A stretch of 64,000 bases of DNA from Gemmatimonadota bacterium (lineage in GTDB: Bacteria; Latescibacterota; UBA2968; GCA-2709665). The position numbers and the translations under genes are program-made. Location: the NCBI GenBank assembly GCA_002709665.1, contig PAQK01000029.1, positions 31,874 through 95,873 of the forward strand, in the 5' to 3' direction. Below the pieces are notes generated by a model. The model was not told the origin of the DNA. It saw nothing but the letters and a program-made list of their open reading frames with translations, and did no database searches. Shown here one piece after another: positions 1 to 64,000 of the stretch; position 1 is the stretch's first letter, and each line of letters opens with the position of its first letter.

Positions 1-286
1 CCATTTCGAGACCGGACATGGGTCCTCTTGCGATACCATTCTTGTCCATTATGGTGATCGCAGATTCTACATCTGCAGCGTGATGTCCTTTGAGCAGGAC
101 ATTCGGGTCGGATTCGAATGTTCCTGTTCCTTCTCCCCAGCCTACCAGACCATTTTTGGTCTCGATTTTAGTAATCAGCCCGGATGCGCCAAGGGTACCC
201 GATCCTCCTCCCCTTCCAACATAGGGGCCAACCGGAGCAGAATAGGGAATGGTAACCGATGTGGTTGTGATTTTGGAAATAATCAT
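1..286 (-). CDS. Enolase-superfamily enzyme (mandelate racemase / muconate lactonizing enzyme family). Only the first 95 codons are present; the gene continues past the left edge.
   Basis: Absent from the ORF track because no stop lies inside the window. Reverse-strand ATG at 284-286 has GGAGA about 7 nt upstream. Translation MIISKITTTSVTIPYSAPVGPYVGRGGGSGTLGASGLITKIETKNGLVGWGEGTGTFES fits the MR/MLE N-terminal capping domain (I.T..GlvGwGE). Confidence 0.6.
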   Translation of the reverse strand, partial: MIISKITTTSVTIPYSAPVGPYVGRGGGSGTLGASGLITKIETKNGLVGWGEGTGTFESDPNVLLKGHHAADVESAITIMDKNGIARGPMSGLEM

Positions 287-340
287 GTTGGAATCTCCAT
301 TGACCGGGTACTGTCAGGTGTTGGGGAAATCGTCGAAGTC

Positions 341-979
341 TCAAGATAACTCATTGCTGATCACGCGCGGTTTATAGATGGGCGTATCGGTCTCGACCAT
401 TCTGCCATCGCCGAGTACGATCTGATTGGGTGTCTCCAGTTTCACTCGCTTGGGATAATTCCGGTTCAGTTCGGCGGTCTGGGATTTTCTCCTGGACTCA
501 GCCTGATCGAAATTGAAATCATGCATCACTTCCTGGTGAAGATCTTCGAGTTGATCAGCAATCTCTCCCGTCGTATTTTCGACCAGGTTGGTCTGTTGGC
601 CCGGGTCATTGACGATGTCGAAGGCAAGATCATCACATCCTCTAAACGCGATGTATTTGTATCTGTCCGACCTGATCATCCTGAATTCGGCGCCTTCACC
701 CCATCTGGGCGAGAGTGATTCAGAAATCACACCGGGTCTGTCCTCAAGCGCCGGCACGGATTCGCCCCAGATTGCCGGGGAAAGATCCAGTCCGTCGAGG
801 TCTTCGCCCAGGGGTTTCTCGGTGAGTCCACAGATTGTTGGAAAAAGGTCGGCAAGGCTAACCGGTGTGGCGATCTTCCGGGTTGAGGTCTCGCCACCTT
901 CTTTTTGATCACGTGCCGATAGAAAACGATGGTTGTGTTCGTCACTGAGCAGAAACAGGACATTTTGTCTATCGGGCAT
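341..979 (-). pseudogene. Sulfatase remnant (choline-sulfatase-like ends) with an in-frame internal deletion of the catalytic core
   Basis: The N-terminal sulfatase block PDRQNVLFLLSDEHNHRFLSA is followed directly by the C-terminal block GGETSTRKIATPVSLADLFPTICGL...SDRYKYI...NDPGQQTNL. No C/S-x-P-x-R formylglycine motif is present. The product is about 213 aa, against roughly 450-500 aa for the family. Start taken at Met22 of the track ORF (979) to limit overlap with the upstream gene. Confidence 0.6.
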
Positions 980-3404
980 TTTCCGGTCCTCCGGATCGGT
1001 TGCGTTTTGACCTGAATATCCACACCAACCCTCCTGCGACAAGGCAGATATTCAGGATGAGCAGCAACTTGCGCAAGGGCGAGAGAAATGGCTCAATGAC
1101 AATCCTGTGTCTTCCAGCTCCAAGACGAAGCGCGATAAATCTGTCAGCAGTACTGATTGGGTTCGCTTCTGTTCCATTTACTGACACCCGCAAGTAGGGA
1201 TAGTACGCGTAGGCCAACCTGGCGAAGCACCTTTCGGTGACCTGAAGATCTATCTCGACTCGTTGGTTCCAAACCTGGTGATCCAGGACCTGAACCTCCG
1301 GTTTCGTTCCCAGATCTTCCACACCTTCGAAACCGGTGAGCAGGATCTGCTCGCTACTACCCTTGGACAAATCCGTTCTGCCCATCTCATTGAGCATCTT
1401 GATGAACTCAACGAGGACTTCCGGTTCCTCGAGTTCTTTTATGGGGTAGTGGTAGTCGATTGCCTTTCCGGCGACCATAACGGGAGTCGACTGCGGGAAA
1501 GGCCAGTAGAGAACGTTGTCCGCTTCGGGCCGATATGTGACGATGTGTTTCGTGTTGGACAGATACAATCCCTTGAGTGCGGCAAAGAAGTCTTCGGATG
1601 CTGTAAGGGTTTCGGCGTCCTCGAATTCACCAAACAGCTTGTTCAAGATGCTCTCCAGGGGTCTCGAGAAGGCCTTGACGGAAAGCGGCGCTTCGATAAA
1701 CATCTCCAAAAACGTGCTCAACCCGGCCGATGCCGACAGCCAGGAAATGATCTGGTGTCTATATACGTTATGGGTGGTGTAGAACACCCTGGTGCGTGGG
1801 ACCTGATTTGAGGGTATGTCTTCCTGGTACACCTCGTCCGGTAGTTTGTAGAGGTTGTCGGCGGTTCCTTCGCTCAGGTAGGGTTGTTGAAATGTGGTGG
1901 GACCCAGATCCAGTATGATCAAGAGGAAGATACCGGTAAAGATTCCGGTCCTGGTTCGTTTACGACCCAGGATGGAGATGAGATTCGCCGCGCCTACCCC
2001 GGCAACCAGCGACAGGAAGAAAGCTAGCAAGGTCAGGTAACGGCCTGAATTTGCCGCTCGGACGAAAAACAGGGATTGGAATACCGACCACCTGTACCCG
2101 AATATGAGAATCACTATGGCCAACAGACATATGGCCGCTCCTTTGGCCACCACGATTCCCGGCACCTGCCTGCGGGCGAATGGGGCAGCTAGACCCACAA
2201 GCGCCAGAAGGGTCAGGGAAACGCCAATATATCCACCGTACCAGTGGTTTTCGCTGGGATTCAGAGGGAAGAGATTGAAGCGGTAGTTGGACCAGAACAG
2301 GAGGTGTTTCCAGGTCGGGTCTGGAAAGCCGGAGATATCGTACCCCCAGTACATGACCGTTTCGCCCCTTTCCAACCATATTGGCAGGGTCATATATGCG
2401 CCCAGAACTACACCGCCACAGAACAACATAACGGTGTGTGCCAGGGGGTAGGTGTTTCTATCTGTAGCACCAAGGTACCGAATAAGGACATACAGGCCCA
2501 GAAAGGCCGTAGCCCAAAAGGCGTGCCCTGGGTGGGTGTAGGCAAGGCACCCCAGCGTTACTGCGCCAAGGACAGTTGAAGCCGGGCGTTTTGATCGAAT
2601 CCGCAATCGTTCCAAGAAATAGAACGGATAAGGGAGGAGGGCATACAGGACGGAGAGGTGAAGTCTTCCCATAATGAGAACCTGCTGGGTGTGCCAGAAA
2701 CACAATACGTATGCTGCTCCGGCGATTGCCCCCGTCCTGCGGGAACGGGTCAACGTTTTCGCGAACAGATACATACCCAGACCGGAGACCACATGTCCCC
2801 ATCCTGTTACCCATTTGATGGAGAAGAAGAGGTCGCTGAAGAGCAGATCGAAGAAGCCGACCAGGTAAGAAAACAGGAATCCGTAGAACTGACCATACGG
2901 TGACCCTGCGCAGATGAAGTTGGACCAGATGGGTAATTCGCCGTTGCGAAAGGCATGCGAAGCGATGAATGCGTAAGCGGTGTGCGCCGAGGTGTCGGCT
3001 ACCCAACTGGAATCTCCGAGCGAGAAATAGAACCGCACAGCGAGCAGGCTGCCAATACCAATGAAGAGCAGGGTGTGAACTTCAGAATCGAAGACGTTGC
3101 TGAAGAATTGGGAAAGGCGCTTTTTCCATATTTCTAGAACCAGGATGCAGATACAGACCGCCAGAATCGCGAGGGCCATCAACCCGTCTATACGGTCGAG
3201 AGGGACGTAATTCTGAACTTCCTCAAAGAAGTGTCTGGGATATTTATATCTGACGCCAGGTCCCATCACACTGAATTTTGCCAGCGTGCGATACTGGAAT
3301 ACCGCCAGCAGGACACTCAGGGTACCGATCAGGGCAAGTATTTCACGCGGCCATCCAGTCCCTGAGGCGTCGTAGGGACTGGGCTGTGGGGTATTTGAAG
3401 TCAT
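969..3404 (-). CDS. Large polytopic membrane protein with a C-terminal soluble domain and a terminal TM anchor. Topology resembles YfhO/GT-C membrane glycosyltransferases; family not identified.
   Basis: Uninterrupted 811-aa ORF. The first ~480 residues hold many long hydrophobic segments. A hydrophilic ~280-aa region follows, then a final hydrophobic helix (LLLILNICLVAGGLVWIF). Confidence 0.5.
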   Translation of the reverse strand: MTSNTPQPSPYDASGTGWPREILALIGTLSVLLAVFQYRTLAKFSVMGPGVRYKYPRHFFEEVQNYVPLDRIDGLMALAILAVCICILVLEIWKKRLSQFFSNVFDSEVHTLLFIGIGSLLAVRFYFSLGDSSWVADTSAHTAYAFIASHAFRNGELPIWSNFICAGSPYGQFYGFLFSYLVGFFDLLFSDLFFSIKWVTGWGHVVSGLGMYLFAKTLTRSRRTGAIAGAAYVLCFWHTQQVLIMGRLHLSVLYALLPYPFYFLERLRIRSKRPASTVLGAVTLGCLAYTHPGHAFWATAFLGLYVLIRYLGATDRNTYPLAHTVMLFCGGVVLGAYMTLPIWLERGETVMYWGYDISGFPDPTWKHLLFWSNYRFNLFPLNPSENHWYGGYIGVSLTLLALVGLAAPFARRQVPGIVVAKGAAICLLAIVILIFGYRWSVFQSLFFVRAANSGRYLTLLAFFLSLVAGVGAANLISILGRKRTRTGIFTGIFLLIILDLGPTTFQQPYLSEGTADNLYKLPDEVYQEDIPSNQVPRTRVFYTTHNVYRHQIISWLSASAGLSTFLEMFIEAPLSVKAFSRPLESILNKLFGEFEDAETLTASEDFFAALKGLYLSNTKHIVTYRPEADNVLYWPFPQSTPVMVAGKAIDYHYPIKELEEPEVLVEFIKMLNEMGRTDLSKGSSEQILLTGFEGVEDLGTKPEVQVLDHQVWNQRVEIDLQVTERCFARLAYAYYPYLRVSVNGTEANPISTADRFIALRLGAGRHRIVIEPFLSPLRKLLLILNICLVAGGLVWIFRSKRNRSGGPENAR

Positions 3405-3442
3405 ACGGATTCCGGGATTGAAAATTTATGGAATAGGTCTTT

Positions 3443-3955
3443 CTAATCCTTTTGATACAGGGCGGTACCGTAGAACTCGTATGAAGCGGCCTTGTCGGGC
3501 ACATCCACAACATGGACCGTAAACCGTGCTGGGACCCCGTGATCAGGCAATTCGTCTCTGAAATAGCCGGAGTAGGCTTTCGCGTAGGCAGTGCGGAGCC
3601 GCTCGAGTTCCGCAGCATACCCTTCAGGATCGACCAGAGGATCGGGAGACTTGGGACGACAGCCGAAGGCATGGATTTCAATGAAGTCGATTTCCTTCAG
3701 ACTATCACAAATGCCGGCCTCCTTGAGCCAGAGCTCCCAGCTTTGGAATACCAGGGGGATCTCACGTTCGGGATCCATTGTCACAACTTCCTTGTGTCCA
3801 AGGACGTTCTGGGCGGAGTATCCTCCGGTCAGTCCGGCGAAGTAGATTTTCAGATCGCCGTCTGGTTGTTTCTCGGTGACGAGAGCTGAGAGAGTCGGGT
3901 GATCACCGTTGTAATAGTAAGTGATCTTGCCGCGTTCTTTGACATTGAAAGGCAT
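3443..3955 (-). CDS. Hypothetical protein (170 aa), no recognisable motif
   Basis: Track ORF 3443-4084. I prefer the internal ATG at 3953-3955 because AGGAGG lies 8 nt upstream. Coding-like composition; family not recognised. Confidence 0.5.
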   Translation of the reverse strand: MPFNVKERGKITYYYNGDHPTLSALVTEKQPDGDLKIYFAGLTGGYSAQNVLGHKEVVTMDPEREIPLVFQSWELWLKEAGICDSLKEIDFIEIHAFGCRPKSPDPLVDPEGYAAELERLRTAYAKAYSGYFRDELPDHGVPARFTVHVVDVPDKAASYEFYGTALYQKD

Positions 3956-4429
3956 TGGTGTTTCCTCCTGTTGATATTTCAAGGGTTGGGCTCGAAGTTT
4001 CGAAACGATACGGGGCAGAAGTGTTCCATAATCGAGAGACAACAAATCCGATGGATAGAACCTGATGAGAACATTGTTCTTCAAAGTCAGAAACCCACTA
4101 TGAATTCAAACGCTTACGACAGAGAGCAATGGCTTCATCAATTCTGGCGGAAACCTCCTCATTTTTTACGAAGGGTTTAAGCAGTACAAAATCGAAAGGT
4201 TCGAGCCTTGGGGCGTTGATACTGTATCCTGATTGGAAATATTGGTGGGCAACCAATGCTGTAGTGTTCAGGGCCTACAAAACATACGAAATTCATTCTA
4301 AATTCGTAGTTATTAACTGCCTGACCCGACTCACGCTTGATAGTTCCCGCGTCGAGTTGCTAGATTCTCCCTTTGGTATTGGTGGATGGTTTCGGGTTCA
4401 ATGTGTGGACAGATACTTGGAGGCTTTCG

Positions 4430-5052
4430 ATGAGAGCTATCAGACTAACAGCTATGATTCTGGGCTGCGTTCTGATTGTGGCGCCAGAGAATACACAGGC
4501 AGGATGGAACCCATTCAAGAGGGACAAGAAAGAGAAGAAGCAGAAGGCGAAAGCTACAGAAAAAAAGGATAAGGTTGCTGAGACGATCGGATATTTCAAA
4601 GAACACGACCCGACTATGGTCAAGTTCTTTGACAACGCTCACGGATATACGATTTTCCCAACTGTAGGCAAAGGCGGAATGGGCATAGGAGGAGCCTACG
4701 GAAAAGGCAAGGTGTTCGAGGAAGGGAAGCTTGTTGGATCCAAGAGCCTGAAGCAGATCACGTTAGGTTTTCAGTTGGGCGGCCAGTCCTACTCAAAGGT
4801 CATTTTCTTCAAAACAAAGAAAAAAATGGATGAATTCAAGCGTGGCAATTTTGAGTTCGGCGCGCAAGCCTCGTCAGTAGCAGTGACTGCTGGTCTCTCA
4901 AGGGATGCGGCGTACGAACGAGGAGTGGCCGTCTTCACACTGGCGAAGGGGAGGTGATGTAAGAGGCCTCTGTCGGTGGTCAAAAATTCACCTACAAGGA
5001 GCTGGGGACCAAGAAAAAGAAAGAGAAGGAGGCAGGGAAAGGGGAGAAATAG
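4430..5052 (+). pseudogene. SYLF / Ysc84-like (DUF500) lipid-binding domain protein with signal peptide, disrupted near the 3' end by a frameshift and an in-frame TAA
   Basis: ATG at 4430 with GGAGG 8 nt upstream, and signal peptide MRAIRLTAMILGCVLIVAPENTQA. SYLF core: GKGGMGIGGAYGKG...LGFQLGGQSYSKVIFF...FEFGAQASSVAVTAG. The frame ends at TGA 4955-4957. The domain continues in the -1 frame as GEVM*EASVGGQKFTYKELGTKKKKEKEAGKGEK, with TAA at 4960-4962 and final TAG at 5050-5052. Confidence 0.6.
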
Positions 5053-5076
5053 CGGTCCAACGATTGGTAGGAAGTA

Positions 5077-5120
5077 TCTCGGCGATCTCATATTGCAATT
5101 GAGGTCGCCGATTCTTTTCT
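5077..5120 (+). terminator. Putative Rho-independent terminator downstream of the extended SYLF reading frame
   Basis: Imperfect long hairpin TCTCGGCGATCTCA...TGAGGTCGCCGA followed by TTCTTTTCT. It lies between convergent genes. Confidence 0.4.
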
Positions 5121-5131
5121 AGGTGAACAGT

Positions 5132-6139
5132 CTATTCGGGGCGTAATTCACCGTGAGATGTCTCACCCGGTGAGATGAACTCCACCGCAGGGTTTTCCAC
5201 ACGGCCGTATGCATTCCAGACTCTGAATCCGAGGAGCGAAAGCAGGTCGGGGGAGGCATCTTTGTGAACCTCTGCAGAGGTACCCACTGTGTAGTTCTCT
5301 TGCGGACGGAACTGGGGACCGCAAAACGTGGTGATCAGGGCAAGTCGGGGATGATCGCTTACATTTGCTCCGGTTCCATGCCAGATGCGGGCGTCGATGA
5401 TTAGAGCCGTACCTGCCGCTCCTTCCGCTGCGATAGCGTCTTCGTTGCGATCTTTGGTGGGATTGAGTCCGGACAGATGGCTTCCCGGTACAACCCTCGT
5501 ACCGCCATTTTCGGGAGTGAAGTCTACGAGCATCCAGAGCACATTTACTGCGGCTGCTGGAGCAACCAAAGGAGGATTTGGATCATCCACACCGTTGTCT
5601 GAACGGGAGATGGACCCGACGGGTAGCCTGGGCTTGTTACGTCGGGAAGGGGGTGGCATCCACCACTGGTCCGTGTGCAGGTCCATCTTGATGCCGCCGG
5701 GCTTTGCGATGTTGGCGGTATAGCTTGAGAGCAGATACTCGTCACCCAGTATGTGTGTAACTATGTTTCTAACGCCCTTGTTGAAGAGCACCTGGTGGAA
5801 CACTTTACCCTTGTTGACAAGCATCCAGAGACGTTGGTTGATACCTCCGCTCTTGGCGGTGAAGGCTTCGGATCTGATCCGTCCTTGCGCATCACGGAAT
5901 GCCCCCCAATTCTGTTTCTTCCCACCATCTTCGTAGGCGAAGCCCTTCTCCTTTTCTGCATCAGCCTGTTCTACCAATCTGGTTCGCAATTTTGAGACCT
6001 GTTCCGGATCCAGGGCATTTTCCAACAGACAATAGCCGGATTCATCCAGGTTGGATTTCGCGGTCTCGAGGTTTTCCGTTGGGACCGGCAGGGAGTCGTT
6101 TTCTGCCTTTGTCATGCGGTGTTCTTGGACATTCTGCAC
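5132..6139 (-). CDS. Phytanoyl-CoA dioxygenase (PhyH) family Fe(II)/2-oxoglutarate oxygenase
   Basis: 335-aa ORF with PhyH-like blocks (LHTDQWWMPPP, GGTRVVPGSH, ARIWHGTGAN). It starts 11 nt after the stop of the nitrile hydratase activator. GTG at 6139 has AGGA upstream; an alternative ATG is at 6115. Confidence 0.7.
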   Translation of the reverse strand: MQNVQEHRMTKAENDSLPVPTENLETAKSNLDESGYCLLENALDPEQVSKLRTRLVEQADAEKEKGFAYEDGGKKQNWGAFRDAQGRIRSEAFTAKSGGINQRLWMLVNKGKVFHQVLFNKGVRNIVTHILGDEYLLSSYTANIAKPGGIKMDLHTDQWWMPPPSRRNKPRLPVGSISRSDNGVDDPNPPLVAPAAAVNVLWMLVDFTPENGGTRVVPGSHLSGLNPTKDRNEDAIAAEGAAGTALIIDARIWHGTGANVSDHPRLALITTFCGPQFRPQENYTVGTSAEVHKDASPDLLSLLGFRVWNAYGRVENPAVEFISPGETSHGELRPE

Positions 6140-6150
6140 GTGTTCATTCC

Positions 6151-6492
6151 TTAGTGATGGTGGTGATGGTCATCCTCCTGAGAAATCTCGTGAGCCTTGC
6201 TTTCCAGCTCTTCCTTGGATATCAGACCCTTGGCGATGGCGAGCATCTCCAATGAGGCGAGCCACCTTTCGTAATAGGTAGAATCAGTACTGTGGTTTTC
6301 TGCAGCTCCGATTTCTCCCGCGAGACCTGAGCTGAAGTCTCTCCACGGGTATGAGCCCTGCTCATTCAGGGCAACTGCAATGCCGAATGCCCGGGCCTCC
6401 CAAGGATTCTCGAATACCAGCTCACCATTCTCACGCGGGAAGGCGGTTTCTCCATGCATATCGGAGATAGAGGAGTCCAGAGGTTCGCTCAC
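6151..6492 (-). CDS. Nitrile hydratase accessory (activator) protein
   Basis: 113-aa ORF immediately after nthA (3-nt gap). FENPWEARAFGIAVAL...YYERWLASLE is the pattern of NHase activator / beta-homolog proteins. Ends in a natural DDHHHHH tail. Confidence 0.75.
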   Translation of the reverse strand: MSEPLDSSISDMHGETAFPRENGELVFENPWEARAFGIAVALNEQGSYPWRDFSSGLAGEIGAAENHSTDSTYYERWLASLEMLAIAKGLISKEELESKAHEISQEDDHHHHH

Positions 6493-6495
6493 TGG

Positions 6496-7110
6496 TCAAT
6501 CCCCACTGGATACAGGTGGGTCCACTTTCGCCACACCGATCATTGCGTCCCGAGTAATCAGAGCTACAAGCTCCTCTTCGGTAAGATCCTCCGTTCCCGA
6601 GGGTTGCTCAGGCAGGACCATGTATCGCAGATCCGAAGTGCTGTCCCAGACCTTCACTTCGACAGATTCCGGTAGGTCGAGGCCGAATTCCCTCAAGACC
6701 GCACGGGGTTCTCTGACGACCTTGGATCGATAGGAGTAGGACTTGTACCAGTTCGGGGGAAGTCCTAGGACAGACCACGGATAGCAGGAACAGAGCGTGC
6801 AAACCACCACATTGTGAATATCAGGGGTGTTCTCGAGCACAATAATTTCAGCCTGTTGAGATCCCTCGAACCCAAGCTCGGCGATTGTCTCGGTGCCTTT
6901 CTCCAATAGACGTTGCTTGTAGGCGGGGTCGACCCAGGCCCTAGCGACCACTTTGGCTCCATTTAATGGACCGATGTCTTCTTCATAGGTCTTGACGATG
7001 GCATCTATAGCTTCTGTTGTTATGATCCCTTTTTCAACAAGCAGAGACTCCAGGGCTTTTGTCCGAATCGCAGCATCCGATTGGTCGTGCTCTGTATGGT
7101 CGTGGCTCAT
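6496..7110 (-). CDS. nthA: Nitrile hydratase alpha subunit, cobalt type
   Basis: Metal-binding motif VCTLCSCYPW (Thr/Tyr variant, Co-type). Start moved to the ATG at 7108-7110 (MSHDHTEHDQ...), which has AGGAAAC upstream. The longer track ORF would overlap nthB. Confidence 0.9.
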   Translation of the reverse strand: MSHDHTEHDQSDAAIRTKALESLLVEKGIITTEAIDAIVKTYEEDIGPLNGAKVVARAWVDPAYKQRLLEKGTETIAELGFEGSQQAEIIVLENTPDIHNVVVCTLCSCYPWSVLGLPPNWYKSYSYRSKVVREPRAVLREFGLDLPESVEVKVWDSTSDLRYMVLPEQPSGTEDLTEEELVALITRDAMIGVAKVDPPVSSGD

Positions 7111-7132
7111 TTTGTTTCCTAACGATAGATCG

Positions 7133-7795
7133 CTACTGGGGTTCCAGATATGATTCCCACATATCCAGTGTAACTGTTGAGTTCGGTTCTGCCGATTCGC
7201 CCCAGAGCTCTTTCGCATCAAACTGAACAGCATAAAGGGGTTCGAGAGGAGCAGATTGCCCGGTTGGTAAGGCGTCCTGAAGGGCGTGAATGCCGTAGAA
7301 GTTGGTTACTTCACCAGGCTTCCCGCGAACGTACCTGGGCAGACGAGTGTGGCCTTCAGGATGGATGTTTCTTGTCTTGATTCGGCTCCCAATTTCGAAC
7401 TTCGGGCTGATCTTCTCCAGATTTCGGTTTGGAAATGATGCGCGGCTGGTTGGGACCGTCTCAGCTTCAACTGACACATGTTCCAGTACACTTTCATCAG
7501 GATTATCTTCGAAGAATCTGACCTTCTCTTCAAGTTCCTCGGGAGTTATGGCCCCTGCGTCAACTAGGCCCTTGATTCGTGCGTGAAGCCACTTTTCATA
7601 ATAGCTTGAGGTGAGATAGTAGCCAGGCTCCATTGTCTCGATATTGTTGCGCATCCCGCCTGGTATGGGAATCGGAGTCGCCCTTACAATCGCCAATACC
7701 CTCCCTTCCCAGAGATAGTGAAATACAGGCTCTTCCTCCTCACGGAGGATGGGCCCAAACCCGTGCATGCCGCCCATGTCGTGTATTCCGTCCAT
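7133..7795 (-). CDS. nthB: Nitrile hydratase beta subunit
   Basis: Canonical N-terminus MDGIHDMGGMHGFGPI. 220 aa. The beta-alpha-activator order is typical of Co-type NHase operons. Confidence 0.9.
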   Translation of the reverse strand: MDGIHDMGGMHGFGPILREEEEPVFHYLWEGRVLAIVRATPIPIPGGMRNNIETMEPGYYLTSSYYEKWLHARIKGLVDAGAITPEELEEKVRFFEDNPDESVLEHVSVEAETVPTSRASFPNRNLEKISPKFEIGSRIKTRNIHPEGHTRLPRYVRGKPGEVTNFYGIHALQDALPTGQSAPLEPLYAVQFDAKELWGESAEPNSTVTLDMWESYLEPQ

Positions 7796-8054
7796 ATGAT
7801 TCTCCAGGGATTGTTTTTTCAGAGGGGTTGGGTAATTTAATTCCTCTGTAGAGGCGGATCAAGCGAAAAGGGGTCATCCAGGTTTCGTCAGAAATAAGAG
7901 AGAACCTTCTAAAGAACGGCGAAATCATGGATTGGATCGATCTTGTGTGATCAGATAAAGTTATTGACAATAAAGGGATTAGTCCGTATCCAGTGTTCTT
8001 CGTAAGAACAGGCTGACCTACATATTAGAATAGGGTGAATGTCCGGGGGAAGGT

Positions 8055-10904
8055 GTGACAATGCGTAGGATCGTGATAGGTATCGTGTTCCTGACAACAC
8101 TTGTTGTTCTGATCAATTGCCCTCTTTGGGCGCAGAGTACCGGCAAGATTACCGGCACGGTAGCCGATTCTACGAACGGCGAAACGCTACCAAGTGCCAA
8201 CCTGTATGTCGAAGGGACCTCTGCAGGAGCAACAACAGATCTCGAGGGCGGATACTGGATTTCCAATGTCCCGATAGGCAAACAGGTGGTAGTCGCGAGT
8301 TATATCGGATACGAATCCAAGCGTGTCGAGGTGCTCATACATCCCGGTAGTGCGCTGGACCTTGATTTAAAACTGACCATGAAAGCTCTGGAGGGAGACG
8401 AAATCGTCGTTACGGCTCAACTCCAGGGACAGGCGGCAGCCATCAACCAGCAGATTGCCTCCAATACGATTGTAAGTGTGGTTTCTGCGGAGAAGATTCG
8501 GGAGCTACCCGACCAGAACGCAGCTGAGTCAGTAGGGAGACTACCCGGCGTGTCCGTCCAGCGGGAGGCAGGCGAAGGAACGAAGGTTGTGGTGAGGGGG
8601 CTCGCCCCAAAGTTCAATTCGATTACAGTTAACGGTGAACGCATTCCCTCAACGGACGAGCAGGACCGTTCCGTCGATCTTAGCATGATTTCACCCGACG
8701 CGCTTGGCGGGATAGAGGTCTTCAAGGCACTGACACCAGACAAAGATGGCGATGCAGTGGGAGGTACGGTAAATCTGGTGGTACGACGAGCTCCAAAGGA
8801 TCTCCAATTCAATGTGAGAACCCAGACAGGATACAACAACCACGAGAGCGACTTCGGACAGTTCAAGGGAAGTTTTGGGCTCAGCAATCGATTTGGCGAA
8901 GACGAGAGACTTGGTGCAGTTTTTACTGGAAATTTTCAAAGAGCGAACAGGAGTTCTGATGAACTGAACGCCGGGTATTCGTTCATTCGTGAAGCGAGAG
9001 AAGGAGAGGATCGAGCGGTTATAGGGGTGAACAACCTCAATCTCGTGGATCGGCTGGAAACACGCAACCGTTTTGGGGCCAGTCTTACCCTGGACCGGGA
9101 CTTACCCGGGGGAAGCCTGCTTTTCAATAGTTTCTGGAGCGAAACGCGCAGAGATGAGCTGCGGCGTAGAAAGCGCTATCGGCTGGGTGCTGCTAGGACC
9201 GAATATGAAATACGAGATCGTCAGGTGAATACCCGGTTATTGACCGGCGCAGTCAGCGGGCACCACACGGCCAGCCGAATTCAGGTCGACTGGCGTGCAT
9301 CACTGTCGAAAACGACTCAGGACATCCCGTTTTCACATACGGGTACTTTCCGGGAGCTGGCAGCATTTCACGGGAATACGGATGAGAACAGCGGTCCCGA
9401 TGCCATCCCGGCAGGCGCCAAGAACAGGGTGGATCTGACCTTTTTCAAAAATGCGAACTATGACAGTCTGGATGTGGAGGATCGCAATCTTACTGCACAA
9501 GTCGACTTCAAGGTGCCATTTGGGCTGAGCGATGGCGTTTCCGGTCATCTGAAGGCAGGTCTCAAATATAGAAACAAGAGACGAAACCGGGACATTACTC
9601 GCTGGCGGACATCCGCTTTTGGGATAAATGGTATCGGTGCGGAAAATCCCGGTCTGTTCGAAGTGGATCGAGAACAGCGGATCTTGATTTCCAATTACAT
9701 CGATTCCAGCTCAACGCTTGCCGATGACTATTTGAATGACCGGTTCGTATTTGGGCCCATCATTGACGTTGATAAGGTCAACCAATTCGGCATAGAATGG
9801 CGTCATAAGTACTCTCTTGCAGAGGAATTCGAGCTTGAGGACTACAAGGCAGGAGAGAGGATTTTCTCGCACTATGTCCTGGCGGAGGTCAACCTTGGCA
9901 AACGGCTACTGTTTATGCCGGGGGTTCGCTTTGAGAAGACTTCTACCGACTATAAGAGCATATTCGGTACACCACTTGGAAGTGATGAAGGTGGCAGCGG
10001 GCTTTTTAATGTGGTGGATACGACTGGAGGAAGAAATTATCTCGAGGCACTGCCGATGTTCCACCTCAGGGTCCACCTGACCTCGTGGTTTGACATTAGG
10101 CTGGCAGCTACCGAATCTCTGTCAAGGCCAAACTATTTCAATCTGGTACCTTGGGAAAGGATTAGCCATTTCTCGACAACCGTTGAGGCCGGCAACCCAG
10201 ATCTCAAGCATACGAATGCACTAAACTATGACGCTTTCCTCTCCTTCTATGGCAACCGAGGCCTCTTGACGTTGGGAGGATTTCATAAGACACTGAAAAA
10301 TATCGACTATATCAGGACCACACGGATACAGGAACCCGGCAGAACATTGGGTTATCAATTGACCTCACCCGTGAATTCGGAGAGGAACACCAGGGTCAGG
10401 GGTTTTGAGATAGAGTTGCAGACCAACTTGAAAACCCTGCCAAGTCCGTGGGACGGCGTGGTGCTCCACTTAAACTACTCTCACATTTCGTCACAGACAT
10501 TCTATCCGCTCTTCCTGATCGGTCCTCGGAGTCCCAATCCTCCCTTCAGGCCCACGATCATAGACACGGTTCGCGAAGGTCGAATGCCCGGACAGGCTGA
10601 CGACATAGCGAACATAGCTATTGGATATGAGAAGGGTGGCTTTTCGGCCAGATACTCCTTCGTTTACCAGGGCAAGGCCCTACGGCAGGTGGGCAACAGG
10701 CAGGAATTAGATGGTTTTTTCGACACATTTCTGCGGCAGGATCTGGCCATTCAACAGAAAGTCACCGACCGTGTGAGTCTTTTTTTAAACGCGAACAACG
10801 TAAGCAACGTCTCGGAAGGCGCATTCATCGGAATCCAGTCCTTCCCCACAAGGGAGGAACTTTTTGGCTGGACGAGTGATCTGGGGGTCCGAATAAAATT
10901 CTAA
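8055..10904 (+). CDS. TonB-dependent outer-membrane receptor with N-terminal carboxypeptidase-regulatory-like domain
   Basis: Signal peptide, then TGKITGTVADSTNGETLPSANLYVEG...GYWISNVPIG (CarbopepD_reg-like). Plug region follows (IRELPDQNAAESVGRLPGVSVQ...VVVRGL), then a long beta-barrel ending in an aromatic C-terminal residue (...GVRIKF). Confidence 0.85.
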   Translation: MTMRRIVIGIVFLTTLVVLINCPLWAQSTGKITGTVADSTNGETLPSANLYVEGTSAGATTDLEGGYWISNVPIGKQVVVASYIGYESKRVEVLIHPGSALDLDLKLTMKALEGDEIVVTAQLQGQAAAINQQIASNTIVSVVSAEKIRELPDQNAAESVGRLPGVSVQREAGEGTKVVVRGLAPKFNSITVNGERIPSTDEQDRSVDLSMISPDALGGIEVFKALTPDKDGDAVGGTVNLVVRRAPKDLQFNVRTQTGYNNHESDFGQFKGSFGLSNRFGEDERLGAVFTGNFQRANRSSDELNAGYSFIREAREGEDRAVIGVNNLNLVDRLETRNRFGASLTLDRDLPGGSLLFNSFWSETRRDELRRRKRYRLGAARTEYEIRDRQVNTRLLTGAVSGHHTASRIQVDWRASLSKTTQDIPFSHTGTFRELAAFHGNTDENSGPDAIPAGAKNRVDLTFFKNANYDSLDVEDRNLTAQVDFKVPFGLSDGVSGHLKAGLKYRNKRRNRDITRWRTSAFGINGIGAENPGLFEVDREQRILISNYIDSSSTLADDYLNDRFVFGPIIDVDKVNQFGIEWRHKYSLAEEFELEDYKAGERIFSHYVLAEVNLGKRLLFMPGVRFEKTSTDYKSIFGTPLGSDEGGSGLFNVVDTTGGRNYLEALPMFHLRVHLTSWFDIRLAATESLSRPNYFNLVPWERISHFSTTVEAGNPDLKHTNALNYDAFLSFYGNRGLLTLGGFHKTLKNIDYIRTTRIQEPGRTLGYQLTSPVNSERNTRVRGFEIELQTNLKTLPSPWDGVVLHLNYSHISSQTFYPLFLIGPRSPNPPFRPTIIDTVREGRMPGQADDIANIAIGYEKGGFSARYSFVYQGKALRQVGNRQELDGFFDTFLRQDLAIQQKVTDRVSLFLNANNVSNVSEGAFIGIQSFPTREELFGWTSDLGVRIKF

Positions 10905-10957
10905 GCGAACAGAATTTGGTCAATAAATCATCTTGGGAGGGGAGAAAAAAAAGGTGC

Positions 10958-10986
10958 TTGCATCTGGTCAAGGGTCGTATTATTTT
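10958..10986 (+). promoter_or_regulatory. Candidate sigma70-like promoter for the beta-helix/cohesin gene
   Basis: TTGCAT (10958-10963), 17-nt spacer, TATTTT (10981-10986), about 70 nt upstream of ATG 11055. Sequence pattern only. Confidence 0.3.
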
Positions 10987-11054
10987 ACCAAAACTTCGTG
11001 GAAAAAATAGCAGTAAGGGGAAATAGTTACCTACTAACCTGGTGGAGGTAGAGT

Positions 11055-13781
11055 ATGAAAAGCGGTTTAAGGGGTTTCACGTGGTCGATCATTGTGCTGC
11101 TGGTATTTGGTGTGGCAGGGGGAGCGTTCGCTGAGCGAACGGTTGTGGTCGAACAGGGGTTTGGTACGTTGAATGAGGCCGTGGATGGCGATACGACAGC
11201 ATCGGGAGAACGCGTCGACCTGAACACGGTTTACGTCCTCGCAAGTGGTGGCACCTATCTATTGAACGGTTCGATCGAAAACAGATTCCCACTCACGATT
11301 GTGGCTGAGGATGGGGCAACAGTTCGACCCAAGCTTATTCCAGGGGTTCCAACAGGTGGATCGTCTAGCCGGGCCTTCCGCGCTAGGGCAGACATTACCC
11401 TCCGCGGTCTTTACATCACGAACGAGGATGAACTCGGGGCACTAAAAACGCGAATCATCCGGATCAGTGCCGACAATGTTCGTGCGGTGATCGATGACTG
11501 TCATCTGGATAAGGACGGGCAGTCGGGATTCCGATTGGACAACGACGGTAACCGAATCTTCATCACCAATTCGATCATCAGCAATATCGGGAAAGTTTCG
11601 AGTCCTAATAACGGTAGAGGTATCGATGATCGAGGGAACGACATCGACACATTGGTTATCAGCAACACGACAATCTACAATCTGACGAGCACCGTGTTGC
11701 GAGATGGCGGCGGTGGTATCATCAACTATTTCGATTTCAACCACAATACCGTAGTCAATACAGGTATGCAGGCAATCGAGATCGGTGAAGTTGTCGAGGC
11801 CCATGTAACCAACAACATTTTCATCAACGGGGTTTATTTCGGCACGGGTCCACAGGGAGGATCGGAGATTACCGAAGGCTACCATATCCTGGTCTATGAA
11901 CTGAACGCAGATCTGGTAGCTGAGGGGGTCACTCAGACGGTCAATATCAGGCACAACAACTTCTACACGGATCCCGCGGTGATTGCCACCTGGCCCGATT
12001 ATGTAAATGAGAGCATATCGGAAGGGGACGTCCGTCCCCTGTTCAATGAAGTCGCCCAAGCTGCCGTAGATGCCTCCGGCAAAGGCGACACCAACATTTC
12101 CGAGGCTGTGGCTTTCGTGAATGGTGCGCCGTCACCGGTCGCCCACCTTGAAGCTTGGTATGCGGGTCAGCCGGGTGGGATCCCAATTGCGACTTCTGTT
12201 GAGACCGCTTTGCCCTTCGACAACTCCAGCGCCCCCTTCGATTTCGCCTACTCCGGTGGCGAGTCCGCCACGCACTCCACAGGTGGACAGCCCCTCGGCT
12301 CGCTCATTTGGCACAATATGGAGATCGCCGACAGCGATCGTGGACTGGACGACAAGATGCTTCCGGGAGATGGTGACGGCGACGGTGACAGTGATGGCGG
12401 CGACATTACGTTGACGCCCGCAGCCGGCTCCGGCGAGTGGACATTGGATCTCGACGAAACCGTGGGTGACCAGGAAGTTCGGGAGAAGAGTGTAAAGGCT
12501 GGTGACGAGGTCATCATCGAGATGATCAACAACGAGTCGATCAGTCCCGCTCTGGGTGGTGCGTTCACGTTCACCTATGACGCCACCAAGGTTACTCCCA
12601 ACGCCAGTGCAATATCCGGAATCGCCTCCCCACTGGGGGCACCGAGCATTGGCGACGGAACGATCAGCTTTACTCTGGCCGGTTTGTCAGGTGTTGCTGT
12701 CACGGACGGGCACGTTGGGCAGATAGGATTCACAGTGGGTGAAGGTTTCGATGCAGACACCGAAATCACGCTCACAAAGGCTGAAATCGGTGATGCCACA
12801 ACATATGCCAATGTCGCGTCCGAGCCGGGCGCCTCGGTGGTCCTTCGGGCTGCAGCTGCAAACATCTCCGAAGCTACGCCAGACCTTGATGGTGACGGAG
12901 TTGTAGGTTTCCCTGACTTCATCAAATTCGCACAGGCGTTCGGGTCGAAGACGGATGACGACAAATTTAACGCAGGCGCAGACCTGGACTCCAACGGCGC
13001 CGTTGAGTTTAGAGATTTTGTTCTGTTTGCACAAAACTACGGCAAGAACATCGAAGACGTGGTTCTGCCATCATCCAAGATCGTTGGTCCGGGCCTCAGC
13101 AGCGCAAGTGGCCTGACCCTGATCCCTGGTTTTGGGCAGCCAGGACTGGTGACCCTAACAGTCCGTGTTACGGATGCGGTGAACGTTTCCGGCTATAGCC
13201 TGACGGTCCAATACGATGCGTCGACACTGGCCTGGGTGGGTGCTGAAGGTTTGGCACCCTCTAAATTTGCCGATCAGGACGAGGTCGCCCTTCAGGTCGC
13301 AGATGGCCCAGGGCAGGTTGTTCTGTCCGATATCACAGGCTCCGCAGTACAGGGAGATGGGGATCTGGTGCAGCTCCAGTTCCAGGTATTGGATCAGGTG
13401 CGCGCAGGACGCGTAGAGATCGTGTCGGCGCTGGTGTCGGATCCTTCAGGCAATGTTTCCGAACTCCTTGGTGCACACGTGGCCGAGATCAGGATGATGC
13501 CTGAGATTTACGTCCTGGGCGATAACTACCCGAATCCTTTCAACCCGGAGACCGTGGTTCCTTTTGCCATTCCGGAAAAAGGGGACGTCAGGGTAGCAGT
13601 CTATAATCTGCTTGGTCAGGAGATTGCAGTATTGGCCAGTGGACGCCTCGAGGCCGGTTTCCACAGGGTGACCTGGAACGGCAACGACGCAGCCGGAAAC
13701 GCCATGTCCACAGGAATTTATTTTGTGAGAATGGTGGCCAATGGATTCACAGACGTTAACAAGGTGATGCTGCTGAAGTAA
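11055..13781 (+). CDS. Secreted multidomain protein: right-handed beta-helix (pectate-lyase fold), cohesin, dockerin, cohesin, and a FlgD-Ig/T9SS-type C-terminal domain
   Basis: Signal peptide, then beta-helix repeats (NSIISNIG, ISNTTIYN, NHNTVVN, VTNNIFIN). GDGDGDGDSDGG linker. Cohesin-like blocks (GGAFTFTYDATKV; VSGYSLTVQYDASTL). Duplicated EF-hand dockerin segments (DLDGDGVVGFPDFIKFAQAFG / DLDSNGAVEFRDFVLFAQNYG). C-terminus NYPNPFNPETVVPF...GIYFVRMVANGFTDVNKVMLLK. Confidence 0.8.
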   Translation: MKSGLRGFTWSIIVLLVFGVAGGAFAERTVVVEQGFGTLNEAVDGDTTASGERVDLNTVYVLASGGTYLLNGSIENRFPLTIVAEDGATVRPKLIPGVPTGGSSSRAFRARADITLRGLYITNEDELGALKTRIIRISADNVRAVIDDCHLDKDGQSGFRLDNDGNRIFITNSIISNIGKVSSPNNGRGIDDRGNDIDTLVISNTTIYNLTSTVLRDGGGGIINYFDFNHNTVVNTGMQAIEIGEVVEAHVTNNIFINGVYFGTGPQGGSEITEGYHILVYELNADLVAEGVTQTVNIRHNNFYTDPAVIATWPDYVNESISEGDVRPLFNEVAQAAVDASGKGDTNISEAVAFVNGAPSPVAHLEAWYAGQPGGIPIATSVETALPFDNSSAPFDFAYSGGESATHSTGGQPLGSLIWHNMEIADSDRGLDDKMLPGDGDGDGDSDGGDITLTPAAGSGEWTLDLDETVGDQEVREKSVKAGDEVIIEMINNESISPALGGAFTFTYDATKVTPNASAISGIASPLGAPSIGDGTISFTLAGLSGVAVTDGHVGQIGFTVGEGFDADTEITLTKAEIGDATTYANVASEPGASVVLRAAAANISEATPDLDGDGVVGFPDFIKFAQAFGSKTDDDKFNAGADLDSNGAVEFRDFVLFAQNYGKNIEDVVLPSSKIVGPGLSSASGLTLIPGFGQPGLVTLTVRVTDAVNVSGYSLTVQYDASTLAWVGAEGLAPSKFADQDEVALQVADGPGQVVLSDITGSAVQGDGDLVQLQFQVLDQVRAGRVEIVSALVSDPSGNVSELLGAHVAEIRMMPEIYVLGDNYPNPFNPETVVPFAIPEKGDVRVAVYNLLGQEIAVLASGRLEAGFHRVTWNGNDAAGNAMSTGIYFVRMVANGFTDVNKVMLLK

Positions 13782-13802
13782 TCACTAGATTGGCTGATAT
13801 GG

Positions 13803-13837
13803 ACGCCCCGGGGGATCGCCTCCGGGGCGTTTCTTTT
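13803..13837 (+). terminator. Rho-independent terminator
   Basis: 9-bp GC-rich stem ACGCCCCGG / CCGGGGCGT with a 10-nt loop, followed by TTCTTTT. Confidence 0.6.
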
Positions 13838-13860
13838 GGCACTGAGAGGATGGGAGAAAC

Positions 13861-14943
13861 GTGCTGAAGAAACTGCCGAGCGAGAAGAAGGTCTATATCG
13901 ATGAAGAGACCGGGAGGGAGGTCTGGCAGATGACTGGCGGCGAGGCCGTGAGTCACAGCTGTTACCAGGAGGTGGAGGCGTTTACGGACGATGAGCGGTT
14001 CGTGGTCTTCAGCTCGAATCGGAGAGGGACCTTCCAGTTATTCCGGGCGGAGCTGGATGGTGGAGAGCTAGCCCAGCTGAGTGATGTGAAGGACTATGGG
14101 AGTATCTCGTTCGGTATGGCGAGAAATGGGTGCGAGGCCTTCTATACTGCCGGATGGCAAATCTATGGTGTGGATGTGGCGACGGGAGAGGATCGTGTGG
14201 TGGTGGACCTGAAAGGAAAAATTCCGAATTCCCCCAACAACTCAGCTGCCATTGCGCTGTCGGCGAACGGAGATCGCTGTCTTGTGAGTTTCCGTCGAGG
14301 AGACGGCTCATCCACCCTTTCAATGGTGACGATCGAAACGGGCGACCTCGAAGAGCTTGTTCCGTGGAACGACCATCTAACACATGGCCAGTTCTGCCCG
14401 GGGAATGACCGGCTGGTGACCTTTGACCCTAAACCGGACAACCAGAACGATATGGATCGGCCCATGGAAGAACGTGTGAGAACTCTCAAGGTGGATACGG
14501 AGACGAAAGAGGTTACGCCGATACTTATTCCGCCATACGGCTTCAGAGCAACACACGAGTATTGGGATTACAGGGGAGATCGCCTGTTTTTTCACCGGAA
14601 GACAGTACCTGTAGGGGGGCCTACCGCCATCTGCTCGGTGAACCGAGATGGGCAGGATATGCGGGAACACTTTGTGAGCGATCGGAAGTTCGGACATTCC
14701 TCAATAGATCGGGAGGGAAAGTTCATCGTCTCAGATGTCCAGGCGGATACAACCAAAAACGAGATGTATCGATTGGATCTGGATACGGGAGAAGCTGATC
14801 TGCTTTGCTGGCCCAATACAAGCGCCATTCAGGATCAGACGATCCACGTGCATCCGTCAATCTCCGCCAGGGGAAATTATGTCGACTTCACCTCCGACCG
14901 CTGTGGCACCTCTGATCTCTACATTCATCCCCTGAACCAGTAA
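13861..14943 (+). CDS. Oligogalacturonide lyase-like protein (PL22 family beta-propeller)
   Basis: GTG start. The N-terminus YIDEETGREVWQMTGGEAVSHSCYQEVEAFTDDERFVVFSS parallels Ogl (..tG..VtRLT......hrNYFyqkcFt.DG.kiif). HEYWDYRGDRLFF and C-terminal HVHPSISARGNYVDFTSDRCGTSDLYIHPL parallel Ogl HEFW.. and HPHPSFTPDDKQILFTSD...LYLAKI. Confidence 0.6.
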   Translation: MLKKLPSEKKVYIDEETGREVWQMTGGEAVSHSCYQEVEAFTDDERFVVFSSNRRGTFQLFRAELDGGELAQLSDVKDYGSISFGMARNGCEAFYTAGWQIYGVDVATGEDRVVVDLKGKIPNSPNNSAAIALSANGDRCLVSFRRGDGSSTLSMVTIETGDLEELVPWNDHLTHGQFCPGNDRLVTFDPKPDNQNDMDRPMEERVRTLKVDTETKEVTPILIPPYGFRATHEYWDYRGDRLFFHRKTVPVGGPTAICSVNRDGQDMREHFVSDRKFGHSSIDREGKFIVSDVQADTTKNEMYRLDLDTGEADLLCWPNTSAIQDQTIHVHPSISARGNYVDFTSDRCGTSDLYIHPLNQ

Positions 14944-15346
14944 TCATCCGGCTGATACGGTTCTTTCCACCTTGACCTTGTCTCCTACACGAATCGCGCC
15001 ACCTTCTTCAACATTGCACGTTACTCCTGCCCTCCAGAATGGCTCCAGTGCCTAGGTGAGGCCCTGCTTCTGTTCGTCTATCCTGGGACACGGCAGGGTT
15101 TCCCCGGTGATTTCCAGCACGGTGTCGCCAATCCTGATCAAATTACCGGTGCTTTCCATTAAGTCGAGTTCATCCACAAGAAGGTTCGCACCAGGCTTCT
15201 TTCACCAACACGGTTACCTGACGCCCCTCCACGCCCCCTCTGAATTCCTGCCCAACCCCCTTTTTCACGGTTATTTTGACTTGCTCAACCGTCTCCATTG
15301 GTGCACGTGAGGCATTTCTAAAGGCTATACCCAGCAACGAAGCCAT
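14944..15346 (-). pseudogene. MOSC-domain protein remnant (one frameshift plus one in-frame TAG)
   Basis: Frame 1: MASLLGIAFRNASRAPMETVEQVKITVKKGVGQEFRGGVEGRQVTVLVKEAW, then stop at 15170. Shifted frame: KKPGANLLVDELDLMESTGNLIRIGDTVLEITGETLPCPRIDEQKQGLT*ALEPFWRAGVTCNVEEGGAIRVGDKVKVERTVSAG. TAG at 15052-15054. Together the two pieces give a complete small MOSC domain. Confidence 0.6.
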
Positions 15347-15632
15347 TGTGATCTCCTTTGATTCGGGGTTGGGTTCATCTGTGTTTGATGCCTGAAGAGA
15401 GGTTGAGCTAGGAGGGTGGACAAAGGTATTTCGTTGCCGTTTTATACACCATCCGAATTTTCGAGGGCTCTGATCAGATTTCTGAGATATACGTGCTCTC
15501 GAGATTACCAGAGCAAATGCATCGTATTCATGATTTAAGCGGCTGAGGCTGGCCCGAGTCTTGGGATTGAATCCGGTGGCAACCAGGAGGTAAGGATGCT
15601 TGTCATTCACGTTTTCGATGGGAGATAGAACG

Positions 15633-16361
15633 ATGAGATACTTGATGCTTGCAGGTGCATTCGTGGTGCTGGCCGGATGCGGGAGTGGGGTGATGGTCTC
15701 AATGGTTACAACGCAGGAGAGTCTCAGCCGCACTGTGGACGAAAGCAATGCTAGGGATTATTTGCCGCTGGAAATCGGCATGACCTGGTCGTTTGGTGAT
15801 CGGGGTCTCCCTGTCCAAATAGGGAATCCTATTCAGACGACTGCCGGATCTGCGTACTCGGTTGAGGGATTCTTCCACCAGGAGCGCATGGTCAGGAAGA
15901 CGGATGACAACAAGGTTATGGAACTGGCGGGAGACCGGTGGAGACTTCTTGTCAATTTCGATGCTCCTGAGAAGGCATCCTAGATAATCGTCCCGTCGAA
16001 AAAGGGCGCCGGGTTTCTGCGTGGCGCCACGGTGACGGTGGTAAGCAGAAGCGAGGCCGTGAACGCTCCGTATGGTCGCTACGAAGGGAGCATCCACTTT
16101 GCCATACAGCCACCTGAAGGTTTGATGGATGCCGGTGTGACCGATATGTGGTTTGTCCCTAATATAGGACTTGTCAAATGGTCGTCCGTGTGGATTGACG
16201 GGGTGCACTCCTTCGAGTTGTCGAATCTGTGCTCCTTCACACCGTCGATCCCCAAGATGCCGGACACGAGTTCTGGATCCTTCAGTGGAAGGATTTTGGA
16301 GATCACACAGGCCACTCAGGCAGACCGGGACAGGGGATGGACCGAGCGAGGCTTACGTTGA
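15633..16361 (+). pseudogene. Lipoprotein of unknown function interrupted by a single in-frame TAG
   Basis: ATG at 15633 with GGGAGA upstream. Lipobox MRYLMLAGAFVVLAGC. Track ORFs 15600-15983 and 16032-16361 are in the same frame, separated only by TAG 15981-15983 (...NFDAPEKAS*IIVPSKKGAGFLRGATVTVVSRSEAVNAPYGRY...WFVPNIGLVKW). Confidence 0.55.
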
Positions 16362-16553
16362 AAGATGATTCCCTGATTCTGGCTCAGTAAGGCACAAGCA
16401 GGCTGGAGGTCGCTTTCAGGGCACTGTCGATCGGGCAGAAGGTGGAAGGAAGGATTTCAGGTCCGGTAATGGAATCCTATCCCATACAGGCAAATGCCTC
16501 GGGAATCATGATTCTCTCAGAGTAAGAAATCTAATGATAGATGGTGTCGCGAA

Positions 16554-18752
16554 CTACGGGGCGATCCGGCAGAAGCTTGCCGGATCGCTTTGATTCGTGT
16601 ACTGTGTTGCGATCCAACCTGCGCTGCGCGCAAGTGAAGAAACTCTCACTTCCCCGATCCCCCCTCGAAATGCGGCTGTCCCATCGAGCATACCTCCTAT
16701 GCAGACATGCGTATCGTTCCTGACGATATTGCCGCTCGCTGCCTGGGTGTTCGCGAGTCGACCGTTGATGTAGAGGCTGATCGACCGGCCATCATAGATG
16801 CCTGCAAGGTGGTGACGACCCTCGAGAGGCCTGCTGTTGGAAGCGATGCTGACCACACCTCGGTCAGTGTTCACAAGGAATCGCGTGCCGGGGATTGCCG
16901 CACACAGGCCGCCGTTGTGACCCAGGTCAGAGTATCGAAGGCTGAAGGAGGCATTCTCCCCCGTGGTGTCATATCTAAGGACTCGACCGTTTCCAATAAT
17001 ACGTTCGGGAAAGCCCGTACCATCCATCCAGGCACCGTAGTAGAGAAACCTTCCGTCTGTAGCTCCGCCATTGAATCCTACCGTCTTGATTCCGTCGGTA
17101 ACGCCCGAGTCCGTGGCCATCCAGCTCTCCGGATCTGTGAAGGGCAGCCCGGTGTCGTAGCGAAGGGTAACACCGTGAAAGTTGTCTCCTGCGTCCCAGT
17201 AAGGGATGTAGTAAACATAACGACCGTCGTAAAAGGCACCATCGAATCCGAGGACATTCAGGCCCGGTATCCTGGGGAGATGGCAGGCACTCCACGAGGC
17301 GCCGTCGTGGAAGGATGCACGGGTGTCGTATCGTATTGCGTGTTCGCTTGCACCATATGGCACATAGTAGATGAACTGGCCGTCGAATACTGCGCCTACA
17401 CAACGCTGCATTCCCAGCAATGTTGCATCGTAGGCTTCCCAGGCGGACCTGTCCTGAAATTCTGCCTCCGTGTCGTAACGTAGAGGTGCGCCATATGATA
17501 ACGGGGCGAAGTAGACGTGTCTTCCATCGAAGACTGCACCATCGTAATCCCGGGTGTTGAGTCCGCCAGTGTCCGACACATCCTGGATCCGCCATGCGCC
17601 AGGGTCATCGAATTCACCATGCGTGTCGTAGCGCATTACATCACCACTGCTTATCAAGAGCTGGTCGGTACTCATACCTGTAACGGAAGGTGAACTGTCA
17701 TCCGTCTCCTCATCCGAGCTCTGTTTTGGAATGGATTTCTGACCCGGACAGAGGTAGACGTATCTTCCATCGAATGCGGCTGACTGAGACGAGTTGGTAC
17801 CGGATGCCTCAAAGGCCTCCCAGTTGCCGGGATCACGAAATTCACCCCGGGTGTCGAAGCGCAGCACTCGCGAGTGGAAGTTGTCGGGGTCGCGTCTCGG
17901 CGGATAAATGACGTAACGTCCATCGAATACTGCGCCGTAGTACCCCTTGGTATTCAAACCGTTGGTTGCACCGGCATCATACCCTTCCCAGCTGCCCGAG
18001 TCGAAAAAGTTACCGTGCGTGTCGAATCTGAGGGCCTTGCCATGGCGGTCAGACATGTCGTGCTGAGGTGAGAAGTAGATGTATCGCCCATCGAATACCG
18101 CCCCGAAGAACCCCGACGTATCGAGCCCATCGGTGTTACCGGCGTCGTAGGCGCTGAAGGATTCGAGATCCGAATTCAGTCCCCACTTCGAGATCACTGG
18201 CTGGATGGTCTCTGCAACCGGGTAAGCAGGATCCACCCAGGCTTCGACGGTGACGGCATCACGAAGGTTCAGTCGGTCATTGTTCGGAACTACGGTTAGC
18301 TGTTTCTGAGTCCGGATAGACGCCTCTGAAGTGGAATCGGACGGGGCGGACAGATCGTGAATGACCAGGCGATAGGCTTCATCCCACACACCTGACTGTC
18401 CCTTGTGCTCGGCAAAGGTTCGACTGATCACATGCAGTTCCGTATCTTCCGTTTCTGATATGGTAGGGACGGTCACCCAGGCTCTTAGCGCGCCCTTCGC
18501 TGAATCGTATGTGACAATTTCGCTGGGGAGCGGGTGGGCTTGACCCTCGAGCTTGAACTGAATATCGCTTCCACTTTCGCGTTTTACGATACCACCGGAA
18601 GAGCTTGGTGTGAGCCTGGCGTCTTCGACTACTACCAGGAGAGGGAAGTCAGTATGCGGCCCGCCTGATACTCTGGTTCGGTCAATCGTCAGTCTTATCC
18701 TGTCGTCACCTGACTCAGGCATAAAGAACTCCGTTCGTGTTGGTTGGTTCAT
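16554..18752 (-). CDS. DUF2341-like N-terminal domain plus a LamG/concanavalin-like domain split by a seven-repeat (propeller-like) insertion
   Basis: N-terminus RIRLTIDRTRVSGGPHTDFPLLVVV...SDIQF...LPSEIVTYD...ALRAWVTVPTIS (DUF2341 pattern). LamG start DAVTVEAWV...QPVISKW. LamG end HHLAGIYDGRSISLYINGRL...IGGMLDG..FRGGIGEVRVSS.ARSAGWI. Seven W..[YF][DE]..G..G[AG].[FY]DGR[YH][VI]Y...[LIM]R[FY]DT units lie between the two LamG parts. No signal peptide is visible. Confidence 0.65.
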   Translation of the reverse strand: MNQPTRTEFFMPESGDDRIRLTIDRTRVSGGPHTDFPLLVVVEDARLTPSSSGGIVKRESGSDIQFKLEGQAHPLPSEIVTYDSAKGALRAWVTVPTISETEDTELHVISRTFAEHKGQSGVWDEAYRLVIHDLSAPSDSTSEASIRTQKQLTVVPNNDRLNLRDAVTVEAWVDPAYPVAETIQPVISKWGLNSDLESFSAYDAGNTDGLDTSGFFGAVFDGRYIYFSPQHDMSDRHGKALRFDTHGNFFDSGSWEGYDAGATNGLNTKGYYGAVFDGRYVIYPPRRDPDNFHSRVLRFDTRGEFRDPGNWEAFEASGTNSSQSAAFDGRYVYLCPGQKSIPKQSSDEETDDSSPSVTGMSTDQLLISSGDVMRYDTHGEFDDPGAWRIQDVSDTGGLNTRDYDGAVFDGRHVYFAPLSYGAPLRYDTEAEFQDRSAWEAYDATLLGMQRCVGAVFDGQFIYYVPYGASEHAIRYDTRASFHDGASWSACHLPRIPGLNVLGFDGAFYDGRYVYYIPYWDAGDNFHGVTLRYDTGLPFTDPESWMATDSGVTDGIKTVGFNGGATDGRFLYYGAWMDGTGFPERIIGNGRVLRYDTTGENASFSLRYSDLGHNGGLCAAIPGTRFLVNTDRGVVSIASNSRPLEGRHHLAGIYDGRSISLYINGRLANTQAASGNIVRNDTHVCIGGMLDGTAAFRGGIGEVRVSSLARSAGWIATQYTNQSDPASFCRIAP
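16953..18164 (-). repeat. Seven tandem ~50-75-aa protein repeats inside the 732-aa gene
   Basis: Repeat cores: GAVFDGRYIYF, GAVFDGRYVIY, AAFDGRYVYL, GAVFDGRHVYF, GAVFDGQFIYY, GAFYDGRYVYY, GGATDGRFLYY. Each is followed by LRFDT / LRFDT / MRYDT / LRYDT / IRYDT / LRYDT / LRYDT. Confidence 0.8.
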
Positions 18753-18841
18753 GCCAGCTTGTCGCGAGGTTTGAAATGGCCGAATCAGATGTTATATTAC
18801 TCAATCACCCGAGCCAAACCAACCCAAAACCTGGAGCAGAA

Positions 18842-19306
18842 ATGGGCATTGTAGCGGGACATCATCATGGGTTTACCGTGTCTGACGTGGAGCGCTCTGT
18901 TGCGTTTTACAGGGACCTCCTCGGTCTGGAGCTTGTTCGTGTGTCAGATCGTTCGAACCTGCCGTCATATGACCGGATACTGGGGTATGGGGATGTGCAT
19001 ATTAAAATCGCCATTCTTCGGCACGAGAAGAATGAGTTCGTACTCGAACTGGTGCAATATATCAATCCATCGGTTGAGCACCGAGAACAGGAGAACAAAT
19101 ACCTGGGTGCCTCCCACCTCGCTTTCGAGGTGGATGATGTAGATGGGATGTATAAGGCACTGAGGGCAGGTGGTTTTGGGAGTATCAATCCTCCAACAGA
19201 TGTGGAGCGGGACGGAAAGGTTGTAGCACGTGCGATGTATGCACTTGATCCGGACGGCATCAGCATCGAGATGTTCCAGGAGTACGAGGACGTGATCAGT
19301 CAATAG
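18842..19306 (+). CDS. VOC-family protein (glyoxalase / bleomycin resistance / dioxygenase fold)
   Basis: Start moved to ATG 18842 (MGIVAGHHHGFTVSDVERSVAFYRDLLGLELV). Second half: SHLAFEVDDVDGMYKALRAGG...DPDGISIEMFQ. Confidence 0.7.
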   Translation: MGIVAGHHHGFTVSDVERSVAFYRDLLGLELVRVSDRSNLPSYDRILGYGDVHIKIAILRHEKNEFVLELVQYINPSVEHREQENKYLGASHLAFEVDDVDGMYKALRAGGFGSINPPTDVERDGKVVARAMYALDPDGISIEMFQEYEDVISQ

Positions 19307-19329
19307 ACAATTGGAAGGTCGGATGTTTG

Positions 19330-19375
19330 TGGTCGCGATGCGCGAAATCTGGTGCGTTTCGCGACCATTTCATTT
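19330..19375 (+). terminator. Putative Rho-independent terminator
   Basis: Stem TGGTCGCGA / TCGCGACCA (9 bp) around a ~20-nt structured loop, followed by TTTCATTT. Confidence 0.4.
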
Positions 19376-19396
19376 ATGCATATCCGAGGAGATTAG

Positions 19397-20509
19397 ATGG
19401 CCGATCGGAAGCTGTTCAAGGCTTACTTCGATGCGACACTGATCCAGGAATTGGGCAAGAGCCTCAAATCCTTCTACCCTGCATTTGACGAGTCTGGATT
19501 CGCATAGAATCTTGTGAATGAAATGCAGGCATTGAAACTCAAGGACCGGTTTCGTCTGATCTCCAGGAGACTCGAGGAGTTCCTGCCGAGGTCCTATCCA
19601 GATGCCCTAGAGGTCCTTGCGAGGAGTCTGGATCCTGTGACCAAAGATAAAGAGGAGTTCAGGTATGGATTTCGGCTGATGCCGGTTGCCCATTTTGTGG
19701 AGATCAATGGCCTGGCGCATTTCCACGAATCCATAGCGGCGCTCTACGAGATTACGAAGAGACACACTGTGGAATTCGCGATCAGGCCTTTTTTGCTCGA
19801 ACAAGAGAAGCGTACGCTTTAGGTATTACGGAAGTGGGCGACGGACAGTAGCGAAGATGTGAGACGATTGGTCAGTGAGAGTATGCGCCCCAGATTGCCC
19901 TGGGATTCTCGACTCGGCCCATTCATTGACGATCCCACACCGGTTATCGAACTTCTGGGATTCCTGAAGGATGACGACTCTTTGTACGTCAGACGTTCCG
20001 TTGACAACAACCTGAATGACATCAGCAAGGATCATCCACAGGTGGTTCTGAATACCTTGAAGCGGTGGCAGTCGGAAGGTGGGGACCGTGTCGGCTGGAT
20101 TATCCGACACGCATTGCGTGGTCTCGTCAAGGAAGGAGATCCAGGGGCGCTGGCCTTGATCGGTGTGCACAAACCTCTGGTAACCCTGACACGTCTCAGG
20201 CTGAAGCCGCGGAGGGTCGAATTCGGCAATTACATTTCCGTGAAGTTCGAGGTCGAGAGCCGGTCCAGGAAACTGCAACGGCTGGTGATAGACTACATCG
20301 TTCATTTTGTAAAATCGAATGTGAAACGAAGCCCCAAGGTCTTTAAGCTGAGTATCAGGAAGTTGAACGCAGGGGAGAAGGTGTATATAGAGCGGAGGCA
20401 CACCTTCAAACCGATTACCACCCGAAAACACTACTCAGGTAAGCATCGATTCGAGATTCAGGTAAACGGTGTGATTATGGCGGGGGCAGACTTCAAATTG
20501 GTTATGTAG
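19397..20509 (+). pseudogene. DNA alkylation repair enzyme-like HEAT-repeat protein (AlkD/COG4335-like) carrying two in-frame TAG codons
   Basis: ATG 19397 with GAGGAG upstream. Three pieces lie in one frame: MADRKLFKAYFDATLIQELGKSLKSFYPAFDESGFA*NLVNEMQALKLKDRF...LLEQEKRTL*VLRKWATDSSEDVRRLVSESMRPRLPW...NNLNDISKDHP.... TAGs at 19505-19507 and 19820-19822. Total 371 codons, the usual size for this family. Confidence 0.65.
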
Positions 20510-20523
20510 CTGTCAGGTAAATA

Positions 20524-21120
20524 TCAACCCTTTTTCAGATATGTAATCACCTGCGGTCCTTCTGGATTATTTACACGGACAGCTTCTCCCAGATCGAGTT
20601 GCTGAATCAGGGAGATTTTTTCTTCAATGATCTCAGGGCTTCTGTCGTAGAACCCCATTATCAACCTGCCGCCGTCTGCGACACGATCAAAGGCCATCTC
20701 AAGCAGGTCTGCCCTGTCCGGCGTGTCGAACAGGTAACCATCCCAGATATTCCAATAAACAAAATCGTACGACTCCGGGAGATTTCGACCCAACTCCGAG
20801 AACTGTTCAATCGGAAGGTTCACGAATTGTTGCGTCGTGGCGGGAAAAAAGGTCTGCGTGTCTCGGATCCTGCTCCTGCTGGCGTCCATACCAAATGGCT
20901 CGAGGTCGTGGTTGGACCACTCCTGGAGAGATCTGAGCAATAATCCGTTTGCGCATCCGATATCCAGGATTGTGCCAGGACGATGGATGGCCCCTGCAAT
21001 GAACGATCTAGCATCTTTCCACGCCTCGATGGAAGACCCGTCCACGCAACTTCCGTTCAAGGCTTTCCTCAGTAGATTCGGGTCCGATTTCAGATCCGCA
21101 ATGTCTACAGATGATTTCAT
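20524..21120 (-). CDS. Class I SAM-dependent methyltransferase
   Basis: 198 aa with motif I ILDIGCANGLLL and downstream FDFVYWNIW / GGRLIMG blocks. Confidence 0.7.
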   Translation of the reverse strand: MKSSVDIADLKSDPNLLRKALNGSCVDGSSIEAWKDARSFIAGAIHRPGTILDIGCANGLLLRSLQEWSNHDLEPFGMDASRSRIRDTQTFFPATTQQFVNLPIEQFSELGRNLPESYDFVYWNIWDGYLFDTPDRADLLEMAFDRVADGGRLIMGFYDRSPEIIEEKISLIQQLDLGEAVRVNNPEGPQVITYLKKG

Positions 21121-21139
21121 AGCAAAGACCTTGAGGATG

Positions 21140-21823
21140 CTAACGAGGATCGTAAATGTCCGATCCCTCGAGGGGAAGGGGCACTGCCCAGATATTCCGG
21201 TAACAGACCAGGTCTTTGTGATCCTGAAGTCTAAGGGGACCTGAACTTACAACCGCAATCTTGGATGCTGAGCCGGTTGGACCCAGCAGCTGGATGTTAT
21301 TCTGGATTATGGAGCCGTTGAGGAAGATTGTCGCACGGGGCTTCTCTACTACGTCGCCTGAGTCGGCGAGCCGGGGAGCACGGAACGTGATGTCATAGGT
21401 CTGCCATGTCATCGGGGGTTTGCAGGCGTTCACCAAGGGTGCGAACTGTTCATAGAAAGCTCCACAATCACCTTTACCGGGTATGTTGATCCCATATGAG
21501 TCCAGCACCTGGACCTCGTACAATCCGTGTAGGAATATGCCGCTGTTTCCCTTCTGCTGACCCGTGGCCTCGGGCAGGTCCGGACACCTGAACTCAATGT
21601 GGAGATAGAAGTCGGTAAGAGATTCTGTTAAGACGATATCGCCTGTTCGAGGCACCACGTGGATGACCCCGTCTTTGACCTTCCACTCAGGCTTACCACC
21701 ATCTGGGGTAGTCCAATTTGACAGGTCCCTTCCATTGAACAACTGAATTGCGTCGGCCGGAGGCACGGCTCCTGTGGTGTCCATTCGGTCTCCCTTTAAA
21801 TTCCATTGATGAGGTCCATGCAA
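21140..21823 (-). CDS. DUF1080 (3-keto-disaccharide hydrolase-like, concanavalin fold) protein
   Basis: LFNGRDLSNWTT...WKVKDGVIHV...GNSGIFLHGLYEVQVLDS...CGAFY...RLQDHKDLVCYRNIW is the family pattern. No signal peptide. Confidence 0.7.
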   Translation of the reverse strand: MHGPHQWNLKGDRMDTTGAVPPADAIQLFNGRDLSNWTTPDGGKPEWKVKDGVIHVVPRTGDIVLTESLTDFYLHIEFRCPDLPEATGQQKGNSGIFLHGLYEVQVLDSYGINIPGKGDCGAFYEQFAPLVNACKPPMTWQTYDITFRAPRLADSGDVVEKPRATIFLNGSIIQNNIQLLGPTGSASKIAVVSSGPLRLQDHKDLVCYRNIWAVPLPLEGSDIYDPR

Positions 21824-21843
21824 TCTTGCCGATTGCAGAGTCG

Positions 21844-23019
21844 CTATGCTCTTGCGTGCTGCGATTCACCGGGAGGCGTGTATTTCACGCTCAGATGGGG
21901 CGTATCCAGTTTGACGTTGCCCTGATGTCTCGACTGCAGGCAGCTTTCAAGGGCTCCACTGACAATAAGGGTACGTTCAGCGGGAAAGGGGGCTTTGCCT
22001 GTGGTGATCATCTCTTCGATTTTTCTTATGAGGCACGCCGAGTAGGTGACGTTGGGCGTAGGTGAAAGGAAGAATTGGTTCGATACCGGTTGGGTATCTC
22101 CCTTCAGCCTGGCGGCGAAGCAATAGTCCTTAATCGCACCATTCAGCATAAGAAGTGTAGCCCTGAGGCCGTCGTTGAATTCAAGCAGGTAAGCTGCAGG
22201 TTTTTCGGTCAATCGCATCAGTTCACCATTGCCCAGCAGGTCCTGCGTTCGGCCATCTTCAACACTGAGCCCCTGAGGCGAATCACAGCGTGACAGTGCA
22301 GCCTCGAGCAACTCCTTCGACCATAGTCCCGATTCCCCCGCCTTCCAAGCGGCTTTGCCGTCGAGGAGCTGAACCGATTTGACGCCGGATTCGCCACCCT
22401 TACGGCGTTCTATCATGCATTGCATGCCTTCCAGCGCGTGGTAATCCATCGGGTCTGATCCACCTACACCGATCATCAGCGCTTCTTCAATTTCACAACC
22501 GAGCGGGAGTTCCAGGTCGGGCAACCGCCAGGATACCGGCAGAGATGAGCCTGCCAGGAGCGGAAACTGCAGCCTGTGGGCGTCTTCCACCATTTCGCTC
22601 GCTTTTTCGAAGCTGTAGGAGAGGTGCTTGTCATTGTAGATTGGCACGGATCTGCCGTCCGCCTCGAAGACTTCGACGCATTGCTTGAAGAATTCGTGAC
22701 GCGGATAGAGCTTCTGACCGATCTCGCTTATAGGGTACTCACCGTGTTCGCCAATGATGAGTACCGCATCGACCGCAATCTTTTCGCCGCCGCACCGAAG
22801 TGTTTCAGCGATTGTGGCGTAGACACCAAAGCCGAATTCCCTGGCGCGGTCCTGGCTCTGGTCCCCGGCAGGACTCTGATCGACATAGAGGGACACCACC
22901 TTCATTTCGGGACGGCGCCATTCGCCCTCGTATGGATAGCCGACGAGGAATCGGTCCACGAAGTGCTGGGCGTGAGAAAGGTAGCGGTAGATGGTTGTAA
23001 CTACAGCTATGGAGGTCAT
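21844..23019 (-). CDS. Uncharacterised protein, paralog A of a tandem pair (possible degenerate Gfo/Idh/MocA-like fold)
   Basis: 391-aa intact ORF that aligns along its full length with the upstream gene. Shared blocks: HAQHFVDRFL.GY, VSLYVDQ, IGEHGEY, LYPR.E..KQ, NDKHLS, AGSSLPV.WR.P, GG.D.Y.F.H.LE..QCM.ERR.GGESGVK. Confidence 0.5.
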   Translation of the reverse strand: MTSIAVVTTIYRYLSHAQHFVDRFLVGYPYEGEWRRPEMKVVSLYVDQSPAGDQSQDRAREFGFGVYATIAETLRCGGEKIAVDAVLIIGEHGEYPISEIGQKLYPRHEFFKQCVEVFEADGRSVPIYNDKHLSYSFEKASEMVEDAHRLQFPLLAGSSLPVSWRLPDLELPLGCEIEEALMIGVGGSDPMDYHALEGMQCMIERRKGGESGVKSVQLLDGKAAWKAGESGLWSKELLEAALSRCDSPQGLSVEDGRTQDLLGNGELMRLTEKPAAYLLEFNDGLRATLLMLNGAIKDYCFAARLKGDTQPVSNQFFLSPTPNVTYSACLIRKIEEMITTGKAPFPAERTLIVSGALESCLQSRHQGNVKLDTPHLSVKYTPPGESQHARA

Positions 23020-23086
23020 ATAAAAGTGTCGAGTGTCGCCATGTCTGTGGCCTAAAGGAAGAAGTCGATAATGTCGGTCACAGGGA

Positions 23087-24322
23087 TTAAGTGTGCCAGT
23101 AGGTTGAGTATTCAGTAGATGTGTACTGGATATTCAAGTGGGGTGTTTGGATTTTGGCTCCTTCCTGATGAAGGCTGTCTATTCCTGCTGCAACGAGACC
23201 GGTGGTGAGAAGGGTACGTTCGACCGGGTAGGACGGTTCGCCCTTGAGAAACATGCTTTCCACAAGATTGACTTGAGGTGAGAAGAAATTGGCCAGAGTC
23301 GTGTGTGAAGGTGGCATGGGTAGATACATCTGAGTAGACAGTGGCGATTTTCTATCGGCCAATTTTCCAGCGAAATTGAAGTCGCGAACGAGGCCGTTCA
23401 TCATCATTACCGTCGATTTCATGCCATCTGTGTGCTCATACCGGTATGCGATCGGGTCTTCTACAAGCGATCTCATTTCGTCAATTGTGGGGAACGAGTG
23501 ATTGAAGCCCTGTCTTGACGTTGCGAGTGTGTGACTTCGGCACAGTGCGGATTCGAAGAGCTCCCGACTCCAGAGCTTCTCATGGTGCGCTTCCCAGAAC
23601 TGATCGCCGCGATACGCCTGAAGACATTTTACTCCCGATTCGCCTCCGTATCTACGTTCAACCATGCATTGTGCAGTTTCAAGCCCGTGGAAATCGTAAC
23701 TGTCAGGTCCTCCGTAGCCAACACAAAGCCCCTCGGAGACGTCCGCCCCAAAGGGCATATCGACAGAGGGTGTTCGCCAGGTGACAGGGAGAGAAGAACC
23801 AGCCATAAATGCGAAGCCCAGTTCCACCGAGATGTCGTACATCTCTTTTGCCCACTCCCAGTTCCATGACAGATGTTTGTCATTGAATATGGGTGCTGAT
23901 CTTCCGGTGGTTCTGTACACCGAGACGATTTGCTTGTAGAGTTCGTAGCGAGGGTAGAGGTGCTGGCCCTTTTCATTCTTCCCATACTCTCCGTGCTCAC
24001 CGATCAGTAGCACGCCATCCACCGCGAGCTCGTTGGTTCCAAGTGTAAGTGCATCCGCTACAGTCGGATAGATAGTCAGTTGAGGGAATCGGTCTGCACG
24101 ATCACGGCTCAAATCATTCTCGCCGACCTGGTCAACATAGAGGGAAACAAGATCCATGGGTGGACGGTGGTGGCGACTGTTCCAGCCATAACCCTCCAGG
24201 AAGCGATCAACGAAGTGCTGGGCGTGGGCGTATTTGTGGACGACCGTGGTGATCGCTGCGATTTTCGGCCGATCGGACAAGTGGTTTCCTTGAATAATCC
24301 ACACTGCTAAGGTAAAGCCCAA
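23087..24322 (-). CDS. Uncharacterised protein, paralog B of the tandem pair
   Basis: 411-aa intact ORF with the same conserved blocks as 21844-23019. Roughly half of the aligned residues are identical by eye. Confidence 0.5.
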   Translation of the reverse strand: MGFTLAVWIIQGNHLSDRPKIAAITTVVHKYAHAQHFVDRFLEGYGWNSRHHRPPMDLVSLYVDQVGENDLSRDRADRFPQLTIYPTVADALTLGTNELAVDGVLLIGEHGEYGKNEKGQHLYPRYELYKQIVSVYRTTGRSAPIFNDKHLSWNWEWAKEMYDISVELGFAFMAGSSLPVTWRTPSVDMPFGADVSEGLCVGYGGPDSYDFHGLETAQCMVERRYGGESGVKCLQAYRGDQFWEAHHEKLWSRELFESALCRSHTLATSRQGFNHSFPTIDEMRSLVEDPIAYRYEHTDGMKSTVMMMNGLVRDFNFAGKLADRKSPLSTQMYLPMPPSHTTLANFFSPQVNLVESMFLKGEPSYPVERTLLTTGLVAAGIDSLHQEGAKIQTPHLNIQYTSTEYSTYWHT

Positions 24323-24375
24323 GTTCCAATAAGGTCTAACGATAATACAAAAGCTGTTCCGGACACAAGTAACTT

Positions 24376-24404
24376 TTGACGGAATGATGGGGCCTGGGTA
24401 TATT
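24376..24404 (+). promoter_or_regulatory. Candidate sigma70-like promoter for surE
   Basis: TTGACG (24376-24381), 17-nt spacer, TATATT (24399-24404), 45 nt upstream of ATG 24449. Confidence 0.45.
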
Positions 24405-24448
24405 CAGAGCTTGAATGACAACGCACCCTTATCCAGAAATGGATCTTT

Positions 24449-25207
24449 ATGAATATCTTACTCACAAACGATGACAGCCACGACTCGCCTCTTTTCCATT
24501 TTGCAGTCGAGAAGTTCCGAGAAGTAGGCGATCTGGTCGTGGTTGTTCCCTTGGATGAGCAGAGCTGGAAAGGTAAGTCGATTACCAGATTCGGCGACTT
24601 GCATCTTAGTGAAATAGACGTGCCGGGAGGGACCGCTTATACGTTGAACGGGACACCCGCGGATTGTGTTAACTTCGGTATCCACCACCTCCACGATAAG
24701 AAACCTGACCTCGTGGTGTCGGGCATAAATATGGGCAGGAACACCGGCGTGGCGTTCGCATATTCCTCAGGCACGATTGGTGCCTGCTTCGAAGGGAATA
24801 TTGCAGGGATACCAGGGATTGCCCTGTCCCAGGTTCTTGCGCCCTGCGCATTCCAGTATTGGATTGCGCAGAGAACGCTGCCTGCCGAGGAACTCGCCCG
24901 AATCCGCAGACAGGCTGATGAGGTCGTAGACAAAGTTATGGATATGTACAGGGCAGACGATACATTCGGTCGGCAACGATTGACCTGGAATCTGAATATG
25001 CCCTTTCAGACAACCGAGGGTTGGGAGATCAGGGAGACATTTCTGGGCCACTCCGTCTATGGGTCCTGTTTCAAGAAGGAAGGGGATGTCTACAGGCACA
25101 GACTGGAAAGGAGAACGCCCGACACCCGGGAGGGATCGGACGTGGCGACGACGGAGGCAGGGCACGTAAGCTTAACGCGTCTGGACATGTTTGTTCTGGG
25201 TCAATAA
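24449..25207 (+). CDS. surE: 5'/3'-nucleotidase SurE family protein
   Basis: MNILLTNDDSHDSP (SurE N-terminal NDD motif, divergent after it). PDLVVSGINMGRN and SGTIGA blocks. 252 aa. Confidence 0.65.
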   Translation: MNILLTNDDSHDSPLFHFAVEKFREVGDLVVVVPLDEQSWKGKSITRFGDLHLSEIDVPGGTAYTLNGTPADCVNFGIHHLHDKKPDLVVSGINMGRNTGVAFAYSSGTIGACFEGNIAGIPGIALSQVLAPCAFQYWIAQRTLPAEELARIRRQADEVVDKVMDMYRADDTFGRQRLTWNLNMPFQTTEGWEIRETFLGHSVYGSCFKKEGDVYRHRLERRTPDTREGSDVATTEAGHVSLTRLDMFVLGQ

Positions 25208-25228
25208 TTGGCTGTAGATAAGAAGATG

Positions 25229-25256
25229 AAAAGCCGGCACAGTGCCGGCTTTTCTT
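25229..25256. terminator. Rho-independent terminator, potentially bidirectional
   Basis: AAAA-GCCGGCAC-A-GTGCCGGC-TTTTCTT. The GC stem is flanked by an A-tract and a T-tract, between surE and the receiver fragment. Confidence 0.7.
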
Positions 25257-25312
25257 GTGTGTTGACCAGATTGACGTCAGGACCTCGATCGCACCGCGAT
25301 CTTTCCGGCGCT

Positions 25313-25510
25313 CTATAGAACTCTGATGTCATAGAGGTTAAGCGCCCGCCCAACCACTTTTTCTATCTGCTCTGCTGTGAATGGTTTGGCGATCTGGAAA
25401 TCGAAGAGGGACAGCCTTGGGGCCTCTTTCTTCAGTTCCCAGCCTGTAATCAGGATCGTCACCATCAGGACGTCTTCCTGCTTCATCTTCTCGGCAACCA
25501 GATTACTCAT
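25313..25510 (-). pseudogene. Orphan C-terminal half of a CheY-like receiver domain
   Basis: MSNLVAEKMKQEDVLMVTILITGWELKKEAPRLSLFDFQIAKPFTAEQIEKVV spans helix 3 to helix 5 of a receiver, including the conserved T and the KPF lysine. No beta1-beta3 or phospho-acceptor Asp is present; the upstream in-frame sequence hits a stop and is not receiver-like. Confidence 0.5.
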
Positions 25511-25545
25511 AATGGCGACCTGTGCAACAAGGCACTCAGGTGCAC

Positions 25546-28500
25546 TCAGAGCGTTATCAGGACGTTCCCTAGCCCAGTCTCCGCCAAGTTCAGCGTTGAC
25601 ATACCATTCTGTTCAATGATGAGAATATCCCGGTCCAGACCATTTTGTGAAATACGCGCGGTGCCCTCGAGACCCTTCCCGAGTGCCAGTGTGGTTTCCG
25701 GGCCAATTCTCGCTTCGAATCTACCAGGCTCAGTGCTCCGAATGTAGCTTGTCATGGTGATGGTTCCAGTGTCGCCAACCCCCAGGTCGAAGATTGTGAA
25801 GCTATCCCCTTTCTCAAGTGCGGCTTGAAGCCTCCCAGTGTCAGGTCGTTCACCATTTACCGCCTTGACAGCGATTCGGCTCAAGGGTCTCAGGCCGCTT
25901 TCGATATTGGCCACTGCATCCGGCTGTATGTGATCCAGGGTAAGCACATCCCCGCATGGAGTGACCAGTCTTGCCCCGTGGTAGTAGCGGAAGCCTGCCA
26001 GCGGAAAGTGGGTGTGGGAGATGATGATGCCATCCTCAAAGCCGTCGGCGGTGCCTTCACCAATCCGAATGTCAATGTCTACGTGGAGGCTTACACCCTC
26101 CGCACATTTATTTGCGGAAAGGATACGGTAGGTAGATGAACGTGTGTGGTTCTCGATACGCAGATGCTCACCCACAAGATTTGTCAGAGGTTCTGGGGCG
26201 GCGTCCAGGATGATCTGGCGAGCCCCAAAGTCGCCACCGACGACTCGGGATGTGGCAGTGCCGAATGTTCCGTAAACGCCGAACCCCTCGAAGCAGAAAT
26301 GGCCTCCACCGGTGAGGGAGACTTGCCGTACACCATCCTCAGAGCGCCTTGCGAATCCGTAGTCGCCCGTGAATGACCAGTCGTTGGAGTCCGGAGTGAC
26401 CGGTCCGCTGGCGGCATTGTTCACGACGAGATCAATAACGGATTCAGTTTCAACCCGGAGGACGACGGCGTCCTTCTCCTGTACCGGGACTGTTTCGATG
26501 TCCTGGACGATCTTGCGATCGTTCTCTGACGCTTCTATAAGGGTGACGAACCGAGAATCGAGAGGAGATTGTCCGGTTCTGTGGGCGACTGCCCAACGAA
26601 ACTGGTAGGGGGGATCGTCCATCGAAGATATAGGGGGTTTTCCATCGCCCAGAATGACTTCACCATCCTCGGCGAGCTGTCTCATTCGAAGGGAGAGGCC
26701 GGAGTCCCCTGAAAGCTTCCAGGAAACGCCCCAGGGGCCGTTCACCTGGCCACGTTCGCAGTTGTAAAGGTGGGCGAGACTGTGCAAGTCCGGATCGTCT
26801 GATTCCAGTTTGTCGACTTCTCCATAGCCGATATGTTCACCCGCGGGAGTGCCTTGCTCCCACGTAACTAGATCCTGCAAACCCTCCGGGGCAACTTCTC
26901 CGTGTGGACCCCGGAAGCTCCACCAGTGTTGATCCCCACCGGTTGCACGATGAATGTCGACTACGTAGAAGTCTGTGTCGTCTACGTCGATCAGGGCGGC
27001 CCACCGGCTGTATGGTTGGTCGCCGAGGACTTCGTATCGTGTATCTCCTGCGCCATGGTCTCTGGACGCCTCGCCATCGGCTCGAGCAGCCTGGAAATTC
27101 GGAGAGGTCGAGATGGAATGAAGCGCGCCCCTGTACCAGACATCGGGCGCGATTCCCTGTACTTTTACTCGATAGTGCGTGAGCCAGTTGGCGTCCCAGA
27201 GGGTATGGGTCGACCACGTGTAGGGATACCCGAGCTGAGACATGAAATTTCTCTGGTGTGCGAATAGACCGATATCGAGCATGTCGTCCTGTCTGTGACC
27301 TCTTGCCTGGCCATACCGGAGCCACAGTGCTCTGGATTGATCCCCACTCCCGCTACGGAGAACTGCAATCCCGTAACCGTCGAAAATCTGGGTCGGAAAG
27401 TTGTTTTCTGCTCCTTCGAGATCCACCAGATCCTTGACGTCCTTCGGGGAGACCCGGCTCTCAGGACCGGGTTCGTATCCCTCTCCTTGCCAGATGGAGC
27501 GCGCGAAGATGGCATCCCCATAAGTTTCGAATGCGTATTCAGAAGTATCCATCTGTCTGGACATCGAATACATCTTGCCGAGTGGCGGGTTGCCCTCCTG
27601 GGGGCGACCTCCGCCGTCGCCGATTTGGGGATACATGCGCCCTATGCAGACAAGTTCGGCAAGGTGGGCATACAGCATCTTGCTCTTGGGATCGGCTTCG
27701 AATGTGGAGATACCTGAATTCCGGTACTCATCAGGACGAAGCTCCTGCAGTCGAGACAGTCCTCTGGCGATAGGGGGCGTGGCATCTACATGCATCCCGT
27801 TGTATCCGCCCGTGGACTCGAATGCCGAACCGTCTCTGAAGAAGAAGTTGGGGATCCAGTAGCGCATCTGTCCGCCGCCATTCCAAAGCCAATCTGCCAG
27901 GTCGACACCTGCCTTGTAGTTCATCGCGAGGGTGAGATAAGTGAGCCCCATCTGCGGATGTGGGAGGTTGGAATGGGCGCCTCCGTCCATTACCGTTTGT
28001 GCGCCAACCCTGAACACATGGTCTTCGATATATCGCCTGGTATCTTCACCCGATGTCAGGCCCAGGCGCGAGTTGGCCATTTGAAGGAATTCCGCGTCGT
28101 CGTCCAGTCCCTCCCAAGCTAGGTCGTAGGCAACGGCATACTTGACGAAGTCTCCGGCGAGGCTGATGCAGTAGTTGATCAGGCCTGACCGGTTGAGGTC
28201 GCCCACCGACTCGGCTTGGGACGGCCACCGGGGAGGTATTCCACTGCGATAGTGGAGGTCGTCGCCGCCGAACCTGAATCGTTCCTCTAAATTTCCAGAG
28301 AGATATGCCCACTCGTCGGCCATCCTGAGAAGCATAACGCGGATCTTGTGTAGGAAGATTTCATCACCTGTTTGCACATATGCATCCGAGAGTGTTTTGA
28401 TCCCACTGTTGAAGTGGTATCCACGGGCATTTTGATATACACCGACAAATGCCCATTTGGTATCGCCATGGACACATCCGTAGCCATCGTCGGGATGGTC

Positions 28501-29235
28501 GCCCGAGGTATAGTCGTCCTCCTCGATGTTGTTCGAAGGGTACCACTCACCTCCTACAGGGCACTGGACCTTGTACGGCATGCCCTCCACGTCGGTCTTC
28601 CAGGGATAGTAACCACTGTACTTGAATATGCTGTCCCCGTGAACCGGGCACCCAACGGTCAGGTTTGCGAAGTGCCAGCGGGGCACCTCCGATTTGGCTA
28701 TGGCGTTCCAGAGGACTTCGTCGGATTTGGCAGCCCAGGATTCGGCCTCGGTGAGTACCTGATCTTCCGGGTGGTTTCGCCCCCAGGCGAGCACTCTCTC
28801 CAGGTCCTCAGCCCGCCAGATCGATCGGCTGGATTTTAGTTCGTCAACGTTCTCCCAAAGTGGCCACCTCCTCGGCAAACGAATTTCGCCCTGTTCTCGC
28901 CGTTCGAGTATGCCGGCCCGATCCAGACAATCCAGCTGGATTTCGATACCGTCCGTGTTGCCATCAAACCGAAATACGGCATTCCGAATCACCTGGCTCG
29001 CCTTCAGGTAAAAAATGGTTTCGCCCGGTTTTTCAGGATTGGTTCGATCCACCAGATTGACGCCTGGTGGCAGAGACGGTGTGACCGGGAACTGCTTATC
29101 CACAACTTCAAGGACGATTCGGAACACTCGGCCCAGTTCGATTCGTTCGGGTGCGTAGGATAGTGAAATTTCCGCCATTGGGTCTCCGGGGTTCGATACC
29201 AGTGTCGAAGCTGTCTCACGAACACTCGATTGCAA
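25546..29235 (-). CDS. Very large heparinase II/III-like (polysaccharide lyase-like) protein
   Basis: 1229-aa intact ORF. An alpha/alpha-toroid-like central region is followed by a block resembling the heparinase II/III C-terminal domain (ALWLRYGQARGHRQDDMLDIGLFAHQRNFMSQLGYP). No N-terminal signal peptide; an alternative start Met20 is at 29178. Confidence 0.45.
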   Translation of the reverse strand: MQSSVRETASTLVSNPGDPMAEISLSYAPERIELGRVFRIVLEVVDKQFPVTPSLPPGVNLVDRTNPEKPGETIFYLKASQVIRNAVFRFDGNTDGIEIQLDCLDRAGILERREQGEIRLPRRWPLWENVDELKSSRSIWRAEDLERVLAWGRNHPEDQVLTEAESWAAKSDEVLWNAIAKSEVPRWHFANLTVGCPVHGDSIFKYSGYYPWKTDVEGMPYKVQCPVGGEWYPSNNIEEDDYTSGDHPDDGYGCVHGDTKWAFVGVYQNARGYHFNSGIKTLSDAYVQTGDEIFLHKIRVMLLRMADEWAYLSGNLEERFRFGGDDLHYRSGIPPRWPSQAESVGDLNRSGLINYCISLAGDFVKYAVAYDLAWEGLDDDAEFLQMANSRLGLTSGEDTRRYIEDHVFRVGAQTVMDGGAHSNLPHPQMGLTYLTLAMNYKAGVDLADWLWNGGGQMRYWIPNFFFRDGSAFESTGGYNGMHVDATPPIARGLSRLQELRPDEYRNSGISTFEADPKSKMLYAHLAELVCIGRMYPQIGDGGGRPQEGNPPLGKMYSMSRQMDTSEYAFETYGDAIFARSIWQGEGYEPGPESRVSPKDVKDLVDLEGAENNFPTQIFDGYGIAVLRSGSGDQSRALWLRYGQARGHRQDDMLDIGLFAHQRNFMSQLGYPYTWSTHTLWDANWLTHYRVKVQGIAPDVWYRGALHSISTSPNFQAARADGEASRDHGAGDTRYEVLGDQPYSRWAALIDVDDTDFYVVDIHRATGGDQHWWSFRGPHGEVAPEGLQDLVTWEQGTPAGEHIGYGEVDKLESDDPDLHSLAHLYNCERGQVNGPWGVSWKLSGDSGLSLRMRQLAEDGEVILGDGKPPISSMDDPPYQFRWAVAHRTGQSPLDSRFVTLIEASENDRKIVQDIETVPVQEKDAVVLRVETESVIDLVVNNAASGPVTPDSNDWSFTGDYGFARRSEDGVRQVSLTGGGHFCFEGFGVYGTFGTATSRVVGGDFGARQIILDAAPEPLTNLVGEHLRIENHTRSSTYRILSANKCAEGVSLHVDIDIRIGEGTADGFEDGIIISHTHFPLAGFRYYHGARLVTPCGDVLTLDHIQPDAVANIESGLRPLSRIAVKAVNGERPDTGRLQAALEKGDSFTIFDLGVGDTGTITMTSYIRSTEPGRFEARIGPETTLALGKGLEGTARISQNGLDRDILIIEQNGMSTLNLAETGLGNVLITL

Positions 29236-29355
29236 GATGATGTGCTACAAGATTGCTTGATCTACGTATGCAGGTCAATTACATTCTGACCGGTCATATT
29301 CAGAATTGTCGACGGTGGATCCTGGGCTGCCAAGACACGACAACGAGGGGATAAG

Positions 29356-30453
29356 ATGGGTGCTCACCATGTGACGATTTACAAGGAGCGTGGCAGATAC
29401 GCAGGATGGCCGGCCAACTATGGCATATGGGGCTGGGGAGATGAGATCGTCGTAGGTTTCACCCTGGGATACCACGATCCGGACGGCGGCTTCCACACAA
29501 GAGATCGCAACCGGCCCTTTGTCGGTATGCAGGCCAGAAGCCTGGATGGGGGCGAGCGGTGGGAGGTCGTTGAGACACCCTTCAATGCCCCCGGAAACAA
29601 AGGCGTGTCTGCAGATGAGCATATGAAAAAGAGTCTGGTGATCGGCGATTCTGCAAACACCGATAATGCGCCGAGAGCCTGCCTTGACGGTGTGGATCTG
29701 GAAAACCCTGACCTTGCCCTCATGTGTGCTCGGACGGGGCTGAGGGCCGGCGCTCAGTCCTGGTTCTATGCTTCCGCGGACCGGTGCAGGTCCTGGGATG
29801 GACCCTATACATTGCCGATGTTCGATCAGCTCGGGATCGCGGCACGCACGGACTACCAGGTGACAGGAAGTGAGACCTTTATGCTCTTCCTAACGTCCAC
29901 AAAGTCTAACGGTGAAGAGGGGAAGGTGTTCTGTGCGAATACGCAGGATTCCGGACGATCTTTCGAGTTCGGGTCCTGGATTGGGGAGGAGCCCGAGGGC
30001 TTCTCAATAATGCCGGCAAGTGTCAGGCTCTCGGATGGACGATTCCTGGTCTCCATAAGGTGTCGTGGCGGTGGACGCAAGACCGGAGACGAGCGAAACT
30101 GGATCGACCTGTATGAGACCACGGATAACTGTGCAACCTGGCATCTGCTCAACCGACCTGTCGAGGAAACCGGTACAGGTGGGAACCCGCCCGCGATGAT
30201 CCAACTGAAGGATGGGAGAATATGGCTTACATACGGTTATCGGGACGAGCCCTCCGGTATGAGAGCGAAGGTAAGTGAGGATCAAGGCCGCACGTGGGGC
30301 GAGGAGATCGTGCTGCGAGATGGAGGCGGCGACCACGATCTGGGTTATCCCCGGACAATCCAGCGCGAGGATGGCAAGATTGTGACGGTTTACTATTTTA
30401 ACGATTCGCCCGACAGCGAGCGGTATGTGGCCGCTACGATCTGGGATGCATAG
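29356..30453 (+). CDS. BNR/Asp-box repeat protein, sialidase (GH33)-like beta-propeller
   Basis: Four Asp-box-like motifs: SADRCRSW, TQDSGRSF, TTDNCATW, SEDQGRTW. 365 aa. No clear FRIP motif. Confidence 0.6.
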   Translation: MGAHHVTIYKERGRYAGWPANYGIWGWGDEIVVGFTLGYHDPDGGFHTRDRNRPFVGMQARSLDGGERWEVVETPFNAPGNKGVSADEHMKKSLVIGDSANTDNAPRACLDGVDLENPDLALMCARTGLRAGAQSWFYASADRCRSWDGPYTLPMFDQLGIAARTDYQVTGSETFMLFLTSTKSNGEEGKVFCANTQDSGRSFEFGSWIGEEPEGFSIMPASVRLSDGRFLVSIRCRGGGRKTGDERNWIDLYETTDNCATWHLLNRPVEETGTGGNPPAMIQLKDGRIWLTYGYRDEPSGMRAKVSEDQGRTWGEEIVLRDGGGDHDLGYPRTIQREDGKIVTVYYFNDSPDSERYVAATIWDA

Positions 30454-30519
30454 TGGGCCGTTGTGAGAAGGTCTACCTGGAATTCGGGATACGTTCTAAG
30501 CCGGGCAAATGAATGCTCC

Positions 30520-30547
30520 TTGACAATCGGTACCTGGCGTGTATTTT
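30520..30547 (+). promoter_or_regulatory. Candidate sigma70-like promoter for the RidA-like gene
   Basis: TTGACA (30520-30525), 16-nt spacer, TATTTT (30542-30547). Confidence 0.45.
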
Positions 30548-30555
30548 GAATTCTC

Positions 30556-30589
30556 GTCAATTATACATTTCGGTCAATTATACATTTCG
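30556..30589 (+). repeat. Perfect contiguous 17-nt tandem direct repeat in the 5' leader
   Basis: GTCAATTATACATTTCG occurs at 30556-30572 and again at 30573-30589. The pair lies between the putative -10 element and the GGAGGAAG ribosome-binding site of the ATG at 30604. Confidence 0.9.
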
Positions 30590-30603
30590 ATGGAGGAAGA
30601 GAC

Positions 30604-31197
30604 ATGGCAGAGATTCACGATGGATGGAAACGGGATTTCGACGTTTATGATCGTATCAAAGAGCTTGGGATTGACCTGGGCGCCAAGGAAGATGCAGTTC
30701 CGGCCGCTAAGGGCAGACGGATTGCGATGGTGACGTTCACCCCTTCCGGACTGGTGTTTACGTCCGGCACGGGCGGGGGGACAGGTCCCGTGACCAACGA
30801 TGACGGGGACGTTCAGGACGGGTTCGCAGCTGGTCAGGAGGCAGGACACAATCACATTCGATCCCTGCACTGGGGCCTCGATCCCTATGGCACATTGAAC
30901 GATGTGTGGTACTGCGTGAAGTGTATCGGCATGGTGAATTCGGCTGGTGGAGGGGCGTTCTCCAAATCTCCAGCGGTGGTTGACGGTTACTCGAACGTCT
31001 GGCACGATGTGTTCGGCGGTCCGATGTCACGCTGGGCTGACGACGGGCTCGACAGCTCGCTCGCGGGATGGCATACGAGAAGTGCGGTGGCGGGATTTGA
31101 CCTTCCGGGTCACTGCAAGATCGAACCTGAAATGATCGTGCAGGTAGATCCGGATCTGTCGCTTAGAATCATCAAGGAAAGAGGCCCCCATATCTAG
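30604..31197 (+). CDS. RidA/YjgF/TdcF-like family protein (extended, 197 aa)
   Basis: VTFTPSGLVFTSGTGG (RidA beta-strand plus SG motif) and C-terminal TRSAVAGFDLPGHCKIEPEMIVQV (R..v.v..Lp....vEi). Longer than canonical RidA. Confidence 0.5.
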   Translation: MAEIHDGWKRDFDVYDRIKELGIDLGAKEDAVPAAKGRRIAMVTFTPSGLVFTSGTGGGTGPVTNDDGDVQDGFAAGQEAGHNHIRSLHWGLDPYGTLNDVWYCVKCIGMVNSAGGGAFSKSPAVVDGYSNVWHDVFGGPMSRWADDGLDSSLAGWHTRSAVAGFDLPGHCKIEPEMIVQVDPDLSLRIIKERGPHI

Positions 31198-31287
31198 GGC
31201 AACAAGGCAGGCCGATGGGGAAGTACAATCGTCCCCTTCTCAGATGAGGGAAGGGGGCGATTCTGTGTACCTGTTGATAATCAAGAT

Positions 31288-32355
31288 CTAGATCCGATAC
31301 CGGTCTCCATCCGCCTTGGTGACGATTCTGTCCGAAGTGTCGACACTCAGCTTCTCAGACCAGTCCGTGATCTGTTGATGAATGGGCCCCGGTATGTCGA
31401 ACCCTTCGGCCAGGCGCTGGTTCCGCGATCTATGCTCGAAGTCACCGGGCACGAGGACTTCGCCGGATTCGGCCGATGCAGGCAAGGCCTTTATCGTATC
31501 CAGAAAGGCGCGAACGCCGTTCTGATATGGACCCAGGGGAGTGAAGGCGTCGACCTTCATGACTTGCATAAAGGCGCCTCTCATGATTCCCGATGCCATA
31601 TCCGGATACCCCGCCAGACCGCTTAGAAGGCAGGTCAGGAGCGCAAGGGCTGAACCTTTGTGCAGGCCGAATGGCAGGAGGAACCCGCCATCGTAGAAAT
31701 CATTTGGGTCAGTTGTAGGTGTCCCATTCCTGTCGAGGATCAGACCTTCGGGTAACGGCTGTCCTTTCGACTTCGCCACCTGAAGCTTGCCTTCGGCGAC
31801 AATACTGGTCGCGAAATCTAGGACAAAAGGAATTTCGTCTCCGGTGGGCACACCGACAGCGATGGGATTTGTTCCAAGGGGCCCCGCTGAACCGCCGTAG
31901 GGGGCGGCTCTCCCGCCGCTCCCAACTCCCACCGTGATGATTCCAATACATCCTGCCAATGCGGCCGCCTCCGCATACTCTCCCAGCCGACCGATGTGAC
32001 TGATCCGATCGAAGGTGACAAAACACAAACGGTTAGTCTGCGCCTCCTGGATGGCGAGATCCATTGCGAATGCTGCAGTGTGATGGCCCAGTCCACCGTG
32101 ACCATCTATTTTGAGAACACTGTTGCTTCGTTCCATGATCTCCGGCTCAGCCGCAGGACAGATCCCTCCTGCCTGGATTGACTCCAGATATGCGGGAAGT
32201 CGCAGGATCCCATGGGAGTCGTGACCTGCGAGGTTGGATTTCACCAGAATTTCTGAGACGCAGTCTGCGATGTGCTCAGGCGTTTCGACGGCACGGAAAA
32301 GTTCTCGGCTTATGGCGTGCATCCGGGGGGCGGTATATCTGTGTTGGACAACCAT
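31288..32355 (-). CDS. Ldh_2 family oxidoreductase (malate / L-lactate / sulfolactate dehydrogenase type 2)
   Basis: NLAGHDSHGILRLPAYL, HHTAAFAMD, SHIGRLGEYA and GSAGPLGTNPIAVGVP blocks. 355 aa. Confidence 0.7.
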   Translation of the reverse strand: MVVQHRYTAPRMHAISRELFRAVETPEHIADCVSEILVKSNLAGHDSHGILRLPAYLESIQAGGICPAAEPEIMERSNSVLKIDGHGGLGHHTAAFAMDLAIQEAQTNRLCFVTFDRISHIGRLGEYAEAAALAGCIGIITVGVGSGGRAAPYGGSAGPLGTNPIAVGVPTGDEIPFVLDFATSIVAEGKLQVAKSKGQPLPEGLILDRNGTPTTDPNDFYDGGFLLPFGLHKGSALALLTCLLSGLAGYPDMASGIMRGAFMQVMKVDAFTPLGPYQNGVRAFLDTIKALPASAESGEVLVPGDFEHRSRNQRLAEGFDIPGPIHQQITDWSEKLSVDTSDRIVTKADGDRYRI

Positions 32356-32939
32356 TTGGCTAGATTCTTGTAAAGTTTTTGTTCATGGGGTTGCCAAGAT
32401 AGTCTTCGCGACGCACTTAAGATCGAGTTGGAATGTATGGATTTTAGCCCAGCAATTCCACCCTTGATTTAGGTACAAGTAACACGCCTTCCTGAGATAT
32501 CTTAAGGCAGAATGAACTATGGCAACTCCAAATTGGTTTTCGCTCGTACCGACATAACCACAAGGCTTTGCATCTCCTAGTGAGGGGGCGCGTAGTGACC
32601 TGGTTGGTGCTATATTGGTCCACCGCATTCTAGGTGCTTTCGTTACGTGTCAGGTGTTCCACTGCTCTTCGCTCTATGAGGAAAATATGATCGATTTTCA
32701 GGAATTAGTCGTGGATTGGTTCTCTGAAGAGTTGAGAAATTCTTACTTGAAGATGTAAGGCACGCGGGTTCCCGCATAAGTTGGGTTGTTGGAGTGGGCG
32801 GGCAGGTTAGCCCTCGGAAATATCGCAGGACTGGAGGAACTGGTAAGAGAGAAGGAGATGGTCTAGCGATACCTCCTTGTTTCCAGCTGGACAGAATCTC
32901 AGGAGCAGTCCGGAATTTTTGGGTGTGTGTTCGAGTCAC

Positions 32940-33695
32940 TCAGCGCTTCAGGATACCTCCGTTGACGTCTATTGTTGCGCCAGTTATGTAGGCACCCATC
33001 CTGGAAGCCAGAAACAGAGCCGGATAGGCAATGTCTTCGGGTTCACCAATTCTCCCTAACGGGACAAGCGTCTCTATCTGGGACCGTACCTCGGCGCTGA
33101 GGGTCATGCTGGTGTCGATTACACCTGGCGTTATGGCGTTCACGGTGATGTTCGAGGCAGCAAGATCCCTGGACAGTGTCTTTGTCATTCCCAGCATACC
33201 GGCTTTCGAGCTGGCGTAGTGAACTCCCCCCGAGACTCCACCCGTCTGGCCACTGATGGACGAAATGTTGATGATGCGCCCACTCTCCTGTTTCTGCATG
33301 TGTGGTGCGCACGCAAGGCAGCACAGATACGCGCCTGTGAGGTTCGCTGATATCACCCTGTGCCATTCTGCGGCGTGGATGTCTGAATAGGGTCCGGGGC
33401 TCATCAGCCCGGCATTGTTGATCAAGATGTCAATTCGCCCGAAGGCCTCGAGGGTTTTTTCCACCACCTCGTTTACCTGTGCTTCTTCCGCAACATCCGC
33501 GACAAGGGATATCGCACGGTCGCCCAACTGGCCCGCCAGTTCCTCAAGCGGCTCGGCACTTCTTGAAACAAGCGCGACACCGGCACCTGCGCAATGGAAT
33601 ACTTCTGCAATGCTTCGTCCAATGCCTCGGCTGGCACCCGTGACTAGGGCGACCTGGCCCGATAGGTCGAGTAGTTCGTGCAATTCCTGGGGCAT
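32940..33695 (-). CDS. Short-chain dehydrogenase/reductase (FabG-like)
   Basis: VALVTGASRGIGRSIA (TGxxxGxG), NNAG, and the YASSKAG catalytic Y-x-x-x-K. 251 aa. Confidence 0.85.
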   Translation of the reverse strand: MPQELHELLDLSGQVALVTGASRGIGRSIAEVFHCAGAGVALVSRSAEPLEELAGQLGDRAISLVADVAEEAQVNEVVEKTLEAFGRIDILINNAGLMSPGPYSDIHAAEWHRVISANLTGAYLCCLACAPHMQKQESGRIINISSISGQTGGVSGGVHYASSKAGMLGMTKTLSRDLAASNITVNAITPGVIDTSMTLSAEVRSQIETLVPLGRIGEPEDIAYPALFLASRMGAYITGATIDVNGGILKR

Positions 33696-34126
33696 AATCG
33701 ATTCCTGGGGATGAGGTTAGAAGGGACTCGAAACTCTCGGGGAAGATAAGAGAATTGGGCGACCCCGACAATGCAAAAGAGGCAGTTGGAGTTTACTGAC
33801 CGGCCACAGTCCTGTTACAAAACGTTGCACGACCATGTTACGAAACAAGTGAGATATCCGGAATTGCAACCCAGGCCGGTTCGCTGAATCCTGGACTCAA
33901 GGCTCTAATTTTAAAGGGGTAACAATCGCCTCGAGGGAACAGCAGGACATGGCGCTAAATTTGCTTTTTTCTTGTCTGTCGGGGTGATCCGGTATCACCG
34001 GAAGGTGTGGACATTCGTCTTTAAGGCCAAAGGCATCGTATGTAGCTTCTGCCAGGATACCCAGCAACAGTCAGCGGTCCGATCGGTGATCAGTCCGACC
34101 CGTCGGTTTCGACCAGTGTACTGGTT

Positions 34127-35349
34127 GTGGACAAAGATCAGTTCTCTCAGCTGATCAGCCGGATGCTGTCCACCAGCTTCGAGGTGATCTGTGTAGAAGA
34201 GGCCCCGGAAGCCGCCACGGTGCTGCTGCGCAGGAATCCTGACATTGTGGTGGCGGAACTCCTGGATATGAATGCGGTGAGCCATCACCCCCCCTTTATT
34301 TTGACCTGTATCAAGCCCCAGGCTGACATGATGGATAAGGCCCGCAAAGTAGGCGTTGACGCGCTCCTGGTGAAACCGTTTCCCCCAAGTTCACTCGTTG
34401 AACGAATTGGTGCAGTAATTCCTGGCAAGCCGGGACGACGGCCGGAGCAAGAGGCGTCAGCCAGCACCCTTGATGACTTGAGGGAAACGGTCAGATGGAT
34501 TGACGGGCTGCCCGAGATCGACTTAATCCACAGGGATATCCTGCAATTCGGGCAAACCGAGGGTGCGCTGAACCAGGATGTCTCCGAACAGCTCAAGATG
34601 GATCCCTTCATGGTGGACGCAACCCTCAATCTGGCGAACGCTTTTCGAGAGGTTTTCCCTCGAAAGGTGGCGACATTACGTCAAGCCACTTCACTTGGCG
34701 GATTCAGCGAGGTCGCAAACCTTGTTCTCACGATCCAGGTCTTCGAGACCCTGGGCTCATAAGAGTCTCAATCGGATTTCTATGTCCGAGCATATTGGAA
34801 ACACGCTGTAGATACAGCTTTCATCCCTGGACCCTAGCAAAGAAGGTCAAGGTCGAACCGGATCTCTGTTTTATGGCAGGCATCCTGCACGATGCGGGTA
34901 AGCTTGTCCTAGACCGGTTCTTCAGTCCCTTTTTTGGAGCCACTTTGAATACCATACGGGAAAAGGGCCTTCATTCCCAACAGGTGGCACTTGAGACACT
35001 TGGCACCACGCACACCTATCTGTGTGGGTATCTTGGACTGAACTGGGGGTTTCTGGAAGACCTGATGGAGGGTATTACCTGCCAGCATGATCCTTCCACG
35101 GCCCGTTCGAATCCTAAATTGGCCAGTGTGATACACCTTGCGAATGCAATCTGCAATTATCTTTCCTATGGCATTTTTGGGGAGGTGATCCGGCAGAGCC
35201 CAGATGATCCTGCGCTGAACCAGTCCTTACTGAAGCAAGGTGTGGGACCTCACCTGTTGGATCAGATGATCGAGGCGGGAGAGGAGCAGCTGAAGAGCGC
35301 CGACCGCTTTATGGATGCGCTTCTGGATGGGCCGGCTGCGGCAGGCTGA
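34127..35349 (+). pseudogene. Receiver-domain / HDOD-domain signalling protein disrupted by an in-frame TAA and a frameshift
   Basis: Receiver-like VLVVDKDQFSQ...DALLVKPF, with a degenerate acceptor site (VVAELLDMN). The HDOD domain starts in track ORF 34127-34762 (...LVLTIQVFETLGS*) and continues in the same frame past TAA 34760-34762 (FYVRAYWKHAVDTAFI). It then shifts frame near 34825-34835 into ORF 34795-35349 (LAKKVKVEPDLCFMAGILHDAGKLVLD). The only upstream ATG (34040) is immediately followed by TAG. Confidence 0.6.
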
Positions 35350-35384
35350 GGAAGGATAAAGGGAAGATTCCCGGTTCTGAGAAT

Positions 35385-35426
35385 ACAAAAGGGGGGACGC
35401 GAAAAAAGTCGCGCCCCCCCTTTTGT
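35385..35426. terminator. Bidirectional Rho-independent terminator between convergent genes
   Basis: ACAAAA-GGGGGGACGCGA-AAAAAG-TCGCGCCCCCCC-TTTTGT. A 12-bp GC-rich stem is flanked by an A-tract and a T-tract. Confidence 0.8.
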
Positions 35427-35452
35427 ATTGATTCAGGATGCGTTGGCAGTTG

Positions 35453-37339
35453 TCAGACGAATTTCACCGTCTGGATTTCCCGGGTCGCCAATCTGATGCC
35501 CTTGGCTTTGTTGCCCCTGACGGGATAGTCGTCAACAGAGAATTCCTCTTCGAGGACCCTGACTCTTACCTTCGGTTTGTAATTGACCTGGACTTTCTGA
35601 CCGGTTTCCGTCGTGAGTTTAAGGACCTTGCATCCTTCAGGAACGAGGTCGTATCCCTTATTTAGAATGTATTTGGCAATATGACAGCGCTTTATGTAGG
35701 GATATCCCGCTTTGTCCTTATAAAGAACTGTGAACACCCGCTTCTCATCCAGAAAGTCGCAGAACAACATGTTGGTATCTACGAACAGCTTCTCCGGCGC
35801 ATCTATAACCGAATAGACGCCGGTCTTACGGATGACAAGGACACGGTCATAAAGGGAGACATCATACAAAGGGTTTCCATTGACCTGGTGTCCCAGATAT
35901 CCGCTTTTCCTGTCGTATTTGAGTTTAAGATTTCGCTGTGCCGCAACGCGTACATCCACCTGCTCCATAGACACGACTTCCGTTCTCCGGGGGTACTGAT
36001 CTCCGTACTTCTCGATCAGGGCGGTCAGGATAGAGATGGCATAACCTGGGATGTCCGCGAGGTTGGTCCTGATCTCTTTCAGCTTCTTGCGAATCTCCTG
36101 CATCTCAGATTTCGCTTTATTGATGTCGTAGAGCGAGATTCTGCGGATCGGAATCTTCAACAGGGTGTCAATGTCCTCTTCGGTGACCTCCCGTCTGATC
36201 TTACTCTTGAACGGTTTCAAACCATCCAGGACTGACTGGTTAACATCCTCTACCGTCGTCATTTCTTCGATGGCCTTGTAAATCCGGTTCTCAATGAAGA
36301 TCTGCTCCAGGGTTTTGGCGTGGAGACGATCTTTGAGAATTTCCTCATCGATCTTGAGTTCCGCTTTGAGGACCTTGGCCAGGTGATCCGTGTTGTAGGC
36401 AAGTACATCGGTGACCGACATGATGTGTGGACGGTTATCTCGAATGACGAGCATATTGACCGAGATGGACGACTCGCAATCGGTGAATGCATATAATGCA
36501 TCCACAGTGTCCTTTGTATGAACCCCTCGTGCCAGCTGAATCTCGATTTCAACCTGGTCTGAGGTGTAGTCGCTGATTCCAGAGATCTTGAGTTTGTTTT
36601 TTCGGGCCGCGACTTCGATGGACGCAATCAGACTTTCTGTTGTCGACCCGTACGGCAAATCTCTGATGACGAGACGTTTGGGGTCGCTCGTGTCTAACTT
36701 TGCCCGTACGAGCACCTTGCCATTCCCATCGTTGTAATTCGAGATGTCTACCTGGCCACCGGTAAGAAAGTCCGGAGAGAGCTGATAGGGTTCGTCTTTC
36801 AGGTAGGCGATCTGTGCTTCCATGAGCTCAATGAGATTGTGGGGCAGTATCTTGGTGGTCATACCCGGGGCGATTCCCTCGGTGCCCTGTGCCAGGAGAA
36901 CTGGTATCTTTGCAGGAAAGGCAAGCGGTTCCCGGCTCCTGCCATCGTAGGAATCCTCGTACTCGGTGATACGAGGGTTGTGCAGGACTTCCCTGGCTAG
37001 CGGCGTCAGCCGACACTCTATGTATCTCGATGCCGATGCCTCGTCGCCCGTAAAGATGTTACCGAAGTTCCCCTGCTTGTCGATGAACATCTCTTTGTTG
37101 GCCAGGTTCACCAGGGCACCAATAATGGAAAGGTCGCCATGGGGGTGGTATTTCATCGTCTGCCCGACCAGATTGGCAACCTTGTGATACTTTCCGTCAT
37201 CCATTTCGAAAAGCGTATGCAGGATTCTCCTCTGGACGGGCTTCAGGCCATCGTCAATGTCCGGGATCGCGCGGTCCTTGATTACGTAGGAGGCGTGTTC
37301 TAGAAAGTACTTGTCGTATAACGTGTCCAGATAAGCCAA
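35453..37339 (-). CDS. parC: Type IIA DNA topoisomerase subunit A, topoisomerase IV ParC-like (FCB-group type), with a short C-terminal domain
   Basis: YFLEHASYVIKDRAIPDIDDGLKPVQRRILH...VANLVGQTMKYHPHGD...ASRYIECRL (catalytic Tyr motif). 628 aa. Immediately downstream of the B subunit. Confidence 0.8.
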   Translation of the reverse strand: MAYLDTLYDKYFLEHASYVIKDRAIPDIDDGLKPVQRRILHTLFEMDDGKYHKVANLVGQTMKYHPHGDLSIIGALVNLANKEMFIDKQGNFGNIFTGDEASASRYIECRLTPLAREVLHNPRITEYEDSYDGRSREPLAFPAKIPVLLAQGTEGIAPGMTTKILPHNLIELMEAQIAYLKDEPYQLSPDFLTGGQVDISNYNDGNGKVLVRAKLDTSDPKRLVIRDLPYGSTTESLIASIEVAARKNKLKISGISDYTSDQVEIEIQLARGVHTKDTVDALYAFTDCESSISVNMLVIRDNRPHIMSVTDVLAYNTDHLAKVLKAELKIDEEILKDRLHAKTLEQIFIENRIYKAIEEMTTVEDVNQSVLDGLKPFKSKIRREVTEEDIDTLLKIPIRRISLYDINKAKSEMQEIRKKLKEIRTNLADIPGYAISILTALIEKYGDQYPRRTEVVSMEQVDVRVAAQRNLKLKYDRKSGYLGHQVNGNPLYDVSLYDRVLVIRKTGVYSVIDAPEKLFVDTNMLFCDFLDEKRVFTVLYKDKAGYPYIKRCHIAKYILNKGYDLVPEGCKVLKLTTETGQKVQVNYKPKVRVRVLEEEFSVDDYPVRGNKAKGIRLATREIQTVKFV

Positions 37340-37370
37340 GGGTGCTGCCCTCCAAAGCTGTGCTGCAGTG

Positions 37371-39242
37371 CTAGATCAGGTTCTCGAGGATATAGTCCCT
37401 GCGCTCGGGGGTGTTCTTGCCCATGTAAAAGCCCAGGGTATCTGCGATGCCTGCGGTGGATTTGATGTTCACCTTTATGAGCTTGATGTCTTCACCAATG
37501 AATTGACCGAATTCGTTGGGTGAGATTTCCCCAAGTCCCTTGAATCGGGTGACTTCGGGATTTCTCATCTTGTAGAGGACCGTGTCGCGCTCTTTGTTGC
37601 TGTAGCAATAGTGGGTGGATTTGCCGTTCCGCACGCGGAACAAGGGCGTTTCGAGGATGTATACATGCCCCGCCACGACGAGTTCCTCAAAATAGTTGAG
37701 GAAAAATGTGAGGAGCAGGTTCCGGATGTGGAATCCATCGTGATCGGCGTCCGTAGCGATCACGACTTTGCTGAATCGCAGGTTTTCGACACTGTCCTCG
37801 ATCCCGAGCGCCATCATCAGGTTGAACAGCTCTTCGTTCTTGTAGATCGCGGCTTTGTTTTTTCCGAACACGTTTTGCGGGACACCTTTAAGGCCGAATA
37901 TCGCCTGCGTTTCGACATCCCGTGAAGAGACCATGGACCCGGCCGCTGACGGTCCCTCTGTGATGAAAATGGTGGTTTCGTCTCCCCGTTTCTTGTGACC
38001 GAGATGGTATTTGCAGTCCTTGAAGTGGGGGATTTTGATGGCGATTTTTCTTGCGGCTTCCTTGGCTTCTTTCTTCACCGCATTCAACTCTTTCCTCAGG
38101 CGTTCGTTCTGGGCGATCTTCTCAGCCAGCTTCTTGGAGGCCCCCTGATTCTTGTGCAGGAAGTCCACCACGCCACTACGTACTTCCGATACGATCCACC
38201 CACGTACATCCGTGTTGCCAAGTTTGTTCTTGGTTTGCGACTCGAAAACCGGCGACTTGAGCTTCACGGCGACCGCTCCGGAAATACTCTCTCTGACATC
38301 CACGCCGTTGTAGTTCTTCTTGAAGAACTCATTGATACCCTTCAGAACGCCCTCGCGGAATGCACTTTGGTGGGTACCTCCATCCGAGGTGTACTGTCCA
38401 TTCACAAAGGAGAAATACGTTTCCCCGTAGGTAGCGGTATGGGTGAAAGCGAATTCCAGGTATTGACTCTTGTGGTATGCAGCGTCGTAGATTCCCGTGT
38501 CCTTCACTTCACTCATCAGGAAATCCAGCAACCCCTGTTTGGACTGGAACCGCTTCTTGTTGAAGACCAGCGCGAGCCCGCTGTTCAAACAGGCGTAATT
38601 CCACATCCGCTGCTCAACGTATTCGGTATTGAAATCGAACTCTTCCCCGAATATCTCGGAATCCGGATAGAATTCGAAGTAGGTGCCATCGGGCTCCCCA
38701 AATTTCTTCCCCTGTTTTTTGTGTTTCAATGTACCACGCTCGAAAACTGCTTCGGAGTACTTGCCGCCGCGGTATGCCACTACCTTGAATTCAGAGGAGA
38801 GGGCATTTACGGCTTTTGTGCCGACTCCGTTGAGCCCGACACTGAATTGGAATACATCGTCGTTGTATTTTGCGCCGGTATTGATGACCGAAACACAGTC
38901 CACAACCTTCCCCAGCGGGATGCCTCGGCCATAGTCCCGAACCGCCACGCGATTGTCTTTTATGGTGACGTCGATCTTTTTGCCGTAGCCCATGATGAAT
39001 TCATCCACGGCGTTGTCTATGATCTCTTTCAGCAGGACGTAAATGCCGTCGTCCGGATCGGCCCCGTCTCCCAGCCGGCCAATATACATGCCTGTTCGCA
39101 AGCGAATGTGTTCCAGGGAACTGAGCGTTTTGACCTTGGATTCGTCGTAGCCGTGTCCCTTTGCCTTTCCATTGGACTTACGCGAATTCGCCTTGGGATC
39201 TATGGGAAGGCCCAACTGGTCTTTAGAATCAGTTTTTGCCAT
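37371..39242 (-). CDS. parE: Type IIA DNA topoisomerase subunit B, topoisomerase IV ParE-like
   Basis: LEHIRLRTGMYIG, LLKEIIDNAVDE (GHKL ATPase N-box), GLNGVGTKAVNALS, the TOPRIM block TIFITEGPSAAGS, and IATDADHDGFHI. 623 aa. Confidence 0.85.
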   Translation of the reverse strand: MAKTDSKDQLGLPIDPKANSRKSNGKAKGHGYDESKVKTLSSLEHIRLRTGMYIGRLGDGADPDDGIYVLLKEIIDNAVDEFIMGYGKKIDVTIKDNRVAVRDYGRGIPLGKVVDCVSVINTGAKYNDDVFQFSVGLNGVGTKAVNALSSEFKVVAYRGGKYSEAVFERGTLKHKKQGKKFGEPDGTYFEFYPDSEIFGEEFDFNTEYVEQRMWNYACLNSGLALVFNKKRFQSKQGLLDFLMSEVKDTGIYDAAYHKSQYLEFAFTHTATYGETYFSFVNGQYTSDGGTHQSAFREGVLKGINEFFKKNYNGVDVRESISGAVAVKLKSPVFESQTKNKLGNTDVRGWIVSEVRSGVVDFLHKNQGASKKLAEKIAQNERLRKELNAVKKEAKEAARKIAIKIPHFKDCKYHLGHKKRGDETTIFITEGPSAAGSMVSSRDVETQAIFGLKGVPQNVFGKNKAAIYKNEELFNLMMALGIEDSVENLRFSKVVIATDADHDGFHIRNLLLTFFLNYFEELVVAGHVYILETPLFRVRNGKSTHYCYSNKERDTVLYKMRNPEVTRFKGLGEISPNEFGQFIGEDIKLIKVNIKSTAGIADTLGFYMGKNTPERRDYILENLI

Positions 39243-39425
39243 TGAAATACCTTATTCGGGTTGAATAGACGCTGCCCACTTCAGGGCATAGGGAAGCAGA
39301 AAGGGAGACCACAAAAGCAAGTGCCGATAACTACAATTTGGGGAAACTGCGGTTTTTCTGGAAGGGGATTAGCAGTGAAAGAATATAGCTCATCTCACCG
39401 GATCGTTCAAGGAATTTCTGGCAGC

Positions 39426-40535
39426 TCAGTCCTTACGGACACGCACCTCAGTATACTGGTTCTTGTAATATCTGAAGTTTCCGGTGGCATTCGTTTGTCT
39501 GACGGCAGACGTGGGTGTGGCATGCAAAAACCAGTTGTTGTATATCTCCGCACTTTCCTGCGGTACGCCACGGATCACGATTGCAGTGACATCCGCCGCC
39601 CGGAAGGTGTTGTGGTGAATGAGCATGAGGTCTCCGGCGATGTCTGTGCCGTCGTCGCGATCTCTACCCCCGTGCATGTCGAAACTGTGACTGTTGGCGT
39701 TCTCCAGGACTATGTTGAACCGGGCCTCGTAACTGGTGCCCGGCCTGCCTGTGCCGGCAATGTGGTGACGGCCCCAATCGAACAGATTGGCCTCGATAAG
39801 TGCATTAGATTGATCGAGTACCACACCATATCCCAAGCCGTGCCGCTGGTTGTGGTGCATAAAATTGTGATGGATGTGGTTGTCGGTCGACCCCTTCTGC
39901 AGGAAGACCGCCGCGTGGCTCCATCCCCATAACTCACAGTTGTCTACCTGCAATTGAGGATGGGTGGTCTGTATTCCTCTGGAATTGGGAATGCTGTAGT
40001 ACTGACCCTGACGGGACAGTTCGGTCATCTGCTCCGTCCTTCGAAGTGTGTCGGGCCCCTGGATACGCAGACCTGTAACGCGAACACCACTGCCGGTGGC
40101 CTTGAACAGCGGCAGGGTGTCGATTTCATCAGAAAACAACCACCCCCCCTCGGAACCATCCTGCCCCCTGCCACTAGCAAGCGTGACGCCCCCGCGCAGC
40201 GTCAAGTTCTTCAGTCCAGTCAGGTCAATCCGTGCAGTGTCCGCCACATACACCGTTTGGGCGGCACCCGCCAATTCCAGAGCGTCCAGCAATTCCTGGC
40301 GCGTAGATACCAGATAATCGTACTCGAAAACTCTAAGGGTATAGCCCTCGCCGCCTCCTATCGGATTTCCCGTGGGGTTGACATCGGCGCTATATCTGTC
40401 ATCTCCGAGTTGTGGCCTCGCGGAAGTGCCGCCGGTCATCTCCGTGTCCGAGGAGATGGGTTGGTTCTTGCCGCCGCAGGACAGGTTCACAAGGACAATT
40501 AGGCAGAGCAGGTACGCGCGGAGAATCGCTGGCAT
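39426..40535 (-). CDS. Right-handed parallel beta-helix lipoprotein (pectate-lyase-fold, possible polysaccharide lyase/epimerase)
   Basis: Lipobox MPAILRAYLLCLIVLVNLSC. Beta-helix repeats with NHIHHNFMHHN, ALIEANLF, NIVLEN and MLIHHNTF turns. 369 aa. Confidence 0.6.
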   Translation of the reverse strand: MPAILRAYLLCLIVLVNLSCGGKNQPISSDTEMTGGTSARPQLGDDRYSADVNPTGNPIGGGEGYTLRVFEYDYLVSTRQELLDALELAGAAQTVYVADTARIDLTGLKNLTLRGGVTLASGRGQDGSEGGWLFSDEIDTLPLFKATGSGVRVTGLRIQGPDTLRRTEQMTELSRQGQYYSIPNSRGIQTTHPQLQVDNCELWGWSHAAVFLQKGSTDNHIHHNFMHHNQRHGLGYGVVLDQSNALIEANLFDWGRHHIAGTGRPGTSYEARFNIVLENANSHSFDMHGGRDRDDGTDIAGDLMLIHHNTFRAADVTAIVIRGVPQESAEIYNNWFLHATPTSAVRQTNATGNFRYYKNQYTEVRVRKD

Positions 40536-40686
40536 TTTCTACACCTCGTCTAATCAATTGGCAGCCAAGAAGAAGACTTGCTACTATAATACCTCAAATC
40601 TGTCGGGAAGGCAAAACTGGAGATAAAAAAGGGGCGACCACAGGGGGCCGCCCCAACGACTGCTCAGCCTTTTTCGCGAGCGGTTG

Positions 40687-42060
40687 TTAATACATATTTT
40701 CCTTCGTGGTGATTGGGCACCACCGCGAGGTCGTGAGATGGTTCAACAGGATTTCGGTAGCTTGGGGTGTTCCGATGCATTGCAAGGCAACTGCAGAATG
40801 TCCGGACGCATATCTGTTCTCATCGTTCAGCGCTTCCGCAAGGGCGGGAACGGCTTCTTCAGCTTCAGGCCCAAATCGGGCGAGGGAGTAGGCAGCATTG
40901 TATCTGACCTGGTCGTCACCATCTTCGAGTGCCCGGCTGAGTGCAGGAACGGCGACTTCCGGATTGACGGAGATCGTTCCAAGGGCTTCGGCAACGTGGT
41001 GCCGGACCCATTCAGATTTGTCGTTTAGAGCGCCGGCAAGCGCCGACACTGATTCCCGGGCTGAGGGACCCATATCGCCAAGGGCAAATGCAGCATGACC
41101 TCGAACCGTGTCGCTGTCGTGTTTCAGCGCGGCCTGGAGATCCTCAACAGCAGCTTCCCCAACGGCGGAGAGGGCATAAGCGGCATCGAGCTGGGCCGCT
41201 TCATTGTCGCCCTTCAGGGCGTTGAGAAGATCCGGAATCGCGTCCTCGCCGAGTTTTGCTAGACCGTAAGCCGCATTCAGTCTGGTGGATTCGTCGGGTG
41301 CTTCGATGGACGTTGCCAATTCCGCATTGTCCTGGGTCTTGTCCTCGTCGGGCCTTCTGCCGGCCGCCCAATCCCACATCTGGGACCAGATGATTTCGTG
41401 TTTGTCTCCGATGCCATTTCCATGCCAGGACTCCTCCTGGTTGTTCCAGCTAGGCTGTTCCGGCTCGGACATCCGCGTGAACTGGAACTTCATCATGTAT
41501 CGGTTCTTGTCCGTATTGTTGGCTGTAGATCTGTGCCAGATATCGAAATGGACGATGGCGATCGTTCCTGCTTCTCCGCATACGGGAACACCGAGTTCAT
41601 CCAGATTGTCCAAACGGTCTGCATAATAGTGGGTGTGTGGGATGACCGCGGTAGGACCGTTCTGGATTGTCACATCCTGGGGGTAATAGAAGGCCATTGC
41701 CCATCGGTTGCGATGGTAACGAACCTTTCTGTAGCCCCAATAGCTGTCCTTGTGCCACCCTCCGTGCTTGCTATGTGGCTTGTTGATATGCGGGTGGCGA
41801 TGGATGTGCATGGTATAATCCGGTCCCAGGATGCTGGAAAATGCGCCCTGAACTTCCGGTTGGTCAAATACGGTCTGTATCTCAGGAACCCTGGGCAGAA
41901 TGTTGTTGCCAGGGTTGCCTTCGCTCTCAAAGACTTCCTCGGTCTTTCTGTATACCTCTTCGTGAAACTCCCCTGGAAGCCCAACTTTAAGCACTGTATA
42001 CCCATTGGCGATGAATTCTTTCATCTGCTCGTCGCTCAGCAAATGTTTCGGGTCAAACAT
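40687..42060 (-). CDS. Fusion protein: PhyH-family Fe(II)/2OG dioxygenase domain plus C-terminal HEAT / PBS-lyase-like repeats
   Basis: N-terminal ~240 aa are PhyH-like (GYTVLK..., GGWHKDSYW, GTIAIVHFDIWHRSTAN). C-terminal ~200 aa hold about six VR..AA.ALG-type repeats (RLNAAYGLAKLG, QLDAAYALSAVG, VRGHAAFALGDMG, VRHHVAEALGTI, VRYNAAYSLARFG, ASGHSAVALQCIG). Confidence 0.7.
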   Translation of the reverse strand: MFDPKHLLSDEQMKEFIANGYTVLKVGLPGEFHEEVYRKTEEVFESEGNPGNNILPRVPEIQTVFDQPEVQGAFSSILGPDYTMHIHRHPHINKPHSKHGGWHKDSYWGYRKVRYHRNRWAMAFYYPQDVTIQNGPTAVIPHTHYYADRLDNLDELGVPVCGEAGTIAIVHFDIWHRSTANNTDKNRYMMKFQFTRMSEPEQPSWNNQEESWHGNGIGDKHEIIWSQMWDWAAGRRPDEDKTQDNAELATSIEAPDESTRLNAAYGLAKLGEDAIPDLLNALKGDNEAAQLDAAYALSAVGEAAVEDLQAALKHDSDTVRGHAAFALGDMGPSARESVSALAGALNDKSEWVRHHVAEALGTISVNPEVAVPALSRALEDGDDQVRYNAAYSLARFGPEAEEAVPALAEALNDENRYASGHSAVALQCIGTPQATEILLNHLTTSRWCPITTKENMY

Positions 42061-42190
42061 GGGATTGTCTCCGGGTGAAATTACCTTTGTTCAGAAAGCG
42101 TATATTTGTCTGTTGGACCAAAATTAGGGATTCGACCCAGTTGGGTCAAGCCTGAATTGGCCAGGAACACAAAGTCGGTTGGAAGAATTC

Positions 42191-42219
42191 TTGAACTACA
42201 TAAAGTTGCACGGTATCAT
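42191..42219 (+). promoter_or_regulatory. Candidate sigma70-like promoter ahead of the receiver fragment and the GWxTD gene array
   Basis: TTGAAC (42191-42196), 17-nt spacer, TATCAT (42214-42219), about 60 nt upstream of ATG 42282. Confidence 0.35.
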
Positions 42220-42281
42220 GGCTTCAGACTACCTTTAACTGCCTTTTCCAAACAGGGAGCTTTGGGAAAACAGGGAGTCCA

Positions 42282-42518
42282 ATGGGGTCCTCAGGTGCCG
42301 GCGAATCCAAGGATGAGATCCTCGTGGTGGATGTACAGATCCTGTCCTTCATGTTGAGTGAGAATGGCTACAATGTGGAAATGGCGCTATCCCATAAAAA
42401 GGCACTGGAGGTGGTTCGGCGGAGGCTGCCTGACCTGATTTTCCTGGACATCAATATGCCTGGGATGAGCGGCTACGACGTTTGCGAGAAGCCGAACTCG
42501 ACGCGTTTGACGGAGTGA
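42282..42518 (+). pseudogene. Orphan N-terminal half of a CheY-like receiver domain (truncated after helix 3)
   Basis: EILVVDVQILSFML...GYNVEMALSHKKALEVVRRRLPDLIFLDINMPGMSGYDVCEK covers beta1-alpha3 with the acceptor Asp. It stops at TGA 42516-42518, one base before the next gene. Beta4-alpha5 (conserved T/S and K) are absent. Confidence 0.5.
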
Positions 42519-42528
42519 GGTGATCCGG

Positions 42529-45500
42529 ATGCAACTGCGAACAGCCATTGCAGCATTTCTCTTCTTGTCCTTCTCTCAGGGTTGTCTTCTCCAAGCTGCG
42601 GTCGACTCAAATGAGGTAGATGTGCAGGTGGATGGATGGCTGCCCGGGATCAGGGACACACTTCACCTGACCGTAGGCAGGAACAGGGCGACCAGAGTCT
42701 CAGGCGACCTGGATGGTATTCGATTTCCCTGTAGGGATGTGAGAACACGACTCAAAGATCTCCAGAGACAGAATCGCCAAGTGATCCATTCTCCGAAGCG
42801 TGATGTCGACATCATGAACAAAGGCCTCGAACTTGGGGAGTACAACCGGACAGAATTACGTCAGGGTCTCAACAACATCCGGAAGAGGCGGCTGGGCGCG
42901 AGAGTTGGGCTCAATGTAGTGGGGCTCCTGAAACAGATCGTCGAAGATCCGGATCTGACGGCGCGTTGGGCACCGCCAGTCCGCGATGTTCTTGTTGTAA
43001 ACCGAAACTGTAGAGAATTGGCAGTGGACGTCCGGGACTCCGATACCGTGCAGGTTGTGTACACACCGGCATTCTCCAGTTTCAAACAAGAAGACATCCC
43101 ATCCGAGGACCTGTTCGGTAAGATGGCCAAAGTGAAGGTGGCGGTGGCCGTGCACGATTCCACTACGGCGGCTCAGGTTTTCGAGAACCACAGTAGCATG
43201 ACTGCAGGGGGAGGATCGCTTCTGGAAGTCGGGGTTTCAGATCTAAGGGGTCGGGCCTCTGGGTTGTGGAAGGGGGATGATTCTCGAGGAGTGCTCGTTT
43301 TTCCATCTGTTTTGGTCCCGAGGCCCGGGCGACTGATTCTGGACGGCGCAGAGCCCGCATCAGAACGTGATCTCGAATCTGTACAGGTGGTGCGGATTCA
43401 GGACGGCACTGCAGTTCAGGAAGCCCTCCGAGAAGCCGAGAAGGCCACATCTTCAGGTGTCGACGGAGCGGTATCGGATGGCGAAACCGCATCAGCAGAC
43501 CTGGGACCTGCATCCTACCGGGAGGGCGTTAGAAAGCTCGACGAAGGGGATCTGGAGAGTGCACTCACTCACTTCAAGGCTACCGTAGGGGAGGACACTA
43601 GGCACGCCCACGCGTATATGGGTATGGCGGACGCGTACTTCCGGCAGATGAATTACAAGGACGCGAAGTTTTACTACAACAAGGCGCTAAAACGGGATCC
43701 TGAACTCACGATGGCGCTTTGGAAACTCGGGGATCTGGCGTTTGTCCAGGAAGACTGGGTGGCAGCCAAGAATGTGTACGGAAAGATCCTGACCAGTCAA
43801 CCCGAACATCTGTTCGCTATGTTTCGTCGTGCAATCGCTTACCGGGACAATGGGAAATCACTGGCGACGGTCTTCAGGTGGATGGAATGGCGCAGGTCTG
43901 AGCAATTCTTCCGTGTGGTGGCCACAAAAGACCCGTTGTTCGAGGACGTACACTATCAGCACGCCATACTCAAGCGATATCAGGGTCAGTACAAAAAGGC
44001 CATTCTCCTTGGCGAAAAGCAAGTTGCATTGAAGTCGGAGATTGCTTCCACCCGTCTAGGGTTGTTCCGTCTGTACTATCATTACTTGGACAACAAAGGG
44101 ACGAATGAGGTTCTGGCTTGGTTACAGAAACAGAATTCTCCCACATCCCGTTATTTCGTGGGCGAGGCTCTGCGCTACAAGGGAGAGTTTGCCCGGGCGG
44201 ATTCGGTTTTGAATACCTGGATTGGATCCAATCCGCAGGTCAGTGTTGCACCTGCCTTTCTTTCTCTTGCCAGAATCGCCTTCCAGGACTTCAAGCCTCA
44301 GATCGGCGAAGTCCAATTCTGGCGCGCTGTGGACAGTATTCAGGACTCTCTGGATGCTCAATTGGTTTACCAGGACGTTAAGTACATCGTGAACTTGGAG
44401 GAGATGTCGGCTTTCCAGGAGATCACCACGGTGGACGATTGGAAGACCTTCTTCAGAAAGATCTGGGTAAGCCGCGATCCCACGCCATCGGTTGAGTGGA
44501 ATGCGCGGCTGTCCGAGCACTATCGTCGATTGTTGTATGTGGAAAGACACTATTTGTTCGATGGGTTCAGGACGTGGTTCAACGATCCAGATAAGTTCGA
44601 TAACCTGGATTTCCTCGAAACTACCGACCTCAACGATCGGTTCAATGACAAGGGTCTTGTCTATTTGCGGCACGGGGAAGCTTCCGATATTCAGAAGCCC
44701 ATGGACCTTCGTGAGGTGTGGTGGTATTGGAAGACCAAAGAGTATCCTGAAATGGTCTTTAATTTTGCGGCCTCCCCAACCGCGGTCGGCAGCAACTGGC
44801 GGTTGGTGGAATCGGCGCTTGGGTCCGGTAATTTGAGTGCCCGCGTCCGGTGGGATGTAGAGAAGCGAATCAGAAAGGTCCGGAGATCTGTTTCCGAAGG
44901 GTTGGTTACGGACAGGCACACCTGGGATGAGAAGGTAGATGCCCTTGATTATGAATCCTATCTGGCATTTTTCAAGGGAGACGAAGGAAAGAATTCTGTT
45001 GAGCTGTATTACGGAATTGAGCTGAAAGAACTGAAGAAGGTCACAAAGGAGTTGGTGGATACCGACCCTGTTTTCGAATATGGTTTTGCGCTGCACGATC
45101 TGGATTGGAACCGTTTCGTTAATGAGAACGGTACGGTCACATTGTCAAACTGGGATGCGATTTCATATGAGGATTGGGGAATCGGTACGGTCAAGGCCCA
45201 GGGAAATGCGGATTCGTGCCAGGCGGCGTTCTTCTTACGTCCCAGTTCGAAATCGCTCCTGGGAGGTTGGAAAGGAGGCATACGCATACCCGAGATCTCA
45301 TCGACCGAACTGGATATGAGCTCGGTCGTACCTGCTTACGAAATAGATCAGGACAAGGAGACAGAGGACGTATTCTCTTCACGCGGCATTCACATGGTGC
45401 CAAACCCTTCCCGACGCTTTCCCAGGAAGGAACCCGTGTATGTCTATTTCGAATTGTACAACCTCACACCCTCCGAAAGCGGGCTGACTTCCTTCGAAGT

Positions 45501-45744
45501 CGAATACACACTGACCCAGTTGAGACACAAGGGGATCAGGAAACTTCTGTCGATATTTGGCAGCGGGAAGAAGCCGACCACCGCAGTGTCTGTGGAGCGG
45601 CTTGGAGAGACTCCGGATTCGGCGGAATACCTGTCGTTGGATCTTAGCAGGGCGGGCAGGGGCGATTTCCGATTGGATATCAAGGTGAAGGACCGCAACG
45701 CTGGAACGGAGAAAGAAACTTCGTTGGAGCTTGTTCTGCACTAG
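42529..45744 (+). CDS. Secreted/lipoprotein TPR protein with a divergent GWxTD-type domain (array member P1, 1071 aa from ATG 42529)
   Basis: ATG 42529 with AGGTGA upstream (track start GTG 42520). Signal/lipobox MQLRTAIAAFLFLSFSQGC. A unique ~330-aa N-terminal region precedes the TPR region (AYMGMADAYFRQMNYKDAKFYYNKALKRDPE...). GWxTD-region homolog: FFRKIWVSRDPTP...NARLSEHYRRLLYVERHY...NDKGLVYLRHGEAS. C-terminal VYVYFELYNLTPSESG...DFRLDIKVKD block is shared with P2-P4. Confidence 0.65.
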   Translation: MQLRTAIAAFLFLSFSQGCLLQAAVDSNEVDVQVDGWLPGIRDTLHLTVGRNRATRVSGDLDGIRFPCRDVRTRLKDLQRQNRQVIHSPKRDVDIMNKGLELGEYNRTELRQGLNNIRKRRLGARVGLNVVGLLKQIVEDPDLTARWAPPVRDVLVVNRNCRELAVDVRDSDTVQVVYTPAFSSFKQEDIPSEDLFGKMAKVKVAVAVHDSTTAAQVFENHSSMTAGGGSLLEVGVSDLRGRASGLWKGDDSRGVLVFPSVLVPRPGRLILDGAEPASERDLESVQVVRIQDGTAVQEALREAEKATSSGVDGAVSDGETASADLGPASYREGVRKLDEGDLESALTHFKATVGEDTRHAHAYMGMADAYFRQMNYKDAKFYYNKALKRDPELTMALWKLGDLAFVQEDWVAAKNVYGKILTSQPEHLFAMFRRAIAYRDNGKSLATVFRWMEWRRSEQFFRVVATKDPLFEDVHYQHAILKRYQGQYKKAILLGEKQVALKSEIASTRLGLFRLYYHYLDNKGTNEVLAWLQKQNSPTSRYFVGEALRYKGEFARADSVLNTWIGSNPQVSVAPAFLSLARIAFQDFKPQIGEVQFWRAVDSIQDSLDAQLVYQDVKYIVNLEEMSAFQEITTVDDWKTFFRKIWVSRDPTPSVEWNARLSEHYRRLLYVERHYLFDGFRTWFNDPDKFDNLDFLETTDLNDRFNDKGLVYLRHGEASDIQKPMDLREVWWYWKTKEYPEMVFNFAASPTAVGSNWRLVESALGSGNLSARVRWDVEKRIRKVRRSVSEGLVTDRHTWDEKVDALDYESYLAFFKGDEGKNSVELYYGIELKELKKVTKELVDTDPVFEYGFALHDLDWNRFVNENGTVTLSNWDAISYEDWGIGTVKAQGNADSCQAAFFLRPSSKSLLGGWKGGIRIPEISSTELDMSSVVPAYEIDQDKETEDVFSSRGIHMVPNPSRRFPRKEPVYVYFELYNLTPSESGLTSFEVEYTLTQLRHKGIRKLLSIFGSGKKPTTAVSVERLGETPDSAEYLSLDLSRAGRGDFRLDIKVKDRNAGTEKETSLELVLH

Positions 45745-46060
45745 AAGGACGACGGCACGATGTGGACGAACTGGCGGTGTGCAAGGCAGATGAGTGGGTA
45801 GGTTCCGATACGTCGTTCCTTGCGGATAGAAAGCACAGCGGTGCGATTGGCTTGAATGTATGGTTTCGATTGTGTATCTTGAATGATGTTGTGGACGCAG
45901 CGAAGATGTCCATACTTGAACGGTCCGGGAAATCGTTGATGCCGGGCCATTTTCTATTTATGACAACTCCTGGATCCAGGTGCGTTTGTCCGGCAGCCAT
46001 CAGACTATCCGGGAATCTTGTAAACCCGCACAGGACGGCGGATAGGAGCACCCGACAGAA

Positions 46061-48199
46061 ATGTATAGATTTCCCGTTTTCTTGATACTACTTGCGATGG
46101 TCGGTATCGAATCAGGAGCGGAGGCAAAGCCACGTACGTCCCTAGTGGATTCGCTAATTTCAGTTTCGGCGGATACGACCATGAGTCTTCCTGCCAGGGA
46201 GGAGATGCTGAAAGAGGCCTTGGAACATGATGCATCCGGCAAGGCGATGTTCGCACTGGCTGAGCTCCACGCGGGCAGGGCAGCGGGGTCAAACCGAAAG
46301 AAGGCCAAGAAATGGCTGAAGCGCGCTGTGGCTAGAGAGCCAGAGAATGCGAATTATCTGGGAACATATGCCGGCGCCATCTGGCAATGGGGGGGAGTGA
46401 TTCCACCCAGGAGAAACTCAGCGTACAAGATAGCCAGAAAGGCGCTGGAGCTAGACCCAAATTGTGTTGAGGCGCTTTACTGGGCGGGTCGGTATCTGGC
46501 ATGGTCCTGGGAAATGAGTTTTTTTACAGAGGCAGACGATTACGACAAACCAGACTACAGAGATGATACCGCTATTGCTGGAAAAACCTTTGTTCAGCGC
46601 GGCTATTCCAATCTGGACGTTGAGGTCGGGATCGATTTCTTCACCAGGGCAATCGAAATTGACCCCTACCACTGGCCCTCTCGGGTACAGCTCGGGCTCA
46701 TTTACCACATGGCCCAAAGACCGGCCGTACTTGCAGCGCTTTTCGAGGATTACCTAAAGATTGTTCCGGAAAGCCGCGACGGCTACTTTTTCAAGGGTCT
46801 GGGCTATCAGATGGCAGGCAACTTGCAGAAGGCTTACGATGCCTACGTCGAGGCATTGGCAATAATGGAAGGAACGGAGCGTCGATTCATGCAGAGCATC
46901 TTCATGATCAGGGACAAGAAGGCTGAGAAGAAGGGTACACCCTTGCCCGATGAATCAGACATAGCGAGGTTCTGGTTCGGCAGAGATCCGTTGTTTCTGA
47001 CTGAAATCAATGAGCGCATGCTCGAGCAGTGCAGAAGGGTCGGATACGCCAATCTCAGGTTTGGCGATCCAAGGAATGGTCTCGAGGGTTGGCAAAGCGA
47101 CAGGGGACAGGCCTACATCAGATATGGAGATCCCATCGCTAGGGGCATGGTTGCGGCAGATATCGATCTGGGCTTAGACAAGACCCTGACCGAACAGAAG
47201 GAGATGGCACGCGACGCGGGCACTTCAGGCGCTCTGTACAAGCTTACTCCCAGAATCGAGAAATGGTCCTACGACGGATTCGATGTCAGGTTCGAGAACA
47301 CGAACACGTGGAACTCGTGGCGGTTCGGGACCGCAAATCTTGGATTCCTAGAGTTGTCATTTGCGGACCTTGTCAAAGTGGTACCGGATTACTATAAATA
47401 TCTGCACCAATACGATGTTCCCTACCAATTTGCACAGTTCAGAGCCCAAAACGGGGAGACCCGCATAGAGGTGTACTATGCGCTCGAGGGTGAAAAGGTG
47501 GTCAACAAGAAGCTGACGCCAGGGGTAAGGGAAGTACATGTCACACAGGCACTTTTTCTATTTGATACAGAATGGGATACGCTCAAGCGGGTAGTGGGCA
47601 GGGTGACGACCATGCCCTGGGTGAACTACGAATCGACTAAAGCCGGGTACCTCTTTGCCGGAGAACAATTGAGCCTGGTTCCGGGATCCTACCATCTTGC
47701 CGGAGAAGCCGAGGACCAGAAAAGCAAGAAAGTCGGAACCTTCAGGGATTCTCTTCATGTTCGTAAGTTCGATATGGATTCTCTACAAATCAGTAGCTTG
47801 TTGATGGCTCGAAGAATCGTTGAGAAAGAGGAGGGTGAGTACGGCAGGGCGCGGTTCCTGATTCTCCCGAACCCTTTGAAGCAGTGCTCGCGTGACGGAC
47901 AGGCGACGTTCTATTTTGAGATCTACAACCTGAGCCAGGATACCTTCGGCGCGACTCACTACCAGGTGAGCTACCAAATGCAGATGTTGTCGGAAGAACA
48001 AACCTATTCCGCCGCTGAACCAGAGTGGACAACGGAGGTTTCCTACGATTACCGGGGCGCACGAGATTGGGAAACCTACAGGCTCACGTTGAAGATGATC
48101 GAGTCCACGCCGGGGGAAAGAGCGTTTCGGGTTAAAGTGAAGGATTTGCTGAGCGAAGAGGAAGTCGAGGGAACGACGGTGTTCCGGGTGAAGTGGTGA
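46061..48199 (+). CDS. Secreted TPR / GWxTD-domain protein (array member P2)
   Basis: Signal peptide MYRFPVFLILLAMVGIESGAEA. TPR/Sel1-like repeats. FWFGRDPLFLTEINERMLEQCRRVGYANLRFGDPRNGLEGWQSDRGQAYIRYGDP (GWxTD signature at 47087-47101). C-terminal FYFEIYNLSQDTFG...RAFRVKVKD. Confidence 0.75.
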   Translation: MYRFPVFLILLAMVGIESGAEAKPRTSLVDSLISVSADTTMSLPAREEMLKEALEHDASGKAMFALAELHAGRAAGSNRKKAKKWLKRAVAREPENANYLGTYAGAIWQWGGVIPPRRNSAYKIARKALELDPNCVEALYWAGRYLAWSWEMSFFTEADDYDKPDYRDDTAIAGKTFVQRGYSNLDVEVGIDFFTRAIEIDPYHWPSRVQLGLIYHMAQRPAVLAALFEDYLKIVPESRDGYFFKGLGYQMAGNLQKAYDAYVEALAIMEGTERRFMQSIFMIRDKKAEKKGTPLPDESDIARFWFGRDPLFLTEINERMLEQCRRVGYANLRFGDPRNGLEGWQSDRGQAYIRYGDPIARGMVAADIDLGLDKTLTEQKEMARDAGTSGALYKLTPRIEKWSYDGFDVRFENTNTWNSWRFGTANLGFLELSFADLVKVVPDYYKYLHQYDVPYQFAQFRAQNGETRIEVYYALEGEKVVNKKLTPGVREVHVTQALFLFDTEWDTLKRVVGRVTTMPWVNYESTKAGYLFAGEQLSLVPGSYHLAGEAEDQKSKKVGTFRDSLHVRKFDMDSLQISSLLMARRIVEKEEGEYGRARFLILPNPLKQCSRDGQATFYFEIYNLSQDTFGATHYQVSYQMQMLSEEQTYSAAEPEWTTEVSYDYRGARDWETYRLTLKMIESTPGERAFRVKVKDLLSEEEVEGTTVFRVKW

Positions 48200-48319
48200 G
48201 GAGGCGAAGCGCGTTTGGTGTCCGAAGTCGACGTCTGGTGAAAGAGCAAGAGAAGGCGTCGAGAGTCTAGAGTCGAGCCTAGAGGAGTCGGGTGATTAGC
48301 TATTCTCGACCAGGCTCGA

Positions 48320-50332
48320 ATGTATGGGGGCGAGTTCGAGATGGTGATTTGGTTACTAGTTGTCTTCTCCCTGACAATGGTGCGACCCGTTTGGGCAAAG
48401 GCGGACGTATCCAATGTGGATTCATTGCTCTTAAGGGCGATGGATGATAAGGTGCAGTATAAGGACAGGAAGCGTGCGGCAAAGCGAGCTACCAAGCTGG
48501 AATGGTCGCCTAGAACGATGGATGTAATGGCACGGGTCCTGATGGTTGGGGGAAAAAAGACATCGGCCCAGGAGGCGGAGCACTGGGCGCTTCGCGCGAT
48601 CAGGAGGGAGCCGGACAACCCCGATTACAGGGCGACATATGCGGAGCTCCTATGGATCTGGGACAGAAGAGAGGATTCCTACACCCAGGCCAAGCGGGCG
48701 ATTGAATTGGACTCGAATCATGCTCGCAGCTTGTATTGTGCAAGCCAGTTTCTTATGTGGCAGATCCAGTTCTTTATGGACGGAGAACGGGAACGCGGCA
48801 GAATACATCTGAATGAGTTCGCGGAGAAGGATCGAGAAGAGGCGATCGGGTATTTGGAACGCATTCTTCAGGCAACACCCGACAATCGCCAGGGCAGAGT
48901 GCTGATGGCTATGGTGTATTACGACGGTGGTTTACCGGGGCGATTAGTTGCTCTTTTCAAAGACTATCTGGAGCGACACCCGGAGGATCGTGACGGGCAT
49001 TTCTTCCTGGGTCTGGGGTATCAGGTTAAGGAGGAACTAGAGTCCGCCTATCGATCCTACTCCCGAGCCGTCAATCTGATGGATGCCGGTGAGAAGGCAT
49101 TCATGCAATCCATGTTTCTTTTGAGTGAGAAGAGGAAACTGGAGGAACGAAAAAACCTGCCGGGATATTCCGATATAAGGAAGTTTTGGACCGGAAAGGA
49201 TCCGCTTTTCCTTACACCCGTAAACGAACGGTTGATGGAACACTGTAGAAGGGTGGCCTACTCGAATCTCAGGTTCGGCGATCCCAGGACCAGGACGGAG
49301 GGTTGGCGGACGGACCGAGGCCAGGCGTATATTCGATACGGACACCCACTGTCCAGAGTGGGGCAGCTTTACAGCGGTGAGACATGGGTATACGATACAT
49401 TCCGCATTCACTTCAAGTATGGCGGAATCAGAGATCTGTGGCGATTCGGGTCGGTGTCGGTTCGCGGTCAACGGATGGGTTTCTCAGAGCTCGTCCACCG
49501 GGTTCCCGATTTCTACAGAGACCCATACAAGTGGGAGCGATACGACGCACCCAGTCAGATCGCACAGTTCCGGGAGCTCGATGGCCGCACACGAGTGGAA
49601 ATCTACTATGCGCTGCCTGGAAGCGAGGTCAATCACAAGACCAGATCACCCGGCGTACGCGACGTAAATGTGCGCCAGGGATTTTTCTTGTTCGACGCGT
49701 CTGGTGACACGGTCAGGTACGACATTGCAAAGGTCGGTCAGATGCCGTGGGTTGAATACAACAAGATGTCTCACGAAGGATATCTGTTTGCTAATGAACG
49801 ATTGAATCTGAATCCCGGAGAGTACTATCTGGCCGCAGAGGTGCAGGATCAGTCATCCAGCACGATCGGGACCTTCCGCGACTCCTTAAGGGTGCGTGAG
49901 TTCGGTCACAAGGATCTCGAGGTGAGCAGTCTTCTCGCTGCACGCCGGATTCTTGAGAAGGATAAGGGACCGTTGAACAGGGACCGTTTCATGATCCTAC
50001 CTGACCCCGTGGGGAAGTGTGAAACCAACGGGAGCATGTCCTTCTATTTCGAGGTATACAATCTGAAGCGGGATGCCTTCGGCCAGACGAACTACCGGGT
50101 TACGTATCAGACGCGAGCGCTTCGAGAAGGCTTTTTATCAGAGCAATCCCCCAGCCGATGGACCACGGCTGTTTCCCATACGTTCAAGGAATCCCGTTCC
50201 TGGGAGCCACACTATATGCGACTCGATTTGAAGCGATCGGTTCCTGGTCTGCGTGCGTTCAGGGTTGTGGTGGAGGATATCAAGAGCGGGCAGCTTGCGG
50301 TAGCCTCCTCAGTGTTTCGAATCACTCCGTGA
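48320..50332 (+). CDS. Secreted TPR / GWxTD-domain protein (array member P3)
   Basis: Signal peptide MVIWLLVVFSLTMVRPVWA (probable start 48341). FWTGKDPLFLTPVNERLMEHCRRVAYSNLRFGDPRTRTEGWRTDRGQAYIRYGHP. FYFEVYNLKRDAFG...RAFRVVVED. Confidence 0.75.
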   Translation: MYGGEFEMVIWLLVVFSLTMVRPVWAKADVSNVDSLLLRAMDDKVQYKDRKRAAKRATKLEWSPRTMDVMARVLMVGGKKTSAQEAEHWALRAIRREPDNPDYRATYAELLWIWDRREDSYTQAKRAIELDSNHARSLYCASQFLMWQIQFFMDGERERGRIHLNEFAEKDREEAIGYLERILQATPDNRQGRVLMAMVYYDGGLPGRLVALFKDYLERHPEDRDGHFFLGLGYQVKEELESAYRSYSRAVNLMDAGEKAFMQSMFLLSEKRKLEERKNLPGYSDIRKFWTGKDPLFLTPVNERLMEHCRRVAYSNLRFGDPRTRTEGWRTDRGQAYIRYGHPLSRVGQLYSGETWVYDTFRIHFKYGGIRDLWRFGSVSVRGQRMGFSELVHRVPDFYRDPYKWERYDAPSQIAQFRELDGRTRVEIYYALPGSEVNHKTRSPGVRDVNVRQGFFLFDASGDTVRYDIAKVGQMPWVEYNKMSHEGYLFANERLNLNPGEYYLAAEVQDQSSSTIGTFRDSLRVREFGHKDLEVSSLLAARRILEKDKGPLNRDRFMILPDPVGKCETNGSMSFYFEVYNLKRDAFGQTNYRVTYQTRALREGFLSEQSPSRWTTAVSHTFKESRSWEPHYMRLDLKRSVPGLRAFRVVVEDIKSGQLAVASSVFRITP

Positions 50333-50436
50333 ATTCGGACGGAACACAGTGCAAAGGGCAGGAAACAGCATATCCTTAAAGATATTCTGGAAATACCAAC
50401 CTTCGTTTTGCCGGGCGGGCAACAGGAGATAGATGA

Positions 50437-52464
50437 ATGATACGGATTTTTCTTCTGGCGGTACTTACCTTGGGGAACTGCAATTCAGCCTTTTCTGAAT
50501 CAGACTCGGAGATGGTCGATGCATTGCTTTCTTCCGCATCGGATACGTCTCTATCCCATTCCAGACGTGTGGGGATGATGGAAAAGGCGGCTCGAAAGGA
50601 TAAAACGGGCAGAGCGATGCATGCCTTCGCCAGGTACTACCTGAATCAAAATACCGTACTTTCACGCCAGTTCGCCAGGCAGTGGCTGAGGCGTGCGATC
50701 AAGCGCGAGCCGGACAATGTGGACTATCAGTTGACCAGTGCGGAGATCTACTGGCAATCCGAGAATCGCGATAAGTTCTACGAAGAAGTGCGACAGGTTA
50801 TTGCACAGAACCCGTCCAGTGTAAAGGCGCTCTACTGGGCGGGACGTCATGCCGCAAGGGAAATGGTGTACAATCTCGAACGGGAGACGCTCCACTCGGG
50901 TCCTGAAAGAAAAAAAAGATTCAATTACGGCGCATACGGGTTGGAGATGCGGAACCAGGCTATAGCGTACCTGACGGAGGCTCTGAACCAGGATCCGGAT
51001 CACAGAAGGGCACGCACACTGCTGGGTCAGGTCTACTACGAAGGTCACCAGCCAGAGGAATTAGCTGAGCTCTTCAAGGCCTACATCCTTACCCATCCAG
51101 ATGACTGGCACGCCTATTTCTTCATGGGCCTTGGTCTTCAGGCAAAGAAGGACCTAGACTCAGCCTTCAATGTCTACTCCAAAGGTCTGAGCCGGATGTC
51201 GGAAACCGAACGACACTTTATGCAGTCGATCGGGATGCTTGTCGACAGGGATGCTCTGGAGGAAAGTGACGATTTGCCGGATGACGAAGCCCTGAGACGG
51301 TTCTGGAAGGGACGTGATCCGCTCTTCCTAACGCCCAGCAACGAACGGTTGCTGGAACACTGCAGAAGGGTAGCTTACGCCAACCTGAGGTATGGAGATC
51401 CAGATCGTGGGACGGACGGTTGGGAGACCAACCGTGGGCAGGTGTACATCCGGTACGGACATCCCGGGTCCCGGAACATCTATCTTGACCGCGCGAACTA
51501 TGTGCTGCTGCGAGAGACGTGGAGTTACCCCGGGTTCAGCGTGACGTTCGAGCGTATCAACGAGAATCGCTGGAATGTTCTGGAAGTCTGGATGCAGGGG
51601 ACCGTCCGAAGCCGCTACAAGGATTTGCTGGAGCGCGTACCTGAACACTATGAAGATCCGTACTGGCTGCGGCAATATGATGCGCCGCACCAGGTTGCCC
51701 AGTTCCGAGCTGAAGACGGTAAGACCCGGTTGGAGCTCTACTATGCCCTACCGGGAGAAGAGGTAGGACACGCGGAGATCAGTTCCGGCGTACAGTCCGT
51801 GGATTTGAGACAGGGACTGTTTCTGTTCGACGCAGAGTGGAACGAGGTTAAGAATTCCGTTCAGCCGCTCAAGAAGATGCCGTGGATAGAAGGAAATATC
51901 ATCCTCGAAGGGTATCTCTTCTGGGGTGAGCGCTTGAGCCTGGACCCCGGAAGCTACCATCTGGCCGTGGAGGCGGAGGATCGTAAAGCAAAAACTCTGG
52001 GAACGTTCCGGGATTCCCTGCAGATCCGCAAGTTTGGATCCGAAAACCTCGAGCTGAGCGGATTGTTGATTGCCCAGCGGGTTGTGGAACACGAAAGTCG
52101 GCCCTTCGGGAGAGATCGTTTCATGGTTTTACCCAACCCCCTGAAGCAGTGTCAGCGGGACGGGCACATCTCGTTTTATTTCGAGATCTACAATCTTAGC
52201 AGAGACGAGTTCGGGGCCACGAACTACCAGGTGACCTACCAGACGCGCCTGCTGCCCGAATCTCACGGGGAAGGAGAGCCGGTGCCGAAGTGGACGACAG
52301 CGGTGTCCAATACCTTCCAGGAGTCGCGGTCCTGGGAGCCGAACTACCTAAAGCTGGATATGCAAGGTCTGGCACCCGGTCCGTGGGCCTTTCGTGTAGT
52401 TGCGGAGGATTTGAGAAACGGTCAACAGGCCATGAGTACGGCGGTGTTTCGGGTAATGCCTTAG
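50437..52464 (+). CDS. Secreted TPR / GWxTD-domain protein (array member P4)
   Basis: Signal peptide MIRIFLLAVLTLGNCNSAFS. FWKGRDPLFLTPSNERLLEHCRRVAYANLRYGDPDRGTDGWETNRGQVYIRYGHP. FYFEIYNLSRDEFG...WAFRVVAED. Confidence 0.75.
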   Translation: MIRIFLLAVLTLGNCNSAFSESDSEMVDALLSSASDTSLSHSRRVGMMEKAARKDKTGRAMHAFARYYLNQNTVLSRQFARQWLRRAIKREPDNVDYQLTSAEIYWQSENRDKFYEEVRQVIAQNPSSVKALYWAGRHAAREMVYNLERETLHSGPERKKRFNYGAYGLEMRNQAIAYLTEALNQDPDHRRARTLLGQVYYEGHQPEELAELFKAYILTHPDDWHAYFFMGLGLQAKKDLDSAFNVYSKGLSRMSETERHFMQSIGMLVDRDALEESDDLPDDEALRRFWKGRDPLFLTPSNERLLEHCRRVAYANLRYGDPDRGTDGWETNRGQVYIRYGHPGSRNIYLDRANYVLLRETWSYPGFSVTFERINENRWNVLEVWMQGTVRSRYKDLLERVPEHYEDPYWLRQYDAPHQVAQFRAEDGKTRLELYYALPGEEVGHAEISSGVQSVDLRQGLFLFDAEWNEVKNSVQPLKKMPWIEGNIILEGYLFWGERLSLDPGSYHLAVEAEDRKAKTLGTFRDSLQIRKFGSENLELSGLLIAQRVVEHESRPFGRDRFMVLPNPLKQCQRDGHISFYFEIYNLSRDEFGATNYQVTYQTRLLPESHGEGEPVPKWTTAVSNTFQESRSWEPNYLKLDMQGLAPGPWAFRVVAEDLRNGQQAMSTAVFRVMP

Positions 52465-52580
52465 CCTCGCGACTTCGCTAAAGCCAAGTCGGGCGGGCAC
52501 GCGTAGGTTGTACCGTAGCAGGCAGATGAGTCGCTCTGGTGAATTTGGATCACCTGGGCGATTGTTTTTGTACGTGAGAT

Positions 52581-54554
52581 TTAGTAGTTGTGGACGCCGT
52601 GGCCCTGGCCTGGGAACCAGATGGCGTCTACGATAAAGGATAGGGTTACCGCAGTGACGTAGCCTACCAGGATACCAAGGAAGGCGGGTTGCCATTTGCG
52701 GTAGAGGGTGACGCCACCAATTCGAAGAAGTGTGGCTTTGAAGGCCCAAACTACCAGAATCGAGAAGAACGTGAGCTGGGTGTTCCAGGAAAAGGCGATC
52801 GGAAAGGCAATCGGATGGAACGGCCACCATGTGAATCGGTAATGCAGGAAGGTGAGAATTGACATTGCTGCGGCACCGACACCGAATACCGCTAGCCGCT
52901 CCCAACTGGTGTCGAAGGGACTGCGCATCTGTGTGACGGTGAGGTTGTAGGCGAACCGTCCTGCCGAGGAGAACGGCCATGCATTGAAGTTGAAGGCCCC
53001 TGTTTGATACCCCAGGTGGATGGTGTGGAAAAAGTCTGCGATAAGGCCGAAGAAGATGACAGCGATGAGCGCAGGAACTAGCCGCCGACGGTGGTTCTTG
53101 ATCAGGTCCGCGAGACGGGCGACGTGCATCAGAGGAGACATAAATGTGCCTTTGCCCTGGCACACGAATCCGTAAGTCAGGCTGATGCCGGACAGGCTTG
53201 TAGGTGTAAGGTTCCGGGTCCCTATCGTGTAGAGTGCGGCGTATTGTTCTGCGAGGGTTGTTCGCATATAGGCCAGGCCGGTTTCAGCAACAATTCGGGC
53301 CATGGAGAGGTAGTTGATGATGAGGGCGGGGATGAGGAGTGCGACGAGTTTGCCCTGCATCCCCAGCTGCATGAAAAATCCGCACAGGATGGCGAGGCCG
53401 CCAAACAGGCCGAAAACGGCTGTGCGATAGGTGAGCAGCTCGTCGCTGTCGTCTGCATCCCCCGACCCAAAGGCTTTGAGGAACACGGCCTTGATATGGT
53501 CGCGGGCAGTCCAGAGATTCCAGAGGACGAGGACGGTAAGGGCGCCGAATCCCTGCCAAGCGGTGACTTCGGTTTCTGCAGAGAAGTTCGTGGGTTTGCG
53601 AGGGATGGCATACCCGACCCGGTTGATGATCCCATTTTCGAACCAGAAGAATATGATGAAGAAGATAACGATCGAGAAGAGGACATTCAGGTTGGCGAAG
53701 TAAGCAAATCCTGCGGTCAGGAAGTTGATTCGGGTGTTGATGCGCGGGAATCCTTTTGCGAAAACAACCCATTGTCCTGTGATAGGAAGTTTCGGTACAA
53801 TCGGCCAGAAGTAGTTGAGAATATTCCAGGAGATGGCGCCGAATCCCACACAAAACCCTCCCCAGAAGAGGTGCCCACGGAAGGAATCAGGCATGATCAG
53901 ACCGGGTGAAGCCTGGGTAACTGTAGCGCCTACAGAGGCCAGGGGAAAGATGAGACGTTCGTTCTGGACCCACTGCCGACGCAGGATTACGGCAATTGAA
54001 AACAGAACAGTGCAAAGTGCTAGGATGATAAGCACCCACCAGAAAATGGGGTAGAACCAGGTGGAGTACGGAGGCTGCTGACCGGCGGGCAAACCCTCGT
54101 AAAACCAGGTCATCGCATTGTGTTCGTTGGACGGAACGGCCCAGGTGGGCATGTTCGGGTGGAGATAGGTCGCCCATTGGTTTTCCGGTGTGGCGAAGTA
54201 GTAGACTCCGGAGATGATCCCCAGAAGGAAGCCGGTGATTCCAGATGTCGGGACGACCGCCCCCACGAATCCCATAGCGAGAATGGTGATGAGTTCCGAC
54301 TCTCGCAGGGCGTGGCGGGGCCAGTTGAGCCGAATAAGGCCATTTGTGATGACGATCAAAAGAAAGACCGCGAAGAGGGCGAGGGGGAAGAACGAGAGCT
54401 GCATCCGGGAGGCGTGAATTAGGTATTCGGTCGTAGAGATCCAGAAGTTGACCGCGAGGACCATGACGAGACCGATCACAACCGCCCGCAGGGTGAGGGC
54501 GTCGAATTTTGGATCAGTTACCGGGTCGAGTTTCAGGGCAGGATTTGAGGTCAT
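52581..54554 (-). CDS. Large polytopic membrane protein of unknown function (657 aa)
   Basis: Intact ORF, hydrophobic almost throughout with many predicted TM helices. No transporter signature that I can name. Confidence 0.55.
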   Translation of the reverse strand: MTSNPALKLDPVTDPKFDALTLRAVVIGLVMVLAVNFWISTTEYLIHASRMQLSFFPLALFAVFLLIVITNGLIRLNWPRHALRESELITILAMGFVGAVVPTSGITGFLLGIISGVYYFATPENQWATYLHPNMPTWAVPSNEHNAMTWFYEGLPAGQQPPYSTWFYPIFWWVLIILALCTVLFSIAVILRRQWVQNERLIFPLASVGATVTQASPGLIMPDSFRGHLFWGGFCVGFGAISWNILNYFWPIVPKLPITGQWVVFAKGFPRINTRINFLTAGFAYFANLNVLFSIVIFFIIFFWFENGIINRVGYAIPRKPTNFSAETEVTAWQGFGALTVLVLWNLWTARDHIKAVFLKAFGSGDADDSDELLTYRTAVFGLFGGLAILCGFFMQLGMQGKLVALLIPALIINYLSMARIVAETGLAYMRTTLAEQYAALYTIGTRNLTPTSLSGISLTYGFVCQGKGTFMSPLMHVARLADLIKNHRRRLVPALIAVIFFGLIADFFHTIHLGYQTGAFNFNAWPFSSAGRFAYNLTVTQMRSPFDTSWERLAVFGVGAAAMSILTFLHYRFTWWPFHPIAFPIAFSWNTQLTFFSILVVWAFKATLLRIGGVTLYRKWQPAFLGILVGYVTAVTLSFIVDAIWFPGQGHGVHNY

Positions 54555-54663
54555 CGAGATCTCTCTTTGGGTGGTCGACCAGCGAATCGATGGTCAAAAT
54601 AGGTTTTAGGGGAGGGTGGGTCAAGCGGTTTGGGGTCTTTGTCAGGGGGTAACGAGAAGGGAC

Positions 54664-55108
54664 CTACCAGGCCTGGATGCGGTGTCCCTGGCCGTTGAAC
54701 CATACGACGTCCACGAGGAAGAAGAGGGTGACCGCCAGGGCGTACCCGGCCAGGATGCCGAGGAAGAAGGGGGCTGCTGCCGACAATAGAGGATGACGCC
54801 GCCGACTCTCAGGAGGATGGCCTTGATCGCCCAGACCAGGAAGATTGAAAAGATGGCCAGTTGAGTAGACCAGGAAAAGGCGATTGGGTGGAAGGTCCAC
54901 TAGTGATGCCATTGATCAGGACGACTGAAAGGAAGCCGGCCAGAAGAGCAAGGGGGAAGTAGGAGAGCTGCATCCTGGAGGCGTTTACGATGTATTCGGA
55001 TGCAGAGACCCACACGTTGACGACAAGAACAAAGATGAGTCCGAGGACGATGGGCCGTTGCGTGACTGCGTCACGAATGCTGTCTTCAGGATGGGTTAGT
55101 GGATTCAA
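54664..55108 (-). pseudogene. Decayed tandem duplicate of the 52581-54554 membrane-protein gene (N- and C-terminal ends only, with a frameshift)
   Basis: N-end: RPIVLGLIFVLVVNVWVSASEYIVNASRMQLSYFPLALLAGFLSVVLING matches RAVVIGLVMVLAVNFWISTTEYLIHASRMQLSFFPLALFAVFLLIVITNG. C-end: WTFHPIAFSWSTQLAIFSIFLVWAIKAILLRVGGVILY, then a frameshift, then FFLGILAGYALAVTLFFLVDVVWFNGQGHRIQAW; this matches WWPFHPIAF..SWNTQLTFFSILVVWAFKATLLRIGGVTLY...AFLGILVGYVTAVTLSFIVDAIWFPGQGHGVHNY. About 500 codons are missing. Confidence 0.75.
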
Positions 55109-55135
55109 GGTGTCTGTCTTGTAAGTGTATTTTAG

Positions 55136-56104
55136 TCAGGCATCGTCAGGGTCGGTCAGTTTCCAGCCGGGGTTGGTTCCCTGGTCCATATCAGGAGGCA
55201 GTGGCTCTGAGAGTTTTTCGTAGAGATCCGGTCTTCTGGCTCTGAGGTATCGATATCCTGAAGAGACCGTAATTTTGTCTGGCTTCAACAGGGCGACCAC
55301 GACATCGTCTTCCAGTTCATTAGATTCGACGAGGATTTCGCCGAAGGGGTCGAGGATCATGGCATTGCCGTTCTTGATGGTGTCATGGTCCACACCGATC
55401 GGATTGGTGTAGACCGCGTAGATGCCGTTCTCGTAGGCCCTTGTCGGGAGCCACCGCATCAACCATCCTCGGCCCTTGGGTCCCAGAAATTCCTGACGAC
55501 AACGTGCGGGATCTTGGTGGCGGTTGTGCCATATTTCCGGGGGGATCTTTCCTCGGCCGGGCATTGCAGATTGCAGGCCGCAGGTGACGTGAGGCATGAA
55601 GATGATTTCGGCGCCGTTCATCGCGGTTATGCGGACATTTTCAGGGAGGTTGTTGTCGTAACAGATGAGGATGCCCATTTTGCAGTCGCACAGGTCAAAT
55701 GTGGTGAATGTGTCGCCTGAGGAGATGTGTTTGTTGATGAAGGCATGGAGTTTGCGGTGCTTGGCAATGTAACCGTCGGGGGAGACGGCTATATAGGTGT
55801 TGTAGAGTGTCTCGTCTTCGACTTCCAGCAGACCTGCGAGCAGTGGAACGTTGTATCTTTTTGAGAGCTCGATGAGATGTCTGGTAGAGGGGCCACTCGG
55901 GACCGGTTCAGCGAGTTCCAGGAGTTGCGGCCGTGTCAAAGTCATCAGGAAGGTGTAGCCCAGGATGCAGCATTCGTGGAAGGAGACGACTTCGGCACCT
56001 TTTTCGAAGGCGGCGTGGGTCAGGGATTCGATTCGGGATAGGTTGTAGGTTTTGTCCGCGTCTCTTGCTTCGAATTGGGCGGCAGCTATCTTGATGGGGC
56101 GCAT
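55136..56104 (-). CDS. Carbon-nitrogen hydrolase family protein (nitrilase/amidase superfamily)
   Basis: IKIAAAQFEARDADKTYNL...GAEVVSFHEC (catalytic Glu region), HRKLH (Lys), GILICYDNNLPE (catalytic Cys). 322 aa. Confidence 0.8.
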   Translation of the reverse strand: MRPIKIAAAQFEARDADKTYNLSRIESLTHAAFEKGAEVVSFHECCILGYTFLMTLTRPQLLELAEPVPSGPSTRHLIELSKRYNVPLLAGLLEVEDETLYNTYIAVSPDGYIAKHRKLHAFINKHISSGDTFTTFDLCDCKMGILICYDNNLPENVRITAMNGAEIIFMPHVTCGLQSAMPGRGKIPPEIWHNRHQDPARCRQEFLGPKGRGWLMRWLPTRAYENGIYAVYTNPIGVDHDTIKNGNAMILDPFGEILVESNELEDDVVVALLKPDKITVSSGYRYLRARRPDLYEKLSEPLPPDMDQGTNPGWKLTDPDDA

Positions 56105-56177
56105 GTGATGGTCATTTTGGAATCTGTATCTTTACGGTCAAAAGCGTATGGATTTTTTTCCACCCCCCCCTTGTTTC

Positions 56178-56226
56178 GGCGACCCCCGGGTCGCCAACTG
56201 ACTTTTCTCTGGGCAAGAAAAGTCAG
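56178..56226. other. Two adjacent perfect inverted repeats (hairpins) in a 620-bp non-coding gap
   Basis: GGCGACCC-CC-GGGTCGCC (56178-95) and CTGACTTTTCT-CTGGGCA-AGAAAAGTCAG (56198-56226, 11-bp stem). Preceded by T7 and C8 homopolymers. No U-tract follows on either strand. Confidence 0.6.
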
Positions 56227-56726
56227 CAAAAGTGCCACTCTTCAGACGCCAGGGCCGGCTTACTGGAACACTGATCGAAGGTGGTTAGACAGAGAGGTGA
56301 GCCAGCTCAAAACGCCACCCCACCCCTTTGCCCACATGGCCTCTTCACACCCCTACCACGGCTTTCCAGCCGCCCCTTCAAATCACCCCGGCCACACCCT
56401 CGGCCCCGTGAGTTGCCCCAACCCTAATGGAAATTGGATTCGGTATGCAAGCGTGTGCCGTAGTTCCAGAAGCGGAATGGATTGATCGGATGGTCCCACC
56501 CATCCGCCGCCGGTGAGGTGGTTGCGGGCGCATTGCAGGAGGTAAGAGGGTGGCTCTGTAAAATTTGTGAGGGTTATGAGCGTCGGAGTGGATCTGTGTG
56601 GTCTGTGTTCCCGCCGCGAGATTCTGAGGGAGAAGGATACCGCCAATTTACCCGGATTCAGTGTGAAATCAATCCTAATCTCTTTGGGTTTCGATTCCCT
56701 ATGGCTTGTCAGGAGTGCGGCTCCAG

Positions 56727-57425
56727 TTATGTGGCCACGACTATGAAATATCCGCAGTTGTCAATGGAATCCGGATCTAGAACCCCAACTGGTATGGGAG
56801 GATCCGGTTTTCTCCGGCCCCAATCCACGACTCTCTGGAGAGAAAGGCCGGCATCTACGACTCCATTGAATATGTCGTCCATATAGTGGATATACTTGAT
56901 CGCATTGCGAGAGTCGGTGTCGTACGGGTCTTCACTGAGGAGACCTGTTAGGAAGCGACATTGTTTTGCAGGTTGCAGCAAACCCATTGAGAGGATGCCG
57001 TTGGATCTCAGTAGGCGGGCGCACTCGGCAAAGATCTTGCGAACGTCAGGGATATACATTGTAGCAGGCGTAAAAATGACGTCGAATGACCTGTTGTTGA
57101 AGCAGGAGGGGTATTACATATCTGCATGGATTGTGCAGATATCGTAGCTGTAGTGCTCAGCAGCTTTCAGGTCTCCGTCAAGCTGGCGCCGGGACAGCTA
57201 AATAATTGTTACCCTGGCACCCAGCAAGCCAAGGATGGCCGATTGTTGTCCTCCTCCCGAACCCAACAGCAGCACGTTTTTCCCCTCGACATATGTGAGA
57301 TCGATTCCGGGAAGATTTCTGCGCTTCCGTAGGGAATCCGGCAGAGGGTCGAGCTCTCCCCGGGCGAACCCGTGGACCATTTCGACATCCAGATCCAGGC
57401 ACAATATGGCAACACGACATGACAA
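56727..57425 (-). pseudogene. Class I SAM-dependent methyltransferase with two in-frame stops (TAG and TAA) and no convincing start
   Basis: One frame reads ...GKNVLLLGSGGGQQSAILGLLGARVTII*LSRRQLDGDLKAAEHYSYDICTIHADM*YPSCFNNRSFDVIFTPATMYIPDVRKIFAECARLLRSNGIL.... TAG at 57198-57200 and TAA at 57114-57116. Only TTG is available as a start. Confidence 0.65.
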
Positions 57426-57511
57426 TCGAACCTGCCGGAGGGTACAACCTGTTTATGCAAGGCAGGAGCGATAGAGCACTTGGAATCAGTCTATGGGTCG
57501 ATTCTAACAGA

Positions 57512-58645
57512 TCAAGTTCCATCCATCTCGGAAGCAGTGTGAACGGCATCGCTCCAGTCATCCCATAACCCGGGACCCTCCACGCGTGGATCCGGTGGGG
57601 GGACGGCTGGCCCGAGTTCAAGTCCGAATCGCGATCTCACTGAGGGGGGAGGTGATGGTCGTACCCCCTTGACATAACGATCGTTGAATGTTCTGTCATA
57701 CACTGACTTTTTGTATGCATCGTAGATAACCATCTGGCGAATTTGCGGGGGATCGCTGTAGTTTGGGGTTGCCGAGTGGTACATTCGCCCGTGCCACAGC
57801 ACAACATCTCCCTCTTCACCAAAGAACTCAAAGGGTTCAATGTCAGCGAGCGCGTCTTTGAGACTTGGGGGAATCGGCAATACGAAAGAGGCGACACCAC
57901 TTTCGGGATGGGGAGGGTGTAGGGTCGAATAACGTGCAATATCCGCAGAGCTCGGCTCTGCCTCGTAGAGCAAGCGGTGACTGCCGGGGAAGAGAGCGAT
58001 TCCACCACCGTTTTGAGGAACCCTATCAATGTAGCCGCTCACCGCCAGATGCACCGGCTCCGGGTCAATGTGCGCACCGGCACGAGCGGCGTCCGCCATC
58101 ACAGGTGAAGCGTTGGTTCGCTCTTGCGGCAGCTTGCAGTAAAGACCGCGCAACTCCTTGCCTCCCCAGACCGGCCAGCCACGCAGCCGGCTTCCACGCG
58201 GATCCGGATCGGCTGCCGTGGAACTCACTTCTGGTGTCACCACTTGGCCTTCGCCAAGGAGTTGCTCGAACCACGGGAATGCACGACGTGGGAGCAAGTT
58301 GATCAGATCCTCGTCGCCGGAGAGTTCACGTAATCGCCACCCGTGGTCACCGGTGCGATCATTCATGCCATCTGGCGTGCTTTGACGGTCTCCCTCCGGG
58401 ACACCGTTAATCCAGGTTTCAGGGTCGTCCCGGCGCAAGTGACTTGAAGTGTTTCCCGCCCACAGCCTGTCCCTTGCTGCAGCACAAAGTTTGGGATCAA
58501 GGACATTTCGTTTAACGACAAATCCGTTCGTAACAAACTCTTGGATTTCATCGGTGCTAAGGGCTGCCAACGTTACATCCATAGAAACTGGCTTCCTTTC
58601 TTCAGTTGGTACCGGACTACAGAACTTGGCGGGCTGATACGACAA
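57512..58645 (-). CDS. Phytanoyl-CoA dioxygenase (PhyH) family protein
   Basis: EFVTNGFVVKRNVLDP, HIDPEP, GGGIALFPGSHR, GDVVLWHGRMYHSATPN. 377 aa. Confidence 0.65.
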   Translation of the reverse strand: MSYQPAKFCSPVPTEERKPVSMDVTLAALSTDEIQEFVTNGFVVKRNVLDPKLCAAARDRLWAGNTSSHLRRDDPETWINGVPEGDRQSTPDGMNDRTGDHGWRLRELSGDEDLINLLPRRAFPWFEQLLGEGQVVTPEVSSTAADPDPRGSRLRGWPVWGGKELRGLYCKLPQERTNASPVMADAARAGAHIDPEPVHLAVSGYIDRVPQNGGGIALFPGSHRLLYEAEPSSADIARYSTLHPPHPESGVASFVLPIPPSLKDALADIEPFEFFGEEGDVVLWHGRMYHSATPNYSDPPQIRQMVIYDAYKKSVYDRTFNDRYVKGVRPSPPPSVRSRFGLELGPAVPPPDPRVEGPGLWDDWSDAVHTASEMDGT

Positions 58646-58684
58646 GCCAGGATAGTCCTATTTACGACGATGGTCAACGCTTGC

Positions 58685-59632
58685 TTAGTCCGTCGCGTCC
58701 AGCAATCCCTTCATATACCCAATCGCATACAGCCTACCGAGTGTCGTATAACCAGGGTTGTCATTCTCCTCGATTGCGAGTGTCGGTACGTGGTCGGGTC
58801 GGCAGGGCCCGTCGAAGCCGATTTCTTTGTAGGCACGAATGGTTTCGGCCATGTCGGTGTCGCCGTCGTCGTGGAAGGCTTCTTCGAAGACGGGGACGGT
58901 ACCCTTTACGTCGCGGAAATGGGCGAAGTGGATCTTATCGGCAAATCGGCGAATGCCTGCTGCGACGTCGGTGCCCATCGCTGCGAAGTTTCCCTGGCAG
59001 TAGGTGATCCCGCTGAAGTCACTGGGGATGAAATCGACGACACGCTGGAACGCGTCGAGATTGGTGATGATGCGTGAGATGCCTCGGACGGGTGACAGAG
59101 GTGGATCGTCGGGATGGAGGGCCTGCTTGACGGCGGCTTCTTCGGCGACAGGAATGATACGTTCCAGGAAGTATTCGAAAGTTTCCCAGAGGAGTTTTTC
59201 AGAGATTTCACCGTGTTCGGTTAGGGGAGCGTTTTCCATCAGTGCGTGATCATAACTGGTGACGAAGGCGTCTCCGCGGGTACGCGTAGTCGTCGAGGTG
59301 CGCATCCAGTTGAAGACGGCCATCCAGTTGTAGCACATGATCGGGATGCTCGCAGCACCCAGGTTGCGGATGGTTTGACAATAGGCCTCAATGTCTTCGT
59401 CGCGACCTGGAAGGTCGAGTTTGATGCGGTCGGTAATAGGGACCGATTCCACAACTGACCATGTGAGGCCCGCGTTCTCGATACGAGTCTTGTGCCGAAG
59501 AATCGCATCGTAGTCCCAGGCGGTGCCAGGGACCGTGTCTGGAGGGACGGTGACAATGTCTGTGACGCCGATCTGACGCGCGAGGAGCAGGTGTTGTTCG
59601 TCTATGGGGCGGAGGACAAGGGCTAGTTTCAT
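58685..59632 (-). CDS. uxuA: Mannonate dehydratase
   Basis: Start moved to Met59 of the track ORF (MKLALVL...). WSVVESVPI, CYNWMAVFNWMRT, IIPVAEEAAVKQALHPDDPP, IHFAHFRDV, RPDH and NPGYTTLGRL align block-for-block with UxuA. Confidence 0.85.
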   Translation of the reverse strand: MKLALVLRPIDEQHLLLARQIGVTDIVTVPPDTVPGTAWDYDAILRHKTRIENAGLTWSVVESVPITDRIKLDLPGRDEDIEAYCQTIRNLGAASIPIMCYNWMAVFNWMRTSTTTRTRGDAFVTSYDHALMENAPLTEHGEISEKLLWETFEYFLERIIPVAEEAAVKQALHPDDPPLSPVRGISRIITNLDAFQRVVDFIPSDFSGITYCQGNFAAMGTDVAAGIRRFADKIHFAHFRDVKGTVPVFEEAFHDDGDTDMAETIRAYKEIGFDGPCRPDHVPTLAIEENDNPGYTTLGRLYAIGYMKGLLDATD

Positions 59633-59924
59633 TTCTGAGATGTCTCCAGAGGGAAGTGTCACGGGGTGGTGGATTGTTGTTGCTGTCGAATGGGCGAGCC
59701 TTTTGGAAATGGCTTGCTGATGCTCACCAATTGAGATCCCCCCTCCGCTACATCCTCCACTGAAGCTACGGATGTCAGGAGAGCTACATCGGGCGAGGCG
59801 CTTCACTCAGGATGCCCCGCCTTCGCTAAAGCTTCTGTAAACAAGACGGCGGACAGGCCCACTTTAGTAACCACAACAGGGTGTGGTTTGGTGGGCCCAC
59901 ATTCATCAACATCCTTCCCAAAGG

Positions 59925-61568
59925 CTAATCCACGAGGCCGTTTTTGTTACCACAGATATGTACATTCAGCCCCAGCTCAGACATCATCGCAGCCTTTACG
60001 GCCAGCGCCTTGTCTGCTGCTATTGCGTTGCGGGCGTAGGCAACCTGGATGTGGTTGGCCTGGTGTCGAGCCATCATCTGGTCGCGAGAGGCCCCGTAGG
60101 TGATGGCGTGCATAATTGGCCACTGAGGGGTAGTGGCGGCCCAGCGGCGTTCGGTTTCCTGTTGTGGTAAGGTGACGACCTTGCCCCTGCCGGTATCCAT
60201 GTGTAGAGCGTCGTTTTTGACGTATACCCGACTCCAGACGATTTCGCCAGGTTTGCTGATGCCCTTGCAAGACCCGCCGCCAAGTGGGAAATACATCGCG
60301 GGCTGTCGCTCCGAGGAGGTCCCCTTGTATCCGTTGATGAAATGTTCGGGTGGTGCACCGCCCGAGATGAGGAAGACCCACACGTAGTCATTCACTCCCC
60401 TGCCCTTGTAGGCTTCGCCCCAGCGGATGTCGTGGAGTGTGTTCTCAGGTGGCTGCTTGAGGGCCTTCCAGACCTTGTTGGTGACCAGGCCATCCAGCCC
60501 GGCACATTCATCCACTTCGTTAAAGTGGGGCACAGCCTGTCCTTTGAAAAGCACCTCACCGGTTTCAGCGTGCTTGACTGGGGGACGATCCACATTGTTC
60601 AGGATGCCTTCCACCAGATCGGACGAGGGGCAGATGTCCTTGAGTCCCTGCTGATACTGGATGCCAATGGTATCGCAGCCGAATTCATGGGCGATGCGAA
60701 CGGCAGCGATGTACATCTTGCACTGGATGTGGGTCTGCTTGTCGGTAAGGTCCGTTTTCGGGTTCTTGCCGGTGACGAATTTCATCCCCTTACGCTTGAG
60801 CCAGTTGTGGACGGCATCCGCTTCGGCATCGTCCACATCGCACATACCCGCCCAGAGAGCAGATTGGCTCAGGCGTTCCTTGAAGACTCCGGTGGGGTTC
60901 AGCAGGTGGTCCGGGATGATGGCGTTGAACATCCCCATACAACCTTCATCAAAGATGCCCATGATGGCCTTGCGGGTTTTGAATTCGTCTGCAAGGGAGG
61001 AGCCGAGATCTGCACAGGTATCTGGCAACTGCAACGTGTCGAGACTGCGCACGTGACTGGTGTCGTGGCTTAGCGAACCGGTCTGGAGCCATTTGCGCAG
61101 TTTCCGACGGAAGAAGGTATCGGTGAAGTTCTTGCTCCAGAGGGTGTTGTAGTCGATGCCGGCTTTGGTCATGGACCCATTCAAGTTGAGCATGCCAACG
61201 AGCCCAGGCCACTGTCCACTCCAGTTGGCCACAGTGAGGATAGGTCCATGATGGGTAGTCAGCCCTGGTAGGAGGTGATGGCTGAACTGCCACACGGCCT
61301 CGGCGATAATGAGAGGTGAATCGGGATGGATGGTCCTGAAAACTTCCATTCCTTCTTTCTGACTGCCAATGAATCCGTGTCGCTCACCCTTCTTATACTG
61401 ATGTCCTCGCTTGACCGTCCAACCTTCTTTGCGAATGGCCGCAGTGAGTTTCTTTTCCATGTCCCGCTGAGCAGGCCAGCACACTCGGTTCGCCGAGAGA
61501 CGAAGGTCACCGTTTGCGAGTAGGATGGCCTGCTTCTTGCGCGGGGCCTCAAGATCAGTGGTGGGCAT
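59925..61568 (-). CDS. L-fucose isomerase family sugar isomerase
   Basis: 547 aa. The C-terminal half parallels FucI (..DIRWGE......[12 protein letters not shown]......[11 protein letters not shown]...GEIVWSRV...[31 protein letters not shown]). Confidence 0.55.
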
Positions 61569-61781
61569 AATGCCTCCTTTTCAAGAACAATGGGAGCCAC
61601 GAACAGGGATGCCTCAACGACTGGCATCCCTATGATCAAGATCATGCATAACTGCAGGATTGTCCAGCGAATTTGGGTGAGAGGAGAACTCCTTTTCGCC
61701 TCACGAGAGGGAAGGAAACTCCCCGATTTCGCCAAGGCAATGGTGGGCAGGCATGTCCCCTTCTTGGAAAGGAGGGAATAT

Positions 61782-62567
61782 TCAGGCGGAGACGCCGGAG
61801 TAGTTTTTTACGCCGAATTTCCAAAACCAGCGGGATAAGGCCAGCATTCCGACTGCGAGGGCGGCTGCGGTGAGAAGGGAAGTTTGAGACAGGCGTCCGG
61901 AGAGGGCCTCGGCGGGAACAGTGACGGCAAAAGCGACCGGGACGAGGAATGTCAGAATCAACCGGAGCCACTGAGGGTATATGCCGATCGGCCACCGTCC
62001 GGCCTGATACATGGCCTGGAAGATGTTGAGGATGTTGTCCACACGGATAAACCAGAAGGATAAGGTGGCTAGGATGAGCCAGAAGCTGTAAATGATGGCG
62101 ATTCCTGAGAGGAGGACGAGGGAAAAATGACCCAATTCCTGGAGTCCGGGTTCATGTTCGAGCCTGAAGAGCGCGAAGATAATGACACCGATACCCAGGA
62201 GGATGTCAGTGAATTTCCAGATGCGAATTTCACCGATGCTGATGAGGAGTTGGGCATCTTCGGGCTTGGTGAGGGTGAAGTCCAAAGTGCCCTGACGAAC
62301 ACCGGACATGAGCGTTTCCATACCCGGTTGTATGACCATTTGGATAAGTCCCCCGACGAGCAGATAGATGCCGAGGAGGACGAGAATTTCGTTGGCCTGC
62401 CACCCACCGAGTGTCTGTGTGTGAGAGAAGACGACTGCAAGTCCGGCTAGTGCGGTTCCGAGACTGATGAGAGACTGGAAGAGCTGGACGTAGAAGTTTA
62501 TTCGGTATGCCAGTTCGTTGAAAATGCCGACACGGAAGAAGGTCCAGATGAGGGTTAGGTAGGTCAT
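61782..62567 (-). CDS. ABC-2 family transporter permease (DUF990-like). No ATPase or partner permease lies between the flanking genes.
   Basis: 261 aa with six hydrophobic segments. N-terminus MTYLTLIWTFFRVGIFNELAYRINFYVQLF is typical of the ABC-2/DUF990 permeases. A/T-rich leader without a Shine-Dalgarno sequence. Confidence 0.55.
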   Translation of the reverse strand: MTYLTLIWTFFRVGIFNELAYRINFYVQLFQSLISLGTALAGLAVVFSHTQTLGGWQANEILVLLGIYLLVGGLIQMVIQPGMETLMSGVRQGTLDFTLTKPEDAQLLISIGEIRIWKFTDILLGIGVIIFALFRLEHEPGLQELGHFSLVLLSGIAIIYSFWLILATLSFWFIRVDNILNIFQAMYQAGRWPIGIYPQWLRLILTFLVPVAFAVTVPAEALSGRLSQTSLLTAAALAVGMLALSRWFWKFGVKNYSGVSA

Positions 62568-62741
62568 TTAAAAAAAATTCGAAATGGCCCTGTGGTTTGC
62601 TGCAGGTCCGTGCTCCAGGTAATTGTAGTGCAGATCCTCGACTTCAGGTTGCCCTCACGTTGAGGGTTGTGGCAAATCCGCCGCCAGTGGCGGAGGCACC
62701 GGTGTCTATGGCTTATGTATCAACACCTGCCCCGTTACGTC

Positions 62742-64000
62742 TCACTTGTTCTGCGCTCCAAAGGACAACCCCGAACGGACGAGAAGTTCGTCGTCTACAA
62801 CGATGTCCGGATCGGATATCGGAAAATAGGTTTCCCTACCGCCTGGATCGCAGAATTCCGAAAACAACACCTCGACATTCTCTTCAGAATTAGGCACACA
62901 CGCCCTTAGAAGGCAGGCGGACTCACCTGAATGAACGGTGTGTTCAGGGATTTTGGTGGTAGGAGGGTCAGCCAGAAGGGTAAGAGATTCCATGTCGTCC
63001 TCGCCCAGCGTCGGATTTCGATTGGAATTCAAACAGTAAAGTACCGGTCCCCTCAGGACAGACACCTTACCCTCCTGTTTCCCGGATCCGCGATGGAATC
63101 GACAGTCCATTTCCAAGTTCAAGGCAACCCTGTCGCCCGGTTGCCAGGTGCGTTTAATCAAAAATTGACCATCCGGTTCGGATGTGTTGATCTGCCTCCC
63201 GTTAACCGCTGCCTCATACTGCTTACACCAGGAGGGAATACGCAGCAACAGAGGGAATTCAAAATGGGAACCTGTATCCACGGTAATCGAGATCTCCCCG
63301 GAAGCCGGATAGCTGGTGTCGATCCGTAATCCGACAGATGTACCACTGATTTTCGTTTTGAGTTCAGCGTTAGCATAAAGGTTGATTGCGAGTCCCCCGT
63401 TCTGTTTGTAGACGATCATCTCGGGGAGCTCTGACATGACGCGTCGAAAATTCCCCGGGCAGCAGTAGGTGTCTCTGGCCCAGTAAATTCGTTCGCCTGA
63501 GAACGGAGCATAGTATCGAAGTCTCCTGCCGTCAGGCGACTGCGCTGCGAAGAGGGCATTGTATATCGTGCGTTCCATCAGGTTGCCGACGCCAAGGTCT
63601 TCATCGAGACGCAGGCGCTTGTCGAGCAACCGGATAAGGTAGGCTGTTGCACAGGTTTCACCCAGGTTACCGGTTCCGTCCTGATTGGAATGCCAGCACT
63701 CCGTTTGCCCACAACTTCCTGTTACGACGAGGCCACCTTCGGATCTCAGGAAACGGAGCGCACGCTCCGTTTGACGCAGCAACGCGGGGTCGCCAGTGAT
63801 GTTGTAGAGTTCGAGCTGCCCAAGGCACCTGGTCAGGTAAGCGTAGATGTGGCCCTCGATCTTACCGTGGCGGCCCTGCACGATTGGCAGATCCCAATTC
63901 GGCAAATCCTGGACTTCGACAACGAAGTCGAGAAATCGCTCGTCTTCCGTATCCAGAAAGAGGGCGATCATAGCACGATCAAGTGCAATGGTTTTGAGCT
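62742..64000 (-). CDS. Glycoside hydrolase family 127-like (beta-L-arabinofuranosidase / DUF1680), C-terminal ~419 codons. The N-terminus lies beyond the right edge.
   Basis: The frame stays open to position 64000. ETCATAY, ERTIYNALFAAQSPDG, YYAPF and DTYCCPGNFRR (Cys-rich metal/catalytic site pattern of GH127) are present. Confidence 0.7.
   Translation of the reverse strand, partial: LKTIALDRAMIALFLDTEDERFLDFVVEVQDLPNWDLPIVQGRHGKIEGHIYAYLTRCLGQLELYNITGDPALLRQTERALRFLRSEGGLVVTGSCGQTECWHSNQDGTGNLGETCATAYLIRLLDKRLRLDEDLGVGNLMERTIYNALFAAQSPDGRRLRYYAPFSGERIYWARDTYCCPGNFRRVMSELPEMIVYKQNGGLAINLYANAELKTKISGTSVGLRIDTSYPASGEISITVDTGSHFEFPLLLRIPSWCKQYEAAVNGRQINTSEPDGQFLIKRTWQPGDRVALNLEMDCRFHRGSGKQEGKVSVLRGPVLYCLNSNRNPTLGEDDMESLTLLADPPTTKIPEHTVHSGESACLLRACVPNSEENVEVLFSEFCDPGGRETYFPISDPDIVVDDELLVRSGLSFGAQNK

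Follow-up and report, generated by a model that had tools for sequence, protein, structure and literature searches.

Four consecutive genes in the genome of an uncultured marine Latescibacterota bacterium related to UBA2968 raise the question of whether they encode a dedicated, multi-component extracytoplasmic system or are the product of repeated duplication of a single gene. The original prediction placed four same-strand open reading frames, referred to here as P1 to P4, in the window, the 64,000-nucleotide stretch of DNA that was analysed, and all four were present at the predicted positions, separated by intergenic gaps of 104-316 bp. The genes and the features considered below are as follows.

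42282..42518, + strand: truncated response-regulator receiver fragment, 78 aa (Pfam Response_reg, E 1.5e-11)
42529..45744, + strand: P1, 1071 aa, alternative start GTG 42520 (TIGR04514 30.5 bits; C-terminal-module profile E 4e-34)
42610..43506, + strand: orphan insert of ~300 aa in P1, located between signal peptide and first TPR (homology and codon usage)
46061..48199, + strand: P2, 712 aa (TIGR04514 47.4 bits; C-terminal-module profile E 4e-179)
48320..50332, + strand: P3, 670 aa (TIGR04514 57.5 bits; PF20094 30.2 bits)
50437..52464, + strand: P4, 675 aa (TIGR04514 60.4 bits; AlphaFold2 model)
aa ~1-20 of P4, + strand: predicted type-I signal peptide
50491..51225, + strand: P4 TPR solenoid, aa 19-263 (helices in the AlphaFold2 model)
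51283..51636, + strand: P4 alpha/beta GWxTD domain, aa 283-400 (AlphaFold2 model)
51670..52026, + strand: P4 beta-sandwich 1, aa 412-530 (AlphaFold2 model)
52066..52461, + strand: P4 beta-sandwich 2, aa 544-675 (AlphaFold2 model)

Analysis of the four proteins revealed that the array consists of paralogs of a catalogued, uncharacterised family, GWxTD (TIGR04514 / PF20094). All four exceeded the curated cut-off of 28 bits for TIGR04514, the NCBIfam model of the GWxTD domain, correctly named in the original prediction. With the Pfam model PF20094 (gathering score 26.9), only P3 passed; P1 (20.6) and P4 (19.6) fell below the threshold and P2 gave no match. A 405-position profile of the C-terminal module, built from 16 family members, matched P1 over positions 12-398, P2 over 2-405, and P3 and P4 over 2-404 (E 3e-178 and 8e-187 for the last two), indicating homology across the whole module, GWxTD domain plus two beta-sandwiches, in all four proteins. 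This module of ~400 aa is common to P1-P4 and thousands of other family members, most of which also carry N-terminal TPRs. The repeats, described earlier as Sel1/TPR-like, proved to be TPRs, with matches above cut-off in all four proteins (Pfam TPR_19, TPR_16, TPR_2, TPR_14 and TPR_17) and no match to a Sel1 model.

P2, P3 and P4 are alike along their full length, as anticipated (P2 and P4, 43% identity; P3 and P4, 44%; P2 and P3, 40%), and P2 and P3 share one architecture of signal peptide, TPRs, GWxTD domain and two beta-sandwiches. The name-giving signature is carried by these three proteins, reading GWQSD in P2, GWRTD in P3 and GWETN in P4. The long pattern proposed for the GWxTD region was exact in P2 (aa 304-358), P3 (289-343) and P4 (289-343) and had no match in P1; of the proposed C-terminal patterns, F[YF]FE[IV]YNL was found in P2-P4, but AFRV.V.D only in P2 and P3, because P4 reads AFRVVAED.

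P1 is the outlier that it was predicted to be, with 23-24% identity to P2, P3 and P4 over the C-terminal ~430 aa only. It retains a signal peptide, TPRs (Pfam matches at aa ~333-447), a degenerate GWxTD domain and two beta-sandwiches; where the others carry the signature it has RFNDK (FL-T by the profile alignment), a loss of the motif, and the near-universal E303, G328, W329, W362 and E512 (P4 numbering) are missing as well. The unique N-terminal region, originally put at ~330 aa, corresponds to the orphan insert, which had no match in Pfam and whose sole match among 5.8 billion proteins was a 100%-identical Tara fragment. In the P1 ortholog of the relative L082, which is 69% identical and 782 aa long, the signal peptide is followed directly by PASYREG without any insert. 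Codon usage of the insert scores +0.15 in the P1 frame, which has 0 stops, versus 5-14 in the other frames. When a shared long member was sought in other arrays, the N-terminal extension of a 1101-aa protein at locus L072 was not homologous to that of P1. P1 is a highly divergent copy that has lost the name-giving motif and gained an insert in this genome only.

Comparison with related genomes confirmed both the existence of the array and selection on it. The best-matching loci all come from MAGs of Latescibacterota, a phylum described as diderm and polysaccharide-degrading (PMC4454575), and the closest relatives, which are UBA2968-like, carry the same P1-P4 array at 69-81% amino acid identity. 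Between the window and one of these relatives (L005), pN was 0.11-0.19 and pS 0.75-0.80, giving pN/pS values of 0.14-0.25 (0.25 for P1), so the selection proposed for the four intact copies is purifying in every one of them. The expected recurrence of tandem arrays was also borne out: 2-7 copies occur at 25 of the 79 related loci (two at 15, 3-7 at 10) and a single copy at the other 54, and homologs are therefore not always single-copy.

To examine gene context, all ORFs within +/-10 kb were clustered for ~85 loci. The only consistent neighbours of GWxTD genes (79 loci) were other GWxTD genes; the families that otherwise recurred, namely GFO/IDH/MocA, ABC ATPase, PhyH, SDR and sulfatase, are generic and multi-copy, leaving the suggested link to the surrounding polysaccharide genes without support. 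Gene contexts of distant members, from KSB1 and another Latescibacterota, had nothing in common. Downstream of the array, genes encoding DUF6785/DUF6784, a CN-hydrolase and UxuA show synteny within the P4-ortholog clade. These genes lie on the opposite strand and converge on the array. In L005, the ~1.3 kb remaining after P4 yielded no DUF6785 homolog and has a + strand ORF instead; we took the arrangement as plain synteny. Because copy number varies, no neighbour outside the family recurs and the family is very large (10,482 clusters at 50% identity, E<=1e-3), we conclude that the array grew by birth-and-death duplication. It is an ordinary paralog expansion in a catalogued family, of a kind common in Latescibacterota, and provides no new clue to function.

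Reading of the N-termini of 146 family members identified ordinary A-x-A type-I signal peptides, suggesting that P1-P4 are exported by Sec. Of the signal peptide or lipobox predicted earlier, the signal peptide stood and the lipobox did not: the cysteine contexts (LGNC in P4, SQGC in P1) depart from the canonical L-[AS]-[GA]-C, the cysteine is missing from the 81% identical ortholog P0002, and a lipobox-like match occurs in 10 of the 146 members, with none in the other ~136. Likewise, no T9SS C-terminal or PEP-CTERM sorting-domain model in NCBIfam or Pfam matched P1-P4. Given the lack of a conserved lipobox and of these sorting domains, the proteins are probably soluble in the periplasm, or possibly secreted.

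The AlphaFold2 model of P4 (pLDDT 87.0, pTM 0.79) places a TPR solenoid before the GWxTD domain and the two beta-sandwiches, and a Foldseek search with it returned only TPR proteins and tandem beta-sandwich proteins. The TPR part matched consensus TPR designs, OGT and MamA. As TPR proteins dominated the search with the full model, we re-modelled the C-terminal 400 aa by themselves (pLDDT 78; confidence in the first 54 residues dropped once the TPR domain was removed), and a new search with this model gave nothing but generic tandem beta-sandwiches. In the PDB, sequence and profile searches gave TPR designs and otherwise sub-threshold noise.

For the C-terminal 400 aa, Foldseek ranked RbmA of Vibrio cholerae first (PDB 4be6, 4kkp; E 1.8e-7), a scaffold protein of the biofilm matrix that has two FnIII domains in tandem. 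Like P4, RbmA is an exported protein with two consecutive beta-sandwich domains; unlike P4, it has no TPR or GWxTD domain. The two superpose poorly (TM-score 0.23/0.37, rmsd ~11 A, sequence identity ~10%), and on this modelled comparison the likeness lies in the class of fold and does not amount to homology. Animal transglutaminases (factor XIII, TG2 and protein 4.2) end in a similar pair of Ig-like barrels, and their barrels 1 and 2 matched P4 with E ~3e-7 over 270-380 columns, but with TM-scores of ~0.2 and rmsd of 15-21 A. The RbmA and transglutaminase matches (TM-scores 0.2-0.37) amount to no more than generic tandem beta-sandwiches. Because these transglutaminases matched, we considered whether the GWxTD domain could be an inactivated core of the transglutaminase or papain-like type and rejected the idea: the aligned lengths fit the two C-terminal barrels, the 16 members tested gave no Transglut_core match even at E<=10, and the family lacks a conserved Cys-His-Asp triad, the sole cysteine of the domain (C309) being Tyr in 84% of the family. 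Cys at position 309, where the family consensus is Tyr, is found in P2-P4.

Taken together, these data are best explained by birth-and-death paralogs encoding exported adaptor or binding proteins with differing specificities, a reading to which we assign a probability of roughly 0.45. P1-P4 would probably be non-enzymatic, with the TPR solenoid holding a protein or peptide partner. Most conserved positions of the family hold aromatic residues, Gly or Pro, and to these is added one polar set: among 141 diverse representatives, D294, N302, E303, R304, H308 (99%) and R311 (100%), and likewise E512 (99%), S541 (99%), E583 (99%) and D658 (100%), are near-invariant, and E307, T331 and N586 are further such positions. 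Those on the GWxTD helix (N302-E303-R304, E307-H308, R311 and T331) and on the two sandwiches (E512, E583/N586 and D658) could form the ligand site. The paralogs would differ in specificity and not form an obligate four-subunit complex. That they are soluble periplasmic or secreted adaptor or binding proteins with diverged specificities is proposed with low confidence.

An obligate multi-subunit complex, in which P1-P4, or at least P2 and P4, form one hetero-oligomeric extracytoplasmic scaffold, is an improbable alternative that draws on the history of the genes. Sequence comparisons indicate that P2 and P4 are old paralogs that have stayed adjacent across genomes, and that P3 split off from the P4 lineage, being sister to the P4 clade in a neighbour-joining tree without support values. 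At 55-65% identity, the P2 and P4 lineages are adjacent and co-oriented in >12 genomes. About ten genomes that are more distant (L001-L004, L006, L023, L031, L042, L058) have P2 and P4 only, with the P2 ortholog directly upstream; L005, L081 and L082 have all four genes in the same order. P3 is restricted to the lineage of the window and to UBA2968-like relatives (79% identical in L005), and the C-terminal ~420 aa of P2, the stretch compared, are identical to those of an equal-length protein (P0064) from a MAG labelled 'Gemmatimonadetes bacterium'. The lasting adjacency of P2 and P4 could reflect joint action as a heteromer, consistent with the purifying selection on all four genes and with the fact that GWxTD genes have no recurrent neighbours other than each other. 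Against a complex, and against the dedicated four-component system originally envisaged, the orthologous locus holds either four copies or two, other loci hold 1-7 with no recurrent partner, most of the 79 loci are single-copy, the intergenic gaps give no sign of translational coupling, and P1 is a degenerate copy with an insert specific to this genome.

An enzymatic role is likewise improbable. Here the GWxTD module would have an enzymatic activity that has gone unrecognised, directed at a polymer of the envelope or outside the cell, with the TPRs recruiting a substrate or partner and the sandwiches resembling carbohydrate-binding domains. The first ten polar residues listed above (D294 to R311 and E512 to D658) could equally make up a catalytic site, and glycan-processing genes are plentiful in the genome (TonB-dependent receptor, cohesin, lyase-like, BNR, sulfatases). 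However, the family alignment contains no conserved Cys/Ser/His triad, no catalytic fold or family was matched in Pfam, NCBIfam or PDB, and the neighbour survey found no co-location with CAZyme or transporter genes. In addition, P2 has Gln at the position of H308, and E303 and E512 are missing from P1, although both proteins are conserved.

A more far-reaching version of the recognition idea, which we regard as rather speculative and somewhat less probable than either alternative above, is that GWxTD represents a new class of extracytoplasmic recognition module, expanded in tandem into a receptor or adaptor repertoire in which P2 and P4 form a heterodimer and P1 is a pseudo-member. The ligand site would consist of the polar residues of the GWxTD helix and both sandwiches if these cluster in three dimensions; the Latescibacterota repertoire would be aimed at different polymers or envelope partners, and the motif-less P1 would have been recruited as a regulator or scaffold.

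The least probable explanation is a TPR-type envelope-biogenesis or secretion scaffold like AlgK, PelB, BcsC, PrsT, PorW, BamD or the adaptor NlpI: P1-P4 contain TPRs, are predicted to be exported, and have the TPR lipoproteins PrsT (TIGR02917), YbgF, LapB, GltE and PorW as best NCBIfam matches outside GWxTD, but these matches cover the TPR stretch only and lie far below cut-off (PrsT at best 53.4 versus 312.2 bits; PorW/SprE, NF052312, 22.2 versus 250), no exopolysaccharide, T9SS or Bam genes occur among the annotated neighbour families, and many scattered paralogs per genome (several listed loci on one chromosome) fit a housekeeping machine poorly. What P4 shares with periplasmic scaffolds and adaptors such as PrsT, PorW/SprE, YbgF/CpoB, MamA and NlpI-like proteins is an exported solenoid of 5-6 TPRs, that of MamA superposing with a TM-score of 0.77 (target-normalised); the likeness is confined to the repeats, the GWxTD and beta-sandwich module is absent from these proteins, and several of them are lipoproteins.

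As stated in the original prediction, the family has no assigned function. We found no literature on GWxTD, TIGR04514 or PF20094 and no solved structure in the PDB covering the domain, and a second profile search of proteins gave no distant named members among the best 120 matches listed. Any handle on this very large exported family would therefore help to close a real gap in the biology of the bacterial envelope. Three things come from this locus: the order of the domains (TPR, alpha/beta GWxTD, two beta-sandwiches), a set of near-invariant residues, and an expansion in Latescibacterota into tandem arrays whose sole consistent neighbours are family members.

Finally, the 5' edge of the array was compared with what had been predicted there. 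The truncated response-regulator fragment is real, covering only positions 12-63 of the 111 in the Response_reg profile, and is probably a relic of rearrangement at this edge rather than a working regulator; the relative L082 has a PhyH gene at the corresponding place and no response regulator. The fragment ends one base before P1, as claimed, if P1 starts at GTG 42520, but 10 bases before ATG 42529. The promoter-like element at 42191-42219 has 9/12 matches, a level at which 6 sites were found versus 6.0 expected by chance, and the sigma-70 promoter and terminator scans as a whole were at chance level and uninformative. A Shine-Dalgarno-like GAGG lies 7-10 nt 5' of the P1 ATG at 42529.

The array consists of four real, selected and exported paralogs of a catalogued family. 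The four same-strand genes of the original prediction, and the motifs quoted for them, were borne out by the six-frame ORF list and translations, in which they appeared as large ORFs:

42520/42529-45744, plus strand, P1 (two possible starts)
46061-48199, plus strand, P2
48320-50332, plus strand, P3
50437-52464, plus strand, P4

The model named for checking, TIGR04514 (GWxTD_dom), proved correct, as all four proteins exceeded its 28-bit cut-off (P1 30.5, P2 47.4, P3 57.5, P4 60.4 bits), and P3 alone reached the gathering score of Pfam PF20094. Of the predicted Sel1/TPR-like repeats, the TPR matches were significant in all four proteins and no Sel1 model was returned by the Pfam search. As predicted, P2-P4 were alike over their full length (40-44% pairwise identity), and in regular-expression tests they contained both the C-terminal pattern (tested as FYFE[IV]YNL) and the long GWxTD-region pattern. 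The latter was absent from P1, the expected outlier, which showed 23-24% identity to the others in the C-terminal ~430 aa only. A family profile (16 members, 405 positions) matched all four proteins end to end; its coverage of P1 (positions 12-398, E 4e-34), taken with the low identity, shows that P1 is a complete but very divergent copy. The array proteins add new members to a family that is known but uncharacterised, and public annotations already use the name 'GWxTD domain-containing protein' for such proteins. In keeping with the claim that the family has no assigned function, full-text literature searches found no paper on the domain, and the PDB, searched by sequence and by profile, yielded no solved structure.

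An AlphaFold2 model of P4, built from a 44-sequence alignment (mean pLDDT 87.0, pTM 0.79), gave the following predicted domain map:

N-terminal, signal sequence
aa 19-263, helical TPR solenoid
after the solenoid, short low-confidence linker
aa 283-400, alpha/beta GWxTD domain, three helices and a 4-5-stranded sheet
aa 412-530, beta-sandwich 1
aa 544-675, beta-sandwich 2

The GWxTD helices may pack against the TPR solenoid, because confidence dropped for the first 54 residues, which are these helices, when the C-terminal 400 aa were modelled without it. Foldseek against the PDB returned only two classes of match, TPR proteins and tandem beta-sandwich proteins; the latter, each with two consecutive beta-sandwiches, were V. 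cholerae RbmA and factor XIII, TG2 and protein 4.2 with their C-terminal barrels. At TM-scores between 0.2 and 0.37 and rmsd values from 11 to 21 A, the likeness of the P4 C-terminal part to them is one of fold class only. We favour, with a probability of roughly 0.45, soluble adaptor or binding proteins in which the TPR part would hold a protein partner and the GWxTD/sandwich module would bind a ligand, with P1-P4 differing in specificity.

The array is conserved in close relatives, and the P2+P4 pair at its core is the older part. Among 185,579 species genomes scanned, more than 558 stretches proved related; the best 78 loci came nearly all from Latescibacterota MAGs, some labelled Gemmatimonadota or 'uncultured bacterium', with UBA2968 the closest. 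The P1-P2-P3-P4 order was kept in L005/L083, L005 being a UBA2968-like relative (69, 72, 79 and 81% amino acid identity, respectively), and on the metagenome contigs L081 and L082. Loci L001-L004, L006, L023, L031, L042 and L058 had no more than a P2-like and P4-like pair (about 56% and 65% identity), and the remaining loci carried other GWxTD paralogs. In a neighbour-joining tree without support values, P2 and P4 grouped with their counterparts from the pair loci, P3 and its L005 ortholog were sister to the P4 clade, and P1 branched off deeply on its own. In the comparison of the window with L005, pN of 0.11-0.19 against saturated pS of 0.75-0.80 shows purifying selection on all four genes, in line with the selection argued for in the original prediction; P1 was the fastest evolving. 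The C-terminal ~420 aa of P2 were identical to the same region of P0064, an equally long protein (712 aa; CME25_09975) whose record is named 'Gemmatimonadetes bacterium'. The Gemmatimonadota label is also carried by several related MAGs whose GWxTD loci nevertheless group with Latescibacterota, and such labels look inconsistent.

Variable-size tandem arrays are a general habit of the family in Latescibacterota. The survey of related MAGs proposed with the original prediction found recurrent arrays, with at least two copies at 25 of 79 loci (within +/-10 kb, one copy in 54/79, two in 15/79 and three to seven in 10/79; seven each at L065 and L072). Several of the best 78 loci lie on one chromosome, and each genome therefore holds multiple scattered copies. 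An obligate hetero-complex of at least P2 and P4 seems unlikely; these two travel together at the pair loci, but single-copy loci are the commonest class. Six loci of Latescibacterota or 'Gemmatimonadota' MAGs (L065, L068, L072, L073, L077 and L078) had four to seven consecutive GWxTD genes, encoding 800-1250-aa members of other subfamilies; the L072 array enclosed a Kelch-repeat protein gene. Exhaustive HMMER searching of 1.84 billion representatives gave 10,482 clusters for E<=1e-3 (1,118 for E<=1e-30), mostly of 650-800 aa with the module at the C-terminus.

Across 141 diverse representatives (P4 numbering), the near-invariant residues were W290, D294, P295, T299, N302, E303, R304, E307, H308 (99%), R311 (100%), G328, W329, T331, G334, G341, W362, Y364, F371, F423, G460, E512 (99%), S541 (99%), Y581, E583, Y585, N586, L587 and D658 (100%). 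Many are core-type; the polar ones sit on one GWxTD helix and both sandwiches and may make up one common site or contacts between domains. An unrecognised enzyme, which such a site would suit, also seems unlikely. P1 lacks E303, G328, W329, W362 and E512, and P2 has Q at position 308. At position 309, P2-P4 have C and the family Y. We regard the domain map, residue list and array survey as useful but incremental.

The N-termini of 146 family members read as type-I signal peptides of the ordinary kind, with A-x-A-like sites at their ends. The lipobox suggested earlier did not hold up, with anything resembling one in just 10/146 members, and the Cys of P4 is absent from its 81% ortholog. Directly after the predicted cleavage site, most members have a conserved helix motif, VDSLL..A.DT.L (P2 aa ~29-41, P3 ~32-44, P4 ~27-39), the first helix of the P4 model. 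NCBIfam/Pfam models of type IX secretion (T9SS) C-terminal and PEP-CTERM sorting domains did not match P1-P4, and the TPR-lipoprotein models PrsT and PorW scored far under their cut-offs. By default, the array proteins would be soluble, periplasmic or secreted, and a role as TPR scaffold in a secretion or envelope machine, for all its fit to the solenoid, is quite improbable.

The array is flanked by the following genes:

upstream, opposite strand, topoisomerase IV/gyrase A- and B-like genes
upstream, opposite strand, beta-helix protein gene
upstream, opposite strand, PhyH+HEAT protein gene
52581-54554, minus strand, convergent to P4, 657-aa DUF6785 + DUF6784 protein (E 2e-100 and 1e-21)
downstream, convergent, CN-hydrolase gene
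57512-58645, downstream, convergent, PhyH protein gene
downstream, convergent, UxuA gene

DUF6785, CN-hydrolase and UxuA were syntenic with the P2+P4 pair loci and this PhyH gene was not; nine to ten relatives have the DUF6785/DUF6784 protein in syntenic position at 77-80% identity. The ~1.3 kb of L005 remaining downstream of P4 showed no DUF6785 homolog and had a plus-strand ORF there instead. At L062, a homolog at 40% identity is encoded 2 kb away from an unrelated GWxTD paralog. The contexts of distant members (KSB1 and another Latescibacterota) had nothing in common. When all ORFs of about 85 loci were clustered, those recurring beside GWxTD genes of different clades were generic multi-copy families only (GFO/IDH/MocA, ABC ATPase, PhyH, SDR, sulfatase), plus a few amino-acid enzymes common to sister clades, and the sole consistent neighbour of a GWxTD gene was another GWxTD gene. 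Gene context at these loci gives no support to the proposal that the proteins capture substrate for the polysaccharide genes nearby. The idea keeps a general plausibility from the lifestyle of the phylum (PMC4454575) and from the window's lyase-like, BNR, TonB-dependent receptor and cohesin proteins, the last two as follows:

8055-10904, TonB-dependent receptor with CarboxypepD_reg N-terminus, followed by the cohesin protein
11055-13781, 908-aa protein with cohesin domain and C-terminal FlgD_ig-like domain

This pair agrees with the proposal of cellulosome-like or surface glycan machinery in Latescibacteria. PhyH-type (phytanoyl-CoA dioxygenase-like) genes are unusually many, with three in the window (5132-6139, 40687-42060 and 57512-58645), including a fusion to HEAT repeats. 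Genes of this type also turn up near GWxTD genes of several clades (L082 8925-9671; L046, a related locus, 21035-21820), and PhyH probably represents no more than another family that has expanded in these genomes.

Two features mark the 5' edge of the array:

42282-42518, plus strand, 78-aa receiver-domain fragment
42610-43506, plus strand, in-frame P1 insert (~300 codons), lying between the signal peptide and the TPR part

The truncated response-regulator fragment noted earlier is real (Response_reg positions 12-63 of 111, stop just before P1), and we take it for a relic rather than a regulator. The proposed promoter at 42191 matches at 9 of 12 positions, a level as common as chance predicts (6 such sites against an expected 6.0). 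In the nearest P1 ortholog with upstream sequence (L082, 782 aa; 69% identity to P1 residues 327-1071), the signal peptide leads directly into PASYREG without the insert, and a PhyH dioxygenase gene lies where the window has the receiver fragment; both differences indicate that the 5' end was rearranged in the window lineage, with the fragment at a lineage-specific breakpoint. Pfam gave no match to the insert, and its one homolog in 5.8 billion proteins was an identical Tara fragment; nor was it homologous to the N-terminal extensions of long members in other arrays. With 0 stops in the P1 frame (5-14 in other frames) and a codon-usage score of +0.15 (+0.21-0.23 for neighbouring genes), it looks coding; it may have arisen de novo or be a domain that evolves very fast.

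Elsewhere in the window, four large ORFs had no Pfam match at E<=1e-5:

969-3404, minus strand, 811 aa
21844-23019, minus strand, 391 aa
23087-24322, minus strand, 411 aa
25546-29235, minus strand, 1229 aa

GC skew was clearly positive (0.09-0.22) across 42001-56000, the array and downstream minus-strand genes, and 0.02-0.12 elsewhere in the window.
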